A stretch of 64,000 bases of DNA from Candidatus Latescibacterota bacterium (GTDB lineage: Bacteria; Latescibacterota; UBA2968; UBA8231): assembly GCA_965248355.1 (NCBI GenBank), contig OZ252098.1, positions 3,936,001-4,000,000 on the forward strand, read 5' to 3'. Shown here one piece after another: positions 1 to 64,000 of this stretch. The notes beneath the pieces were generated by a model. That model was not told where the DNA came from and did no database searches. It was given only the letters and a program-made list of their open reading frames with translations. Position numbers and translations under genes: made by a program. The first letter of the stretch is position 1. Every line of letters starts with the position of its first letter.

Positions 1-88
1 GCCGAGCGGAGCCAGGAATCCGCACTCCTCCACCGAGGGAGCGGCCCCTTCCTGGTCATGGAATCGGCCTTGGAAGGGCAGTGACCTC

Positions 89-574
89 ATGACCGCGGAT
101 CTCCACCACTCACAGGAGAAGGGATTGCGCCGACCGGCCGAAGAGAGCGCAGAAGCCGTAGAGCACTACGGACGCCTGGTACTCAAGGTGGCTTACAGAA
201 TCGTCGCCAATGCCGATGAAGCGCAGGAGGTCTTCCAGGAAACCTTCCTGCGCTTCCACGCCGCCTGTCTGCGTGGAGAGAGCATCGCTCATCCCAAGGC
301 CTGGCTCTGCCGGGTGGCGACCAACGCGGCCTTCGAGATCCGGCGGTATCAGCAACGGGTTCCGCTGCTCGGCGAAGACCAGGCCCCCCCGCTGCAGGGC
401 GATGCCGACAAAGACGCCGAGCGGCGCCTGCTCATGGACCGGGTGCGTGACCTGGCCGCCGGGTTGCCCGAGCGCCAGCGCATGGTCTTCGCCCTGCGCA
501 ACTTCGAGGGCTGGCCCTTTGCCGAGATCGCGGCGCGGCTGGGATGCAGCGAGGCGTCGGCCAGAGCGGACTGA
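89..574 (+). CDS. ECF (sigma-70 family) RNA polymerase sigma factor, C-terminus apparently clipped
   Basis: Region 2 (AQEVFQETFLR, KAWLCRVATN) and region 4 (LPERQRMVFALRNFEG..FAEIAARLG); stops right after SEASARAD, inside the expected recognition helix. Confidence 0.85.
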   Translation: MTADLHHSQEKGLRRPAEESAEAVEHYGRLVLKVAYRIVANADEAQEVFQETFLRFHAACLRGESIAHPKAWLCRVATNAAFEIRRYQQRVPLLGEDQAPPLQGDADKDAERRLLMDRVRDLAAGLPERQRMVFALRNFEGWPFAEIAARLGCSEASARAD

Positions 575-579
575 ACGCC

Positions 580-2259
580 ATGGACAGGGCCGAATTCGAA
601 GGCAGACTGAGCGACTACGTGCGAGGCGAGCTGCCGGCCGCGGAAGCGCGACGGATCGAAACCTACCTGACCGGGCACCCGGAGAGGGCCGACGACCTGG
701 AGGCGGTGCGTACCGTGCTGGAACTGAGTGCCGATATCGGCGCCGCCGACCCACCGGACATGGTTCTCGCGGCGGCCCAAGCCAAGGCGTTGGAGGCAAT
801 CCATGTGGAGGATGAGCGTCAGGCGCCGGGGTCGGGATTCCGGGGACGGTTGCCGCACCTGGCCTACCTGTCGGGGTTGGCCGCCGTGCTGGCCGGGGTG
901 GTGGTGAGTGTGCTCTGGCGAGACGCGTCGGCCCCGGTGTGGGCGGAGGTAGTCGCCGAGGTACGCAAGCTTCACTCTGTGCACATAGCAGGCTGGTTCC
1001 GCGGGGAAAAGGGACAGCGAGTGCCGGTGAAGCAGTGGCTCAAGGCTCCGTACTCGTTCCGCGCCGAGGTGGATACCAGTGCGGCGCGGCGTGTTCTCGT
1101 GGTGAGTGACGAGGAGACACGGGTTTACGTTAACGGAGTCTGGCATGAGATAGGAATCCCAGGAAAGGAGTGGTGGTCCATGGATGAGGCCGCCGACCAA
1201 CTGGCCCTGCCCGACCACGACGAACTCGAGCCTTCGAGCTATCGGATTGAGCGAGAGGATCGGGGGCAGATGGTGCTGTTCTCGATGTGGCGACGTTCCG
1301 GACTGGGCATCAGGACCCCCTCGGACATCCGCTTTGAAATCGAAGTAGATGCCGAGACGCGGCTGCCGAACCGCGCCCGCGTCTTTCTCGATGTGGGAAA
1401 GGGGGAATGGGAGCTGGTGAGCGAACTGAACTACCTGGACTACAATGGCCCGGTGCCTGACGAACTCTTCACTGTCGCCGCTGATTCGCTTGAGCCCTTT
1501 CCCCTATCGACGTACGAACCACATCCGTTCGACGATGTACCGCTCGCGCCGTTTGTGCCCTGGAACAGGATGTTCTACATGCCGCTGGACGGAATGGACA
1601 TCGCCGTCTATTCCCCTTCGACTGACGGGAGCATGCCTGACGAGAGCATGTCCCATGAGAACCTGGGGTGGCTCATTCGCTACGAATTCGTCCGCCAGCC
1701 GCTGACCGAGATCGTCCGGAGAATCGGGAACAGGCCAGCGGAAACCCCGGATTCGGCGCTGGCTGAACGGCGTTACTCGGTGCGGATTGCCCACAACCAG
1801 GACATTGGGCCCACCGAGCGCGTGAGGCGCCTGGGCCGCCGCTTCGGCTTTATCGCCTCCATGGAAGAGCGGCAGAGTACCAGGACGCGCTGGGTCTTCA
1901 CTCAAGACGGATCCGAGTTTCCGATCAGCCGGAAGACGGCAGGATATGGGAGTGATGGTTACCGCGTATACGGCATGGGTCCGCTGAGGGACGTGGTTCG
2001 GAGCATTCTGGTCAACGCCGCCCTCAACGACCTGGTGGAGGGTTACAACCAGGCCCTTGACGAAATCGAGATGAGGTGGGACGGCGGCACAGCAGACAAT
2101 CCATTTGACCGCAAGGTGGATGTCGACGTGGACTTCTCCGATGGGTGGGACGTAGCTCTCGACTATCTGCGCGAGCAGTTCGGGGTCGCGATGGAGCGGG
2201 TGTCCGAGCCGATCACCCACGAGGTGCTGGTGCTGCTCCCCCATGGCGGACAGAACTAA
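580..2259 (+). CDS. Putative membrane anti-sigma factor (zf-HC2-like N-terminus, one TM helix, large extracytoplasmic domain)
   Basis: LSDYVRGEL..E...IE.YL pattern, hydrophobic segment LAYLSGLAAVLAGVVVSVLW, directly downstream of the ECF; ATG at 580. Confidence 0.7.
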   Translation: MDRAEFEGRLSDYVRGELPAAEARRIETYLTGHPERADDLEAVRTVLELSADIGAADPPDMVLAAAQAKALEAIHVEDERQAPGSGFRGRLPHLAYLSGLAAVLAGVVVSVLWRDASAPVWAEVVAEVRKLHSVHIAGWFRGEKGQRVPVKQWLKAPYSFRAEVDTSAARRVLVVSDEETRVYVNGVWHEIGIPGKEWWSMDEAADQLALPDHDELEPSSYRIEREDRGQMVLFSMWRRSGLGIRTPSDIRFEIEVDAETRLPNRARVFLDVGKGEWELVSELNYLDYNGPVPDELFTVAADSLEPFPLSTYEPHPFDDVPLAPFVPWNRMFYMPLDGMDIAVYSPSTDGSMPDESMSHENLGWLIRYEFVRQPLTEIVRRIGNRPAETPDSALAERRYSVRIAHNQDIGPTERVRRLGRRFGFIASMEERQSTRTRWVFTQDGSEFPISRKTAGYGSDGYRVYGMGPLRDVVRSILVNAALNDLVEGYNQALDEIEMRWDGGTADNPFDRKVDVDVDFSDGWDVALDYLREQFGVAMERVSEPITHEVLVLLPHGGQN

Positions 2260-2270
2260 GGCACAGGGAG

Positions 2271-2319
2271 GCGCCCGGGTACGTGCCACCGAGGCGCGGC
2301 CGGAGCCGCCGCGCGCCCC
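2271..2319 (+). repeat. Dispersed repeat, copy A (right-arm fragment only)
   Basis: gcccgggtacgtgccaccgaggcgcggccggagccgcc matches the right arm at 3930-3980, 11870-11920 and 20857-20908. Confidence 0.7.
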
Positions 2320-2326
2320 AATGCGG

Positions 2327-3694
2327 CTACTTCGAGACGAAGGCCGCGTCCGCCAGGTTGTCGTAATGGTGTACGTAGGTCACACCGCCGATGACCATGA
2401 GGTGGTTGTGGGGCAGGTCCTCTTCCCAGGTCATCTCCTCGCCCCACCCGTGCGGCGGGGCCTCTCTCTTGTTCCAGCGGTTGCCGCTATAGCGTCGGAA
2501 CAGCACCGTGCGGCCGGTGCGGGTGACATAAGCCTCGACCAGGACATCGCGGTCGCTGGCCTCTTTCTCCAGGTCGAAGACGCGCAGGCAGGTAAAGCAC
2601 CGCTCGCCGATGTGGACGTCGAACACCCCGGCCCCGAAAGAGCCGTCGGCCTGGGGGCGCAGGCAGCCGCGATCCTCGATCAGGCGCGGCGAAGGGCCCC
2701 AATCGTCGTGGAACCCTTCGTCGAGAAAGGTCATCAGTTCCCGCGTGCCATCCGCGCGCAGCGATTCCACCGCCATCCACTCCACCGCATCCTCGGTCAG
2801 GCGGCCCCAGACCTTGACGATTCGGCTCTTCTGTTCGGTGGGCTTGGGGTCCCCCCCCATCGCCGCCAGGTGGTGCTCCTCCACCTCGATCTCCACGCAG
2901 GCACGGCCGTGGATGATTGCGGGCCGGCAGGCCTCCAGCGACACCGTCTCGGTCAGCTTCCAAGGCGCTTCGCCGTCGCCGGAAGGGTCGTACGAGCCAT
3001 AGGCCACGCGGTCACCTACCTCAGGCACGATGAACCACCAGGCCAGCTCCCTGAGATCGATGCGGAAAGGGGCCTCCGGGCTCGCCTCGATGCGTATCTC
3101 GGGCCGGCTCCGGGGGAAGAGTCCCTGGGCAGCACTCATGGTCTTTCTCCTCGTTCCGGGGGTGACCCCGAGGACCCGGCGGACCTGGTCGCGCCCGTGG
3201 GACAGGCGGCGCTTGACCGTGCCGTCGGGACAGCGGTGACGGGCGGCGATCTCGGCGATGCTCAGACCGTCCAGATAGAAGGCCCGCAGGGTGGCGCGCT
3301 CGCGGTCGGGGACCTCCTCCATGGCCTCGACGATGGCCGCGGCGGCCTCCCGCTGCCGTGCCTGGGCCACGCCCAGGCGGTTGACCATGGGCGCCAGGGC
3401 CTCCGTCTCGACGAACAGCTCGCGGCGCTGGGTGGAGCGGAAGTAATCGCGGCAGCGGTTGCGGGCCACCTGCAGCATCCAGGCCCGCACATCGCGCGGG
3501 GTGTCCCGGCGCAGGCCGCTCCAGATGTGAACCAGGGTTTCCTGCAGGACATCCTGTACCTGGTCGCCGCAACCGATCCGAGAGCGGATCAGCCCCGCCA
3601 GGGTGCGTTCGTAACGCCGGATCAGCCGTACGAAGGCGTCCTCGCTGCCCCGCCGGATACGCTCTGCCAACAGGTGGTCGCCTGGATCGGTCAT
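2327..3694 (-). CDS. ECF sigma factor with ~270-aa C-terminal extension
   Basis: Region 2 (DVLQETLVHIW, RAWMLQVARN), region 4 (YLDGLSIAEIA..GTVKRRLSHGR), then an unrecognised C-terminal domain. Confidence 0.85.
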   Translation of the reverse strand: MTDPGDHLLAERIRRGSEDAFVRLIRRYERTLAGLIRSRIGCGDQVQDVLQETLVHIWSGLRRDTPRDVRAWMLQVARNRCRDYFRSTQRRELFVETEALAPMVNRLGVAQARQREAAAAIVEAMEEVPDRERATLRAFYLDGLSIAEIAARHRCPDGTVKRRLSHGRDQVRRVLGVTPGTRRKTMSAAQGLFPRSRPEIRIEASPEAPFRIDLRELAWWFIVPEVGDRVAYGSYDPSGDGEAPWKLTETVSLEACRPAIIHGRACVEIEVEEHHLAAMGGDPKPTEQKSRIVKVWGRLTEDAVEWMAVESLRADGTRELMTFLDEGFHDDWGPSPRLIEDRGCLRPQADGSFGAGVFDVHIGERCFTCLRVFDLEKEASDRDVLVEAYVTRTGRTVLFRRYSGNRWNKREAPPHGWGEEMTWEEDLPHNHLMVIGGVTYVHHYDNLADAAFVSK

Positions 3695-3760
3695 AGTCCT
3701 CTACCCTTCTTCCAACTACAAGGCGGACGTCAGCGGGCAAAGGTTCACCCGGTACCGAGA

Positions 3761-3982
3761 GGTCCCACCCCGGGGCGGTGACGGCGGCGCAGGCCGCGCC
3801 GAGCGGCGCCCTTGCGCCGGGCCGGGGTCAACAACCAACACGCATCCAGGAGGCCCAGAGACCCGAGCCCCCGGCGAGGGGTCCGCCAGCCCCACGGATC
3901 ACTCTCAAGCGATAGATCCATCAGCCAGGCCCGGTGTATGCGCCGCCGAGGCGCGGCCGGAGCCGCCGGCGCCGCCCCTTGC
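3761..3982 (+). repeat. Dispersed repeat, copy B (hairpin core with both arms)
   Basis: Colinear with 11703-11922 and 20694-20910. Confidence 0.9.
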
Positions 3983-4021
3983 TGCGGCGGCCGCGCTATC
4001 TTCCACCAGTGGAGAACAGCC

Positions 4022-4900
4022 ATGAACGATACCGACAACCTGTCTGCCCTGACCCCGGAGCAGAAGTACGAGTTCGACCTCAGGGGATACATCGTTCTGA
4101 AGGGCCACTACGACGAGGAGTCGGTGGCCGAGTTCCACGCTGGCATCGACGAGCTGCAGGCGATCCCCGTCGACTACGAGACCTACACTCGCCTCGGGGT
4201 CGCCAGCTATTTCCTGGCCGCGGCGATGTCCGATCCGGAGCACCCGTTCTGGAAGGGGGAGCACCGCCGCGACCGGCGCCCCAACCCCGAGACAGGCGGC
4301 ATCGGGCGAGTCGACCACGCCCTGTGCGGCACGGCGAGGTTCGACCGCATCGTGCGCGATCCGGTCATGAAGTTCATCCACCGGGAGCTCGCCGGCGGTC
4401 CGGTCTACATCTCGGCGACCTACTACATCGAGAAGCTGGGACCTGTCGCCGGGGGCGGGCTCCACAACGGCGGCTTTCCGCTGGACCGCGACATCTACTA
4501 CGCCTACGACCACACGGGGGAGCGGTTCGCCTGCAAGAGCACCAAGAGCGTGGTGATCCTGTCCGACATGACCCGCGTGGAGAACGGCCCCTTCGCCGCG
4601 ATTCCGGGGAGCCACAAGGCGAACTTCGCCTGCCCCTTCGACATGACGGACGCGGGCAGGAACCCGATGGCGGTGCCGGTGCTGGCCGCGCCCGGCGACG
4701 TCGTCATCTTCTCGGAGGGGATGACCCACAACGCCTATCCCGTCACCAACGATTCGATCCGGCGCTCCGTGTTCTTCAACTACATGCCGGCCATCGGCCG
4801 CGACAACCTGCCCTTCCAGCGCATGTCCATCTACCCCGGTCACGTGCTCGAACGGCTGAGCGACGAGATCGATCTTCTCACCTCGGCGGGATACATCTGA
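4022..4900 (+). CDS. Phytanoyl-CoA dioxygenase (PhyH) family Fe(II)/2OG oxygenase
   Basis: KYEFDLRGYIVL, NGPFAAIPGSHKAN, GDVVIFSEGMTH, RRSV; GGAG RBS before ATG 4022. Confidence 0.85.
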   Translation: MNDTDNLSALTPEQKYEFDLRGYIVLKGHYDEESVAEFHAGIDELQAIPVDYETYTRLGVASYFLAAAMSDPEHPFWKGEHRRDRRPNPETGGIGRVDHALCGTARFDRIVRDPVMKFIHRELAGGPVYISATYYIEKLGPVAGGGLHNGGFPLDRDIYYAYDHTGERFACKSTKSVVILSDMTRVENGPFAAIPGSHKANFACPFDMTDAGRNPMAVPVLAAPGDVVIFSEGMTHNAYPVTNDSIRRSVFFNYMPAIGRDNLPFQRMSIYPGHVLERLSDEIDLLTSAGYI

Positions 4901-4912
4901 CAGGAGTGTGTC

Positions 4913-5251
4913 GTGATCTCAAGAGTCCGGAAGGATCAGAGGAATCTGGCCGCCTATGACGTGCCCGGCGCCACAGTGCAGGTTTCCGATCCCATCAGGG
5001 GAGCCGGCGACAAGCTGTCGGCCGGCTTTACCGAGTATATGGAGGCCAGCCGGTTGACCTGGACCTTTGACTACGACGAGGTCTTCTTCATGCTGGAGGG
5101 GCACCTGGAGATCCAGGTCGCGGGTCGGGATCCGGTGCAATACGAGGCGGGGGACCTGGGCTATATCGAGAAGGGTGCGCAGACGACCATCACCGTGCCG
5201 GAACGGGCCTATCTGCTGCATGTCACCCACCCGGCGTGGCGTCCCGAGTAA
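4913..5251 (+). CDS. Cupin-domain protein (EutQ-like)
   Basis: LSAGF...WTFDYDEVFFMLEGHL...AGDLGYIEKG. Confidence 0.8.
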   Translation: MISRVRKDQRNLAAYDVPGATVQVSDPIRGAGDKLSAGFTEYMEASRLTWTFDYDEVFFMLEGHLEIQVAGRDPVQYEAGDLGYIEKGAQTTITVPERAYLLHVTHPAWRPE

Positions 5252-5269
5252 GCGTACGACGAGGGCGAG

Positions 5270-5356
5270 GCCCGCCGGAACGGGGTCAACCGAGCATAGC
5301 GAGGGGCTCGCCAAGTCCCCTGGACAACCCTTCAAGCGATAGCTCTACCGATGGCC
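5270..5356 (+). repeat. Dispersed repeat, copy C (degenerate internal fragment)
   Basis: ggggtcaac..cgagc..agcgaggggctcgcca..cccc..tcaagcgatag matches the internal part of copies B, F and G. Confidence 0.65.
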
Positions 5357-6730
5357 TTACGCGTGCCTCTTCAGCTTCGGGCCGTCCGGCAGGTCCTCGA
5401 CAGCGAACCCAACTTCGAGAATCCGGGCCCTGAGGGCGTCGGCCGTCCCGTAATCCCGCTGCCGGCGGGCCTCGGTCCGACGCCGAACCATCTCCAGGAC
5501 CTCGGCCGGTGCTTCTTCCTGCTGCGGATTCCAGTTCGCCAGACCGAGGCCGAGCACGCCGTCAAATGCCAGCAACGTTCCCTTTTTCACTTCGTCGGGA
5601 AGCTCCGACCGCACCAGGCTCCAAACCACGGCCAGAGCCTGCGGCATGTTGAGGTCGCTGTTCAGGCAGCGCGTGAATGCCTCCATGGAAGCTGGGTCTG
5701 GATCGCCGGCTGGACCCCAGGCGTGGGCGGCGCGGCGCAGCCGTTCCAGGGCCGCCGCCGCCGCGTCAAGGGCTTCCCAATTGAAGCTGAGAGGCCGGCG
5801 GTAGTGCGCCCCGAGCAGGAACATCCGGTAGGCCAGTGGGTCGTATCCCGCCTCGACCAGGCTGTCGAGAGTCATGAAGGACCCGCTCGACTTGGACATG
5901 CGCTCGTCATCGAGCACCAGGAACCGGCCATGCATCCAGAACCGGGCGAGCGGGGTCCCGTAGCATGCCTCGGCCTGGGCGATCTCGTTTACATGGTGAA
6001 TGGCGAGATGGTCTTCGCCGCCGCAGTGGATGTCGAAGTACGGTCCCAGATGGGATTCCGCCATGGCCACGCACTCCGTGTGCCACCCCGGGAATCCCCG
6101 CCCCCAGGGGCTGTCCCACTCCATCTGCCGCCTGCTGCCGGACGGGCTTAGCTTCCACAGGGCGAAGTCCGTCGCCCGGCGTTTCTCACCCAGTTCGACG
6201 CGGGCACCGGCCAGCAGCCCCTGCATGTCCAACCGTGCCAGCCCGCCGTAGTCCCGCTGCCGGGAGGTGTCGAAGTAGATCCCGTCGGACGTAACGTAGA
6301 TGAAGCCGCGCTCCTCCAGGGTGTGGATAACGCCGATCTGCTGATCGATATAGTCCGTGGCTCTGCACCATACCGTTGGCTCGAGGACGTTGAGTCGGCG
6401 CAGGTCTTCCTTGAAGGCGCGCGTGTAGAAGTCCGCCACCCACCAGGCGCTCTTGCCGGTACGTTGCGCCCCTCGCTCCATCTTGTCCTCGCCGGTGTCG
6501 GCATCCGAGGTCAAGTGGCCCACGTCGGTAATGTTCACGACGTGATGAACGTCGTAGCCGCTGTATGCCAGCACTCGCCGCAGCACGTCCTCGAAGACGT
6601 AGGTCCGCAGGTTGCCGATGTGGGCGTAGTCGTATACGGTCGGGCCGCAGGCGTAGAGTCCGACAGGCGACCCGAGGGGCTCGAAGACGCGTTCGCTTCG
6701 GGAGTAGGAGTCGTAGAGCCTCAGTTCCAC
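5357..6730 (-). CDS. cysS: Cysteine--tRNA ligase
   Basis: CGPTVY, HIGN, DFALWK, GFPGWHTEC, DIHCGGEDH, RMSKS (KMSKS-like). Confidence 0.95.
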   Translation of the reverse strand: MELRLYDSYSRSERVFEPLGSPVGLYACGPTVYDYAHIGNLRTYVFEDVLRRVLAYSGYDVHHVVNITDVGHLTSDADTGEDKMERGAQRTGKSAWWVADFYTRAFKEDLRRLNVLEPTVWCRATDYIDQQIGVIHTLEERGFIYVTSDGIYFDTSRQRDYGGLARLDMQGLLAGARVELGEKRRATDFALWKLSPSGSRRQMEWDSPWGRGFPGWHTECVAMAESHLGPYFDIHCGGEDHLAIHHVNEIAQAEACYGTPLARFWMHGRFLVLDDERMSKSSGSFMTLDSLVEAGYDPLAYRMFLLGAHYRRPLSFNWEALDAAAAALERLRRAAHAWGPAGDPDPASMEAFTRCLNSDLNMPQALAVVWSLVRSELPDEVKKGTLLAFDGVLGLGLANWNPQQEEAPAEVLEMVRRRTEARRQRDYGTADALRARILEVGFAVEDLPDGPKLKRHA

Positions 6731-6782
6731 AGGGAATCGGCGCCTTCACGCAAACGGGACGTCTCCGTGGGGGTGAACGGCC

Positions 6783-7190
6783 CTACGAGCCCGTCGATCG
6801 TCGCTGCACGTAGCTGAGGGCAGCGCGCGCGAGCAGGCCGGACCGCGTCTCCCCTTCCCGGGCCGCCGCCTCGTCTACGATCGCCAGGACCCGGGCCGGC
6901 ACGGTGATGTTGATCCGCTTTGCCTTGCTCGACAGCTTGGAGATGTCGACCGCAACCAGCGCCCAGATCCCATCCCTGTCCTCGTTGGCCTGGTGTACCT
7001 CGAGCGGCGCTTGCTCGGGGACCGGCTCGCCGTCCATGAGCAATCCCTCGATGTGGCAGGCGACAGCCTCGTGAGCGGATTCGATCGCTTCTTCGAACGT
7101 ATCTCCGGCCGAGAAGCAACCGGGCAGATCCGGCACGGTGACTCCATGACCGCTCTCTTTGTCTTTGTGAATCACGGCTGGAAAGCGCAT
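6783..7190 (-). CDS. hicB: HicB-family antitoxin with C-terminal RHH domain; no cognate hicA adjacent
   Basis: GVTVPDLPGCFSAGDTFEEA, KRINITVP...RSGLL. Confidence 0.85.
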   Translation of the reverse strand: MRFPAVIHKDKESGHGVTVPDLPGCFSAGDTFEEAIESAHEAVACHIEGLLMDGEPVPEQAPLEVHQANEDRDGIWALVAVDISKLSSKAKRINITVPARVLAIVDEAAAREGETRSGLLARAALSYVQRRSTGS

Positions 7191-7276
7191 TGTGTCTGTG
7201 ATCTTCATGAGTGTGTAATGTACGCACCGCTCCCCGATACTGCGGTCGCAACGCGGGTCGCTTCGGAACGGCGGCC

Positions 7277-7365
7277 CACCAGGCCAGCGCACCACCGGAT
7301 CGAGTGGCGCCCTTACGCCGGGCCGGGGTCAAACAAAACCCATCCAGAAGGCCCAGAGACCCGAA
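7277..7365 (+). repeat. Dispersed repeat, copy D (internal-deletion derivative)
   Basis: accggatcgagtggcgcc joined directly to cttacgccgggccggggtcaa...catccagaaggcccagagacccga. Confidence 0.85.
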
Positions 7366-8107
7366 CTTCAAGACCCTGCGCACCGTATTCGAGGCCGGCG
7401 TCCGCGATGCCTCCGTCATCAGCACTTCGCACGTGGGATGGCCGGCGGACACCTCGCTGCTGTTCTGGGCGGTGGGCCGGCCGGTCGAGTTCACGGAGTT
7501 CGCCCTCGCGTACGGGGCCGACCCGGAAGCGCCGTTCTCGGGCAACGGGGAGCGCGGCAACACCCCCTTGCAGGAGGCCGCGGCGCGTTTCGGCACCGGG
7601 CGGTGGAACTCCGACGTCGCCGATACGGTCCGCGCTCTCCTCGGGCACGGGGCGCACTACGACATCTTCTCGGCGTGCGGCATGAACGACCTTGACCGGG
7701 TGCGCGAGCTGGCCCGGGAGGAGACCGAGGCCGTTGCGCAGCAGGGAGAGGCGGACATGACGCCCCTGCACTGGGCGGCGCGTTCCGGCTCGGACCGTTG
7801 TCTGAAATGGCTGCTGCGGCATGGCGCCGAGGTCGATGCCGGGACCAGTACCGATCGAACCCCCCTGCACCTGGCGTCCGAGAGCGGAAACGTCGAGGCG
7901 ATCTGGCTGCTGGCGGAGCACGGCGCCGATCTCGACACGCAGGACAGGAAGGGGCGCACGCCCCTCCACAGGGCCGCGTACGAGGGCGGGCTGGATGCGG
8001 CCGAGGTGCTCATCGTCCTGGGGGCGGACAGGAGCCTGAGGGCGAAGTCCGGCAAGAGGCCGCTGCAGGTGGCGCGGCTGGATTGCAGGCACCTGAAAGA
8101 GCAGTGA
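7361..8107 (+). CDS. Ankyrin-repeat protein, native N-terminus apparently replaced by repeat copy D (possible pseudogene)
   Basis: TPLQEAA, TPLHWAA, TPLHLAS, TPLHRAA with GAD/GAEVD turns; upstream in-frame sequence is repeat-derived. Confidence 0.8.
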   Translation, partial: PNFKTLRTVFEAGVRDASVISTSHVGWPADTSLLFWAVGRPVEFTEFALAYGADPEAPFSGNGERGNTPLQEAAARFGTGRWNSDVADTVRALLGHGAHYDIFSACGMNDLDRVRELAREETEAVAQQGEADMTPLHWAARSGSDRCLKWLLRHGAEVDAGTSTDRTPLHLASESGNVEAIWLLAEHGADLDTQDRKGRTPLHRAAYEGGLDAAEVLIVLGADRSLRAKSGKRPLQVARLDCRHLKEQ

Positions 8108-8169
8108 AGAGCGGCCGATACCTCAGGTCATGTGTCCCCGACGGAGGAGGTTGCGCAAGGTCCCCGGTC

Positions 8170-8321
8170 GCTTTACTCTGGAAATCGGGGGTGGGGAGGC
8201 AGACAATCTGTTCCGGAAGCCGCACGAGGAAGCCATCACATATTTCGGAAGGAAGGAACCCTATCAGGTGCGACAGGTCCGTCGCGTGATTTTGAAATAC
8301 AGACTGGAGGAGCCAGACTGA
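8170..8321 (+). pseudogene. hicA: HicA toxin remnant
   Basis: GSHHIFRKEG (8228-8257) in one frame abuts PYQVRQVRRVILKYRL in another; intervening residues and N-terminus missing; directly upstream of hicB. Confidence 0.75.
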
Positions 8322-8534
8322 ATGTACAAATACGAGATCATTCTCTATTGGAGCGACGCCGACAGCGCTTTCGTGGCGGAGGTGCCGGAGCTATCTGGAT
8401 GCATGGCTCATGGCGACACGCAGGAAGCCGCTCTGAGACACGTCAATGAAGCCACAGGTCTTTGGATCGATACCGCAACAGAGTACGGCGACCCAATTCC
8501 GGAACCCAAGGGCGAACGTCTGATGCTGGCATAG
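8322..8534 (+). CDS. hicB: HicB-family antitoxin (short form)
   Basis: YEIILYWS..D.AFVAEVPEL.GCMAHGDT.E.AL, PIPEPKG; GGAGG RBS. Confidence 0.9.
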   Translation: MYKYEIILYWSDADSAFVAEVPELSGCMAHGDTQEAALRHVNEATGLWIDTATEYGDPIPEPKGERLMLA

Positions 8535-8559
8535 CCCCGCGCCGCCAAGCCACCAAGCC

Positions 8560-8712
8560 GTCGCCCCACCCGATCAAGTGGCGCCGCCGAGGCGCGGCTG
8601 GAGCCGCCGGCATCGCCCCCTGCCGGACCCCCTTCCCACCCCTATCTTCAACTCCATTCGATCCATCCATCCGATCCGCACCCGGACACCCAAATGCCCA
8701 CCTTCGACTACC
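8560..8712 (+). repeat. Dispersed repeat, copy E (deletion derivative) plus copy of the ilvD leader and first codons
   Basis: cccacccgatcaagtggcgcc joined to the right arm; 8611-8712 aligns with 20898-21002. Confidence 0.85.
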
Positions 8713-8728
8713 ACGGGAGAAAACAGCC

Positions 8729-9610
8729 ATGACCGAACACGCCAACACATCGCGCTCGATCACCGCCGAAACGGTGGAGATGTCCCCCGACGAGAAGTAC
8801 CTCTTCGATCTGCTGGGGTTCCTGATCGTGCGGGACGCGCTGAGCGAAGAGCACCTGAAGCTGGCCAACGAGGCGATCGATTCCATGGAGCTCAACCCGA
8901 GCCCGGAGTACTTCGGCGAGTCCGTGGCCCTGCGGGGGAAGAACAGCTCGACGCGCCTCGGCAACAGCGAGAACCTGATGGAGCTGCCGCATCCCCACTG
9001 CGAGCCCTTCCGGGAGATGCTGGCCCACCCGAAGACCACGCCCCATCTCAACACCATCCTCGGGGAAGGCTGGCGCTTGGACCACGGCCCCGGCCTGATC
9101 GCCATGGACAAGGGATGCTCCGGGGGCATGCTGCACGGCAGCTTCGACAATGCCCCCTATTTCTACCGCGAGGGGAAGATCTTCACAGGGCTCTGCGTCA
9201 TCGAGTACCTGCTCGCCGACGAAGGTCCCGGCGACGGCGGCATCAGCGTCATCGCCGGCAGCCACAAGGCCAATCTCGCCTGCCCGGCGAAGATGCTCAG
9301 ATGGGAGCAGTACCAGGAATACGTGACCGAGATCAACGCCAAGGCCGGCGACGCCGTCATCTTCAGCGAGGCCTGCACCCACGGAACCCTCCCGTGGAAT
9401 GCCGACCACCAGCGCCGCGCCATCCTCTACAAGTACAACACCGGTCACATGGCGTGGGGCGGAGGCGGAATCCAGGGGCGGCGTCCCTCCTACTGGGACG
9501 AGCTCACCTCTCCGCAGCAGGCGGCCCTGCTCCTGCCCTCCCACCACTCCCGCAGACCCAAGCCGAGCAACGGGTATACCGGGCTCGCCGAGGTGGTCGA
9601 TTCGGTCTGA
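8729..9610 (+). CDS. PhyH-family Fe(II)/2OG oxygenase
   Basis: KYLFDLLGFL, RLDHG, GSHKAN, GDAVIFSEACTHGTLPW, RRA. Confidence 0.85.
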   Translation: MTEHANTSRSITAETVEMSPDEKYLFDLLGFLIVRDALSEEHLKLANEAIDSMELNPSPEYFGESVALRGKNSSTRLGNSENLMELPHPHCEPFREMLAHPKTTPHLNTILGEGWRLDHGPGLIAMDKGCSGGMLHGSFDNAPYFYREGKIFTGLCVIEYLLADEGPGDGGISVIAGSHKANLACPAKMLRWEQYQEYVTEINAKAGDAVIFSEACTHGTLPWNADHQRRAILYKYNTGHMAWGGGGIQGRRPSYWDELTSPQQAALLLPSHHSRRPKPSNGYTGLAEVVDSV

Positions 9611-9617
9611 GGACGGC

Positions 9618-10730
9618 ATGTACGACGTCATCGTCATCGGTGGCGGCGTCCTCGGCGCCGCCACCGCCTGGCACCTCGTCCTCGCCCAGACCCGGGTGCT
9701 CCTGCTCGACCGCGGCGACGAGGGACGCGCCACCGCCGCCGGGGCCGGGATCGTCTCCCCGGCCACCTACCGCGGCCACTCCGACATCTGGTACCGCTTC
9801 AGCCGGGCCGCGTACCGTCACCTCTCGACGCTGGTCCCCCAGCTCGAGGCCGAAGGAATCGGCACCGGGTTCTCCCACTGCGGGCTGCTGCTGGTGGCGG
9901 TCTCCGAAGACGAGTGCGGCCCCTTCGAGACCGCCTCGCAACGGATCCTCTCGCGCCCGGACCGGGGTTCCCCGGTCCGCGCCATCGACGCCGCGGAAGC
10001 CCGGGAGATGTTCCCGCCCCTCGCCGAATCCGCCCGGGCGCTGCACAACCCCGACGCCGCCCGCATCGACGGCCGCCTCCTGGCCCGCGCCCTGCTCGAG
10101 GCCGGCGAACGCCGCGGACTCGAGCGCCGGCAGGAGTCGGCCGACCGCCTCATTCTGGAAGGAAGCCGGATCGCCGGCGTCCTAAGCGGCGGCGACCGCA
10201 TATCCGCGGGAACCGTGGTCATCGCCGGCGGCGCCTGGTCCCGCCGCTTCTCGGACCAGCTCGGCCTCGACATCCCGGTGGCTCCCCAGCGCGGCCAGAT
10301 CATACACCTCGACCTCGGAGGCACCGACACCTTCTCCTGGCCGATCGTCAGCGCCTTCCGCGACCACTACCTGGTCCCCTGGCCCGACAGCCGCGTAGCC
10401 GCCGGCGCCACCCGCGAGACCGGCTCCGGCTTCGAGCCGAAGGCCACCGCCGCCGGGATCGTGGAGGTGTTGTCCGAAGCCTTGCGCGTCGCCCCCGGCC
10501 TGGCCGGCGCCTCCATCCGCGAGACCCGCGTCGGTCTGCGTCCGCTGTCGGCCGACGGCATGCCGGTGATGGGACCGGTCCCGGGATGGGAGGGCCTCTA
10601 CCTGAACACGGGTCACGGCGCCAGTGGGCTGCAGCTGGGGCCTTTCAGCGGACGGGTTGTCGCCGACGCCGCTCTCGGCAGGGAGCCGGGGTTCGACATC
10701 TCGCCGCTCGCGGTGGAGCGGTTCCTGTAA
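9618..10730 (+). CDS. FAD-dependent oxidoreductase (DAO/glycine oxidase family)
   Basis: VIGGGVLGA, AGAG, AGGAWS, PQRGQ, VGLRP, NTGHG..GL. Confidence 0.9.
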   Translation: MYDVIVIGGGVLGAATAWHLVLAQTRVLLLDRGDEGRATAAGAGIVSPATYRGHSDIWYRFSRAAYRHLSTLVPQLEAEGIGTGFSHCGLLLVAVSEDECGPFETASQRILSRPDRGSPVRAIDAAEAREMFPPLAESARALHNPDAARIDGRLLARALLEAGERRGLERRQESADRLILEGSRIAGVLSGGDRISAGTVVIAGGAWSRRFSDQLGLDIPVAPQRGQIIHLDLGGTDTFSWPIVSAFRDHYLVPWPDSRVAAGATRETGSGFEPKATAAGIVEVLSEALRVAPGLAGASIRETRVGLRPLSADGMPVMGPVPGWEGLYLNTGHGASGLQLGPFSGRVVADAALGREPGFDISPLAVERFL

Positions 10731-10815
10731 CGGTGGAGGGGGTGCATGCGCCAAGGCCCTGAAGGAGCTGGTTCCTCGAGCGGTCAAGCAAGCATGTGGC
10801 GGCCTCCCCTGACTG

Positions 10816-11463
10816 ATGAGATTGACGCTACGTCAGCCCAGGTCTACCGTGGTCTGTGGATGTGTCAAATGCGCGTTCCCAGTTGGTTCGCCAATGGGAA
10901 GGGAATCGCTTGCGATCTCTTCAGGCAGCGCGTCGTTGCAAAGAGCGATGATGGAGCTCGCCTTCGATCTGCTATGGGACTCTCAGCTATTTCCGATGCT
11001 CGTTGATGAGACCTGCTTCGCTGAACCTGAGCCGCCGTTGGGTGAAGATCGAGGAAAGGCGCGGCTTGCTGACATGCTGCGCGCGTCCTTCGACGCCGAG
11101 CCTCTTGAAGACGGGATGCATCATCCAGCCGAGCAGATCATTGAAGATGCCCTGCTTTCGAGGGAAAGCCAACGTGTTCTTGAGTGGTTGAGGCATCTCT
11201 CATTGGATGCTGTGAATCCACGCTTCTCCGCTGAGGTCCTGCGGTGTCTGGGTCGACAACGGCACCCTGGGACAGCATTGTGGCGTGCCGAACTCGTGCG
11301 TGATGGGTTGGCCATGGATAGTGCAGAGATCAGGGAGGCTGCGGTTCGAGCAGCAGAGCGGTGGGGCAACCCTCAGATGCGGAGTGTGCTGGAATCCCAT
11401 TCTGAGGTGGAGGCCTGGCTCGAGGAGTACATTTCCGACGTCATAGGCGACCTTGACGGGTAG
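10816..11463 (+). CDS. Hypothetical protein, helical/HEAT-like C-terminus; start uncertain
   Basis: Open frame in lower-GC DNA; REAAVRAAERWG segment. Confidence 0.5.
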   Translation: MRLTLRQPRSTVVCGCVKCAFPVGSPMGRESLAISSGSASLQRAMMELAFDLLWDSQLFPMLVDETCFAEPEPPLGEDRGKARLADMLRASFDAEPLEDGMHHPAEQIIEDALLSRESQRVLEWLRHLSLDAVNPRFSAEVLRCLGRQRHPGTALWRAELVRDGLAMDSAEIREAAVRAAERWGNPQMRSVLESHSEVEAWLEEYISDVIGDLDG

Positions 11464-11597
11464 GTGATCCCAGGTCGCGTAGACCTCTGAGCCGTCACCT
11501 GGCCCACGGGAGCTGATCTCACTCCCGGTGCCATGTACGACGCTATCCGCGCTTCAGGGAAGTGGATCCTCGAGTAGTCCGGGCTCCCCCACCAACA

Positions 11598-11935
11598 GCA
11601 CCCCCCCAGACCGGCGCTCCACCGGATCGAGTGGCGCCGGAGTTACCCCCGGCCCAGAACCACCCCCAGGCGCCACACGGTCCAGAAAGAGGGTGTGTGG
11701 GCGGTCCCCACCCCGGGCGGTGACGGCGGCGCAGGCCGAGCCGAGCGGCGCATTGCGCCGGGCCCGGGGTCAACAACCACCCACATCCAGCAGGCCCAGA
11801 GACCCGAGCGCAGCGAGGGGCTCGCCAGCCCCACGAATCCACCCCAGGCGATAGCCCCCACCAACCAGGCCCGGCGTACGCGCCGCCGAGGCACGGCCGG
11901 AGCCGCCGTCACCGCCCCCTGCCAGACCCCCCCCC
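11598..11935 (+). repeat. Dispersed repeat, copy F (full length, ~330 bp)
   Basis: Colinear with 20588-20915; ~55-bp imperfect inverted arms at about 11715-11770 and 11865-11917. Confidence 0.92.
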
Positions 11936-12856
11936 GTCACTTCTCGGCGACCAGCTTCACAGGCTTCCAGATTCCTCCGCCCCAGGGGCCGTAGTCGACG
12001 ACGCGAACGGCGATCGTGTTGTCCCGCCCCTCCGCGAGAAGCTCCGTGACGTCGATGCGGAATCGCTTCTTCCACGGATCGCCGAACGCGTATGCCCAGC
12101 CATCCATGTTGTGCTGCCCGGCCAGGTGGCCGTTGACGTACACTTCGGCTCCGTGTGCGACGGCCCCGAAGGCCAGGTAGATCTTCTTGCCCGCGGGCAG
12201 GGCCGGCGCGCGAAGTGTCTGGCGATACCAGCCGTACCCGTCGTAGGCGCGGTAACCGTGTTCATCCCACGGCAGGCCCGAGTCGATCAGGAGCCAGCCG
12301 CTGTCGTCGAACTCGTGTGCAGACCATCCCTTCCCAAGCCCGAGGTTGGCGCCGTCGGCCCGGAACCGCCATCGGCTGGACAGCTCCGTGAGCGGCGCGT
12401 GATCCGACCACAGGTCGCCGAAGGTGGCCTTCTCGTCATAGGGCACGAAGGCGAGTGGGTGTGGCGTTGGCGTCACGCCGTCTGGCGTGGAAGCGATGTC
12501 GGTGCGTCTGAGGTTGGTGTTTGCGCTTACCGGCTTGAATGCGATATAAGGGTCGGGGTTTCGCAAGGCAGGCGGATCGGGATGGGGTTGGCGGGCGGCG
12601 AGCAGGGCGTCCCGATAGCCTCGGGGGATGAACGTCCCGTGGGCACCCTTGTCCCACCAGTCACATCGATCGTTGTACACCCACACGTATTCGTCAGTGT
12701 GCCGCAGGGCCTGGTGAAGGGCGTACTCGAATTCTTCCGGGGTATAGTAGTTGCGGCCGGTCTTTTCCGAGGAGAAGTCGAAGGGCATCTGCGGGCTGAG
12801 GATCAGCGCAAAGGCCACCCGAAAGTGTTTGTCGAACTGCTCTTCCCGAACGCGGC

Positions 12857-14280
12857 GGCATTGTCCCGATCTTAGTTGAAATAGCACAGGCTCCCATCGT
12901 TACGTTTGATACGAGAAATCCCCAAGAAGCCTCGTATCGGTAACCCAAGGAGCCTGCCATGAGCAAGCTACAAGCACGGAAGAAGGGCGTCAAACGGACC
13001 GTGGCCATCGGCCCCGTGAACCGCCAAGCCACCGCGTCGATGGACGATCTGGAGACTCGCATCGAGGTCATCCAGCTGCTGATCCCTTTGGGTCTGCAGG
13101 CGGTCTCGGAGGAGCTGCAGCAGTCGGTCGAGGCCTTGGCCGGACCTCGGTATCAGCGCAAGGGTCCGGATCAGGCGTTGCGCCGCTGGGGGGCGCAGGC
13201 CGGGTCGGTGTACCTGGGCGATCAGAAACTGCCGGTCGAGGTGCCGCGCGTGCGCGATGTGGTCCGCGGCACCGAGGTCCCGCTGGAGGCCTATCAGGCC
13301 CTGCAGACGCCGAGGCAGATGGACCAGGGGCTGTTGTTGCGGGTGCTGAAGGGCCTGGCCACGCGCAACTACGAGGCCTGCGCCGAGACCGTCCCGCAAG
13401 CCTTCGGTCTGTCCCGTTCCTCGGTCTCTCGCCGGTACGTGAAAGGCACGGCGCGCAAGCTGGCCGAATTCCAGCAGCGATCCCTGGAAGGCTACGACCT
13501 GGTGGCGCTGTTTCTGGACGGCAAGAGCTTCGCCGACGAGGAGATCCTCATCGCCCTGGGTGTGACTCTGGAGGGCCAGAAGGTGCCCTTGGGCTTCGTG
13601 CAGGCGGCCACCGAGAACGAGCGCGTCTGTCGCCGCTTCCTGGCGGAGCTGGTCGAGCGGGGCCTGCAATACGAAGCCGGGCTGCTCGTGGTGATCGATG
13701 GAGGCCAGGGCCTGTACAAGGCGGTGCGGTCGGTGCTTCAAGGCCATGCCTGCGTGCAGCGATGCCAGTATCACAAGCGCCAGAACGTGGTCTCGTACCT
13801 GCCCAAGAGCGAGCAGGCCGGCCTTCGTCGAAAGCTGGAAGCGGCGTATGGGCACTCGACGTACGAGGAGGCCCAAGCCGCCCTGGAGGCGCTGAAACCG
13901 GGGTTGCAGTTGATGAACCAGTCGGCCCTGCGCAGCTTGGAGGAAGGCCAGCAAGAAACCCTCACGCTCCACCGCCTGGGCCTGATGCCGATGCTGAAGG
14001 CCTCCTTCCGTACCACCAACTGTATCGAGAACGTCAACAGTCTCCTGGAGCAGTTGACGCACAACGTGCGGCGCTGGACCAACTCGTCGCAGCGTCACCG
14101 CTGGGTCGCCACGGCGTTGCTTGACATCGAACCTCGCCTCCGCCGGGTCAACGGCTACCACCACCTGCCGATGCTCCGGCAAGCGCTCCAAGCCGAGCTC
14201 GGCATCCAGCAGCTCGCGATGACGGGCTGACTCATCCACTCGAGCCTGGGCTACGTTTCAACTGAGAATGGGACTTGCCC
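12857..14280 (+). mobile_element. IS256-family insertion sequence
   Basis: Imperfect terminal IRs (ggcattgtcccgatcttagttgaaa vs gggcaagtcccattctcagttgaaa on the opposite strand); 8-bp TSD aacgcggc at 12849-12856 and 14281-14288. Confidence 0.92.
12959..14230 (+). CDS. IS256-family transposase
   Basis: ALFLDGK, VVIDG, QRCQYHKRQNV, RTTNCIEN. Confidence 0.92.
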   Translation: MSKLQARKKGVKRTVAIGPVNRQATASMDDLETRIEVIQLLIPLGLQAVSEELQQSVEALAGPRYQRKGPDQALRRWGAQAGSVYLGDQKLPVEVPRVRDVVRGTEVPLEAYQALQTPRQMDQGLLLRVLKGLATRNYEACAETVPQAFGLSRSSVSRRYVKGTARKLAEFQQRSLEGYDLVALFLDGKSFADEEILIALGVTLEGQKVPLGFVQAATENERVCRRFLAELVERGLQYEAGLLVVIDGGQGLYKAVRSVLQGHACVQRCQYHKRQNVVSYLPKSEQAGLRRKLEAAYGHSTYEEAQAALEALKPGLQLMNQSALRSLEEGQQETLTLHRLGLMPMLKASFRTTNCIENVNSLLEQLTHNVRRWTNSSQRHRWVATALLDIEPRLRRVNGYHHLPMLRQALQAELGIQQLAMTG

Positions 14281-16286
14281 AACGCGGCTGAGGCTGCGGA
14301 GAGTCTGCTCGGCGAAGCGGCGGGCGGCGGCGAACGAGACGGGCGACCGGTAGTCGAGGCCCATCTGGCCGGTGATGCGCGCGTTGCCCGTGCACTCGGA
14401 GAGCAGGCCGTCGACGAAGGCCCGAAGCAGCGCGAAATGGGCGCCGTCGTCCCTGGCTCCGCGGGACTCGGCGGGGCCGTTGATGAAGACGATGTGAAGG
14501 TCGGGATGCACCTCGTTGATGGCGCGCATGATCTGGGCGCCGCGCTTGAAGGCCTGGTCGGCGTACTCGCGGGCTGTTCTTGTCTCTTCGTACTTCAGAC
14601 CCCCGTAAGTCCACAGGTTCGTGCCGTACCATGCCGAGTCGGAGAACAGGATGCCGGCCAGGCCCGTCCGTTTGCAAAAATCGGCGGCGACCTTCCAATT
14701 GTGCACGACCGCGTCGAACTCCGGGTCGAACCAGTCAGGTCCCACGATGCTCTTTTGGCCCGTGGTGAGGTAGGTCAGGAGGAAGTTGTCCTTGAACTGC
14801 TTCGCCCCGGCTTGAGCGGCCTGCACGTCGGCGATACCGACGGCCATGTCCTCGATTCGGAGCCGGTCCGTGCGGAAGAGCCGTCCGAGGGCCTCGGACT
14901 TCGTGCCGTCTTCGCGATGCAGCGCCGGGTAGAGGGTCACGCCGTCGAAGGCGGCCATCTCTTCCAGCCACCCGACGTCCTGGCGAAATCCACGGGGATT
15001 CCGGCGCCCGCTGCCGAACATGATGATCTTCTTCGACTCACTGATCGGACCACCCTCGAGAGCTGTGGCGGCCCCGGTCTCTCGGGGTGCGGCATACGCG
15101 GACAGCTTGCGGCGCTTCGGCAGCGCGGGGACCCGCCCGCGGACCCTCTCGAGGGCATCCCTGTAGGCCTGTGCGATGTATATGCCGTCTTCCTCCCGGT
15201 CCCACCACTGGCACTTTCCGTCCGTGTACACCCAGACGTACTCGTCGGTGTGCTCGAGCGCCTGGTAGAGGGAATACTCGAACTCCTCGGGCGTGTAATA
15301 GTACCCTTCCGCCTCTCCCCTCAGCAGGCCATCGACGTTCTCGTAGTCGCCGTCAAAGCTGTACTGCCTGTAGCCCCCGATGTAGAAGGGGAAGGCGACC
15401 CTGAAATGCCTCTCGAACTTCGCCGGTACGCGGCTGATGTCGCGCATGTCCTCTTTCATGAGGCGGCGCGCCGCGGCGTAGTCTGACGCCGAGCGAAATC
15501 CGTAGGCCCTCTCGTAGCCGTCGATGATCTGCGCCTGGCCCGTGCACTCCGAGAGCAGGCCATCGAAGAATGCCCGCATCAGTCCATACGCCGCGTCGAA
15601 GTCACCCAGTTGATCGCCATGCCCCTCGCCGGGACCGTGGAGGGACAGAATCTTGATGTCGGGGAACACCTGGTTTATCGCGCGCATGATCTGCGCCCCG
15701 CGCAAGAAAGCCTGGTCAGCGTATTCCTTCGCGCTCTTCGTACCGTGGTACTTGAGCCCAATGCCCCGGTACGTCCACAAATCGGCGCCGTAGTAGACCT
15801 CGTCGTCGAACATGATCCCCATCAGACCACTGCGTTTGCAGAAGTCGGCGGCGACCTTCCAATTGTGCACGACCGCGTCGAATTCCGGGTCGAACCAGTC
15901 GGGCGGATCGATGGCGGCGACGCCGGTGGTCAGGTGGGCCAGCAGGAAGTTGTGCTTGAAACGCGTCGCCTTGGCGCGCACGGCCTGCAGGTCGGCAATG
16001 GCCTCGCCGAAGTCCTCGATGTCGTGCCGCTCAGTCCGAAAGAGCCGGCCGATAACGTCGCTGCGCGCGCCGTGGAGGGCCTGCGGGGGATAGACCGCGA
16101 CACCGTCAAAGGCCCCCAGTTTTTCCATCCGTTCAATGTCCCGCAGCAGCGTGCTCGGGCGTCGATGGCCACCTCCCATCAGGATGATCTTCTTCGACGG
16201 ATCGATTGACTGGCCCTCAGCCTGTCCAAGGGTGTTTCCAAGACCCGCCACAGCCCACAACAACGCCATCGCCACCGGTCTCGTCT

Positions 16287-17489
16287 TCATGGTCGATCTC
16301 CGTCGAAGAAACCGGCATCCTCTTCGGACAGGTGCCGCTTCGCCTCCTCGACGACAAACTCCACCCCCAGTCCCGGGGAATCCCACACTGCGATATGGCC
16401 GTCGGCGACGATCGGGTCGGGCAGCCCGGTGACCATGTCGAGCCAGGACTCCTCGTACCCGCCCGGCATCTCGAAGGCGATGTAGTTCTGCGGCAGGGTG
16501 GCGGCGAGATGGACGTGGGCCGCCAGTCCGAAGAGCCCGTCGATCACTCCGTGGGGGGCCATCAGGATGCCGTGGAGGTCGGCGTACTCGGCGATCCACT
16601 TGGTCTCCGCTATCCCGCCGACATCGGCGGGGTCGGGGCCGACGACGTTCACCGCCTGCTTCTCGAAGAGCTCCTTGAAATGCTGCCGCAGGTAGATCTG
16701 CTCCCCGGTGTGGATCGGCGTCGAGGTGCTGCGCGTCACCTCCCGGTAGAGGTCGGGGAGCACGTACGGGACGTAATCGCCGGTGATCATGTCCTCGAGC
16801 CACATCAGGTTCAGCGGCTCCACGGCCCGGGCCAGCCGTATCGAGTCGGGGACCGTCATTCCCGGACCGCAGTCGAGGGCGAGGCCGACCTCGTCTCCCA
16901 GCTCCTCCTTCATCGCCTCGGCGCAGGCGATCACGTGCTTCAGGCCCCGCTCCGTCAGCGGGCCCCGGTTGGCGTGCCAGCGGCCGCCCGAGCTCTCCCC
17001 GTAGAAGAAGCCGGGGACGTTCGCGGGCATGCCGCTGTGGAAGGAGACGCCCATCTTGAACAGGGTGAACCCCTGCGGCAGCTCCCTGGCGGCGCGGGCG
17101 GCGGCGGCGTACTCCTCGGGCCGGGAGCCCGTTACCGGAACCGGAGAGCCGGTCAGGTAGACCCGCACCCGGTCGCGGATCTTGCCGCCGAGCAGCTTGT
17201 ACACCGGAACCCCTGCGGCCTTGCCGGCGATGTCCCAGAGCGCCATCTCGATGGCGCTGACGGCACTGCCCCAGGGCTTGAATCCGCCGAGCCGTCGGAT
17301 GCCGAGCATGACGCGCTCGACGTCGGTCGGGTCCATGCCGAGAACGAGGTCGCGATAGAAGAGGACGTGGGGCTTGAGGTAGGACTTGGAGGACTCCACC
17401 TGCCCCGTGCCGACGATCCCCTCGTCCGTGAGGATGCGGACGATGGGATGGCGGCCGATGACGGCGCACTTCAGATCGACAATCTTCAT
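16287..17489 (-). CDS. Mandelate racemase/muconate lactonizing enzyme family protein
   Basis: SAIEMALWDIAGK...YKLLGG, ALDCG, WLED, TGE; TGA overlaps the next ATG. Confidence 0.9.
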   Translation of the reverse strand: MKIVDLKCAVIGRHPIVRILTDEGIVGTGQVESSKSYLKPHVLFYRDLVLGMDPTDVERVMLGIRRLGGFKPWGSAVSAIEMALWDIAGKAAGVPVYKLLGGKIRDRVRVYLTGSPVPVTGSRPEEYAAAARAARELPQGFTLFKMGVSFHSGMPANVPGFFYGESSGGRWHANRGPLTERGLKHVIACAEAMKEELGDEVGLALDCGPGMTVPDSIRLARAVEPLNLMWLEDMITGDYVPYVLPDLYREVTRSTSTPIHTGEQIYLRQHFKELFEKQAVNVVGPDPADVGGIAETKWIAEYADLHGILMAPHGVIDGLFGLAAHVHLAATLPQNYIAFEMPGGYEESWLDMVTGLPDPIVADGHIAVWDSPGLGVEFVVEEAKRHLSEEDAGFFDGDRP

Positions 17490-18397
17490 GACAGCCTCTG
17501 GGCGACCTCCACCGGGAGGCCGTCTCCTGCGTCGAGGGTGATGGACCGGATGGGCACGCCCAGAGCGAGATCGCGCTCCCCAGGCGGCGTGTCGTGGGCG
17601 ATCTCCCCGGCAAGGGCGTCCACGTCGTCGGTCCAGAGCCCGAACGACCCCACGACGCCGCGGCCAAGACCGTCGGCGTTCCCGCCGTCTTTCCGCCCAC
17701 GCAGCTCAATGTCGCACATGCCAGCGACGAAGACGTACCCCTCGTGCGTGTCGCTGTCCGAGTGGTCGATAGCGCGCAGCCCCAGCTCATCCCCGTACAA
17801 CCCCTTCCCCCTGGCGATGTCCGGGCACTCCATGGCCATGTGATCGAAACCCTTGAGGAGGCCGCCGGCGGAGAGATTGGCGATCCGCTGCTTCTCCCGC
17901 CGCCTCTCCTGGTTGTGCAGCCTCGGGTCCACGATCTCGGAGATCTGGATGGGGAAGCCGTTCGGATCGACGAACTCCAGCAGGCTCCTCTGCATGTAGG
18001 CGTGGTCCATCGGCTGGACGATGGGGCCGTCCTTCGTGGCGCGGACCCTGTTGGACGCGAAGAAGCCCTCGAGGTGGGAGAAGGCATGGTAGTTGCCCTC
18101 GACGAAGAAGGACCAGTGTCCGACCGAGCCATAGGCCTGCCCCGTCCTCTCGCCCTCGGACGACACCAGCATGGGGGCGGCCTCGTCCTCGTGCAGAACC
18201 AGGAAAGAGTCGCCGACCTGGAGGACGGCTTCGCGTTCGCCGCTCTCGGCGGCGGCGCCATCCACCCATTCGCCCTTCTCGTTCTGCACAGCCGTGGTGT
18301 TCTGAAGCTCGGTGAGGCCGAGGTGCTTGCCGTAGACCTCCCGGCACTCGTCCCAGACCCGCGTCCGCATCTCGATGTAGGCGATGCCTGTAATCAT
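17486..18397 (-). CDS. VOC/glyoxalase-family protein (two domains)
   Basis: ITGIAYI...YG..LGL, FVDPNG..IQI, second domain FDHMA...YGDELGL. Confidence 0.7.
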   Translation of the reverse strand: MITGIAYIEMRTRVWDECREVYGKHLGLTELQNTTAVQNEKGEWVDGAAAESGEREAVLQVGDSFLVLHEDEAAPMLVSSEGERTGQAYGSVGHWSFFVEGNYHAFSHLEGFFASNRVRATKDGPIVQPMDHAYMQRSLLEFVDPNGFPIQISEIVDPRLHNQERRREKQRIANLSAGGLLKGFDHMAMECPDIARGKGLYGDELGLRAIDHSDSDTHEGYVFVAGMCDIELRGRKDGGNADGLGRGVVGSFGLWTDDVDALAGEIAHDTPPGERDLALGVPIRSITLDAGDGLPVEVAQRLS

Positions 18398-18536
18398 GGG
18401 GGCCGATTGTAGGGTCAGCGGGCGTGCAGCACAATCCGAGGGCGGTCGCCTCAGAACCAGGCCACTCGGTCCAAAGAGGGGTGGTCTCCGGGAACTTCCA
18501 GGCCCTACGGCTTCGCGACAGAGTGCGGGGGCGCGT

Positions 18537-19013
18537 TCATCTTTCGCACAAGTCGCGGCGTCGAAGCAGTTTCTTGTGGGTATCCGTGAAGCGTTTGGTC
18601 CTGCGTGTAGTGTAGATTTTGCCCGGCGGATTGCTTACTAACTGTCTGTTATGGAAGTCCTCACAGAGCCTCTTCTTCCTCTCACTGCTCTCATTGGTAT
18701 ACAGTAGACGGGCACCGCTGACTTGGGCCAAGGCAATGATGTGGGAATCATCAGAAACGCACTCAGCCTTGATCTCCCGCGCCCTGGCATTGACTTGATC
18801 TGCGTTCACGAATTTCAATCTCCCCGCTTCTCCCAACGTACTTGCCCACTCCCTGAACTCTGGCGAGCCTCTCTGAAGCTCCCGAAGCAGCTTCCCACCG
18901 ACTACCAAGCGTCCTGCTGCTGCGTTGATCCAACCATAGAACTTCTCTCCTGCCGGAGACTGCCTGGGGCCGAAGACTTCATTGGCCACATTCGCATCAA
19001 CAATTGCACACAT
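18537..19013 (-). CDS. PIN-like domain protein
   Basis: IVDANV N-terminal strand, SDDSHIIALA, LLYTNE; 4 nt downstream of the ATPase. Confidence 0.6.
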   Translation of the reverse strand: MCAIVDANVANEVFGPRQSPAGEKFYGWINAAAGRLVVGGKLLRELQRGSPEFREWASTLGEAGRLKFVNADQVNARAREIKAECVSDDSHIIALAQVSGARLLYTNESSERKKRLCEDFHNRQLVSNPPGKIYTTRRTKRFTDTHKKLLRRRDLCER

Positions 19014-19017
19014 CCCC

Positions 19018-20391
19018 TCATTTCCCCTTAGATGGCTGCTTCTTCCAAATAGACCGCTCCATTTCATCTATGAAAAACTGCCGATATACCGATGGGGCAT
19101 TCAGGACATTCCCTTCGCCGTCAATTTCCAGGGAGTGAATACGGACGTCGAGGTCGCGCCGTTCGAAGAAGAGGATAGAAATGTCTTCGGGCTTCAGGTT
19201 TCCCTCGCCGTCTCGGACATCCATCCGCACACGACTGAGCAGGTGATCGCTATGAGTTTCGACTACCAACTGCCGGTGAGGGTTGGCGACTTGACAGAAC
19301 AAGCTACCAAGAGCGGCCTGGGCGCTGGGATGGAGATGTACTTCGGGTTGCTGCAACAGAAACATGGACGGGGCATCGGAACGAAGCAACTCGGTAATGA
19401 CGGGGAGCACTTGGCTTACCCCATATCCTACGTCAATTAGGTTCCTTTGGAGTCCCTTGACTTTCCTCCCCGCTCTGCGGATCTGCACCTGGAAGGGTTC
19501 TGTCTCCTTCTTCCCGAAAGACTTCACCGAGATTTCATCAAAAAGGCCGGCAGCGTGCCCGAAAGTCTCCAGAGCGTCTTTGAGGGTTGCCCACTGCTCT
19601 CTTGAGCGGAAGTGCAAGCTGGACAGATACATGGGGATGTACTCGCCTTCGGGGTCCTGTGTCGGACGTGCAGGATCGTATGTGCGACGTGGCTTGGACC
19701 GAACTGGTGCGCTGGCATAAGGGCCATCCCCTTGAGAGGGAATGAGTTCTACGCGACTGAAGCGAACTACCTCTTCGACTTGCTCGAGATCCGCTTTGGT
19801 AGGCTCGCGCGAACCGGAGACTGCTGTCAACGGATGGTTGTCTTCGGTTGCATTTATCGAATGCCAAAGCCTCGAGAAAAGAGAAAAGGGTTCCCTATGG
19901 GCCCAATCCAGGAAACGGAGGGTTTCGTCAGACAGGTCACACTTCCAAGAGCCGCTCTTGGTTCCAAAGCGGGTCTCTTTGTGTGAGGGTCTGAATTCGA
20001 TCCACACATCCTTCTTGGAGAGGCGTCTGCGCTCTGGAACGGGGACAGCGTCCCTTTTCTCAAAAGTTGCTTCAAACCGAAATGGTTCATTCCGTATGAG
20101 TTCAGCCAGGCTAGATTGAAGCCGGTACTCAAAACCGGCCTGAAAAGTATCTGGTCGACCGGCGCGCCCTCCTCGGTAATGGGCGATCTCATCGAAGCTA
20201 CCGAGGTCGTAGGGAGCTTCCTTGAAGTTGGGATCCTTTTCCTGATAGGCAATTTCCCACAGTGCTTTGATCAGGGCCAGAAAGGAGGTCTTGCCTGTGC
20301 TGTTTTCGCCGACGAGCAGTGTCAGGGGTGCCAAGCGGGCGCCCTGTTTTTCCCCGAAACAGCGAAAGTTCTCTATTGTCACTCTGTCCAT
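19018..20391 (-). CDS. ABC/AAA_21-type ATPase with DUF3696-like C-terminus
   Basis: IENFRCF, Walker A GENSTGKT, DVGYGVSQVLP, QQPEVHLHP, VETHS. Confidence 0.85.
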   Translation of the reverse strand: MDRVTIENFRCFGEKQGARLAPLTLLVGENSTGKTSFLALIKALWEIAYQEKDPNFKEAPYDLGSFDEIAHYRGGRAGRPDTFQAGFEYRLQSSLAELIRNEPFRFEATFEKRDAVPVPERRRLSKKDVWIEFRPSHKETRFGTKSGSWKCDLSDETLRFLDWAHREPFSLFSRLWHSINATEDNHPLTAVSGSREPTKADLEQVEEVVRFSRVELIPSQGDGPYASAPVRSKPRRTYDPARPTQDPEGEYIPMYLSSLHFRSREQWATLKDALETFGHAAGLFDEISVKSFGKKETEPFQVQIRRAGRKVKGLQRNLIDVGYGVSQVLPVITELLRSDAPSMFLLQQPEVHLHPSAQAALGSLFCQVANPHRQLVVETHSDHLLSRVRMDVRDGEGNLKPEDISILFFERRDLDVRIHSLEIDGEGNVLNAPSVYRQFFIDEMERSIWKKQPSKGK

Positions 20392-20587
20392 TGGATGCCC
20401 CTCTTCCTTGCGCGGCACCGGCGGAGTATGCGGGGAGCACTACTTTGATGGCCCTGAGGATAGAAGGGGGAGACAACGATGGCAAGGTAGAGGGTGTCGG
20501 GAGCCCCCTGGATGTGGGAGTGTGCTTGGGAGGCCGGGTTGTTGGGGGTAGTCACGGACCAGTGTAGGGACTGGCTTTAGATGCACG

Positions 20588-20915
20588 AACCCCCCCCAGG
20601 CCGGCGCCCCACCGGATCGAGTGGCGCCGGAGTCACCCCCGGCCCAGCACCCCCACCGGGCGCCACCCGGCCCAGAAACAGTGTGTGTGGGCGGGTCCCC
20701 ACCCAGGGCGGTGACGGCGGCGCAGGCCGAGCCGAGCGGCGCATTACGCGGGCCGGGGTCAACAACCAACCTCATCCAAGAGGCCCAGAGACCCGAGCCC
20801 AGCGAGGGGCTCGCCAGCCCCACGAACCACCCCCCGTCGATAGATCCACCACGAAGGCCCCGCGTACGCGCCGCCGAGGCGCGGACGGAGCCGCCGGCAC
20901 CGCCCCCTCCCAGAA
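20588..20915 (+). repeat. Dispersed repeat, copy G (full length), directly upstream of the ilvD remnant
   Basis: Colinear with copy F. Confidence 0.92.
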
Positions 20916-20983
20916 CCCCCCACCCACCCCCATCTTCAAACCACCCAACCCAACCCATCCCATCCCCCACCCGGACCCCCAAA

Positions 20984-21452
20984 ATGCCCCCCTCCGACTA
21001 CCGATCCTCCATCACCACCCAGGGCCGCCGCATGGCCGGCGCCCGCGCCCTCTGGCGCGCCACCGGCATGAAGACCGAGGACTTCCTCAAACCCGTCGTC
21101 GCCATCGCCAACAGCTTCACCCAGTTCGTCCCCGGCCACGTCCACCTCCACCCCATCGGCCAGCGCGTCAAGCAAGTCGTCGACGCCGCCGGCGGCTACG
21201 GCGTCGAGTTCAACACCATCGCCGTGGACGACGGCATCGCCATGGGCCACGACGGCATGCTCCTACATCAAGGCCAGGCAGCTCGGCGCCCGCTGCGCCC
21301 TGCTCACCGACGGACGGTTCTCGGGCGGCACCAGCGGCCTCTCCATCGGCCACGTCTCGCCCGAGGCGGCCTACGCGGCGCTGACCACGAGCGCCGCCCG
21401 GGGGGCGGTGCGCGACGTGAGCCAGGTGCAGCCCCGCGCCGGAGGAGACTGA
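20984..21452 (+). pseudogene. ilvD: Dihydroxy-acid dehydratase remnant with two large internal deletions
   Basis: N-terminus ([44 protein letters not shown]), then [26 protein letters not shown] in a shifted frame, then C-terminus [15 protein letters not shown]. Confidence 0.92.
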
Positions 21453-21471
21453 GGCTCAGCCCCGAGCCTCA
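21450..21471. terminator. Hairpin between convergent genes (possible bidirectional terminator)
   Basis: tgaggctc-N6-gagcctca, 8-bp stem containing both stop codons; no U-tract. Confidence 0.4.
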
Positions 21472-22801
21472 CCCGAAGTCCCAGGCGCCGGGATAGTCCT
21501 CCCCGTACCTGATCAGCGCGGCATGGACGCCGTGGATCGCCTTCTCCGCGGCGTTGACGGCGATCGGCGTGTTGGCGGGGTAGTTGATCGCGCCGGTGCG
21601 CACCCGGTGCAGCACCAGGCCGGTGCGGCCGCCCGCGTGGGGCCATGTCCGCCACCGGCCGCGCCTCGGGACGCAGGGGCAGGCCCGAGGCCAGCAGGTC
21701 GATCACCGTGGACCGGCCGCGGACGGCGAACCCGTCGTCGGGGTCGACGGTCGTGCAGTAGAGCGGATTGCGGTTCTGGCGAATGCCGGAGAAGAACCGG
21801 ACGACGCCGTCGGGGCAGCCGTAGGCGGTGGCCGGGCCTGCGGCGGGCAGCTGCACGGTCGAGGCCCCGGCGGCCGCCGCGGCGGGAGCGAAGGGGTCGT
21901 CCAGGCGCAGGAAGTTGGCACCCTGGTTGCCGGGGTAGGAGCGGGCGGCGATCACGAACCCGCCGCGCCAGCGGATCGGACTGGCCTCGATGGCGGGGAA
22001 GTGGGGGTAGAACAGCAGCGGTCCGGTCTCGACCCATTCGTAGCGGTGGCGCTCGCGGTTGTAGCGATGGCGCACGGCGGCCACGCGGTTGCCGCCGAAG
22101 TGGCCGGGCTCCGACCACCCGAACTGGCAGGTGTCGAGCCACTCGTCGGCGGCGCCGGTGAGGGGCACCGGGTTGACGAGGCCGTGGTTGATGTCGCCCG
22201 GATCCTCGACACTGCAGCGGTAGGGGCCGGTCTCGTAGCCGACCTGGCGCAGCTCGGTTGCCGGCTGGAGGACCTCGATGTCGTCGTCGGTGTCGTTCAG
22301 GCGGAACTGGACCGCCGGCACGTGCAGGGTCCGCCGCATCAGCTCGTGCGTCTCGATCCCCTTGTAGAGGGTGCCGTCCTCGCGGTAGGCGCGGGCGTTG
22401 CGGTACCACTTGGCGACGAAGAGGTTGGCGTGGGCCGGCACGACGCCCCGGATGCGGGCGCCCTTGGGCACGCCGAAGACGGAGGGCGCGCCATTGGTCT
22501 GGAAGTAGGCCCCGCCGTCGCCGGGGTTCCAGTCGGGGAGGGTGGCGGCGAGCATCCCCTCCTTCAGCACCGGACCGAGGTAGCTGCCGGCGCGGACCTG
22601 GTAGACGATGCTGCGGTCCTCGTCGATGCCGCGCCAGCCGCGGGTGGCGTAGAGGATGAGGAAGCGGTCCCTGCTGAGCTGCGCGCCGTTCGGGTGGGCC
22701 GGGAAGACGTCGTCGCTGCGCCGCTCGCCTTCGAGGCCGCACTCCTGCAGGAATACGCCGTTCGGTTGGATCGACGCCCCGCCGGGCGATGGGCGCCTCA
22801 C
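21469..22801 (-). pseudogene. Hypothetical protein with a frameshift near 21640
   Basis: GTG overlaps the GNAT stop; coding-like frame to PVADMA, continuing in another frame as PHAGGRTGLVLHRVR...GAWDFG*. Confidence 0.6.
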
Positions 22802-23358
22802 GCGTGGCCGGCCCCCGCCTCCCACTCCTCCCGGAGGATGGCGAGGCCGTACTGATCGTGCCACTCCCCGTCGAAGAAGACGGTCTCCCTGAAGAAGGCC
22901 TCCCGCTGCATTCCCAGGCGCTCCGCCATGAGGAGCGAGCGGGTGTTCTCACCGTCGCAGTGGGCGGTGATCCGGTGCAGGTCGAGGGTGGTGAAGGCGA
23001 ACTCCAGCATCGCCCGGCTGGCCTCGGTGGCCAGGCCCTGGCCGCGGCAGCCGGCGTGGAGGAACCACCCCATGTCCCCCTGGCCGTGCGCCCGGCTGGT
23101 CACCTTGATGCAGGTGGTGCCGATCACCCGGCCCGTCGCCTTGTGCTCGACGGCCAGGTGCAGGTAGACGCCCTCGGCGTCGAGGGGCAGATCCCGGGAG
23201 GTGGCGATGAACTTCCTCGCCTCTTCTTCCGTGTAGGGCTCCCGGCTCAGGTACTGTGTGTGCCCGGGCTGGGACTCGCAGTCGAGATATTCCGCCAGGT
23301 CCTCGTCCCGCATCCGGCGCAGGATCAGCCGTTCCGTCTCGATGCGGATCTCGGACAC
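22798..23358 (-). CDS. GNAT N-acetyltransferase (RimJ/RimL type)
   Basis: IETERLILR, RGQGLATEA, ENTRS...AERLGM.REA. Confidence 0.9.
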   Translation of the reverse strand: MSEIRIETERLILRRMRDEDLAEYLDCESQPGHTQYLSREPYTEEEARKFIATSRDLPLDAEGVYLHLAVEHKATGRVIGTTCIKVTSRAHGQGDMGWFLHAGCRGQGLATEASRAMLEFAFTTLDLHRITAHCDGENTRSLLMAERLGMQREAFFRETVFFDGEWHDQYGLAILREEWEAGAGHA

Positions 23359-23371
23359 GGCGGCCCGAAGG

Positions 23372-24166
23372 TCAGTCGAAGAGGGAGGGGAAGTAGCGGT
23401 GCGGGTCGGCGGCGTCGCGGAACAGGATCTGCTGGCGCGGGGTCAGCTCGATCCCCTCGGGAGGCTGCATGCGATGGGCCGACCAGGCGATCTGGGAGAC
23501 ACAGTACTTGAAGAGCAGGCAGCGCCGCTCGTGGGGTGCCCTCCAGGCCGCGGTGCCGTGGGTGATGGCCTCGGTGAAGAGGGTCACGGAGCCGGCCGGC
23601 GCCCGGGGCAGGATGACGCACTCGGAGTCCTCGTGGGCCTCCTCCATGTGCTCCGGGATGCGGAAGACGGACTTGTGGGAGCCGGGGATGCAGCAGAAGC
23701 CGCCGTGGCCGGGGCCGGCGTCGGTGAGGTTCCAGGAGACGACGACGAACCCGGTGTGCAGGACGTTCTCCGGGAAGTGGTAGCGCTCGCCCGGGACCGA
23801 GGGGGCGCCGATGGCCGAGGCGCCGTAGTCGGAGTGCAGGTAGCCGCGGGGCGCGCCCTGCCTCGTGCGGATGCCGTAGATGCGGTCCAGCCGGAAGCAG
23901 TCCCCCAGGCGGAACCGCAGGATGGGCAGCAGGCGCTCGTGGTCGAGGAGGTCGCAGAAGGGCGGCCCCCACTGCAGGAACCCGGGGCCTTCGGGCGAGG
24001 ACCCGCAGGCGTCGCCGAAGCGCTGGATGCCCTCCTTGTCGGGGAGGTCCTGCGCGTCGATCAGCGCGTTGAGCGCCGCCACCGCCCCGGCGTCGAGGAC
24101 GTCCTCGACGACCAGGTAGCCCTGCAGGTCGAAGAGGTACTGCTGGCTCTCGAGATCATACTTCAT
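23372..24166 (-). CDS. PhyH-family Fe(II)/2OG dioxygenase (canonical HxD)
   Basis: YLFDLQGYL, LHSD, IPGSHK, FTEAITHGT, RR. Confidence 0.88.
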   Translation of the reverse strand: MKYDLESQQYLFDLQGYLVVEDVLDAGAVAALNALIDAQDLPDKEGIQRFGDACGSSPEGPGFLQWGPPFCDLLDHERLLPILRFRLGDCFRLDRIYGIRTRQGAPRGYLHSDYGASAIGAPSVPGERYHFPENVLHTGFVVVSWNLTDAGPGHGGFCCIPGSHKSVFRIPEHMEEAHEDSECVILPRAPAGSVTLFTEAITHGTAAWRAPHERRCLLFKYCVSQIAWSAHRMQPPEGIELTPRQQILFRDAADPHRYFPSLFD

Positions 24167-24259
24167 TGCGAGCTCCTCGAAGTCGGACGAAACCCGCCGC
24201 CGCCCGGCGCCAGCGGGAGGCCTCCCCGTCGCGGGCGCCTTCCCTCAACGAGAGGCCCC

Positions 24260-25261
24260 TCACCAGCGGACCGTCCGCCGGCCGCCGCCGGGTCCCGCCT
24301 TGAGGATCGCCTCGGCCACGGCCACCGCCTTGATCGCCTCGGTCCCCGGGGTGCGGCACTCGGCCCGGCCGCGGACGCAGTCCAGGAAGTGCCGCGCCTG
24401 GCGCTTGTACATCTGGTTGAAGTCCGCCGGGGCCCGCAGCTGGATCTGGCGGCCGTTCGTCCGGGTGATGCAGAAGTAGGCGTGCTTGCCCTGATCGTCG
24501 GCCGGGGGGCCCTGCGGCCCGGGGCCGAACTCCAGGCCGCCCTTGGGGCCGATGACGTCGTGCAGGCTCTTGCCGCGGGTGCCCCAGGACCAGGAGACCA
24601 GCAACTGATTGCCGCCGGCGTAGCGGACCACGGCCGAGCCCGTGTCGATGGCGGTGACCTCGGGGTTCACCTTGAGCGTGCTCGACACCACGCTCTCGGG
24701 GTCGCCGAAGATCATGTTGGCGAAGTCGTAGTTGTGCACGGCCCCGTCGATGAGGGGGCCGCCGCCGAGCTCCTCGTCCATGAACCAGCGGCCCGGGCCC
24801 AGGCCCGCCGAGCAGTCCCGCCACAGCACCGGGAAGCCGAGACGGCCGGCCTGCACCGCCCGGCCCCAGGTCCCCCAGTGGGCGTCGTAGCGCCGGCATT
24901 GGGCGATCATGAGCAGGGTGCCCGTCTTCGCGCTGACCCGGTTCAGGGCGCGGCACTGGGCGACGGTGCGGGCCATCGGTTTCTCCACAAGCACCGGCAC
25001 GCCGGCCTTGAGGCAGTCGATGGCCACGGCCGCGTGACGGCCCGTGGGCACGGCCACCACCACGGCGCCGACGCCGCCGGCGAGCAGGTCCCGGTAGTCT
25101 TCGTAGACCGTCGCCTTCTTGTGGTCGGCGGCCAGGGCCTCGGCCGCGGGCCTCACGGGGTCGGCCACCGCCGCCACCCGGCAGCCCCGGACCTGGGAGA
25201 AGCTGGCGGCCTGGTGGCGCCCCATGCCCCCGGCGCCGATGAAACCGATGTCGATCATCAT
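24260..25261 (-). CDS. Gfo/Idh/MocA-family oxidoreductase
   Basis: IGAGGMG, VLVEKP, GGGPLIDGAVHNYD. Confidence 0.9.
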   Translation of the reverse strand: MMIDIGFIGAGGMGRHQAASFSQVRGCRVAAVADPVRPAAEALAADHKKATVYEDYRDLLAGGVGAVVVAVPTGRHAAVAIDCLKAGVPVLVEKPMARTVAQCRALNRVSAKTGTLLMIAQCRRYDAHWGTWGRAVQAGRLGFPVLWRDCSAGLGPGRWFMDEELGGGPLIDGAVHNYDFANMIFGDPESVVSSTLKVNPEVTAIDTGSAVVRYAGGNQLLVSWSWGTRGKSLHDVIGPKGGLEFGPGPQGPPADDQGKHAYFCITRTNGRQIQLRAPADFNQMYKRQARHFLDCVRGRAECRTPGTEAIKAVAVAEAILKAGPGGGRRTVRW

Positions 25262-25353
25262 CCCCTCCGTCCCGAATCCTTGCCTGTTGCCTCGGCCCCA
25301 ATCTAGCGTTGTTTGCCTTCCGGTGCATGAAGCCGAACGAGGAGGGGGGGCGT

Positions 25354-26556
25354 TTGAAGATCACGGACGTGCGCGTGCGCGAGGTGTCGATCCCGAGGAT
25401 CTACGGGACCTGGACCGCCGATCCGGACCAGCTGCAGCCCGACACCGACCACCGGCGCTCGCGGTACCAGATCCTGGAGCTGTTCACGGATGCCGGACCG
25501 GTCGGCCTCGGCGAGGTCTCGGACATGGCCGACCGCATGAACCCGCTGCCGCCGGGCCAGCTGCGGGACCTGCTCGCCGGCCAGCTCGTCGGGCGGAATC
25601 TGGAGCGCTGGCGGGACGCCTTCGCCGCCGTGGGCGAGGCCCTGCCCGGGGACTGCCACCCGGAGCTTCGCGGCCTCACCCTCTTCGGCGTCGAGATCGC
25701 GCTGCTCGACCTGGTGGGCAAGAAGCTGGGGGCGCCGCTCCACGAGTTGCTGGGCGGGCGCGTCCACGACCGGGTCGACGTCTGCTGGGTCGCGTACATG
25801 CGCGGCGAGATGACGGCCGAAGCGGAGCTCGAGGCGCTCGCGGAGGAGGTGCGGGACAAGCTGGCCGAGGGCATCCGCGCCTTCAAGATGAAGGTGGGCG
25901 GTGATCCGGGGCGCGACTTGGAGCGGGTGCGCCGGTTCCGGGAGGTGGCGGGCCCCGACATCTACCTGCGCGGCGACGCCAGCGGCGCCTGGACCGAGGA
26001 AGAGGCCGTGGAGCGTCTGCGCGAGCTGGCCGCGGCCGGCGTCCACGCCTGCGAGACCCCCGTCGACGCCGTCAGCCGCCCCGTGGTCAACGACAACCCG
26101 GAGCGCATCAACCGCGACCCCGACGGGGTGACCGCGGTCCTCGCCAGGGTCCGCGAGCGTTCCCCCATCGACATCATCGAGCACGTGGCCGACCTCGACG
26201 ACGCCTTCACCGCCTCCGTCGTCCGCCACCGGGCCGTGGACGTGGTCAACGTCATCCCCTCCCAGGGCGGCGGCCTGCTGCGCGGCCAGCGGCTGATCCA
26301 CACCGCCGGCAGCGGCGGCATCCCGGTCCTGCTGGGCAGCACGGTGGAGCTCGGTCCGGGCACCGCCGCCTTCGTCCACCTCGCCGTGGCCAGCGCCAAC
26401 GTCACCGTGCCCTCCGACCTGGTCAGCCCGGGGCTGCTCGTGGACGACATCTGCGCCACCCCCTTCGAGTACCGAGGCGGCGCCCTGGAACCCCCGGAAG
26501 GTCCGGGCCTCGGCATGGAGCTGGACGAAGCGAGGATGGAGAAATGGGCGGTCTGA
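25354..26556 (+). CDS. Mandelate racemase/muconate lactonizing enzyme family protein
   Basis: EIALLDLVGK..G.PLHELLGG, FKMKVG, GDAS, PEGPGLG; TTG start after GGAGG. Confidence 0.88.
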   Translation: MKITDVRVREVSIPRIYGTWTADPDQLQPDTDHRRSRYQILELFTDAGPVGLGEVSDMADRMNPLPPGQLRDLLAGQLVGRNLERWRDAFAAVGEALPGDCHPELRGLTLFGVEIALLDLVGKKLGAPLHELLGGRVHDRVDVCWVAYMRGEMTAEAELEALAEEVRDKLAEGIRAFKMKVGGDPGRDLERVRRFREVAGPDIYLRGDASGAWTEEEAVERLRELAAAGVHACETPVDAVSRPVVNDNPERINRDPDGVTAVLARVRERSPIDIIEHVADLDDAFTASVVRHRAVDVVNVIPSQGGGLLRGQRLIHTAGSGGIPVLLGSTVELGPGTAAFVHLAVASANVTVPSDLVSPGLLVDDICATPFEYRGGALEPPEGPGLGMELDEARMEKWAV

Positions 26557-27320
26557 TGGGCAGGTACCTGACAGCGGCAGCCGCCGTCGTGATCGCGGCC
26601 ATCGTGGGGACCGCCTCCCCCGGGACCGCGGAGTTCTACTACCGCGGCGGGGTCGTCCTCGACTGGTCCGAGGAGACGCGGTTCCGCGACGTCGACTGCG
26701 CGAGTCAGTCCCCGGCCGCCCTCTACGGCTGCGGCGACGGGATCGACGGCGCCCCCCTGGGCGCGGCGGGGGACTTCCGCACCACCCCCGGAATCGAGCT
26801 CGGCGTCGGCCGCGGGCTGACCTCCTTCCTCCGTCTCGAGGCGGCGGCCCAGTACCGCCCCGGGCTCTCCTTCCGGGGGCGGTCCAATTTCGTGCAGACC
26901 CGGGGGATCCAGGCGGCCTCGGCCGAGCTATCCTCCCTCTCAGGTCTGCTCGCCGCCTACGTGGAGATGCCGGGCTTCGGCGCCGTCGCCCCCTTCCTCG
27001 GAGGCGGCGCCGGCCTGTCCCGCATCGCCATCGGCGACATGCGCCTGCGCTTCCGCAAGACGGATACCATCGTCCCGGGCCAAGGGCGGCTGGACCCCGT
27101 CTGGATGGTGACGGCGGGGGTGTCGGCGGGCCTGGGCGAGTGCTTCATCCTCGATATCGCCTGGCGGTACACGGAGTCCGGCGCCGTCGAGACCGGCCGC
27201 GGCCGGGGGCGGATCGTCTGGCGCGACGGCAGCCACGCGCCCGTGGAGCTCGGCCTGGCCGAGACCCGGGCGGACCTGTCGACCCGTGGACTGCGGGCCT
27301 CGGTGCGCTGGACCCTTTGA
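26556..27320 (+). CDS. Outer-membrane beta-barrel protein (OmpA/opacity-like)
   Basis: Signal peptide, LRLE, PFLGGGAG, LDIAWRY, terminal ASVRWTL strand. Confidence 0.7.
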   Translation: MGRYLTAAAAVVIAAIVGTASPGTAEFYYRGGVVLDWSEETRFRDVDCASQSPAALYGCGDGIDGAPLGAAGDFRTTPGIELGVGRGLTSFLRLEAAAQYRPGLSFRGRSNFVQTRGIQAASAELSSLSGLLAAYVEMPGFGAVAPFLGGGAGLSRIAIGDMRLRFRKTDTIVPGQGRLDPVWMVTAGVSAGLGECFILDIAWRYTESGAVETGRGRGRIVWRDGSHAPVELGLAETRADLSTRGLRASVRWTL

Positions 27321-27331
27321 AGGGAGACGGC

Positions 27332-27994
27332 ATGGCCCCCTTCTTCACCATCTACTTCGCCGGGGACCTCTTCGACCACAAGCATCTCACCGGCAACGCC
27401 ATCCTGGCCGAGGCGATCGAGGAGCACTCCCGGGGCCGGTATCTCTGCGTCGTGCCCCAGGATCTGGAGCAGTCCACGGAGCGCGCCGTCGACATCCGCA
27501 ACCAGGACCTGAAGCAGCTCATGGCCTGCGACCTGGGCCTGTTCAACTTCGACGGCACCGACCTGGACTCCGGCACGGTGGTGGAGTTCATGCTGGCCAA
27601 GATGCTGGACATCCCCTCCGTGATCCTGCGCTCCGACTTCCGCTCCTCCGGCGACCAGGACAAGGACGGCGACGACTGGAACCTGATGTGCTCCTTCTAT
27701 CCGCGCGTCCGGGTGGTCCGGTTCAACGCCATGACCTGGTACCAGCAGGCGATGGGGGATGCGGGAGGGGCGAGCGGCGCCTCGAGCCGCCTCTACGCCA
27801 GGATCGCCGCCGCCGTCATCGAGCAGCTCGACGCGGTGCGGGCCGAGCCGCCCGTCCTCGACGGCGGCGCCAGGCGCCAGGACGAGCTCTACCGCTGGGC
27901 GGCGCGCTTCCCGGGGGGCGGCTTCGAGGCCTGCTGCGGTGCTGGTTTCGTGGAGCAGGTGCTCGAGGCCAAGCGGCGGAAGAAGCTGCTCTGA
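27332..27994 (+). CDS. Nucleoside 2-deoxyribosyltransferase-like protein
   Basis: IYFAGDLF, VPQD, DG..DSGTVVEF. Confidence 0.75.
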   Translation: MAPFFTIYFAGDLFDHKHLTGNAILAEAIEEHSRGRYLCVVPQDLEQSTERAVDIRNQDLKQLMACDLGLFNFDGTDLDSGTVVEFMLAKMLDIPSVILRSDFRSSGDQDKDGDDWNLMCSFYPRVRVVRFNAMTWYQQAMGDAGGASGASSRLYARIAAAVIEQLDAVRAEPPVLDGGARRQDELYRWAARFPGGGFEACCGAGFVEQVLEAKRRKKLL

Positions 27995-27995
27995 G

Positions 27996-29111
27996 TCAGA
28001 CGTACTCGTCGTACAAAGATTCCAGCGCCGCGCACTGCACGGGAGCGTTGTAGCTCCCTTCCACGTGGCGGCGGCCTTCCCGCCCCATCTCCGGCCAGCG
28101 TCCCGGGTCCTCCACCAGGGCGCCGATGCACTCGGCCAGGGCCTCCACGTCGCCTTCGGGCGCCAGCAGGCCGCTGCGGCCGTCGATGACGTACTCGGGG
28201 ATGTCCGCGTGGCGGGTGGCCACCACCGGCAGGCCGGAGGCCTGGGCGTCCAGGAGCACCACGGGAGCCCCGCCCTCGCCGTCCCCGTCCTCGGCGGTGA
28301 GGCTGGCCTGGAGCAGCACGTGGCAGCGCGCCATCTCATCCAGGACCCGCGCGTAGGGCAGGGCGCCCAGGAGCCGCACCCGCTCCCCCAGGCCGGACCG
28401 CACTCGCGCCTCCAGGACCCGGGCTCTCTCCGGTCCGTCCCCGATGAGGATCACCTTGCAGGGAAAGGGGTGCCTCTGAAGCGCCCGGCCCACGGCCATG
28501 AGCGCCTGGGGGATGCCCTTCTTCTCCCGGAAGGAGGCGCAGATCAGGAAGCGCACCTCGTCCGCCGGCACCCGCGGCCGGAAGGGGATGCCCTCCACAT
28601 CCACCCCGAGGCGATGGACCCGCACCTTGTCGGGCGGGCAGCCGGCCTCCACCAGGCGCGCGCCCATGGCGTTTCCCTCCACCAGGACGGCCTCGGCCTC
28701 GTCGAAGAGCCGGCGGTAGCGCCGCAGCCAGCGCGGGTAGCGCAGGTAGCGGGTGCCGTCCTCGCCGTAGAAGCTGACCACCATGGGCAGGCCGGAGGCC
28801 CTCCGGGCGCGCCGGCAGAAGTGGCCCTGGTAGCCGAAGTGGGCGTGGATCAGGTGCGTCCCCTCCCGCTTCAGGAGCCCGCCGTAGAAGGGGTATTGGC
28901 CGGTCGTCTTGCGCACCAGCCGGTTCGCCCACCTGCGCGGGGCGGCCCAGGCGCCGGCGTCGTGGAGCGCCGCCACCGGGAAGCGGTCCAGGTTCTGCGT
29001 CTCCTGGGTGAGCACCACCGGCCGGTAGCGCCGCAGGTGGGTGATCTGGGCGTGGATCCAGCGCGCCGTGAGGGGCAGGTAGGGGGTGACGCAATGGGCC
29101 ACGGTCTTCAT
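27996..29111 (-). CDS. GT4-family glycosyltransferase (WcaL-like)
   Basis: IHAHFG, EKKG, GDGP, GDGEGG.PVV..AQA.GLPVVATRH..IPE. Confidence 0.9.
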   Translation of the reverse strand: MKTVAHCVTPYLPLTARWIHAQITHLRRYRPVVLTQETQNLDRFPVAALHDAGAWAAPRRWANRLVRKTTGQYPFYGGLLKREGTHLIHAHFGYQGHFCRRARRASGLPMVVSFYGEDGTRYLRYPRWLRRYRRLFDEAEAVLVEGNAMGARLVEAGCPPDKVRVHRLGVDVEGIPFRPRVPADEVRFLICASFREKKGIPQALMAVGRALQRHPFPCKVILIGDGPERARVLEARVRSGLGERVRLLGALPYARVLDEMARCHVLLQASLTAEDGDGEGGAPVVLLDAQASGLPVVATRHADIPEYVIDGRSGLLAPEGDVEALAECIGALVEDPGRWPEMGREGRRHVEGSYNAPVQCAALESLYDEYV

Positions 29112-29121
29112 GGCAACCGCG

Positions 29122-30018
29122 TCATCCGCCGTGCACGTCCCCCGAGGCGGGAGGCGGTCCCCCCTGCCCCCACGGCATCGGCATCGACGGCCGCTCCCCG
29201 TGGTGGTCGCCCCGCGGGGGCTTGGGGCGGGAGCTGAACTCCTCCACCCAGCGGGCCAGCTGCCGGGACGCCTCCTCGACGGCGGCCTTGCCCTTCTCGC
29301 GGCTGGCCAGGCTGGCCTCGCCGAGGACGCCGCTGTCCGAGTAGCTCGCCGTCCACGAGGTGACCTGGGCGGGGCTGGAGCCCAGCAGGTCGGTCCAGTG
29401 GAAATCGGACTCGTAGCGGTGGAAGGCGATCTCCCCGTCGGCGATGCGGTCCTCGCGGACGTTGTCGCCGTCGAGGTGGAGGTAGACGGAGGTCTCCAGC
29501 TCGCAGGCGTGGGAGCAGCCCCCCGGGAACCGGCTCTCGCGCCAGCCCTCCATGAAGGCGGGGTCCACGCCCAGCAGGCTCCACCAGCTGAGGAAGCTGC
29601 ATTCGGCATCGGTCTCCAGGTTCACGCGCCGGGCCGCCAGGTCGAGGTTGGGGGCGTTCGAGCCGTGGCCGTTGAGGAGAAGGATCTTCTTGAATCCGTG
29701 ATAGGCGAGGCTGCGGCCCACGTCGACGACGAACTTGATGAAGTGCTCCCAGTGGATGTTGATGGTGCCGGGGAAGTCCATCACGTGGGCCGTGTACCCG
29801 TGGACGATGGGCGGCATCACCAGCACCCGGTCGGGCATGAGGCGGGCGGCGGCGTGGGCCACGCCGGTGGGGCAGACCACGTCCACGTCGAGGGGCAGGT
29901 GGGGGCCGTGCTGCTCGGTGGAGCCGATGGGCGCGATCACCGGCTTGCCCGCGGCCACGGCCTCGTTGATCTCGGGCCAGGTGAGCTTCTCGTAACGCCA
30001 GGGTTCGGCTCGGGGCAT
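29122..30018 (-). CDS. Creatininase-family amidohydrolase
   Basis: GSTEQHGPHLPLDVD, NGHGSN, HACELETS. Confidence 0.9.
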   Translation of the reverse strand: MPRAEPWRYEKLTWPEINEAVAAGKPVIAPIGSTEQHGPHLPLDVDVVCPTGVAHAAARLMPDRVLVMPPIVHGYTAHVMDFPGTINIHWEHFIKFVVDVGRSLAYHGFKKILLLNGHGSNAPNLDLAARRVNLETDAECSFLSWWSLLGVDPAFMEGWRESRFPGGCSHACELETSVYLHLDGDNVREDRIADGEIAFHRYESDFHWTDLLGSSPAQVTSWTASYSDSGVLGEASLASREKGKAAVEEASRQLARWVEEFSSRPKPPRGDHHGERPSMPMPWGQGGPPPASGDVHGG

Positions 30019-30053
30019 GGGGGTCTCCTTGAGGCAGTCAGGGGTGCAGTCAA

Positions 30054-32108
30054 TCACTCCAACAACGCCTTCAACAAGGCGTCCGGCGTGTCGGAGTAGA
30101 ACTGGACATTGACGCGTGTCGCCATGTCGTCGGAAAGCTCGAACAGTTGTTTCCGTGCCGAAACGGGGATCAGCACCGTGTCGGCCCCTTTCTCGACCGA
30201 GGCTTCCACGATGCCCACGGCATTGGCCAAGGGTTCCACCGAGCCGCCCAGGTTCAGTGCACCGACTACGATGAGGCCGCCCTTGAGGCTCTTCTCCAGC
30301 AAGGCACCACAGAGCGCCAGCAACGCCGGCAGCCCGAGGGACGCGCCCAAACGGTCGTTGTCCATGGCGCGAAGTTGCACGGAGAATTCATGGGAGCGTG
30401 GATCCCGGTCTCCGACCAGTTCCCTCGCCCGGGTGTACAGGTTCTGCTCGGCGTACCTGGCACTCTCGCGGAATCCCTGGGGTGCGGGTGCGTTGAGGAT
30501 CCTGACCCCGCTGCCTCGGCCGACCGTGACCTCGAGGCGGTAGAGCGAAGGGCCCGTCTCCGGTCCGCCCGGACCGATTCCCCACACCTGGCCCGGCGGC
30601 AACGGATCCGGGTCGATGGCCTCGTCGCTATGCAGCTCCGGTGTGGCGACGAACTTTTCGATTCCGTCCTCGCCCATGGAGTAACTGAACTGGGTGGTGC
30701 GGAACTCGCTCTTGAACACGCGCTTCTGCTGCTCCTTGACTCTCCGGCGCGCTTCGAGCGCCATACGGACCAGTGATTCCAGCTCCTCGTCCGGCACGGG
30801 CATCTCCGGATCCGGGTACAGCAGCTTGAGCAGGCCGCTCACGGTCTTGTTGACCGCCGTGATGTCCCGTCCGCTCAGGGCGCCGCCGTAGTTCACCCTT
30901 CCTTGTAGCGCCGGAACCCGGCTGCCGGTGCGCAACTGGCTCCAGCACTCCGACAGGAAGTCGCTGACCAGGCCGAAGTGGACGGTGAAGTGCTCCCTGG
31001 GATTCAGCTTCGGGAAGTCCCATCCGGGAACGTAGGCGTGGATTCGGTCCATGAAGGCCGTATCGTCGCGCATGTCCGCGGACAGCGGGCTGAAGAGGTG
31101 ACCGACCCGTTGCTGATGCTCGACCTCCACATCGAGGTTGCCCACCATGGCGACGCCGCCCTCGGCCCGGATGCTCTCCTTGCCGCGCGAGAACTCGCCG
31201 GACTCCATGTAGCCCTTGAGGATGTTCACGCCGTCCTTCTGATCGAAGGAGACGCTGGCGATCTCGTCGAAGCAGACCACGTCGTACTGGCAGACGAGGC
31301 CGCGCTGTCCCGTGGCGTTGTTGACGAACATCTTGGCCACCGTCGCCTTGCCGCCGGAGATCAGGTGAGCGTAGGGAGAGATCTGCTGGAACAGGTGGCT
31401 CTTGCCGGTACCGCGCGGCCCCAGCTCGACCATGTTGTAGTTGCGCTCGACGAACGGCGTCATGCGGATGAGGGCGACCATCTGCGCCCGTTCGGAGAGT
31501 GCCGCCGGCTCCAGTCCGATACTGCGCAGGAGGAGTTGCTTCCACTCCTCGCTGGTGAAGTCCTGGCGGCCTCGCCGGAGGGTATCCAGAGAGTCGGCTT
31601 TCGAGAGCTGGATGGCTCGGAGGCCCTCTATCGCAAAGGGACGGCCATTCTTCTCCTGGGCGATGGCGGCGTCGTAGCCCAGCGTGACCTCGGCGTAGAA
31701 GCCATCGGTCAGCATGCGCTCGTGCTGCTTGACGAGCCCGTCGTCGATACGGACATCTTTGAGCGCGAGGCTTGGAAGTTCCGCAATGAGAGAATCCGTC
31801 TTGGCATCGAGCCTCGCCTTGACGATGTCGATCAGCTTGATGGAGCCTCGGTCCCGAGCCCGCGTCTTGAACAACTCTTCCTCGCCGGTCCGCACGGTGC
31901 GGTCGGCCAGCTGCCGCTCCACGATGGCGAGCCCCTCCTCGATTTCCCGCTCGTCCGTGGTGGCGCAGTAGCGGCCGAGCAGGAACTCCACGACGTAGGT
32001 GGGCACCGGGTACTGGCGGCTGTACTTGCGCACCAGGTCCTTGCGGACCAGGTAGCCGTCGAAGGCCTTGGCCGCGCGCTGGTCGAGTTCGTCGAGTTCC
32101 AGTCTCAA
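30054..32108 (-). CDS. brxL: BREX Lon-related protein BrxL
   Basis: VPTYVVEFLLGRYC, Walker A ELGPRGTGKSH, VCFDE, AFMDRIH, Lon-like C-terminus; overlaps the pglZ stop. Confidence 0.92.
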   Translation of the reverse strand: MRLELDELDQRAAKAFDGYLVRKDLVRKYSRQYPVPTYVVEFLLGRYCATTDEREIEEGLAIVERQLADRTVRTGEEELFKTRARDRGSIKLIDIVKARLDAKTDSLIAELPSLALKDVRIDDGLVKQHERMLTDGFYAEVTLGYDAAIAQEKNGRPFAIEGLRAIQLSKADSLDTLRRGRQDFTSEEWKQLLLRSIGLEPAALSERAQMVALIRMTPFVERNYNMVELGPRGTGKSHLFQQISPYAHLISGGKATVAKMFVNNATGQRGLVCQYDVVCFDEIASVSFDQKDGVNILKGYMESGEFSRGKESIRAEGGVAMVGNLDVEVEHQQRVGHLFSPLSADMRDDTAFMDRIHAYVPGWDFPKLNPREHFTVHFGLVSDFLSECWSQLRTGSRVPALQGRVNYGGALSGRDITAVNKTVSGLLKLLYPDPEMPVPDEELESLVRMALEARRRVKEQQKRVFKSEFRTTQFSYSMGEDGIEKFVATPELHSDEAIDPDPLPPGQVWGIGPGGPETGPSLYRLEVTVGRGSGVRILNAPAPQGFRESARYAEQNLYTRARELVGDRDPRSHEFSVQLRAMDNDRLGASLGLPALLALCGALLEKSLKGGLIVVGALNLGGSVEPLANAVGIVEASVEKGADTVLIPVSARKQLFELSDDMATRVNVQFYSDTPDALLKALLE

Positions 32109-34438
32109 TCTTCACCTCCGATGATCGTCGATTGTCGCGCAATGACGTTACCGCTGGCATCGAGGACGACGATGGCGGCCGTGCTCCCCTCGAAGTCATC
32201 GTCCTCGACCAACAGGCTCGCGGCGCCATCCTCATCCACGGGGCGAGCCTCGCTCAGACTCGAGCTTGCGTCCCCTACCCGGGTTCTCAGATCGACCGAC
32301 AGGCCCGGAAGGACGGGCTCGATCCGCACCCGGCAACGGAGGCGAGTCCAGGAGACATCGGTGATGCGCGTGGCAGCGGTCGCGGTGCCGGCCGTGACGC
32401 GGATGACGGGCACCAGACTCTCCTGGAGGCTCAGGCCTCCGTGCGCGTACTCACGGCCGGCTTCGAAGCAGGCGATGCCGGGCGCCACCGCGACTCGCTC
32501 GCTCGGGTTCCAATGCCAGCTCACCACCGGCGTCTCGACGGTGGAACCGCCCTCGATACCGGCGCAGCGCGCCCAGCGGCTGATTGTGAGATACCTGGGG
32601 AGATCGACCTTGGGCAGCCCGCCCGGAAGCCACAGCCAGCCGTGGTCCGTCACCACCCGAACCTCCCGCCAGCCAGCGTCCAGAAGCATGGCGATGCGTT
32701 CGCGCAGCAGGTCGATCTGTTCGTCGATCCTGGCGGCCAGCCCGGCCTGCAGCGAATGGCCCAGCTTGTCGAGCCCCCCGTGTTCCGTCCAGGCGCGGCC
32801 CGACGACTCGCCTGTCTCATTCCCTTGCAGGTACTGATACCCGTTGGCAACCAGGAGCTTGCGGAACCGGTCGGGGGTCAAGGGCCGCTCGCCATCCGCC
32901 GTTACCGGCCGGAACTCCTCTCCCAGGGACAGACCCGTGATGCTCGCGATCACCGGGGAGACGGCCGGCTTCGAGGTCGCCGTGACCGTGGGCAGAGCAG
33001 CCCACCGTGTCTCCACCGTCACCGAGGCGCCCTCCCCAAGCAGATGTTCGACCAGGCGCTGAGACACGTCGAAGCGGAGGCCGTCCGCGAAGAAAATCAC
33101 GGTCCCGGACTCGACCTGCGGGTCATACGATCCCTGTCGGTCGCGGATCTCAAGCGGCCGTTCCAGCTTCTGCAGATGCCGGGCCGCGGACTCCAGCCAG
33201 GGACCGTAGATCGCCTCCAGTGCCCTGGCCACCGCTTGCGTATCCGCGGAGGACTTCACTGCGGCCATGCCGCGGAGCGCCGCCGCGTCGACTTTCCAGG
33301 CCTCCTCCGCATAGAGTTCGGCCATCTGGGCAAGGGTCCCGCCGCCAAGCTCGCTCGACGTGCCGGATGCCAGCGCCGCCAGGTGCTCCAAGGCGCCCGC
33401 CAGCCGCGCCTGGCCGAGCCTCGTCCAGACCCAGGCGCGTCTCTCACCGTGCGCCTCGTCGAGCTCGATGATCCTCTCACGGGCGTCGGCTGGCGACTTG
33501 CCCCGGAGGTCCAGGAGGGCCTGCCGCAAGGCCGTTTCGTCCGCCTCGTTGTTCTGGGGCCAAGAGGCGCGTTGAGCGAACAAGTCGTCCGGCATGGCCT
33601 TGCGCAACAACCCGGGCACACCCGGGTAAAGGGCCGGGGATTCGGCGAATCGGCTCCACACCGCGGCCCAGGGACCTTCGCGCTTTCCGAGCCGCTCCGC
33701 AGCGACCAGCTCGCCGTCCCTCTCCGGGTCGAACCCGAAGTCCGGCTGGCAACGCGACCGGAAGGCATTCAACCGCGCCCCATCCCAGCGGGCCCTCACC
33801 TCCCCGGCGTCGCTCATCCAGGCAAGCAGGTCCCTGACCGGATCATCGGAGAACAGCCGGTCGAAGTCCTCCGCTTCGAGCCGCCGGCCGTGCAACGCCT
33901 GCACGGGGGTGGTGGCAAGCTCCGCGAGGGCCCGGTGCATGGCATCCCGGGTGCCCGCATCGCGGGCGACGTCGAGTCCAAGACCGCCGTCCCGGGAGGA
34001 GAGGAAGGCCTCCACGGTCCAGTCCCTGCCGTTCTTCTGCTTCCAGCAGGCACCCCGGTACTGGAGCTCGACCAGGGGCTTCAGGTGATGCGGGCAGGTC
34101 TCCGCGGCGCCCAGTTCCCCGCGGCTCACACCGGGCAGGTAGAGGACCGGCGTCGACTCGCCGGGGATCTTGGGAGACTCCAGAGTCCTCTCGATGACGC
34201 AACGCAGCCAGATCGACGGACCGCTGCGGTTCCCGGGATCGTACTCACCGAGGACCACCAGTTGCGGCATGAGGGAGAGCAGCTGCGGGATGATGGGCTG
34301 CCAGCACGCGTCGGGGTCCGTCCACAGGATGGCGGCCGGCTTTACCGCGTCGTTCGGGTTGTGGACGGCGGCGGCTTCGAGGGAGGCCCTAAGTCTCTCG
34401 ACCACGGTGGCGGTGTGTATTGCCGGAATCGCCATCAC
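32105..34438 (-). CDS. pglZ: BREX phosphatase PglZ
   Basis: ADGLRFD, LPTVTATSK, VVTDHG, YAHGGLSLQE. Confidence 0.92.
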   Translation of the reverse strand: MMAIPAIHTATVVERLRASLEAAAVHNPNDAVKPAAILWTDPDACWQPIIPQLLSLMPQLVVLGEYDPGNRSGPSIWLRCVIERTLESPKIPGESTPVLYLPGVSRGELGAAETCPHHLKPLVELQYRGACWKQKNGRDWTVEAFLSSRDGGLGLDVARDAGTRDAMHRALAELATTPVQALHGRRLEAEDFDRLFSDDPVRDLLAWMSDAGEVRARWDGARLNAFRSRCQPDFGFDPERDGELVAAERLGKREGPWAAVWSRFAESPALYPGVPGLLRKAMPDDLFAQRASWPQNNEADETALRQALLDLRGKSPADARERIIELDEAHGERRAWVWTRLGQARLAGALEHLAALASGTSSELGGGTLAQMAELYAEEAWKVDAAALRGMAAVKSSADTQAVARALEAIYGPWLESAARHLQKLERPLEIRDRQGSYDPQVESGTVIFFADGLRFDVSQRLVEHLLGEGASVTVETRWAALPTVTATSKPAVSPVIASITGLSLGEEFRPVTADGERPLTPDRFRKLLVANGYQYLQGNETGESSGRAWTEHGGLDKLGHSLQAGLAARIDEQIDLLRERIAMLLDAGWREVRVVTDHGWLWLPGGLPKVDLPRYLTISRWARCAGIEGGSTVETPVVSWHWNPSERVAVAPGIACFEAGREYAHGGLSLQESLVPVIRVTAGTATAATRITDVSWTRLRCRVRIEPVLPGLSVDLRTRVGDASSSLSEARPVDEDGAASLLVEDDDFEGSTAAIVVLDASGNVIARQSTIIGGED

Positions 34439-34547
34439 CCAACCCGTGAATACGGGTAGCTGTCCCTGATGTGCATGTTGAGGAATCGTCCCTTGGACGG
34501 CGCCTCCATCATCCGGTCACGCACATGGGCGGGCACACCATAGTATT

Positions 34548-36103
34548 GGGTGTAGCTTCCACTTTACGCAGATTTTCAAGAAAGGTGGGACCCCACGTCC
34601 GGGCACGAATGTATCTTTGGGTGTAAGCACTTACGCCCAAACCCGGAGAGGGGTCCCAGATGGAAGATACGAAGGATTTTCGCGCTCGCATGACGAAGTT
34701 GGAGGAAAATGTCCTCCAGTGGGAGCATCGGCTGCAATCTCCGGACGCCGGACCGGAGGACTTTCGCGAGAGGGTGAGCGAGCTGCGAGAGGCGTTGGAC
34801 GACCTCGGTCGAGTCGGTTTCCAACGGCTGGCGCAGGCGTGTGAGATCACCGACGACACCGTGGTCCACCAGGGTCGGGTCTACCGGTTCAAGCAGGTGG
34901 TTGACAAGGAGTGGATGACCCTGTGGGGCAAGGTCCGGGTGCCGCGGCGGCTGTTTCAGCAAGATCGGGGCGGCCCCAGCCGGGTGCTCTTGGATGAGCG
35001 CTGCGGCATGGTCGGCCGATTCATGGTGCCGGCCCTGGAGCGGTTCACCGCCTTCTTGGGGGCCCGCCTGGTCCCGGCCGAAGTCGAAGACAGCCTGACC
35101 GAGGTGCTGCCCGATCCCCCGTCGCGCACCGCCATACAGCATCTGTTGACCACCGTCGGGCCGTACGCCGAAGACCACGCCGAGCAGCTCGAGCTGGCCT
35201 TGCAGGATGTGGCCCCGCTGAAGGCCGAAGGCGACACCCTGGTGGTCAGTTGGGACGGCGTCACCGTGCCCCTGCGGGAGCCGGCGCCGAAACGCGGCCG
35301 GCCCGCCGAACGACCGAGGGACGCCGACCTCGACCGGGCGCCTACCGCCTGGAAAGAGGCGGGCGTGGGCATGGTCGCCACGTATCGGACGCCACTGGAT
35401 CCGGAGACGGAAGACCCCCAACGCGTCGATGTGCGCTATGCCGCGCGCATGCCGGAGGCGAAGATGGAAACCCTCGTCGATGGCTTGGTGGACCAGACGG
35501 GTCGGGCCTTGCAGCAAGGGACCTATGATCACCGGGTGGTGTTGGCCGACGGCAAGCGCGAGATCTGGCGCACCGTGGACCGGCAGCCGGTGTTCGATGG
35601 CTTCACCCGGATCCTCGACTTCTATCACGCCGCCCAACACCTGTCGAAGGCGGCCGAGCATCTCTTCGGCAAGCTGTCGGCCAAAGCCACTCGCTGGTAC
35701 CGGTCCTGGCGCCACAAACTGCGCCACGAGCCCGGGGCCGTGCAGGGCCTGATCCGCTCTCTGGCCTGTCACCGCCGCAAACTTCGAAAAGGCTCCGAAC
35801 GCCATCGTCAGGTGACCACCGAGATGGGCTACTTCCGGAACAACCGCGACAAAATGGACTATGCGCGCTATCACGCGGCGGGGCTGATCCTCTCCAGCGG
35901 CCCCGTGGAGGCCGCCGCCAAAACCCTGGTCGGCCATCGACTCAAACGCAGCGGCATGCGCTGGACCCGCCAAGGAGGCCAGCAGATCCTCAATCTACGA
36001 GCCCAAGTGCAATCCAACCGATGGGAGGCCTTCTGGAACTGGTACCTGAACCAGACGACCCACCAAACCCACAAGAGGGCTGCGTAAAACCGAGGCTACA
36101 CCC
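34548..36103 (+). mobile_element. ISKra4-family-like insertion sequence
   Basis: 24-bp IRs gggtgtagcttccactttacgcag / gggtgtagcctcggttttacgcag; 8-bp TSD atagtatt at 34540-34547 and 36104-36111. Confidence 0.9.
34660..36087 (+). CDS. ISKra4-like (UPF0236) DDE transposase
   Basis: VSWDG, LADG..IW, LDFYHA, SGPVEAA.K...RLKRSGMRW. Confidence 0.88.
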   Translation: MEDTKDFRARMTKLEENVLQWEHRLQSPDAGPEDFRERVSELREALDDLGRVGFQRLAQACEITDDTVVHQGRVYRFKQVVDKEWMTLWGKVRVPRRLFQQDRGGPSRVLLDERCGMVGRFMVPALERFTAFLGARLVPAEVEDSLTEVLPDPPSRTAIQHLLTTVGPYAEDHAEQLELALQDVAPLKAEGDTLVVSWDGVTVPLREPAPKRGRPAERPRDADLDRAPTAWKEAGVGMVATYRTPLDPETEDPQRVDVRYAARMPEAKMETLVDGLVDQTGRALQQGTYDHRVVLADGKREIWRTVDRQPVFDGFTRILDFYHAAQHLSKAAEHLFGKLSAKATRWYRSWRHKLRHEPGAVQGLIRSLACHRRKLRKGSERHRQVTTEMGYFRNNRDKMDYARYHAAGLILSSGPVEAAAKTLVGHRLKRSGMRWTRQGGQQILNLRAQVQSNRWEAFWNWYLNQTTHQTHKRAA

Positions 36104-36215
36104 ATAGTATTGGTAGACCCAGCCGCTCAGGAATTCGACCTCGAGGGTTTGCGTCTCTGCGTCGTAGCCAATCGACCTTACCATCGTGGATGAAACAGGG
36201 TATTTGTCCACGGTT

Positions 36216-37484
36216 CTACTCAGTCACCTCCGGAGCAGCCGCGTAGATGGTGAGCAGAAGCTCGGCGTCGCCGATCATCCGGTAGGTCGGTGTCTTTCCC
36301 GAGAGACGCTCGCTGTTGTCGAGGATTACTCGCACCCCTTCGCCACGGCGGTCCATCAGAGTTGCGCGGTCGGTGGTCAGCCAAGAGTGGTCGGGTACCG
36401 GGCTTCGCGCCAGCAGACTGGCAACAGTCTCGTTGCGGGACGACTGAATGTGCACCAGATCGTCGACGCCCATCGAATTGGGGATCGACCCCGGCGAGTA
36501 GATCTCCAGCCGGTCATCGAAGAGCCGCAAGCGGATTTTGGACCCGTGGATGGAGTAGTCCCGGTGCGCGACGGCATTGACCACCGCTTCGAACACGGCC
36601 GCCATGTCGAACTGCGGTCGGTCCACCCGTCCCATGTTCTTGAAGGCCGCGGTCTTCATATTCTTGGCGACGAAGCGGCAGGCGTTCTCGACTTGCGCAT
36701 CCAGCGGTCCGGCCACGTCTTCGGCGTCGAGTTGGTAGGGATCGCCCGATCCCACGCGGACTTCGGTGCCGCGGTAGGCAACGGCCTGAACGTAGGCACT
36801 GGGCAGCCACTCCCGAGGGTCCGTCGCAGCAAGGAGAATGCCCGAAACGGTCGGCTTGAGGTTGCCCCGTTCATCGGTTCGCGCCAGGTGCAGGTTTGAC
36901 AGGAAGCGGGAAGACTCCGTTGCCGACCGGGGGGTTCTGAACCGCTCGACCAGGTCATCCTGCAGGTCGTCGAGCGAGGCCTCGGCCACGACCTCCTCGT
37001 CGAAACGCACCAGACCGGTTCGGGAACGCTGCGCCAGCAGGCGCGCGAGATACTCGGTGGACATGGGCCGCTTCTCGCTCCCGACCCGGAGCAGGTATCC
37101 GCCGGGGCTGCGATGAACGAACAGGCTGGGCGCAACGTCGATCTTGATTGCCGGAACCTCGTCCCCCGTCGCGGTTGGCAGCTCAAGGCGCTCGATGATG
37201 GGCGCAACGGAGGGGTCGATCGAGTCCCGGCAGATCTCGCGCACGAACAATTCCGCCGCGTCGAGACCCTCGGCCGGGATGCCCAGGACCTCGCGGGGCT
37301 TGTCCTGGACGCCCAAGACGATCACGCCGCCGTGGCTGTTGGCAAAAGCAGCGATTTCGTCCGCAAGCGAGTCGCGACGCGGCTCCTTGACCTGTCTGCC
37401 TGCCAAGCGCACTTCCTTCAACTCCAGATAGGAGTCCTCGCCCAGGCGGATCTTGTCGAGAAGTTCGCGCTTGCTATCGAACAT
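36216..37484 (-). CDS. Schlafen/AlbA_2 + HATPase_c_4 domain protein (no C-terminal HTH)
   Basis: GEDSYLELKE, IAAFANSHGGVIVLGV.D, EAVVNAVAHRDY, IYSPG, RN, RGEGV. Confidence 0.85.
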   Translation of the reverse strand: MFDSKRELLDKIRLGEDSYLELKEVRLAGRQVKEPRRDSLADEIAAFANSHGGVIVLGVQDKPREVLGIPAEGLDAAELFVREICRDSIDPSVAPIIERLELPTATGDEVPAIKIDVAPSLFVHRSPGGYLLRVGSEKRPMSTEYLARLLAQRSRTGLVRFDEEVVAEASLDDLQDDLVERFRTPRSATESSRFLSNLHLARTDERGNLKPTVSGILLAATDPREWLPSAYVQAVAYRGTEVRVGSGDPYQLDAEDVAGPLDAQVENACRFVAKNMKTAAFKNMGRVDRPQFDMAAVFEAVVNAVAHRDYSIHGSKIRLRLFDDRLEIYSPGSIPNSMGVDDLVHIQSSRNETVASLLARSPVPDHSWLTTDRATLMDRRGEGVRVILDNSERLSGKTPTYRMIGDAELLLTIYAAAPEVTE

Positions 37485-40299
37485 CGGCCCGCCCCTGTCC
37501 GAGGCGGCGGTAGCGACGCTCGAAAGCCTCCCGCCCTCCTTCCATGATGCGGCAGACTTCCTCGCGCATGGCCGATTCCTGCAACGAACCACGTTGCGTG
37601 ACCACACACTGGCCGTTGCAGAAGTCGAGGGCGTGCAGCATTTCGGCGTCGCCGTTGACGACGACGTTGGGATTGTGGGTGACCACGACGATCTGTCGGC
37701 GGCGCTTGTTCTCCCGCATCTGCCGCACCACCAGGTCGTAGATCAGGTGGTTGTCGAGGTCGTCTTCGGGCTGGTCCAGCACCAGGGGTTCGTCGCCGTG
37801 GGCCAGCAGAAAGGCGAGCATGGCGGCCGCGCGTTGTCCCGCCGAAGCCTGGCTGATGGGGCGAAAGCCGGTGCCGTCGCCCGTGGGGCTGTACTCCACC
37901 CGCAAGCCGTCTTCAGGGAACCACGCGAGCAGGCCGTCCAGCAGGGCGGGCGAGCGTTTGGTCTCGCGCTCGAGGTAGTTGCTGAAGGCACCCCCGAAAC
38001 GGCCGTTACCTCCCGCGCTTGCCGTCTGGACACGTTCCTTCCATTGCGCGATGCGCTGTTCCATCTCCCGACCGTGCTCGTCGGCGGACTCTGGAAGGTC
38101 TGCCAGCAAGTCCACGACACTCCCCCTGGGACTGCCCCCATCGTCCGTCAGGATGTCACTTTGAAAGCGGTTGTCGATCACGTTGAGGACATCCCGCATG
38201 GAGCGCTCAACGACGCGGGCCTCGTCGCCATATGGCCGTATCGAGATGCGCACGAAGCGGTTCCCGGCAAGAGCTTGGGCGAGAAATGCCGCGCGTGCGG
38301 CAGTCACGGCGCGGCGGCAGTCGAGGACGCGATCCAGGCTCTCGCGAGCATGCGCGGCCAGCCGATCACGCTCTTCCGCCAAGGAGTCCAGATCGGCCAG
38401 TTCCCCGTCGAGCCGCTGGCGATCCTGGGTCAGGCGGCCGTATTCGCTCGGATCTGCGACGCCCTCGGCCTGAAGGTCGCGAACGAGCGCGTCGTAGTCG
38501 TCCTCGGCCTGCCGGGCCGCGGATGTCCAAGTGCTGTCTGCGAGTGCCCGGCGCTGCGCAGCCAGCGCCTCACTCAGACGTGCGGCCGCCCTGGGCAAGT
38601 CCTGGCGGGCGGCTTCGACCGAAGAGGCCAGGTCAGCAATGATCGCCGCGGCGGCCGCATCCTCCGGTGAGTCGTCGAAGGTCCCTGCCGGCAGATCCTC
38701 GGGCAGCAATTCCTCGGCGCGGGCTTCGATTCGCCCGGCGATCTCCTCGGCCGTCTCGAACTGCCGCTCGAGCTCGCGGCGCTGTCTACGCCGGCGCTGG
38801 TAGGTCGCAAGAACGGCCTGATGGCCTGCCTCCTCGAAGCGGCTGAGCTTGCGGTGGGTGTCCTGCCGTTCCACCTCCAGACCGTCCCGGGCCTGCAACT
38901 GCGTCTCGAGTTCCCGCACCCGCGCCCGCAGCGTCTGGAAGGCGTTGACGGCTTCGGCAAGCTTCCGCTTCGGCCCGTTCGTATCTGCGGCATCGTCGAT
39001 CACGCCGAGCAGCGCCTGCTGGTTGTCGCCGGCCAGTTCGGCGATCTGCCCCTGGTTGAAGATGCGCAAGGGAAAGCGTTGGCTGTTTACGCTCTGTACC
39101 GGCGACTCCTGCCAGGCGGCGCCGGCCTCCTCCTCCACGACAACACCCTTGGCCTCCTGGCGCCAATGGACGCGATGCCGCACTTCGTCTCGGACCACAG
39201 TCCACGTGATCGCGGTCGAGGCCCGCAGGCCGCCGTCCTCACTCCGTTGCGAAGGCAGGCGGTCGAAACGCTCGAAGGTCCGCCGCACCGGACTGTGGGT
39301 GTCGAGACGGGTCAAGTCCGTGTGGCGCCTCGATGCGAGCCTGAGAGCATGGACCACCGTGGACTTTCCGGTTCCCCGCCCGCCGACCAGGGCGTTGAGC
39401 CAGGGGCTGAACTCGATCCGGGCGGGTTCGCCGCGCCCCATGAAGCGGGCATCGCTGATCTCGATGGATTCGATGTAATGAGTCGGCAGCCTGTTCGGAT
39501 CGAAGGGGTCAGGATCGTCGCTGCGCCGGATGGAAAAGCCGGGTCCGTCGAGCAGAGCCAGACGCAGTCCTTCCAAGGAGGGCACGGACATCTTCACCCA
39601 AGTGGAGTGCGAGCCGGGGGTCCGCTTTCCCGACGCAAGAGCCGGGTGATGAGAATCCGATCCGAGCACCTCGGCCCATGCGAGCTTGCGCTGCCGGTAG
39701 AGTTCGGGCGGGTCCGACGCCGGATCGACCACCTCCATGGCAAACAGGGCGGAGCAATCGAGCAGGGGGCCGAGGCTGCTTCCGGGCAACCCCCAGGCCC
39801 CTGAGGGGCCGTCTGCGTGTGCGGGTATCGCGATGGCTCCGTTCTCCGCGATGGCCTTCACTACTTCAATGACCGACGCATCGGCGGCCCGGTCGCCTTG
39901 CCCGCGCACACCCTTGTATCGGACCGCTCCGAGGAGCGCGTTGATGTCCGCGGATCCCTTCGCCGTATCGAAGAGGGCGAGCAGGTGAATGCCGGCGTTG
40001 GCGGTGATCTCGACGCCGGGGAAGAGATGCAGCGGACAATAGTCGGGGTGGTCCTGGAGTCCTTTCAGCGCCTCTTTCAGCTTGTCGATCCACTCGCCGG
40101 AGTTATGGTCCGTAACCGCCACGCAGTCCACCTCGGCCCGCATGAAGCCGAGCAGCCAGTCTTCCGGTGTGATCTGCCGCAGGGAATCCTGGTTTTCCCC
40201 CTTGCCGTAGTCCGCAGATGCGGGCGTATGGGTGTGGAAATCGAACTTCCACCACCGTGCCCCAGGGTAGGGCCACTCATGTTCTGTGCTGATGGTCAT
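37474..40299 (-). CDS. PHP phosphoesterase fused to SMC/ABC-like ATPase (Ppl/TrlF-like architecture)
   Basis: PHP motifs DFHTHTP, VTDHN, GVE, IPAH, GSDSH; Walker A GGRGTGKS, coiled coil, SAGQR, LDQPEDDLD, VTHN. Confidence 0.88.
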   Translation of the reverse strand: MTISTEHEWPYPGARWWKFDFHTHTPASADYGKGENQDSLRQITPEDWLLGFMRAEVDCVAVTDHNSGEWIDKLKEALKGLQDHPDYCPLHLFPGVEITANAGIHLLALFDTAKGSADINALLGAVRYKGVRGQGDRAADASVIEVVKAIAENGAIAIPAHADGPSGAWGLPGSSLGPLLDCSALFAMEVVDPASDPPELYRQRKLAWAEVLGSDSHHPALASGKRTPGSHSTWVKMSVPSLEGLRLALLDGPGFSIRRSDDPDPFDPNRLPTHYIESIEISDARFMGRGEPARIEFSPWLNALVGGRGTGKSTVVHALRLASRRHTDLTRLDTHSPVRRTFERFDRLPSQRSEDGGLRASTAITWTVVRDEVRHRVHWRQEAKGVVVEEEAGAAWQESPVQSVNSQRFPLRIFNQGQIAELAGDNQQALLGVIDDAADTNGPKRKLAEAVNAFQTLRARVRELETQLQARDGLEVERQDTHRKLSRFEEAGHQAVLATYQRRRRQRRELERQFETAEEIAGRIEARAEELLPEDLPAGTFDDSPEDAAAAAIIADLASSVEAARQDLPRAAARLSEALAAQRRALADSTWTSAARQAEDDYDALVRDLQAEGVADPSEYGRLTQDRQRLDGELADLDSLAEERDRLAAHARESLDRVLDCRRAVTAARAAFLAQALAGNRFVRISIRPYGDEARVVERSMRDVLNVIDNRFQSDILTDDGGSPRGSVVDLLADLPESADEHGREMEQRIAQWKERVQTASAGGNGRFGGAFSNYLERETKRSPALLDGLLAWFPEDGLRVEYSPTGDGTGFRPISQASAGQRAAAMLAFLLAHGDEPLVLDQPEDDLDNHLIYDLVVRQMRENKRRRQIVVVTHNPNVVVNGDAEMLHALDFCNGQCVVTQRGSLQESAMREEVCRIMEGGREAFERRYRRLGQGRADVR

Positions 40300-40426
40300 G
40301 GCTGCTTTGCCTCTGATTGGTTCCGGCGCGTCTGCTCTCGGCCTGATTTCATGTGGACCACCCTACGCCCTCATCCCGTGAAACTTGCCGGCAATCCAGA
40401 AGGTAATTGTGCGCACGATTCGGGGC

Positions 40427-41905
40427 TCATTTCGCACGATTCCCGGGCATGTCGAGGGACGGCTCGGGGAGGTATCGGGCACCCCTGCCCTTGCCCTCCA
40501 TGCGAAGGAAGCCGCCCTCGACGAGGCGGCGCAGCTCGCGGGCGGCGGCATAGCGGCTGACCGCGAAGATCCTGCGGTAGTCGGCGTTGCTCAGGCTCGG
40601 GTGCCGGAGGAAATGCTCGCGCAGGCCCGCTGACCGAGAGCTGGCGAATTCGGCGATTCCGGGGGCTGCATCCGGCCCCGCGGCAACCGGCTCGTTGTAG
40701 AGACGGACGGAGAACACGCCGTCCTCCATCTCGACCTCCGGCTCCCGCAGGAAGCTCTCCTCCATCTCTTCGAAGATCCGCGCGACGCCCTCTCCCTCGT
40801 CGCGCATGACCCCGGCATCGGCCAGCACCCGCACGATGAGGGGATTGCGGGTGGCGTGGGCAGGAAGGCGCTCCCGAAGCTTGGCGAGGGTCACGGGGGG
40901 TAGCAGATCGCCGGGGCTCGACACCTCCATTCGGTCTTCGTAGAACCAGGCTTCCACTTCGCGGCCCTGATACTCGTAGTCCCGGTGGGCGAAGGCATTG
41001 ACGATAGCCTCCTGCCAGGCGAAGTCGGGGTATTCGGGGACCTCTTCGAAAAAGAGGCCGTTGAGCTTTTCGGAGCGGTGGACCTGCTGGCCGGCGAGCC
41101 TGTGGGCTTCGGCAATCGCCCTCGCGAGCGGTGGGTCGGCGCGGCCGACCTGCGTTACGTTTCTTCGCCGGCCATGCTGACGGCTCGTCCCGGCGACCCG
41201 AAACAGCCGCAGACCCGCGCGCGGATGCCACCGGAGCGCGGGCGCCCTGGCGAACAGCAGGAGCGCGGCGTTGGTGACCCGCCACTCCTGCGCGGCCTGC
41301 TCGATCAGGCCGTAGTAGCTGAGTGCCTCCGTGACCGGGCGCGCTCCGAAAGGGGTGCGGTCCAGGAATTCCCGGGCAAGTTCCAGGTCGAGGTCGTCCA
41401 GGGTCGCGTCCGCGCGGTAGCGTTGCTCGTAACCGACTCGGCGGTAGACCTGCTTGCGTTCGTTGATGACTTCCTGCGGCTCTCGCGTCACGTGGTCGCC
41501 GACGCGATACGGGAAGCCGTTGCCGTCGATCATGACCGCTTCGGGAGCGATCGGCACGCTGAACACGAGCACTTCGATTCCGGCGATGCTCAGCCGGCCG
41601 CTGCGGCATGAAACCGGCGGCCTCAGCCGCTTCCGCGGAACAGAAACAAACTCCTCGATCACGTCGTCAGGATAGTCGCAGCCCGTCGGCGTTCCGTCGT
41701 CTTCGACACCGATCAGGAGCAGGCCGCCGTCGGCATTGGCGAAGGCCGCGACCGACTCGGCGATGGTGTCCCGAACCGCCCGGCGCCTGACCTGCTTCGG
41801 CGTGTCGCCGCTCCGGTCCCAGGCCGACTTGAACTCCAGGAACTGCCCCTCGTCGCGGGAGACCAGGTCGCGAAGCTCCCCTTCGGTGAGTATCGGCGTC
41901 TTCAT
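40427..41905 (-). CDS. Schlafen/AlbA_2 + HATPase_c_4 + winged-HTH protein
   Basis: EGQFLEFKS, VAAFANADGGLLLIGVED, EAIVNAFAHRDY, RNP, C-terminal A.RELRRLVE.G...GKGRGARY; start overlaps the pglX stop. Confidence 0.85.
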   Translation of the reverse strand: MKTPILTEGELRDLVSRDEGQFLEFKSAWDRSGDTPKQVRRRAVRDTIAESVAAFANADGGLLLIGVEDDGTPTGCDYPDDVIEEFVSVPRKRLRPPVSCRSGRLSIAGIEVLVFSVPIAPEAVMIDGNGFPYRVGDHVTREPQEVINERKQVYRRVGYEQRYRADATLDDLDLELAREFLDRTPFGARPVTEALSYYGLIEQAAQEWRVTNAALLLFARAPALRWHPRAGLRLFRVAGTSRQHGRRRNVTQVGRADPPLARAIAEAHRLAGQQVHRSEKLNGLFFEEVPEYPDFAWQEAIVNAFAHRDYEYQGREVEAWFYEDRMEVSSPGDLLPPVTLAKLRERLPAHATRNPLIVRVLADAGVMRDEGEGVARIFEEMEESFLREPEVEMEDGVFSVRLYNEPVAAGPDAAPGIAEFASSRSAGLREHFLRHPSLSNADYRRIFAVSRYAAARELRRLVEGGFLRMEGKGRGARYLPEPSLDMPGNRAK

Positions 41906-43601
41906 CCGGGGAGCTCCTGGGCCATCGTCAGCTCCCGCTCCCGGGCGTTGTGTTTGGCGGTGGCGGTGTAGTGGAGGTCATTCCAGCGGTTACCGTCGAA
42001 GTCCGGACCGCCGGGAAAATCGGTGCGTTCGGCCTGCCCGCTGGCTCCGGGGCAGCTCCAAAACCAGGGGAACTCCTCCCGTGGACGCAGCTCCTCGTCG
42101 GCGTCCGGGTCCCAGACATCGTCCTCCAGCCAGGGAGGCTTCGACCGTTTGCCGCGGGTCAGGGGTTCCTTGCCGCGGTCCTTCCTCCAGTGAATGTTCG
42201 GCTTGGAGCGCAGGATACCGGCGCCCTTCTTGCCTCCGGGGATGTCCTCGGCCATGAAGGGCCGGATGTTGAGGCGCACGCCGTCGTTGATGTCCGGCTC
42301 CCAGCCGATGGGCTGCTCTTTGAGGGGCTTCCAGCGGACGAAGATGTCGAAGGGGGGCTCGCCTTCGAGGATGGCGGCCAGGCGCTTCTGCAGTTCAAGC
42401 GCAGCGACAAGACGGTCGTCCGTTGCTTCTTCGCCGCGTTTCACGCCGTCCCGTTGGCGGGTGATCCAGTCGCCGAGATAGCTCCAGGTCAGGGATTCGA
42501 GGAGTTGGCGGCCCTTGCCTTGACCCTCGACCAGCTTGTGGTAGTTGACCAGGGCCTGGAAGCCGTCGCGCCGGCCGTCATGGATGTGCCAGAGGAAGGG
42601 GCGGTGCCAGAGGAAGGGGCGGTGGTGGAAGAGCTTGCAATGCTCCTCGAAGAAGCGGTTGCGGAGCCAGTCGTCGAGAGAGGCGGTGCCTGCTTGGGCG
42701 AGGAGTTTGCCGAGCATGCCGTCGTCCCAGGCTGCGCCGAAGGCGGCTGCCAGCAGTCCGAGGAGCCGGTCGCCGGCGGGCGGCTCGCCGCGTACGGAGG
42801 GGATGCAGACGATGCCGTCCTTGTCGGCGTGGGGTAGCAGGCTCTCGCAACGCCTCACCCATTCGCGCTGCTCTTCGGAGAGCTCCATGTCGGCATCCTT
42901 CTCCGTGGGCCAGCGGTAACCGAGCAGGCGGGCGATCGCGACCTGCAACACAGTGGGGTCGGTGCGGAGAGGGCCATGAGCAGTCCACTTCAGGGTTTCG
43001 TTCCAGACGACCGACCCGCAGGGGTGGCCGTGGAAGATCCATTGGGTGGGGTCGTCGGAGTAGGGGCGGGGGAGGCCGTTGGGGTATAGTTCGCCGGCGA
43101 CCGTGGTCCAGTGGTCGAGGTCGAATGGGACCATCGTCAATGTTCCAGCTGTGACGTTGAGCTTTTGGTCGATGGACCGTACATCCTCGTGGTATTGATC
43201 TGACTGGACATAAGACCAAACAGCAGGGTTCAGACCGGCATCCCTCGGCGAAATCGGGCATACGTTGTCGTCAAAGACCTCCCCAGCGTAGAGAAAAGGC
43301 TCCAATCGCCGCATCTTGTTGACCGCGACTCCGGTACGCCCAAAGACACGCTGGCCGTGTATCCTACAGCCCTTTTGCACACTGAGGTCCGAATCGGTCA
43401 ATGATACCTTGCATACCTGCATCCGACCGGACCATTCCGTTCCGTTTGGCGAGTTCAGCCACTTGACATGATGTGATGCAGTGGCGGGGAACTCCCAGAA
43501 ACAGGCCAGGAATCGAGGGCCATCGCCGGTTGTGCTGCCCTTTCCATAGTCTGCAATGTTTGCCAGCAGCTCTCCTCTCTTTGGGCTATCGGTAGTGATG
43601 A

Positions 43602-45149
43602 CCCTAACGTTGCATAAATCTGTTTGAAGGCGGTGGTGTGATCAGGCGGCATCCTTCAGTGTTTCGAGGAAATGCAACAGATCTTTTTCCACTTTTGGAT
43701 TGGAGTTCAGGGTCAGGGTCAACTCGCCCTTGGGCCGAGTGAGGCGCCCGGCGCGCTGAATGAAGCGATGACGCAGAGTGTCCAAGGTCTGGAAGGTCCA
43801 CGCCGCCGGGCGTTTGGCGCGCGAATAGTTGGATCGCGCCTGCGCCCGCATCTGCATTTCGCGTCCCAGATTGTGGGCCATCATCGCACACAAAGTCACC
43901 ATCTGGTTGCCGAGCAGCCGCCGGGTGGGGATCAGATCCAGCCCGGCCTGTTGCTTGGCCTCGGCGAAGATCCCTTCCTGGGCGCCGCGGCCATAGTGGA
44001 AGAGGAGCACGCGGCGGGCCGAGATCCTCTTGTTGGTCACCAGAACGCGGTACTCATGATCGATGGGCCGGGGTTCGAACAGATCCAGTTGCAGCGGTTC
44101 CTTGGTCTGACGCGCGACCGCACGGCGGACCAAGAGAAATCGGTACGAGGCGGGCCAGCGTTGGGGTTTCCAGTCACTCTCGAAATAGGCGCAGTGTTCA
44201 TCGAGAAAGCGCCAGCGCTGGCGCGCTTCGATCTGGTCCTTGAGTACGGGGAAGCGTTCGAAAGGGACACTGATCGTGCATTCGACGCCATACAGGTCCA
44301 GGAGCGTGAGCGTGTCCTGGCTGAAGAAGGCACTGTCGAGTCGGGACTCGAGCACGGTAGGCGCCAGCGCGTCGCGCACCCGATCGAAGGCGTCCATCAT
44401 GAACGCATGGGCGTCCTTGCTGTCATGGACGTTGCCGGGGCGGTGAAGGACATCGAAGAACTGTCCGGTCTGCGCCACCGTACAGAACAGGTTGTAATAG
44501 CTGCGCGCCCCTTTCTTTTTCGGATTATAGCCCACGGCGGTCCCTTCGGCATGACCACAAGTGGAGATCACCGAGCCGTCGAAGTCGAGGGTCAGACGGG
44601 GGAACCGCTCGCGCTGGAGCGCCTGCACCACCAGGACCGAAGACAGGTGGCGCACTTTTTCGATACTCGAACGGCCCATTCTTGCGAGGGCGCGACTGAG
44701 GGTGGCCACGTCCGGCAGGCGGCGCAAGCCCAACAGACGCAGCACCACCGGATCGTCCCGGTAATAGTCCATGTCTCGCAGCCGCCGGAAGCCCAGCAGC
44801 AGATGCACGATGAGCAACAACACCATGAGATGGGGACCAAAGATCGCGGAGCTCTTGGCGGGGAAGCACGACTTCAGCCGAGTCTTCAGATCCAGGCGCC
44901 GGAAGAGCAGTTGAAAAACGATGGCTCCCGCAAAGGAAGTCAGCTGTTGATCCTCGAAGCGAAGATGCGGGAGCTTGTGAAAACGGGCCAAAATGTCTTC
45001 TTTTCTGAACCTCACTTGCGGTGTCCTTCTGAAAGGGGTCGATACATGTCTTGGTCGACAGTATCAAATACCCCTTTTTCAGAGGGCGCCGCAAGTGACA
45101 ATGGGCCGTTCGGAGGAGGAAAAAGCCCTGTTCTTATGCAACCAGAGGG
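43602..45149 (-). mobile_element. IS1380-family insertion sequence
   Basis: IRs ccctaacgttgcataa / ccctctggttgcataa; flanking duplication atga (4 bp, or gatgac 6 bp if ends are taken as cc/gg). Confidence 0.9.
43642..45015 (-). CDS. IS1380-family transposase
   Basis: LTSFAG, TLSR, TLDFDGS, RPGNVH, RLDSAF, RGAQE.IF.E.K. Confidence 0.9.
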   Translation of the reverse strand: MRFRKEDILARFHKLPHLRFEDQQLTSFAGAIVFQLLFRRLDLKTRLKSCFPAKSSAIFGPHLMVLLLIVHLLLGFRRLRDMDYYRDDPVVLRLLGLRRLPDVATLSRALARMGRSSIEKVRHLSSVLVVQALQRERFPRLTLDFDGSVISTCGHAEGTAVGYNPKKKGARSYYNLFCTVAQTGQFFDVLHRPGNVHDSKDAHAFMMDAFDRVRDALAPTVLESRLDSAFFSQDTLTLLDLYGVECTISVPFERFPVLKDQIEARQRWRFLDEHCAYFESDWKPQRWPASYRFLLVRRAVARQTKEPLQLDLFEPRPIDHEYRVLVTNKRISARRVLLFHYGRGAQEGIFAEAKQQAGLDLIPTRRLLGNQMVTLCAMMAHNLGREMQMRAQARSNYSRAKRPAAWTFQTLDTLRHRFIQRAGRLTRPKGELTLTLNSNPKVEKDLLHFLETLKDAA

Positions 45150-47151
45150 ATGACTTGATTTGGGTTCTTCAGGTAATCCCGCTGGCTGTGTCCCGCCATC
45201 CTCACCTCGCGTAGACTCGCGGCCTTCTCTCCTGCGGTTCGAAACTTGGAGACGTCCAGGCCGTGCATCATGCCGGCTCGCGTCCCTTCGCTGAACCGCC
45301 CGCTCTTCTGCTGTCGAGGCTTGCCGCGGCTCAAAGTGAGCAGGATGGCCTGGACGACCTCGCCGCTGATGGTTTCGAACGCTCCCGGCCCCAGAAGGGC
45401 AAGCAAGTGCCAAGTCTCCTCCTTGAGCAGTCTCTCCCGGAGTTTCTTGTAGCTCTTGAGAAACCGCCAGTTCTGCGGCAGCACGAGACTAACGGTTCCA
45501 CCCTCCGCACACAGCTCCAGGCAGCGCTGCAGGAACACGGTGGCCAAGTCGTTCTTGGCGGCGGGGTACTTCGCCAGGCAGAAATCGCGCAGCGTTTCCA
45601 CCTGCTTGCCGCGGGTGAGATACGGCACGTTGGTGATCACCAGGTGATAGCTTCCTGCCATCAGCTCCGCGGCGCTCGCCATCCCCCGCGCGGTGACGGC
45701 CCGCTCCGCCTGCTCGTCGGAGGTCAACTCCTGTTTGAGGACCGCGGCGAAGAGCGACCGCACCGACTCGTAGTCGCTTTGAAAAAGGTCGCCCTTCAGC
45801 TCGCGCGGATCGGTGAGGGAGCCGCGCTCCGGGGCCTTCCCGAAGAGATCGTGGAGCTCTTCCAAGCTGTTGCGGAGCCGCGCCGAGAGCAGGTTGTCAT
45901 CGACCCCGAAGAGGCTGCGGTCGGCCGGCATCCCGCCGGCCTCCGCGGCCTGCTGTGCCAAGTCGATCCACTGTTCCTTCGTGGCGTTGGGGGCGAGGCC
46001 GGAGCAGGCGAGGCGCAGCTCCGGCAGGGGGCGGTACCCGCCCGCGCCGGGGTAGGTCCAGGCAGCGAGGGCGAGGGCGAAGGCCGCAAGCTCGACGCAG
46101 CGGGGGTCCAGCTCCAGCCCATACAGGTTCTCCCTCAACACCGCGTCGATGGCCTCGGGCAGGGCGAGCCCCTCCTGCTCCATGCGCATGGGAACCAGCA
46201 TGGAAAAGGCGGCGACCAGGAAGTGGCCGGAGCCGCAGCAGGGGTCGAGGACCTTCAGGTCTCCGAGGTGGTCCGGCCATGCGTCGAAGGCGCCGGCGGC
46301 AGGGCGCCATCCCCTCTGCTCCTCGGTCTCTTCACTTCGCACGAAGCGCAGGAAATCGAGGGGCGCGCCGGGGACCGCCGCCATCCGGCGCAGGGTGGCT
46401 TCGGTGTCAGCTTCCCGCAGATCGGCTTCGCTCAGGCGGCGTGACGCCCACCACGCTCCGAGGGTGTTGTCGAGCAGAAAGCTCACCATGTAGGGCTCGG
46501 TGAAGAGCTGCGTCACCGCGGGCAACTCGTCGGCGCCGACCTTAACCTCGGAACGGTTGACCTCGGCCTTCTTCCTCGACTGCCAGAACTGGTAGACCCA
46601 CCCGAGAGAATCGGTGGCAGCGAACACCTCGGGGGGAAGACCCTCGACAAGCCCTTCGAGCTTGAGCCGGTGTTCCCGCGCCAAGCGGACCTCGAAGGCC
46701 GGGTGATCGGGCCGGAACACCTGGGGCAGCATGCCATGGGCGAAGCGCGCGGCCATGGTCCACTTGTCGGCGCCCTCCTCCTTGCCCAGTTCCTCGCATT
46801 CTTCGAGGGTGACGGGGACGTCATGCTCCGGCTCGATGAGCAGTCGATTCTCGGCGAGGAAGCGGGCGAACAGCATGCCGTGCCAGTGCTCGTACGCGCA
46901 CTCGTGCACCAGGTGCCCGATCTCATGACCTCTGGAGCGAGGGTCGCGGGAGTCGCCGAGTTGCCGGGCGCGGGCGCGCAGCCGCTGGCGCAGCGTGCGC
47001 TGGCCGGCGCTCATGTGGGGGTACGGCTCGCGGTGGTGCACGGCCAGCCCCTTCAGGGCCACGCGGGCGCCGGTCTCGGCAGCGTCGCGGGCATCCGCGA
47101 TTGTCCGCTCAAGCTGCTTCCGCAGGTTCGGGGCCAGCGTCTTCATTGAAA

Positions 47152-47403
47152 CTACTCCAGCGGGGCGGTCTTGCCCGTCAACTCGATGTAGAGCGCATCC
47201 GGGCAGAGTTCAATCTCTTCGCTCCACGCAACCGCTCCGTGTGGAGCCACGTGGACACGGTCGAAGAAGCCTGGATCCTCCCATGCGCGAAACACTCCCT
47301 TGCCGATCATATCGGAAAGGTCGACTTCCCCCGCGGATCCGTCCGAATACCGGAGCCAGATTCGAAAGTCAGGGCGAGGTTCAACCTGTGCCACACGGTT
47401 CAT
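47152..47403 (-). CDS. DUF2442-like small protein
   Basis: L.YSDG..GEVDL, F..V, VAW...ELCPDALY. Confidence 0.75.
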   Translation of the reverse strand: MNRVAQVEPRPDFRIWLRYSDGSAGEVDLSDMIGKGVFRAWEDPGFFDRVHVAPHGAVAWSEEIELCPDALYIELTGKTAPLE

Positions 47404-47419
47404 CGGTTCCTCTCCGGCA

Positions 47420-48535
47420 TTATCCCTTCCTCCTGTCCAGAGACTTCAAGGACGTTTGTCCTTCACGTTTCTCGCACACGACGATGCTTGCAGGCGTTTC
47501 TCTGAGCGCATCGACGATAATGTCAGAATGGGTAGTGACGATCAACTGGCACCGCTCCGACGCTCCGAGCAGAATGTCGGCGAGGCCGGGAAGGATGTCG
47601 GGATGGAGACCCAGTTCCGGTTGCTCGATACAAATGAGCGGCGGTGGGTTCGGGTGGCAGAGAATGGCGAGCAGGCAGAGGTAGCGGATCGTACTGTCGG
47701 ACAGCCGCATGGCGGGGATGATGACGTTGCCTTCCTGGAGAATCACCTGCACGGTGCCACCCTCTATGACCACGTCGAAGTCCACGATGTCTTCGTAGAG
47801 TTGACGCAAGGCATTCAGGAAGTTCCCCCTGGCCCTTGGTTCTCGTCGCAGACGGTTCAAGACCAGGCCGAGGTTATGACCGCCCTCGATCAGGACATCG
47901 TTAGGGAGGGCGGTGTCCTGGGGTAGTTGCGGGGGCGTGTTCCTGCCGAAGGACCAATCACGATACAGCCGTATGCGGGGATACATGTCCCCAAGCCAGG
48001 TGATTTCCGGATAGAAATCGGGAGCCCGGCGCTGGGCGAGGATGGACTGCCGGGGGTTGAGGTCGCCGGGGCCCAACTGTCTCTGGATTCCGTCCTTGCA
48101 ATGCAGGACCGCGTGGTCACCGTGCCGCTCGAAGTAGATACGGGGCTTGTCCTGGCCGGGATGTGCATCTTCGGTTTCTATCCGTTCGTCAGTCAATTCG
48201 AAGCGTTGCCCCTCCTCCGTAAAGGTGAGGCTGTGGCGCAAGGCCTGCTTGCCATGCGGGTTGTCCAGGACCGCCTCAACGTGGGCAGACGATGCCTCGG
48301 GTTGACCTTTCCATATCCAATCGCCGACACCCCCGCCGTCACTGATGGGCGTCGTCAACTCCTTCGGCGCGGCTTTCAGCAGCCCAATTGCCTCTATGAG
48401 ATTGGACTTGCCGGACCCGTTCGGACCGATGAGCACGTTGAGCGGCTTGAGATCCAGGTCCTGCTCGTCCGGGCCAAAGGAAAGAACGTTCTTGAGCTTG
48501 ATTCGGTGCATGAACATGGGTCCGGGCTTGCTCAC
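47420..48535 (-). CDS. AAA_21/ABC-type ATPase, C-terminus possibly clipped
   Basis: LNVLIGPNGSGKSN, LSDST, IEQPELGLHPD, VTTHS. Confidence 0.85.
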   Translation of the reverse strand: MSKPGPMFMHRIKLKNVLSFGPDEQDLDLKPLNVLIGPNGSGKSNLIEAIGLLKAAPKELTTPISDGGGVGDWIWKGQPEASSAHVEAVLDNPHGKQALRHSLTFTEEGQRFELTDERIETEDAHPGQDKPRIYFERHGDHAVLHCKDGIQRQLGPGDLNPRQSILAQRRAPDFYPEITWLGDMYPRIRLYRDWSFGRNTPPQLPQDTALPNDVLIEGGHNLGLVLNRLRREPRARGNFLNALRQLYEDIVDFDVVIEGGTVQVILQEGNVIIPAMRLSDSTIRYLCLLAILCHPNPPPLICIEQPELGLHPDILPGLADILLGASERCQLIVTTHSDIIVDALRETPASIVVCEKREGQTSLKSLDRRKG

Positions 48536-49338
48536 TTGGGCTGCCGAATCAGCGCGACGAGGGCCGCCGTGAATCCTGCCACTTCGTCCGGGGTCCCTTC
48601 GTTCACGACTTTTCGTAGTGCCTTTCCGATCTTGCCGTCATCGTCTCTGTGCTCTGTCACGTACTTCACCGCACTATGCAGGTCCAGCGGCTTTGACCCT
48701 GATGCCATCTCCGGCACCGGCTCGGAGACCGTTTGATCCGGCATACGCTTGCTATCCGTTTGTTGGCCGCCTGGTTCTCCCGGTTGAGGATCGCGGGCAA
48801 CAGACGACGCAGGTGCCTCGGGCAATCTCTTCGGATCTGAGACGACTTCCCCGGCATGGACCTCGAGGGAGCGCGCCGCCCACACATGCGGTTGAATCCG
48901 CATCGCCGCGCCGTTGCCTCCCGACTCGGTCCAACCCTTGAAGGTGTTGGCAAACCACGATGCCCTGGGTTTGCTCAGGTTGAGCGCTGCGGCGCTGGTG
49001 GACTTTCCTGCGCCAAGGGCATAGCCGAGCCATACCGGAAGTTCGACCTTGGCGAAGGCCTCGACGTCGAAACTGTCCGGCCGAATGGCCCGACCTGTGG
49101 CGAGCCGCAACTGGGTGTCGTCGGAATAGCAGCCCGCGGGAAGCGTAGCCATGATGCCTGCTCGGCCTCCGACCCGCCGCTTCCATTCGACAGGCTCGCA
49201 CAGCGGCGCACCACCGGTTCGTCTTCTGAGTCCGGCTGCGTCGGTCAGTTCGCTGATCCACCCCAGGGCGTCGCCGTAGGCGGCCCACAACGATGATCGC
49301 CGGATTCTATCTTTCCGGACGGCGACCTTGGTTGTCAC
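48532..49338 (-). pseudogene. ADP-ribosylglycohydrolase-family protein with probable in-frame internal deletion
   Basis: AYGDALG, YSDDTQL, GNGAAMRI present; second half of the fold (DTDT-type motif) absent, jumps to a Pro-rich linker. Confidence 0.7.
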
Positions 49339-49427
49339 ATCTCCCTCCTGTTCGGCGACGCGGCTCACCGCTGTCGTAGCTCGGGCGCGGGGTGACGTTC
49401 TGTAACGTGCGCATCCAAGTGCCCGCC

Positions 49428-52400
49428 TCAACTGATCACGACGGGGCCTTGTTTAACCTGCTGCAGTAGATCCTGCTCCGTCTTCCTGACCCATGCGTTG
49501 ACGTCCTCCGCCGTGCGAAGGGTGGGGCTTTCCAGTTTGACGTGGCGGATCTTCGGCTCGACGAGCTTGTCCGCTTGGGCCCTTGCTTCGGCGAACAGGT
49601 GCGGCAGCGCGGCGATGCGGGTCCGCCAAGCGTCGAGGGAAATACGTTCGAGGGACTCCAGGACCTCCGACTCCGTGCCGGTCGGGCCTTTGGACGCCCT
49701 TTCGATGCGCAACCCTCCGAGTATATCTGCGCGATCCCGCTCCTTGATTCGCTGCCAGCTTTCGGCCTCTTCCAGGCGCCGGTGCTCCTGGTCATAGGTC
49801 GCGGCGTGACGTTCCTGCGACTGGGCCAGCGCGGTCCTCAGGGCATCCGTGAGTTTCGCCGAAAGGCCCGGTAGCGGGTCAGAAGGGTCGAGGAGTCGCC
49901 GCTCGCCCACGATCGCTTCAATCTGGGGATCTGCCTCCCGGCCGGCATCCAGGCCATCGGCGTGCCGGGCGAGAGCCTGTAGCCGCTGGAAAGCGGGCAG
50001 GCGTTTGGCCGCGAGGCTGCCTGCCTGGCTCCAGTCCTCTAGGTTGGCGACAAGCTCGTCGTGCCGGTCCAGAACGGCCAGGAGCTGCTCGTTGCCGGCG
50101 AGCGCCTGAAGGTCCGACAGATGTCGCGTATTCGGCCGTTCGGGCAACGGGGCATCCCCGCCGGCCTCTCGGGCAAGCTCATCCAGTTTGTGCAGCAACC
50201 GGCCTGCGGCTTCGGACTCCTCGTTCGGCCTGCACTCGATTCCCGCTGTCTGGAAGAGACGGCGCAGCTTCAGGCGCTGACGGGTGTCGATAGTTGCGCT
50301 CTCCACCCGGAAGTCGGCGTTCGCCACCTTCCCCTGATCGAGCCCTCGGGGGTTCAGGGCCACGCCGTTCGCGGAGGCTCGCAGGTGTCCGGCTTCAAAG
50401 AGACTGATGAGGGCCGCGTCGATGGCGTCGCGCGGCCAGCCGAAGGGCGGGCCGGAGAGGTGCGACCGGACCTCCTTTCCCTTTCTTCCTGAACCCACCG
50501 ACTCCAGCACGGCCGAGCACACAGGGTGTTCCTCGGTCTTGCCGCTGTAATCCAGGGCTGCCAGCGGGTGCTCGGCGCCGCCGCGGGCGCGCTCGATCAC
50601 CTTCGGCCACCGGTGGTCGTCGGCGTCGCCGAAGCGGTGGAAGAGCCGGTCGAGGGAGGCGCTGGCAGCTTCCGTCGTTTTCTCGGACAGGCTCAACTCC
50701 AGGCGCTCGTTGCCGCCTCCCTGGAAGACCTTGGCGCCGTTGGTGATTTCGGCCACCAGCGCCTTCTGCGCGTTCTCCGCTTGGGCGCGGCGCGTTTCCA
50801 TGCCCTGGCGCGCCTCGGTGCCTTCCTCCCCCGCGGGCACGCCCTTGTAGTCGAGCGTCTCCTTGGCGGCGTTGCTTTCGGCGATGCGCCGGGCCAGGTC
50901 GTCGGCGCGGGTCCTGGGCACGAAGACGTGGAGGACGGGGCTGTCGGGCCCGGCCGCGCGCGCGTCGGCGGTCACGCTGCCCTCGTCGGCTCCCCAGCCA
51001 TCCCGTATCCACACCGGGATATCGAGGCCGCCTTCGGGCGGGGGCTCGGCTCCGAAGTACAGGGAGGGCTTCCGGGGCTCCTTGCAGCTTCCTTGCAGCA
51101 GCCGCACGGACTTCACGGCCTCCTGCACGGCGGCGCCGAGGAGCTGGCTGCGCCGGCTGCCCATGCCCGCCGGATCGTTGGTCAGCCGGCTCTGCCGCTC
51201 GCGGAACTCGGCTTCCCATTCGCTGCTCTCCCGCGTCTGCATGCTGTATTCCTCGTCGAGCTTGATCAGCGTTCCCGCTTCCACCAGCTCGTCGAGGAGC
51301 GCCGGGAGCCGCCCGCGCAGGGCGGCCCCGTCCCTGGCCAGGTCCTCGACCAGCAGGTCCGCCAGCGCCCCGGCGGTGGCCCGCACCCCGATGTCGGCGC
51401 CGGCTTCGCGCGGGAGCTTGCGGATGAGGAACACGAGGGAGCAGAGCCGGGACTTGAGCTCGCCCTCGGGAGTGCCGTCGCGCAGCTTGACGATGGTCTC
51501 GTAGATCTCACGCAGCAGCACGCCGGATTGCAGGAGGTCGGCCGACTGCTCCTCGAAGAGAAAATCAGCCGGCACCACGGTGCCCACCGGATCGTCGGCG
51601 GTGCGGCGGATGGCGTCGTAGACCATGCGAAGCTGGGTGCGGAGCTGACCGGCCGTCCCGGCCCGGTCGACCGCCCGCAGGGTGTGCTCCCAGAAGCGCC
51701 GGCGGACGGGCAGCAACGGGTAATCCTCCACCAGGACCTGCTGGTCCTCGCCCCGGGGGCTGATCCGGCTGCCCGCGAGGTGCCGGTCGATCTCCCCGGC
51801 GCTCGCTTCCAGGGCCGACTGGATGTCGTTGACGCGGTCCTGGCGTTTCGCCAGGACGACCCGCCGGATCACCGTCTCCACGTCCTGGTCCGACAGTTCC
51901 ACGTTGACCCTGAACCGCCCCTGAAGACGTTGCAGGGCCGGGGTGCCGGACAGCGCCGTCTGCCCGGTGCCGACGAAGAGCAGGCGGTCTCCGAACCGCT
52001 TGCTGCAGGTCTCGACGAGATCCTGGACGATATAGGAGCGGTTGGTGTCGTCTCCGATGTACTGCTGTACCTCGTCGAGGACGATGACCGTGCAGGGCAT
52101 TCCGCCGCCGGGAGCCAGGGTGTCCTGCAGGACGGCGGTGAACTCGTCCGTGCTGACGTCTGCAGGCTTCGGAAACTGGGTACGCAACGCCGCCCTGGCT
52201 TGCTTCTCGCCGTCGGCGAAACCGGGGTCCGCGGCGAGCAGGGCCCTCGCGATAACCGGGCTCACGTACAGGTCGTTCAACTCGCGCCGAAACTCCCGGC
52301 CTTTCGCCTCGACCTTTTCTTGCACCTGGTCGTAGATGCCGTTCTTCTTGAGCCAGAGGCAGAAGCGCGTCTGGGGGTAGCTCTCGGGGAGCCCCGCTGA

Positions 52401-52868
52401 CTTGAAGACGATCCCGAGCAGCGCCAGCCGGACGCTCTCCCCGGCGCCGTCGAGCGTGCCGGCCGCGGCGTGCAGCCCGTGCTCCCGCCGGCCGAGGGTG
52501 GAGAGTTCCGTCAGCAGCTCCCGCACATCGCCCGGCAACCGGGCCAGGCCCCGGGCGTTGGCCCCATCCTCGGGGAAGGCGAAGTCCGACCACAGGAAGC
52601 GCAGCATCTTTGCCAGGTGCGACTTGCCGCTGCCGAAGAAGCCGCTGATCCAGGCCGCCGGCTGCTCCGGCTGACCCTGGTGGCCGATGTAGGATTCCAG
52701 GATGCGGACGAGCCCGCTGCGGTACTGTCCTTCGCAGACGAAATGCTCCAGCTCGAAGCGGAGCGTGCGGCGCTCCTCTTCGGTGGCGGCGTCGGTCACG
52801 GCCGCGACGCCCTGGTTCAGAAGCGCGATCTGGTCGGGATCTCTCTGGTAGACCGCCCGGTTCTTCAT
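49428..52868 (-). CDS. brxC: BREX P-loop ATPase BrxC
   Basis: 1146 aa; FVCEGQY, WISGFFGSGKSH, LDEVQQY, YPLLP, PFGWP. Confidence 0.92.
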   Translation of the reverse strand: MKNRAVYQRDPDQIALLNQGVAAVTDAATEEERRTLRFELEHFVCEGQYRSGLVRILESYIGHQGQPEQPAAWISGFFGSGKSHLAKMLRFLWSDFAFPEDGANARGLARLPGDVRELLTELSTLGRREHGLHAAAGTLDGAGESVRLALLGIVFKSAGLPESYPQTRFCLWLKKNGIYDQVQEKVEAKGREFRRELNDLYVSPVIARALLAADPGFADGEKQARAALRTQFPKPADVSTDEFTAVLQDTLAPGGGMPCTVIVLDEVQQYIGDDTNRSYIVQDLVETCSKRFGDRLLFVGTGQTALSGTPALQRLQGRFRVNVELSDQDVETVIRRVVLAKRQDRVNDIQSALEASAGEIDRHLAGSRISPRGEDQQVLVEDYPLLPVRRRFWEHTLRAVDRAGTAGQLRTQLRMVYDAIRRTADDPVGTVVPADFLFEEQSADLLQSGVLLREIYETIVKLRDGTPEGELKSRLCSLVFLIRKLPREAGADIGVRATAGALADLLVEDLARDGAALRGRLPALLDELVEAGTLIKLDEEYSMQTRESSEWEAEFRERQSRLTNDPAGMGSRRSQLLGAAVQEAVKSVRLLQGSCKEPRKPSLYFGAEPPPEGGLDIPVWIRDGWGADEGSVTADARAAGPDSPVLHVFVPRTRADDLARRIAESNAAKETLDYKGVPAGEEGTEARQGMETRRAQAENAQKALVAEITNGAKVFQGGGNERLELSLSEKTTEAASASLDRLFHRFGDADDHRWPKVIERARGGAEHPLAALDYSGKTEEHPVCSAVLESVGSGRKGKEVRSHLSGPPFGWPRDAIDAALISLFEAGHLRASANGVALNPRGLDQGKVANADFRVESATIDTRQRLKLRRLFQTAGIECRPNEESEAAGRLLHKLDELAREAGGDAPLPERPNTRHLSDLQALAGNEQLLAVLDRHDELVANLEDWSQAGSLAAKRLPAFQRLQALARHADGLDAGREADPQIEAIVGERRLLDPSDPLPGLSAKLTDALRTALAQSQERHAATYDQEHRRLEEAESWQRIKERDRADILGGLRIERASKGPTGTESEVLESLERISLDAWRTRIAALPHLFAEARAQADKLVEPKIRHVKLESPTLRTAEDVNAWVRKTEQDLLQQVKQGPVVIS

Positions 52869-52886
52869 ATAGATAGAGTACCCTTC

Positions 52887-53441
52887 TCAGTCTTCCTGCG
52901 CGGTAATCGGGACCGCGAGATAGTTCCACCCGTCGCGCGCGTCCAACAGGCGATAGTTGCCGTCTTCGTACTCCCCGGGGAAGAACACGGCGATTCGGCC
53001 CCTGACATCCCCCTCGATCGCCCTCATCAGATCCGACAACCGGACGAAACCGAACAGCGAGGCAATGCCGTAGACCCCGACGACCGTCTGGTCGTCCGCT
53101 TCCGGCCCCGTCAGCTTCTGGCGCAGAAGACCGGCCACATGCGCCAGGAACTCGTCGAGCTTGAGCTCCAGGTCCTCGGGAGACTCGAAGTAGCTGTGCC
53201 GATACTCCAGGCCGGCCATCCACTCGGCGAAGGCAGCGGTCAGGTCGCACTCGATCCAGCGGTGGCCCGCCTCCCCGGTGGCCAGCTCGAAGAGAGTCTT
53301 GCGCGCCCGCAGCCGCCGCTCGTCGGTCCGGTCGTACTGGATGAAGAGGGTGCGCTGCGCCCCGGCCAGATCCTTCTGCCATGGAAGGGCGATGTAGCGC
53401 TCGTAGCGCTCGGCGAGTCGGTCGATGCGTCCCAAGGTCAA
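52887..53441 (-). CDS. brxB: BREX protein BrxB (DUF1788)
   Basis: SLFGF, VFFPGEY....YRLLDARDGWNYLA; position between the brxA-like gene and brxC. Confidence 0.85.
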   Translation of the reverse strand: MTLGRIDRLAERYERYIALPWQKDLAGAQRTLFIQYDRTDERRLRARKTLFELATGEAGHRWIECDLTAAFAEWMAGLEYRHSYFESPEDLELKLDEFLAHVAGLLRQKLTGPEADDQTVVGVYGIASLFGFVRLSDLMRAIEGDVRGRIAVFFPGEYEDGNYRLLDARDGWNYLAVPITAQED

Positions 53442-54226
53442 AGCTCCGGAAAAGACACGTCGATCATCGCGCCGGACTGCTTGAGGTCGAGCAGCCCCAG
53501 GCGTTTCGCCTCCCAGGCCAGTTCGACAAGCTCATCCGCTCCGGCGTCCAGGACCGCGCACCACGGGGTCTCGAACAGCAGGCGGCCTCGGCGGCCGGAA
53601 CCGAAACCGATCCGAAGCGCGTACATCGTGGCCGCGGGTGTCGCCTGCACGCGCTGCCGGGTCTTCCTGCTTCGGCCTTGCAGGTGGCCGGACTGGGTCC
53701 AGGAGGAAGAGGCGTTGCGCACGACCTTGTCGAGGATGGCCTCGTTGAGGCGCTCGCCGGCAAGCTCGGACACGGCGTCCTTCATGGGCTGCCGAGCGAA
53801 CTCGTGGCCGATGGGGGTGCGGAGCACGGCTGCCACGGTGGCCCGCAGCAGAGGATCGCGCGCCAGGGCGAAGAGCAGTGCCAGAAGCGGACGACTGGAG
53901 TCGTGCCGGTCCCACAGGAGCCTCAGAGTACGGAACAGGATCAGCCGCCGGTCGAGACCATAGAGCTCGGTCAGGCGCTGGAGAGAGTGCCTGCGGTTGG
54001 CCGAGGTCCGCTTGCCCAGGCAGTTGTCGTCCATGACGGCGCGCGTGTAGTCCCCGCGGACCCCCTCGGCCGGAGCAGCCTCCAACAGTTGCGACAGCTC
54101 GTCCAGCATGATCGTCCGGCTCGAATGAGTGCCCCGCTCGCCCGAACGGAAGCCCCAGGCAGCGGCTTCCTTAGGCGGGAGACCGGCGATCCCCCGCTCG
54201 AAGTCGAGGTCTGAGATCGTGTCCAT
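53438..54226 (-). CDS. brxA: BrxA-like protein (first gene of the BREX operon)
   Basis: Position and size; N.LGKRT, RDPLL, SSWTQSGHL; overlaps the brxB start. Confidence 0.65.
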   Translation of the reverse strand: MDTISDLDFERGIAGLPPKEAAAWGFRSGERGTHSSRTIMLDELSQLLEAAPAEGVRGDYTRAVMDDNCLGKRTSANRRHSLQRLTELYGLDRRLILFRTLRLLWDRHDSSRPLLALLFALARDPLLRATVAAVLRTPIGHEFARQPMKDAVSELAGERLNEAILDKVVRNASSSWTQSGHLQGRSRKTRQRVQATPAATMYALRIGFGSGRRGRLLFETPWCAVLDAGADELVELAWEAKRLGLLDLKQSGAMIDVSFPEL

Positions 54227-54400
54227 TACTTAAGGAAAGATAACCACCTGTCTTGAAGACACAAATCTTCGCCGGCTGGTTTGCCGGCGATTCTATAAGT
54301 GTTTATTTGAGCAGTTATTGCCAACTCTCTGACGAACGGGTGGGAAGCCTCAAGGACTTAGGTTACTTGAGCAAATAGCCGATCCTCTGCAAAGATCACC

Positions 54401-55132
54401 ATGCCAACCCGCGACAAAGCCCAACTGCAGCACCACCTCGAAGCCCTGGGCGTCCACCAGGGAGACACCCTCTTCGTCCACTCCTCCTTCAAGAGCCTGG
54501 GCCCCGTGGCCGGCGGGGCCGGCACCGTGGTCGACGCCCTGCAGGCCGCCATCGGTCCCGAGGGCCTCCTCCTCATGCCCTCCTTCCACCTGATCAGGTG
54601 GGACGACCGGGCCCGCCTCTGGGATTCGGCCGCGACGCCCTCCACCGTGGGGTGGCTCACCGAGTACTTCCGCCTCCTGCCGGACACGCATCGCTCCGAC
54701 CACTACTCGCACTCGGTGGCGGCCAGGGGCCCCGGCGCCGAGGACTTCGTGGCCGGCCACCTGGGCCATGAGGGCCTGCCCTCCTCCTGGGACCGGCTTC
54801 CCTGGGGGCGGACCTACGGCACCCACTCGCCCATGTTCCGCGCCTGCCGGCGGGGCGGCAGGCTGCTCATGCTCGGCGTCGACTACGAGACCTCCACCTA
54901 CATCCACCTCGTGGAGGTCCTCTACTGGGACCACCTGCGGCGGACCGATCCCGAGGCCGCCCAGCCCCGCCTGGACCGCCCCCGGCTGGGGGCCTGGTGG
55001 GACGACCACGGCCGGCCGGCCCGGGGGCTGGTGGGCGACTCCCCGTCCCGCCTCTTCGCCATCGACGCCTATGTCGACGCCCTGCTCGCCGAGGTCGCCG
55101 CCGCGCCCGGACGCTACCTTTCGCCCCGATGA
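54401..55132 (+). CDS. AAC(3)/YokD-family N-acetyltransferase
   Basis: LFVHSSFKSLG, LLMPSF, GWLTE.FR, RS.H..HS, LMLGV, TYIHLVE. Confidence 0.85.
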   Translation: MPTRDKAQLQHHLEALGVHQGDTLFVHSSFKSLGPVAGGAGTVVDALQAAIGPEGLLLMPSFHLIRWDDRARLWDSAATPSTVGWLTEYFRLLPDTHRSDHYSHSVAARGPGAEDFVAGHLGHEGLPSSWDRLPWGRTYGTHSPMFRACRRGGRLLMLGVDYETSTYIHLVEVLYWDHLRRTDPEAAQPRLDRPRLGAWWDDHGRPARGLVGDSPSRLFAIDAYVDALLAEVAAAPGRYLSPR

Positions 55133-55917
55133 ACGGTCCCCGGCGCGTCCCCATCCTGGTCTACCACCACGTCTATCCGCAGGGCTCGCCGGAGCTGGAT
55201 CCGGCGGCGGACGGGGCCGGCATCCTCGGCGAGGCGGCGTTCAGCCGGCAGATGCTCTACCTCGTCGGCAGGGGCTGGTCCGTGGTCTCCACGTCGAGGA
55301 TCGCGGACTGGCTCGCCGGCGAGGCGGAGCTGCCGGCCCGCTCCGTGGCCCTGCACTTCGACAACGGCTGGCTGGACACCCTCGAGGTCGCCTTTCCGCT
55401 CCTGGAGGAGCTGGGCATGACGGCCACCTGCTTCCCCATCACCGACGGCGTCGAGGCCGCCTCCCGGGGCGGGACGGCGGCCGTGCGCACCCTGACCGAG
55501 GGCGTGGTGGAGAAGCCCTTCATGACCTGGCACGACCTGCGGCGGCTGCTGGCCGCCGGCTGGGAGATCGGCGGGCACACGGCCACCCACTGCAAGATGG
55601 CGGAGAAGCTCGAGGCCGAGGGGGACGCCGGGGTCATCGAGGAGGTCCGGACCTCCCACGGGCTCATGGAGAGGCACCTCGGCCGGGCGCCCGTCCACTT
55701 CGCCTACCCCAGCGGATCCCGCACCGCCGCCACCGACCGAATCCTGGCGGGGTCCTACCGGACGCTGCGGCTGTGGCACGTGGAGTGGCCGGTGCGCTGG
55801 ACCTTCACCGGCCGCGGCACCTCGCCCCTGGCCCTCGACTGTCAGAACATCGACAGGAGGATCGGCTTCCGGGATTTCGTGCGGATCTTCGAGGAGGCCG
55901 GGGCGGACCCGGCGTGA
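55129..55917 (+). CDS. Polysaccharide deacetylase family protein
   Basis: PILVYHHV, LHFDNG, WEIGGHTATH, FAYPSG. Confidence 0.85.
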   Translation: MNGPRRVPILVYHHVYPQGSPELDPAADGAGILGEAAFSRQMLYLVGRGWSVVSTSRIADWLAGEAELPARSVALHFDNGWLDTLEVAFPLLEELGMTATCFPITDGVEAASRGGTAAVRTLTEGVVEKPFMTWHDLRRLLAAGWEIGGHTATHCKMAEKLEAEGDAGVIEEVRTSHGLMERHLGRAPVHFAYPSGSRTAATDRILAGSYRTLRLWHVEWPVRWTFTGRGTSPLALDCQNIDRRIGFRDFVRIFEEAGADPA

Positions 55918-55942
55918 GGCCCCCGGGCGGGGGCCGATTGCC

Positions 55943-56668
55943 TCAGGCGAGGCGCTCGGCGTCGTCCTCCGGCGCGAAGCCCAGCTCCGACCGGGCGTTC
56001 TCCGTGTCCCAGTAGGCGCGGCGGTTGTCCGAGATCCCGTAGTAGATGCCGTACTTCACGTCCTCCGCCTCGACGGCGCGCCAGCAGAGCTGAACGGCGT
56101 CCCGGTGGCTCAGCCAGGTCGACAGGATGCGGTCGCTCTTGCGCTCGATGACGGCCTCCTCCGGCTGGAAGGAGCCGATGCGCAGGCAGATCACGGCGAG
56201 GTCGTGGTTGTCGGCGTAGTACCGGCCCAGGGCCTCGCCGTGGGCCTTGCTCGCCCCGTAGAAGCTGTCGGGGCGTACCGGCATGTCGGGATGGGTGGGG
56301 ATCCCCTCCTTCTCGTACATGCCGGTCACGTGGTTGGTGCTGGCGAACACGGCGCGGCCGCAGCCGCGGCGCACGCAGGCCTCGTAGACGCACCAGGTGC
56401 CCAGGCTGTTCTGGCGGTGGCAGTCCTCGAAGGAGGCGCTCACCTCCGGGTTGCCGGCCATGTGGATCACGGCGTCGCAGCCGTCCACGACCTGTTCCAT
56501 CTTCTCCAGGTCGGTGATGTCGGCGACGAAGACCTCCTCGCCGTCCCGGGCGGGCAGCACGGTCCGGTTGTAGAGCAGGCGCAGGTCGTAGCGCTCCTTC
56601 AGGCCCTCGCGCAGCACCCGGCCGATGCGGCCGGCCGCGCCCGTGATCACCACTTTCCGCTTCGCCAT
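55943..56668 (-). CDS. NAD-dependent epimerase/dehydratase (uronate dehydrogenase-like)
   Basis: ITGAAGRIG, FASTNHVTG, YGASK, LRIGS, WLSHRD. Confidence 0.85.
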   Translation of the reverse strand: MAKRKVVITGAAGRIGRVLREGLKERYDLRLLYNRTVLPARDGEEVFVADITDLEKMEQVVDGCDAVIHMAGNPEVSASFEDCHRQNSLGTWCVYEACVRRGCGRAVFASTNHVTGMYEKEGIPTHPDMPVRPDSFYGASKAHGEALGRYYADNHDLAVICLRIGSFQPEEAVIERKSDRILSTWLSHRDAVQLCWRAVEAEDVKYGIYYGISDNRRAYWDTENARSELGFAPEDDAERLA

Positions 56669-56718
56669 GCGCTCCTCCGCGGCCCCTCGCCGCTTGACGT
56701 TTCCGGGGGTCGAATCGT

Positions 56719-56747
56719 ATTGTCAAGAACTGACGTAATCGTGTCAA
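56719..56747 (-). promoter_or_regulatory. Candidate sigma-70 promoter in the divergent intergenic region
   Basis: TTGACA-17 nt-GACAAT on the minus strand; an overlapping TTGACG-18 nt-TATTGT on plus (56694-56723). Confidence 0.4.
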
Positions 56748-56778
56748 ATTACAACCACTTCCCACAATTCGAACCATC

Positions 56779-57939
56779 GTGACCCTCGCCTTCTGGACCG
56801 CGGCGGGACTGGTCCTCTACACCTACCTGGGGTACCCCCTGCTGCTCTGGGTCCTCACCCTCGGCCGCCGCCGCCGGGAGCGGGGCTCCAGGTCGCCGGA
56901 GCCGCCGTCGGTGAGCCTGATCGTGACGGCCTACAACGAGCAGGCCGTCCTCCGCGACAAGCTCGAGAACACCTTCGCCCTCGAATATCCCGCAGACCGT
57001 CTGCAGGTGGTGGTCGTCTCCGACGGGTCGACGGACGGCACCGACGAGGTGGCCCGTTCCTGCGAGGGCCGGCCGGGATACGTCTTCTTCCGGCAGGAGC
57101 CCAACGCCGGCAAGACCGCCGCCCAGAACGCGGCCGTGCGGGCGGCCACGGGCGATGTTCTCGTGTTCTCCGACGCCAACAGCATGTACGCCCCCGATGC
57201 CCTCCAGCAGCTCGTGATGTCGCTGGCCGAGGGTGTGGGGTGTGTCTGCGGCGAGCTGCGCTACACCAACCCCGCCCGCGCCGGGGCCGGCGAGGGCGAA
57301 GGATACTACTGGCGCTACGAGCAGTTCCTGAAGCGGCGCGAGAGCCGTCTCGGGGCCCTGGTGGGCGCCAACGGCTCGATCTACGCCGTGCGCCGCGAGC
57401 TGTTCGAGGAGCTCGATCCGCGGATCATCTCCGACTTCATCCTGCCCATCCGCCTGCGCCGCCGCGGGCACCGCGTCGTCTACGCGCCCCGGGCGGTGGC
57501 CGAGGAGGAGAGCGGCCGGGGCTTCGGCGAGGAGCTGAGGCGCCGGCGGCGGATCGTGGCCCGATCCCTCTACGGCCTGTGGCGGGAGGCAGGCGCCCTG
57601 AACCCCCTGGCCCATCCCCTGCTCGCCTTCCAGATCCTGTCCCACAAGGTCGTGCGCTGGCTCGTGCCCATCCTGCTGCTGGTGCTGCTGGCCGCCGGCG
57701 GAGCCGCCGCCGCGTCGGGGGTCGAGCCCTACGGGACGCTCCTGGCGGCCCAGCTCGGGTTCTACGGGCTGGCCCTGATCGGCGGTCTCTTCCCCCGCTG
57801 GTGCGGCCGCCTGAGCCTGTTCTACCTGCCGGCCTACTTCTGCGCCATCAACATCGGGGCCCTCCTCGGGCTTCTCGGCGCCCTGCGCGGAGAGCGTCAC
57901 ACGGTGTGGGAGCCGGTGACCCGCCCGGACCCGGACTGA
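56779..57939 (+). CDS. GT2-family glycosyltransferase (membrane)
   Basis: AYNE, SDGSTDGT, GKTAAQN, FSDAN, GANGSIYA, RRRR. Confidence 0.9.
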   Translation: MTLAFWTAAGLVLYTYLGYPLLLWVLTLGRRRRERGSRSPEPPSVSLIVTAYNEQAVLRDKLENTFALEYPADRLQVVVVSDGSTDGTDEVARSCEGRPGYVFFRQEPNAGKTAAQNAAVRAATGDVLVFSDANSMYAPDALQQLVMSLAEGVGCVCGELRYTNPARAGAGEGEGYYWRYEQFLKRRESRLGALVGANGSIYAVRRELFEELDPRIISDFILPIRLRRRGHRVVYAPRAVAEEESGRGFGEELRRRRRIVARSLYGLWREAGALNPLAHPLLAFQILSHKVVRWLVPILLLVLLAAGGAAAASGVEPYGTLLAAQLGFYGLALIGGLFPRWCGRLSLFYLPAYFCAINIGALLGLLGALRGERHTVWEPVTRPDPD

Positions 57940-57943
57940 CCCC

Positions 57944-59413
57944 GTGTCCCAGCTCTGGGTCACCCTGCTGCTGGCCGTCTCCGACTTCCTGGCCATCAAC
58001 CTGGGGACGACGGCGCTGCTGTGGATGAAGCACGCCGGCGGCACCCTCTCCTCGGTGGAGCGCGCCTGGAGGGAGCTGCATCCCCAGGCCCCTCCCGAGG
58101 CCCCCTTCTCCTTCGCCCTCGAGTTCTACCTCCACGACGCCATGCCCCTGATCTGCCTGGGCTGGCTGGTGCTGTTCGTGTTCAACGGCCTCTACCGCCT
58201 GGGACCGACGACCTCCCGCTTCGACGAGGCGGTGCGCGTCTTCCGCGTCGTCACCATCGGCGTGCTGCTGCTCTTCATCATCACCTTCGACCTGCGGGGC
58301 GGATTCTCCTTCACCCGCGCCCTGGTGGTCTCCTACTGGCTCGTGCTGATCGTCCTGGTGGCGGGCGGACGGATCGCCCTGCGCAGCCTGCACCTGCGCC
58401 TGCTGGCCGGCGGCATCGGCCGCAGCAACGCCGTGATCGTCGGCACCGACGACCGCGGGCACCGGCTGCTGCAGGCCCTGGACGCCTCGCCGGCCCAGGG
58501 CTACGAGGTGGTCGGCTTCGTGCGCGCCCCCGGCGAGCCCGTGGTAGCCGAGGTGGGCGGGCTGCCCGTGCTCGGCGAGGTCGAGGACCTGGGGCGGATC
58601 GTCGGCCAGCGGGGCCTGAAGGCGGTCCTCATCGCGCTGCGCTCCAACAGCCACGAGGAGATCCTGCGCATCGTCGACGCCGCCGGCGGACCGGCCTCGC
58701 CCGTCTCCTTCGGGATCACCCCCGATCTCTACGACATCGTCACCGGCCACGTGCGCACCCACCAGATCTACGGCGTGCCGCTCATGGAGCTGCGCCCGCA
58801 GCTCATGGCGCCCTGGGAGAGCGCCGCCAAGCGGCTGCTGGACGTGGCCGCGGCGCTCCTCGTGCTCGGCGGGCTGGCCCCCCTGTGGGTCCTGGTGGCG
58901 GCGGCGATCAAGCTCGAATCGCCGGGCCCCGTCCTGTTCCGCCAGGAGCGCGTCGGCCGCAAGGGCCGGGTCTTCTCCATGTGCAAGTTCCGCTCCATGG
59001 TGGACGAGGCCGAGGAGAGCACCGGGCCCGTGTGGGTGAAGGAGGGGGACCCGAGGGTGACGAGGGTGGGCCGAATGCTGCGGGCCCTGCACCTGGACGA
59101 GGTCCCCCAGTGCCTCAACTTCCTGCGCGGGGACATGAGCCTGGTAGGCCCGCGGCCGGAACGGCCCTACTTCGTGGAGAAGTTCCGCGCCGGGATCCCC
59201 TTCTACATGCGCCGCTTCAACGTCAAGCCGGGGCTGCTGGGCTGGGCCCAGTCGAAGCACGAGTTCGACATGGACTCGACGGACCTGGTGCGCATCGCCG
59301 CGGAGCGCCTGGAGTACGACCTCTACTACATCGAGAACGCGTCGCTCATGCTGGACTTCAAGATCATGCTGCGGACCATCTGGTTCGTGCTGGCCGGCAA
59401 GAGCACGAGATAA
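57944..59413 (+). CDS. Undecaprenyl-phosphate sugar phosphotransferase (WcaJ-like priming transferase)
   Basis: KRLLD, KFRSM, DPRVT, LDEVPQ, GDMSLVGPRPE, DLYYIEN. Confidence 0.92.
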   Translation: MSQLWVTLLLAVSDFLAINLGTTALLWMKHAGGTLSSVERAWRELHPQAPPEAPFSFALEFYLHDAMPLICLGWLVLFVFNGLYRLGPTTSRFDEAVRVFRVVTIGVLLLFIITFDLRGGFSFTRALVVSYWLVLIVLVAGGRIALRSLHLRLLAGGIGRSNAVIVGTDDRGHRLLQALDASPAQGYEVVGFVRAPGEPVVAEVGGLPVLGEVEDLGRIVGQRGLKAVLIALRSNSHEEILRIVDAAGGPASPVSFGITPDLYDIVTGHVRTHQIYGVPLMELRPQLMAPWESAAKRLLDVAAALLVLGGLAPLWVLVAAAIKLESPGPVLFRQERVGRKGRVFSMCKFRSMVDEAEESTGPVWVKEGDPRVTRVGRMLRALHLDEVPQCLNFLRGDMSLVGPRPERPYFVEKFRAGIPFYMRRFNVKPGLLGWAQSKHEFDMDSTDLVRIAAERLEYDLYYIENASLMLDFKIMLRTIWFVLAGKSTR

Positions 59414-59430
59414 CGACGGAAGGAAAGCCC

Positions 59431-60219
59431 ATGAACGACGACGAGAGGTACCTCTTCGATCTGAACGGCTACCTGGTCCTGCGGCAGGTCCTCGACGCCG
59501 GCGAGGTGGCGGAGCTGAACGCGGCCATCGATCACCACGGCGCCGACCTGCGCGAGTACGAGCGCTCCCTCGCCGGGGGCTCGGCGGCCCTGAGCGGCAC
59601 CTCTCACCGCAAGGACCTGGGGGGCATGCTGGCCTGGGAGCGGCCCTGGTGCGAGCCCTTCCGGCGGCTCCTCATGCACCCCGGCGTCAAGCCCTGCCTG
59701 GAGGCCGTCCTCGGCGCGGGCTACCGCCTCGACCACGGGCCCGGCCTGATCGCCATGGACGCCGGGTGCGAAGGCGGGACCCTGCACGGCGGCGGCGTCG
59801 AGCGCGCCGACATGTCGGAGGCCTACTTCTTCAAGGCCGACCGCATCTACACCGGCCTCACCGTGGTCGAGTACCTGCTCGCCGACGAGGGCCCGGGCGA
59901 CGGCGGCGTCGCCGTGGTGCCCGGAAGCCACAAGGCCAACCTGCCCTGCCCGGGGAGCATGAAGGCCTGGGAGCGCTACCAGGAGCACGTCCTGGAGCTC
60001 AACGGCAAGGCCGGCGACGCGGTCATCTTCACCGAGACCCTGACCCACGGCACCCTGCCGTGGACGGCGGCCCACGAGCGCCGCGCCCTGCTCTACAAGT
60101 TCAGCCCGGCCTGCCTGGCCTACAGCGCCGGCGTCCACGGGGCGGAGTACCCCGACTACGTGGCCGACATGTCCGAGGAGGAGCGGGCGGTGATGGAGGC
60201 GCCCCACATCCGGCGGTAG
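59431..60219 (+). CDS. PhyH-family Fe(II)/2OG oxygenase, close paralog of 8729-9610
   Basis: YLFDLNGYL, RLDHGPGLIAMD, EYLLADEGPGDGG, GSHKAN, THGTLPW. Confidence 0.88.
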   Translation: MNDDERYLFDLNGYLVLRQVLDAGEVAELNAAIDHHGADLREYERSLAGGSAALSGTSHRKDLGGMLAWERPWCEPFRRLLMHPGVKPCLEAVLGAGYRLDHGPGLIAMDAGCEGGTLHGGGVERADMSEAYFFKADRIYTGLTVVEYLLADEGPGDGGVAVVPGSHKANLPCPGSMKAWERYQEHVLELNGKAGDAVIFTETLTHGTLPWTAAHERRALLYKFSPACLAYSAGVHGAEYPDYVADMSEEERAVMEAPHIRR

Positions 60220-60225
60220 TCTGTC

Positions 60226-61881
60226 TCAGCCGTCCGCCTCCGGGACCTGCACCCGGGCCTCGAGCACCCTTCCCCGGAACCGCCCGGCGCCGTCCTGGAT
60301 GCGGCCCACCGTCACCGGCAGGTCCGTCCTCACCAGGCGGCCCCGGCCCCGTCTCTCGGCCAGCAGTACCCGGTCCGCGAACAGCCGTACCGCCTCCCCG
60401 TCGTAGGTCCCCACCAGGTGATGCTCTCCCGCCGGCAGCGGCCGGGGCGCCCAGGCGCGCAGACAGCCCCGGTCGGTGTTGACCAGGAAGCTGGGCCCCG
60501 GCGCGCCGGCGTTCAGCCCGCCGTTGTGGCCGTGGTCGCACCAGCGCAGGCTGAAGGCGCCGCTGTCGCCGAGGGTGTCGCAGCGCAGCACGATGCCGTG
60601 GGTGACGAACTCCTCCGGGCGGCCGGGGCGCCGGCCCTGCTGCCAGGGCGCGGCGTAGAAGAACCGGCCGTCGAAGGCGCCGCCGTTGTAGCCGGCGCTG
60701 CGCAGGCCGTCGGTGGCCGAGGCGTCGCGGGACTTCCAGCTCGACGGGTCCTCGAAGGGGCGGGTCACGTCGTAGCGCAGGTAGAAGGAGTGGAACAGGT
60801 TGTCCCGCTTTCCGGGTCCCACGTGCCGGAAGAAGGGCTGGAAGTAGACGAAGCGTCCGTCGAAGAAGCCGCCGTCGAACCCGGTGGTGCGCAGGCCCCC
60901 GGTGGGGTCGGCGTCGTGCGCCGACCAGGCGGCCGGATCGTCGAAACCGCCGCGGGTGTCGTAGCGCACGATGCGCCCGTGGCCGTAGGCGCAGTAATAG
61001 AGGAAGGTGCCGTCGAAGACGGCCCCCACCGCCATCCGGAAGCCGAGGGGGCGGGCGTCGAAGGCCTCCCATGAAGCCGGATCCTCGAAGGGCCTGGTGG
61101 TGTCGCAGCGCACGGCGAGGCCGCTGTCCAGGGGCACGAAGTAGGCGTAGCGCCCGTCGAAGGCGCCGCCGTCGAAGCAGGCCGCCCGCGGACCCAGGAA
61201 GGCCGTGATATCGACGCTGGCATAGCTGGACCGGCAGCGGAACTCCCCCTGCGTGTCGAAGCGCAGGACCCGGCCGCAGGGCTCGTCCTCCTTGCGCGGG
61301 TCCCCCGAGAACCCGGGGCAGAAGTAGATGTACCTCCCGTCGAAGGCGGCGCTCTGCTGCGAGTGGGCCTCGCCCATGTCGAAGGCCGACCAGCTGGCCC
61401 CGTCCTCGAAGGCGCCGGCCGTGTCGTAGCGCAGCAGGTGGCTGTGGTAGCGGCTCATGTCGATCTGCCGGGGCACGAAGTAGACGCAGCGTCCGTCGAA
61501 GACACCGCCGTAGTAGCCGCGGGTCTCCAACCCGTCCGTGCTGCCGGCGTCGAAAACCTGGTAGCTGGCGGGGTCGCGGAAGTCGCCTTGCGTGTCCAGC
61601 CGCAGCACCACGCCGTGGGTGGGATGCCCGGGCTCGCCGTGCTGCTCGGGCACGAAGTAGACGTAGCGGCCGTCGCACACGGCGCCGAAGTAGCCGCGGC
61701 TGGGCAGCCCCCCGGTGCCGGCGGCGTCGAAGGCGGCGAACCCGGGCCATTCGTCGGGGGGCCGCCACTGCGAGACCAGGGCCTGCAGGGCCTCTCCGCG
61801 GCCGTCGTCGGCCACCACCCGGGCGCTCACGGTCAGCGCCGTCCCGGGAGGGCCGGCCACGACCTGGGCGCCGTCGCTCAC
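60226..61881 (-). CDS. Seven-repeat (FDGRYxYFxP) probable beta-propeller with LamG-like C-terminus
   Basis: Seven G.xFDGR.xYF.P...LRYDT...F.D..SW repeats; HHLVGTYDG..VRLF.D, F.G.V; GTG overlaps the upstream stop. Confidence 0.7.
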   Translation of the reverse strand: MSDGAQVVAGPPGTALTVSARVVADDGRGEALQALVSQWRPPDEWPGFAAFDAAGTGGLPSRGYFGAVCDGRYVYFVPEQHGEPGHPTHGVVLRLDTQGDFRDPASYQVFDAGSTDGLETRGYYGGVFDGRCVYFVPRQIDMSRYHSHLLRYDTAGAFEDGASWSAFDMGEAHSQQSAAFDGRYIYFCPGFSGDPRKEDEPCGRVLRFDTQGEFRCRSSYASVDITAFLGPRAACFDGGAFDGRYAYFVPLDSGLAVRCDTTRPFEDPASWEAFDARPLGFRMAVGAVFDGTFLYYCAYGHGRIVRYDTRGGFDDPAAWSAHDADPTGGLRTTGFDGGFFDGRFVYFQPFFRHVGPGKRDNLFHSFYLRYDVTRPFEDPSSWKSRDASATDGLRSAGYNGGAFDGRFFYAAPWQQGRRPGRPEEFVTHGIVLRCDTLGDSGAFSLRWCDHGHNGGLNAGAPGPSFLVNTDRGCLRAWAPRPLPAGEHHLVGTYDGEAVRLFADRVLLAERRGRGRLVRTDLPVTVGRIQDGAGRFRGRVLEARVQVPEADG

Positions 61882-64000
61882 GAGCGCAGGACCTCCATGA
61901 GGGACATGTGGGGCCGCCCGTACTCCTCGAGGCCGGCGTAGCGCACGCGGCAGTCGGGGAAGGCCTGGCGGGCGGCGGCCTCGAAGAGCCGGCCGTTGAA
62001 CCAGTCCACGGCGGAGCCGTCGAACTTGGCGGGCCCCTTGAAGCCCGTGCGGTAGAGCTTGCGGCCCCTGCGGCTCCTGCCTTGGGGGACCTCGTGGTAG
62101 TCGGCGATGACGCGCACGATGAGGTCGATGAGCTCGAGGGCCCCCCGCGGGTGCAGGAGGTCGATGAGCAGCAGGCAGCCCTCGATCGACCGGTTGGACA
62201 GGTGCATCCACACGTTGCGCGGGTACTCGGCCAGCACCTCCCGCAGGATCGCCGCCGGGTCCAGGCGGAAGCCGGCGAGGCGGGCGGAGTCGAGGAAGGA
62301 GAACCGGCCCAGGTCGGGGATGCGCAGGTAGCGCTCTTCGATCTTCAGGCCCGTGCCGCGGTCTTCCGGGTTGCCGTAGAGGTCCTGCCAGAAGTGGTAG
62401 AACCGGAAGTCCCCCTCCTCTTCGCCGAGGCGGGCGCGGAAGCGCCCGCGGTAGCGGTCGAGGAAAGCGGAGACGCCGGACCTGGAGATGGCCCCGAGGT
62501 CGTCCCGCAGCCGGGTTTCGCCGAGCCCGTAGCGCGCCGCCAGATCGGCGACCTGCCCGCCGGGCAGGTAGAGGCGGGTCTCGATGGCGAAACACTCCCC
62601 GTCGATCTGGGCGAGCTTGTCGTTGGGCAGGTTGTCGACGACGGAGGTCATGTGCACGCGCAGGATCCGGCCGCGGTAGCGTTCCAGCTCCGCCGTGGGC
62701 GCCTGCAGGTTGGCCTGCACGTAGTCGAGGCGGAACCCCCGGCGCTCGTCGCCCAGCTCGCGCCGCGCCGCCTCCAGCGCCGCCGGCGCGGCGTCGGCCA
62801 GCACGTAGCAGACCGGCCCCAGCTCGAGGCGGTCGGCGTGGGCGAAGCGGGTCACGGTGTCGATGAACTCCCGCGCGTAGTCGACGCTGGAGACGCCGAT
62901 CTCCACGTAGGCCAGCTCGGTGGCGGGGTCCTCGCCGCGCGCCTCGACGACCTGCCCCAGGAACCGGCGGGCGTTGGCGCGCACCAGCTCGACGTCGGAG
63001 TCCGGCGAGCCGCTGATGCTGTCCCGGTAGTCGCGGCCGTGGGTGCCCACGTAGGCGCGCATGTGCCGCCAGAAGGCGTCGTTGAACTGCCACACCGGGC
63101 TGCGGCTGTAGGGGACCCAGTCGCCGATGACGGCGCCGCCGGCGCTCTCCGTGGAGCCGCCCTCACGGCGGCGCAGGGCGGCGCGCACCGCCTCTTCGAG
63201 GGCCGGTCCCGTGTCGAGCTGGCGCACGTCGAGGGCCAGCTCCCACGTCTTCTCGGCATCCCCCCCGGGGCCGACGAAGGGCCGGTAGGCTATGGGCACG
63301 CGGAAGTGCTGGGCGTAGGTGATGCGGTTCCAGTAGGTGCGGAAGGCGGACGCCCCGGCCTCGGTCTCGACGACGCGCTCGAGGCTGCGCAGGGCGCCGC
63401 GGAAGGAGCGCACGTAACCGTCGTCGCGCAGGCCGGGCTCGTGGACCACGGAGACCCCCCGCGCCTCCAGGTCGGCGCTCAGCCGGTCCACGTCGGACCG
63501 GGCCCGCTCGCTCGGCGCCAGGCCGGCCGCCGACAGCACCGGCAGCAGGTCGGCGGTGCCGCTGATCGGCATCAGGTGGATGCCGGCCGCTCCGGGAAGC
63601 TCGCGGATGCGCCGGATCAGGCCGGCGGACCAGCCGCGCCTGAAGGCCGTGAATCCCTCCTCGTCGAGGTCGCGCTCGGCCGTTCGGTAGTCGCGCAGCA
63701 GGGCCCGGGCCTCCGCGGATCCCGTGCCGCAGCCGACGAGGAAGAACCAGAACCGGAGCATCCCCGCCGAGCCGGCCACGGGAACGCCCACGACCAGGGG
63801 CGTCCCCGTGAGGCCGCGCTTGTGGGCGAGTTCCCACCAGGCCTCGTAGCGCTCCCACAGCAGCGGCGGCTGCAGCAGGACCGCCTGGGCGCCGGCGTCG
63901 ATCTTGCGGGCCAGCCGGTCGACGCGCGCCTCGACCCGGCCCACGAGGGGGTTCTCCACCGCCCACACCGGAAGCCCCTCCGGCAGTTGCCCGGACTCGC
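61878..64000 (-). CDS. MetF/MTHFR-like domain fused to a SAM-dependent methyltransferase-like domain (5' end outside the window)
   Basis: KIDAGA..VLLQP, PLVVGVP, GIHLMP; then SPVWQFN..FW, YVEIG, YVLAD, VVDNLP.D. Confidence 0.6.
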   Translation of the reverse strand, partial: ESGQLPEGLPVWAVENPLVGRVEARVDRLARKIDAGAQAVLLQPPLLWERYEAWWELAHKRGLTGTPLVVGVPVAGSAGMLRFWFFLVGCGTGSAEARALLRDYRTAERDLDEEGFTAFRRGWSAGLIRRIRELPGAAGIHLMPISGTADLLPVLSAAGLAPSERARSDVDRLSADLEARGVSVVHEPGLRDDGYVRSFRGALRSLERVVETEAGASAFRTYWNRITYAQHFRVPIAYRPFVGPGGDAEKTWELALDVRQLDTGPALEEAVRAALRRREGGSTESAGGAVIGDWVPYSRSPVWQFNDAFWRHMRAYVGTHGRDYRDSISGSPDSDVELVRANARRFLGQVVEARGEDPATELAYVEIGVSSVDYAREFIDTVTRFAHADRLELGPVCYVLADAAPAALEAARRELGDERRGFRLDYVQANLQAPTAELERYRGRILRVHMTSVVDNLPNDKLAQIDGECFAIETRLYLPGGQVADLAARYGLGETRLRDDLGAISRSGVSAFLDRYRGRFRARLGEEEGDFRFYHFWQDLYGNPEDRGTGLKIEERYLRIPDLGRFSFLDSARLAGFRLDPAAILREVLAEYPRNVWMHLSNRSIEGCLLLIDLLHPRGALELIDLIVRVIADYHEVPQGRSRRGRKLYRTGFKGPAKFDGSAVDWFNGRLFEAAARQAFPDCRVRYAGLEEYGRPHMSLMEVLRS

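Follow-up and report, generated by a model that had tools for sequence, protein, structure and literature searches.

The locus described here raises the question of whether four genes that separate pglX from pglZ in the type 1 BREX operon of a Candidatus Latescibacterota bacterium form one defence system that guards BREX, as a preliminary description had proposed, or act independently of it and of each other. PrrC is obligately linked to the system that it guards, and PARIS is embedded in the BREX locus of Salmonella. The window (the whole stretch of DNA analysed, 64,000 nt of contig OZ252098.1) carries the following features.

53438..54226, minus strand: brxA (PADLOC BrxA, 3.6e-93)
52887..53441, minus strand: brxB (PADLOC BrxB, 3.8e-70)
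49428..52868, minus strand: brxC/pglY ATPase (PADLOC BrxC, 1508 bits, profile 1-1145 of 1146)
48532..49431, minus strand: ADP-ribosylglycohydrolase-like (ARH-like) gene with an internal deletion (Pfam ADP_ribosyl_GH, profile 6-137 of 287 only)
47420..48535, minus strand: HEC-01A-type ABC ATPase, partner of the ARH-like gene (PADLOC HEC-01A, 5.7e-152; Pfam AAA_21)
45150..47146, minus strand: pglX N-terminal part, methyltransferase (PADLOC PglX 1-628 of 1125, 1.1e-275)
43602..45149, 1548 bp: IS1380-family insertion sequence (IS) inside pglX, transposase 43642-45015 on the minus strand (NCBIfam transpos_IS1380, 2.1e-66)
41902..43601, minus strand: pglX C-terminal part (PADLOC PglX 712-1121 of 1125, 1e-180)
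40427..41905, minus strand: Slfn1, Schlafen nuclease with GHKL ATPase ('Schlatpase'), unit A (Pfam)
40300..40407, minus strand: upstream edge of the cassette, 108 nt before the ATPase start (95% identity to relative G006 from 40407)
37474..40299, minus strand: TrlF/Ppl-like PHP and ABC (SMC-like) ATPase, unit B gene 1 (NCBIfam, PADLOC)
36216..37484, minus strand: Slfn2/TrlG, Schlafen nuclease with GHKL ATPase, 422 aa, unit B gene 2 (Pfam)
36105..36211, minus strand: KTSC N-terminal part, unit B gene 3 (Pfam PF13619, 1.4e-11, profile 1-31 of 58)
34547..36104, 1558 bp: ISKra4-family IS inside KTSC, transposase 34660-36087 on the plus strand (NCBIfam transpos_ISKra4)
34435..34546, minus strand: KTSC C-terminal part (sequence read; stop overlaps the pglZ start)
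32105..34438, minus strand: pglZ (PADLOC PglZ, 8.6e-302; NCBIfam BREX_PglZ_1_B, 910 bits)
30054..32108, minus strand: brxL (PADLOC BrxL, 8.6e-287; Pfam BrxL_ATPase and BrxL_N)

Four co-oriented minus-strand genes between pglX and pglZ were confirmed, together with the overlaps first reported. When the junctions were read directly, pglX was found to end and Slfn1 to begin within a shared ATGA (41902-41905), the PHP-ATPase and Slfn2 genes overlap by 11 nt, the Slfn2 stop and the KTSC GTG at 36211 are 4 nt apart, and the TGA of KTSC runs into the start of pglZ (34435-34438); the tight coupling that had been described thus holds at these boundaries, but not between Slfn1 and the ATPase, which are separated by a 127-nt gap. 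That the genes share one orientation, and that they overlap or nearly abut at four of the five boundaries, is consistent with an integrated, PrrC-like guard: BREX would keep the ATPase and the Schlafens inactive, and its inhibition, by Ocr for instance, would free RNA cleavage. Such guarding is an established concept for PrrC, and it has been proposed for PARIS within BREX (10.1101/2024.01.29.577857). The ARH-like gene, whose two matching halves are ~830 nt apart in the relative G025, is a separate unit embedded in BREX and lies outside the pglX-pglZ finding.

The defence character and BREX nesting of the four genes were borne out, and that accessory defence genes occur inside BREX, as the preliminary description held, is already in print, as is the linkage of Schlafens to BREX: Schlafen-kinase-wHTH 'backup suicidal effectors' have been closely linked to the core loci of BREX and BREX-related systems in at least 1017 taxa (PMC12839542), and guilt-by-embedding and the PrrC and Ocr argument have been published for BREX (bioRxiv 10.1101/2024.01.29.577857). 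The window resembles the cases in these two reports in having accessory nuclease systems within the operon, and their reasoning on layered defence, PrrC and Ocr is that of the preliminary description. The main text of the first report has 0 occurrences of PHP, of Ppl and of KTSC, though its supplements may list the neighbourhood; PHP, a Ppl-Schlafen pairing and KTSC are not mentioned in the main text of the second.

Identity of the four genes

Slfn1 matched SLFN_AlbA_2 (5.1e-18) and HATPase_c_4 (7.8e-21), both above the Pfam cut-offs; the motif E19-x4-E24-x-K26 can be read from its translation, and its C-terminal extension of ~90 aa had no Pfam match. Besides G000 and the truncated copies in G025 and G035, homologues with 31-41% identity were found in 24 further genomes among 168 of the phylum, with a PglZ-like neighbour at one of the 26 re-scanned loci. 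A Slfn1-type gene is not conserved upstream of the ATPase either (weak Schlafen matches only, at 4/80 loci, the best 80 of 587 relatives), and Slfn1 is a prokaryotic Schlafen that carries a GHKL ATPase and stands alone as one gene. Its C-terminal part shows raised identity to G025, as does the cassette formed by the other three genes, so some co-transfer of units A and B is possible.

The large ATPase passed the NCBIfam TrlF_fam_ATP model (587 bits, cut-off 350) and failed Ppl_antiphage (499.8 bits, cut-off 1000), and it matched the PADLOC Ppl profile end to end (4.2e-123, profile 4-892 of 894), which upholds its initial description as Ppl-like. A Pfam-A scan reported no PHP family, and the PHP assignment comes from the Ppl and TrlF profiles and from invariant His/Asp columns (H22/H24, D64/H65, H161/D163, H217); Walker A (306-314), the signature (819-822) and Walker B (842-846) are likewise invariant. 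Ppl is reportedly a single-gene anti-phage PHP-ATPase of E. coli, described by Millman et al. in 2022. The layout of a PHP domain and an ABC ATPase, with metal-binding and Walker residues conserved, is common to both proteins; the window ATPase differs in falling below the NCBI equivalog cut-off and in belonging to a family with a Schlafen partner in 66/80 relatives (best 80 of 587), whereas Ppl is described as acting alone (PMC12904381).

In Slfn2, SLFN_AlbA_2 and HATPase_c_4 both scored above their Pfam cut-offs. Its true start is the ATG at 37484, the start reading MFD being kept in most of 63 orthologues. E16, E21 and K23 were kept in 64/64 aligned sequences, and the GHKL N-box residues are invariant; the catalytic acidic residues of the Ex4(E/D)xK motif are accordingly present in both Slfn1 and Slfn2. 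The structure model of Slfn2 (mean pLDDT 83.6) matched, in a fold search, mammalian SLFN and the SAMD9 tRNase through its N-domain and GHKL kinases through its C-domain. According to two reports, bacterial Schlafens cleave tRNA and bear the Ex4(E/D)xK motif, the AlbA_2-GHKL fusion is their commonest architecture (kinase fusions 34%, kinase-HTH 19.2%; 10.1101/2025.07.24.666596), and a GHKL domain is present in 58.6% of Schlafen proteins as the 'Schlatpase' supradomain (10.64898/2026.05.29.728809). Both window Schlafens are of this type, an AlbA_2 nuclease with the motif fused to a GHKL ATPase; Slfn2 differs in being tied to TrlF, no fixed partner gene being reported for Schlafens in the consulted parts of those two reports.

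The combination had not been recognised as a named system, yet the ATPase-Slfn2 pair corresponds to the trlF-trlG operon of Photorhabdus, and TrlF is the NCBI family name of the ATPase. In the report on the temperature restriction locus (TRL) operon trlR-trlF-trlG of Photorhabdus laumondii (bioRxiv 10.1101/2020.06.02.129163), transcription is heat-induced, growth arrest at 36 °C is lifted when trlG is mutated or the operon deleted, synteny is noted close to fragments of type I R-M genes on a plasmid of Yersinia, and none of the mutations lay in trlF, so that TrlG may act without TrlF. By domain content, the window is like TRL in having a PHP-annotated large ATPase gene followed immediately by a gene with AlbA_2 and HATPase_c_4, the two Pfam domains standing at the same places in Slfn2 and TrlG. 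It differs in having KTSC downstream, in its BREX nesting and in the absence of a trlR-like small gene from the 127-nt gap upstream; no such gene was conserved upstream of the ATPase across 76 loci.

Orthologues of KTSC are intact (70 aa) in G025 and G006, to which the C-terminal part in the window shows 88.8% and 94.8% DNA identity, respectively. KTSC was not found in any of the 80 ATPase loci (best 80 of 587), nor among small downstream ORFs at the 63 loci checked, and it accompanies the trlF-trlG pair in this lineage only. Elsewhere its homologues adjoin OLD-type or SIR2-HerA genes; the SIR2-HerA-KTSC arrangement of G107 shares with the window the position of KTSC beside an ATPase-nuclease conflict system, while the partners in the window, an ABC ATPase and a Schlafen, differ from those in other such systems.

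Recurrence and mobility of the cassette

Relatives of the ATPase were taken as the best 80 of 587 in a one-genome-per-species collection. A Slfn2 orthologue follows directly at 66 of these 80 loci, across many phyla and usually with overlapping genes, and one further locus is interrupted by a contig end. The remaining 13 lack a Schlafen partner and are scattered on the tree, so some members of the family can do without one. TrlF and Slfn2 distances are correlated (Mantel r 0.81, 0/999 permutations as high, 60 loci). Co-occurrence elsewhere, the lack of which would have refuted the preliminary proposal, was thus seen at these loci for this pair and not for Slfn1 or KTSC, and the four genes do not make up a single system.

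A PADLOC defence gene adjoins 31 of the 64 pairs having a scanned neighbour: BREX-1 PglX or PglZ in seven (with BREX-1 by tblastn in two more), BREX PglXI/BrxHI in three, Hma in eight, R-M genes in four and MADS in two. In BREX as in Hma, the pair is repeatedly embedded directly behind the methylase gene, and in BREX-1 it occupies the pglX-pglZ gap at all eight loci with both sides visible, a regularity that would suit a guard. Against this, BREX accounts for 12 of the 66 pairs (best 80 of 587), the other 54 being found elsewhere, eight of them in Hma, and neither Slfn1 nor KTSC is conserved with the pair. In G006, of the same genus, ATPase-Slfn2-KTSC occurs at 95% identity outside BREX, between sugar-metabolism genes (flanked by polysaccharide deacetylase and glycosyltransferase genes), and pglZ was not found in that genome; the obligate linkage typical of PrrC is thus lacking. 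Divergence from G025 at four-fold degenerate sites is 0.048 for trlF and 0.079 for trlG, far below the 0.25-0.34 of pglX, pglZ and brxC, so the cassette was exchanged more recently than the BREX genes diverged. The proposal of an abortive BREX guard is thus weakened, and we regard it as highly improbable. ATPase-Slfn2-KTSC is a mobile cassette of 4.4 kb (unit B).

The pair could alternatively serve mainly in stress or temperature control of growth, with no part in phage defence and an incidental position in BREX, since the sole genetics on it, in the TRL report, is the heat-induced transcription and trlG-dependent arrest in Photorhabdus. This is unlikely given the adjoining defence genes, the repeated embedding behind BREX and Hma methylases and a patchy distribution with phyla mixed on the Ppl tree; its kin, among them Ppl and further Schlafens of bacteria, have been tested and act against phages, and heat may be an accidental trigger.

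Insertion sequences and the state of the locus

A feature missing from the preliminary description is the splitting of pglX by the IS1380-family element, whose boundary coincides with the end of the N-terminal part of pglX and which stands upstream of Slfn1, trlF and trlG. It has 16-nt terminal inverted repeats and a 5-bp flanking duplication, and eight full-length copies occur in the genome including this one, the other seven being 100% identical. The ISKra4-family element in KTSC (8.1e-54, 183.3 bits, below the model cut-off of 205) has 25-nt inverted repeats and a 9-bp target duplication, with one identical copy and seven at 87-90% elsewhere in the genome. IS-free alleles of both genes are present in other sequencing runs, in which X7 and X8 contigs connect 43596 directly to 45149 in pglX and 34537 directly to 36102 in KTSC.

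Because pglX is split, BREX should be dead in this strain; KTSC is broken, while Slfn1, trlF and trlG are still intact. Survival of pglX loss with these three genes intact is not readily expected of a BREX guard. The region could instead be silent, decaying cargo, the pglX element being polar and the frames intact because the insertions are recent. Identical copies of both IS families elsewhere in the genome, the internally deleted ARH-like gene, the truncations and frameshifts in Schlafen genes of the pglX-pglZ gap of G025 and G035, and the lack of a sigma-70-like promoter site in the 108 nt before trlF (40300..40407) are in keeping with this, but the three genes are full-length with all conserved motifs kept, the G006 copy, outside any operon, must have its own promoter and shares the 108-nt leader with the window, and RNA-library contigs (90-95% alike, DNA carry-over being possible) span trlG and trlF. 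We consider decay quite improbable.

Proposed roles of the two units

Taken together, the pglX-pglZ gap probably holds two independent anti-phage units, each working alone, for which BREX is a landing site and not a signal. TrlF, an ABC ATPase headed by a PHP phosphoesterase, would be a Ppl relative in two-gene form. Like Ppl of E. coli (PMC12904381), and only by analogy because its score lies below the NCBI Ppl cut-off, it may degrade DNA and recognise infection by DNA 3' ends and by a shrinking nucleotide pool. TrlG, presumably translationally coupled to TrlF, would be a Schlafen tRNase in which the GHKL domain drives ATP-dependent oligomerisation to the active nuclease, halting translation and growth, as suggested by the Schlafen-Argonaute RzAgo, other bacterial Schlafens and the trlG growth-arrest phenotype of Photorhabdus. 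What units A and B would gain from BREX is a place to land, transfer together with it and defence in layers, and no signal.

The locus is a good example of BREX-nested defence genes and not a new four-gene system. Its sole fresh lead is the association with KTSC, a small, lineage-specific accessory that may bind DNA and modulate ATPase-nuclease modules.

Layout and state of the BREX operon

The window (G+C content approximately 0.6–0.7) encodes a type 1 BREX system in which brxA, brxB, brxC, pglX, pglZ and brxL, assigned with PADLOC, Pfam and NCBIfam, lie in a single minus-strand operon, with extra genes occupying two of its gaps, brxC-pglX and pglX-pglZ.

Genes of the BREX operon and of its pglX-pglZ gap
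53438-54226, minus strand: brxA, BREX type 1
52887-53441, minus strand: brxB, BREX type 1
49428-52868, minus strand: brxC, BREX type 1
45150-47146 and 41902-43601, minus strand: pglX in two pieces, split by an insertion sequence (IS)
40427-41905, minus strand: Slfn1, in the pglX-pglZ gap
37474-40299, minus strand: PHP/ABC ATPase (TrlF), 941 aa, in the pglX-pglZ gap
36216-37484, minus strand: Slfn2 (TrlG), in the pglX-pglZ gap
34435-36211, minus strand: KTSC gene, in the pglX-pglZ gap, IS-interrupted
32105-34438, minus strand: pglZ, BREX type 1
30054-32108, minus strand: brxL, BREX type 1

The preliminary description correctly observed the four genes of the pglX-pglZ gap and their place, and the junctions it gave were recovered: an ATGA common to pglX and Slfn1, an 11-nt overlap of the ATPase and Slfn2 genes, 4 nt between Slfn2 and KTSC, and a KTSC TGA overlapping the pglZ start. 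The tight coupling it claimed holds at these four junctions but not between Slfn1 and the ATPase gene, where it had passed over a gap of 127 nt; the break in pglX was likewise omitted. A scan of positions 40200-40500 for promoters and terminators found none.

The element interrupting pglX is a 1548-bp member of the IS1380 family (43602-45149) with a 5-bp target duplication, and that in the KTSC gene is a 1558-bp ISKra4-family element (34547-36104). The latter has inverted repeats 25 nt long, is flanked by a 9-bp duplication and encodes a transposase that scores 183.3 bits, below the NCBIfam cut-off of 205. The genome carries the IS1380-type element in eight full copies, including that of the window (100% identity as printed), and the ISKra4-type element has one identical copy and seven at 87–90% elsewhere in the genome; as judged from sequence, both belong to families recently active in this host. 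At approximately 3.4949 Mb, a copy of the ISKra4-type element apparently lies inside a copy of the IS1380-type element. Two further sequencing runs (X7 and X8) gave contigs that connect the flanks without either IS, one X7 contig bridging the pglX site with zero mismatches, which marks both insertions as recent and polymorphic. An intact pglX methyltransferase gene is absent from the window allele, the IS-free allele being that of X7 and X8. PglX has an established role in BREX methylation and defence, so that with the gene split both functions should be lost in the strain. Slfn1, trlF and trlG are intact. Contigs from one RNA library (X1), 90–95% alike, cover trlG and trlF, their source being a relative, with DNA carry-over possible; a second RNA library (X2) gave short contigs alone, mostly over the IS elements.

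Further variation was observed around the methylase gene. The middle of pglX (43195-43601 and 45150-45221) has no DNA alignment with G025, a related genome of the phylum, whereas both flanks align at 84–88%, and may be a diverged target-recognition region. In one BREX locus (L024) the cassette is preceded by two pglX-like matches in a row, which may reflect a duplication or an alternative methylase gene. The brxC-pglX gap of the window (47420-49431) holds a second embedded unit, an HEC-01A-type ABC ATPase gene with an ADP-ribosylglycohydrolase (ARH)-like gene that carries an internal deletion relative to G025; HEC-01 as described has a TOPRIM partner (10.1101/2024.01.29.577857), in contrast to the ARH-like partner here. 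Two ATPase homologues of approximately 1454 aa (P0079 and P0092) are fused to an ARH domain, so that the combination of an ARH with an ABC ATPase may recur.

The TrlF ATPase and its Schlafen partner

The ATPase matched the NCBIfam TrlF family (NF045780) at 587 bits (cut-off 350), over profile positions 2-944 of 944, and the PADLOC Ppl profile end-to-end (4.2e-123; positions 4-892 of 894), with a score below the cut-off for the Ppl equivalog NF042955 (499.8 bits; cut-off 1000). A Pfam-A scan of the protein did not report the PHP family; in an alignment of 21 homologues the PHP-type His/Asp residues, Walker A and B motifs and ABC signature were invariant. Like Ppl, the protein combines a PHP domain and an ABC ATPase within approximately 900 aa. 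The Ppl profile also gave weaker, partial matches at two other places in the host genome (G000:C1, approximately 4.883-4.886 Mb and 4.304-4.305 Mb; loci L002-L005), one of them in a 916-aa open frame, and these may be divergent paralogues.

Slfn1 and Slfn2 both carry SLFN_AlbA_2 and HATPase_c_4 domains above the Pfam cut-offs, and the Ex4(E/D)xK motif, described as the catalytic motif of bacterial Schlafens (10.1101/2025.07.24.666596), is visible in both translations. In both, a PF13749 GHKL domain follows the nuclease, as in the ‘Schlatpase’, the name given to the nuclease-GHKL form described as the commonest among bacterial Schlafens (10.1101/2025.07.24.666596; 10.64898/2026.05.29.728809). 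All 64 aligned Slfn2 orthologues retain the Schlafen motif, and the GHKL ATP-binding residues of Slfn2 (E299, N303, H307-R-D-Y and G381/G383) are invariant. Slfn2 is predicted to adopt the Schlafen fold: in the model (pLDDT 83.6) the N-terminal domain matches SLFN14, SLFN11, SLFN13, SLFN5 and the SAMD9 tRNase with a Foldseek probability of 1.00, the C-terminal domain matches GHKL kinases, and an uncharacterised bacterial protein (3lmm) matches along the full length.

Relatives of the ATPase were sought in a one-genome-per-species collection, where 587 of 600 matched stretches were confirmed and the best 80 loci were searched with the proteins of the window. A Slfn2 orthologue (45–65% identity) lies directly 3' of the ATPase gene in 66 of these 80, mostly overlapping it, and one more is interrupted at a contig end; Ppl, by contrast, is described as a single-gene system. 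The remaining 13 lack the orthologue despite at least 1.6 kb of following sequence. These partner-less forms are scattered on the tree, requiring at least five changes, and so look like repeated losses. Effector swapping in these loci was rejected, as no alternative effector was present and the neighbours were unrelated or other defence genes. Pairwise distances of TrlF and TrlG are strongly correlated (Mantel r 0.81, with none of 999 permutations equally high), and the TrlF tree (FastTree, 74 rows, without L010 and L040, whose matched stretches contain an internal stop, and without L029, L052, L075 and L084, whose matches are short or partial) mixes phyla, indicating that the pair travels as a unit. 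A search of plasmids with Slfn2 returned a single record, a RefSeq Burkholderia plasmid on which a ‘TrlF family AAA-like ATPase’ gene is followed by a Slfn2 orthologue (60% identity). Two loci (L007, 14233-14433; L058, 14083-14415) have short Schlafen-like fragments directly after the TrlG orthologue, a hint that Schlafen genes have recombined repeatedly in such gaps.

For the 66 pairs, the nearest gene to either side was compared with PADLOC (E-value limit 1e-20 in one half of the set, 1e-40 in the remaining half), and 31 of the 64 pairs with a scannable neighbour adjoin a defence gene. BREX-1 PglX or PglZ adjoins seven pairs, with two more placed within BREX-1 by tblastn, and PglXI/BrxHI BREX adjoins three; Hma genes adjoin eight (typically in the order HmaB methylase, pair, HmaC), R-M genes four and MADS two. 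The pair is not bound to BREX. A PrrC-like guard, obligately linked to the system it guards, is considered very unlikely on this ground, with 12 of the 66 pairs lying within BREX and the cassette of a same-genus genome outside it.

The pairing itself has been described, though not as phage defence. The ‘temperature restriction locus’ (TRL) operon of Photorhabdus is reported to comprise trlR, trlF and trlG, of which trlF is PHP-annotated and trlG, mis-annotated as recG, encodes AlbA_2 (14-128) and HATPase_c_4 (298-365); growth at 36°C is reported for mutants with point or stop changes in trlG, or with the operon deleted, with zero mutations listed in trlF (10.1101/2020.06.02.129163). The trlG-dependent arrest at raised temperature is a phenotype known from Photorhabdus alone. 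As in TRL, a gene for AlbA_2 and HATPase_c_4 lies directly downstream of trlF in the window; unlike TRL, the window has a 127-nt gap ahead of trlF, with no counterpart of the small regulator gene trlR that heads the TRL operon. A conserved small gene was found neither upstream of trlF (76 loci) nor downstream of trlG, the small-ORF clusters seen being alternative frames inside HmaB or HmaC and the Schlafen fragment of two loci. Full-text searches found no text that links the pair to Ppl or Schlafen biology; such a link may be contained in Krishnan et al. 2020 (PMC7544218), cited in PMC12839542 for Schlafen-linked ABC-ATPase systems, or in the supplements of the latter.

The mobile cassette and its KTSC gene

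A pglZ of the window type was found in only 2 of 60 relatives. In G025, an intact pglX is followed by a PDC-M38A-type ABC ATPase gene, a Slfn1 copy without the nuclease domain, the ATPase and Slfn2 genes (97% each), an intact 70-aa KTSC gene and pglZ; a further genome (G035) has lost the ATPase and retained KTSC with Schlafen remnants. The PDC-M38A-type gene takes the place of the Slfn1 nuclease domain in both (L086, 10811-13125 in G025; L088, 8974-11375 in G035), the swap corresponding to window positions 41502-42054 and leaving a GHKL-only remnant that is frameshifted in G035.

In a genome of the same genus (G006), in which pglZ was not found, ATPase, Slfn2 and KTSC genes are flanked by polysaccharide deacetylase and glycosyltransferase genes, and the 95% DNA match to the window runs from 108 nt 5' of the ATPase start and ends precisely at the KTSC stop. 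Divergence of the window from G025 at four-fold degenerate sites is 0.048 in trlF and 0.079 in trlG, against 0.19 in the Slfn1 remnant and 0.25–0.34 in pglX, brxC and pglZ, which indicates that exchange of the cassette is more recent than the divergence of the BREX genes. From the limits of the G006 match and these site differences, we infer that the mobile unit is trlF-trlG-KTSC and that Slfn1 is a separate, stand-alone gene. Homologues of Slfn1 (31–41% identity) occur in 24 further genomes of the 168 in the phylum, besides the host and the truncated copies of G025 and G035, and a PglZ-like neighbour was present at 1 of 26 re-scanned loci. Among the best 80 ATPase loci, a Schlafen gene upstream of the ATPase was represented by weak matches alone, in four, and KTSC was present in none.

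The proposal that the four genes form a new RNA-targeting arm of BREX is accordingly not borne out, because Slfn1 and KTSC are not conserved with the pair and the cassette also occurs outside BREX; Schlafens as back-up effectors in BREX are, moreover, presented as an idea in published work (PMC12839542; 10.1101/2024.01.29.577857). We regard the locus as a well-preserved but ordinary case of known units lying in a BREX operon, namely a stand-alone Schlafen gene and a TrlF/TrlG cassette.

The N-terminal part of the interrupted KTSC protein matches PF13619 at 1.4e-11, and the intact G025 orthologue at 5e-23 over positions 1-58 of 58; PADLOC has no KTSC model. Homologues are present in 12 of the 168 genomes of the phylum, and in 11 of these 12 they adjoin ATPase-nuclease genes or Schlafen remnants: TrlF-TrlG in three, Schlafen remnants in one, SIR2-HerA in one and OLD-type ABC ATPases in six, with nothing recognisable in the last. 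This set of neighbours suggests a general accessory role for KTSC, a domain called DNA-binding in a source that also mentions HerA-KTSC systems (PMC9503650). The SIR2-HerA-KTSC arrangement is that of G107 (L107), and the OLD-type ATPases lie by KTSC in G070 (L109), G047, G060, G054, G056 and G159, with L100-L104 also KTSC loci; TOPRIM stands beside them in four of the six, the loci of G056 and G159 ending before the TOPRIM position. A metagenome scan for KTSC relatives confirmed 3 of 599 stretches, all weak and none with a window-like neighbour. Unless the cassette is silent, survival of the strain with KTSC broken speaks against KTSC being an essential antitoxin.

Proposed function and implications

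With architecture, conservation, co-transfer and intact motifs all observed here, a function can be proposed by analogy. E. coli Ppl is described as a 3'-5' exonuclease acting on ssDNA, which bound NTPs keep inactive and which nucleotide depletion together with free 3' ends activates (PMC12904381). TrlF would act in the same way, and TrlG would act like other Schlatpases, which matches the growth-arrest phenotype of trlG. Two broader ideas are worth stating, although we consider it rather unlikely that they hold jointly: that most ‘single-gene’ Ppl family members are two-effector systems, and that KTSC is an exchangeable small accessory of ATPase-nuclease defence modules. PARIS releases AriB, and in a similar manner TrlF may hold the TrlG tRNase inactive and free it upon sensing infection; KTSC, in turn, may have an accessory role that has so far gone unrecognised. 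The KTSC accessory and the link from Ppl and Schlafens to the TRL phenotype are the parts of the locus that merit follow-up, the former as an inexpensive and testable way into the role of a small domain.

For BREX itself, nothing in these findings alters the existing picture. In both BREX and Hma, the same mobile cassette re-uses the space that follows the methylase gene, and defence-finding tools that call Ppl as one gene will overlook the Schlafen gene that accompanies most relatives, as in 66 of the 80 closest loci. The locus joins three threads that were published separately, the Ppl DNA exonuclease, the bacterial Schlafen tRNases and the unexplained trlG-dependent arrest of Photorhabdus; if TrlF does restrain TrlG until infection, the temperature-restriction phenotype of Photorhabdus would be tied to abortive infection.
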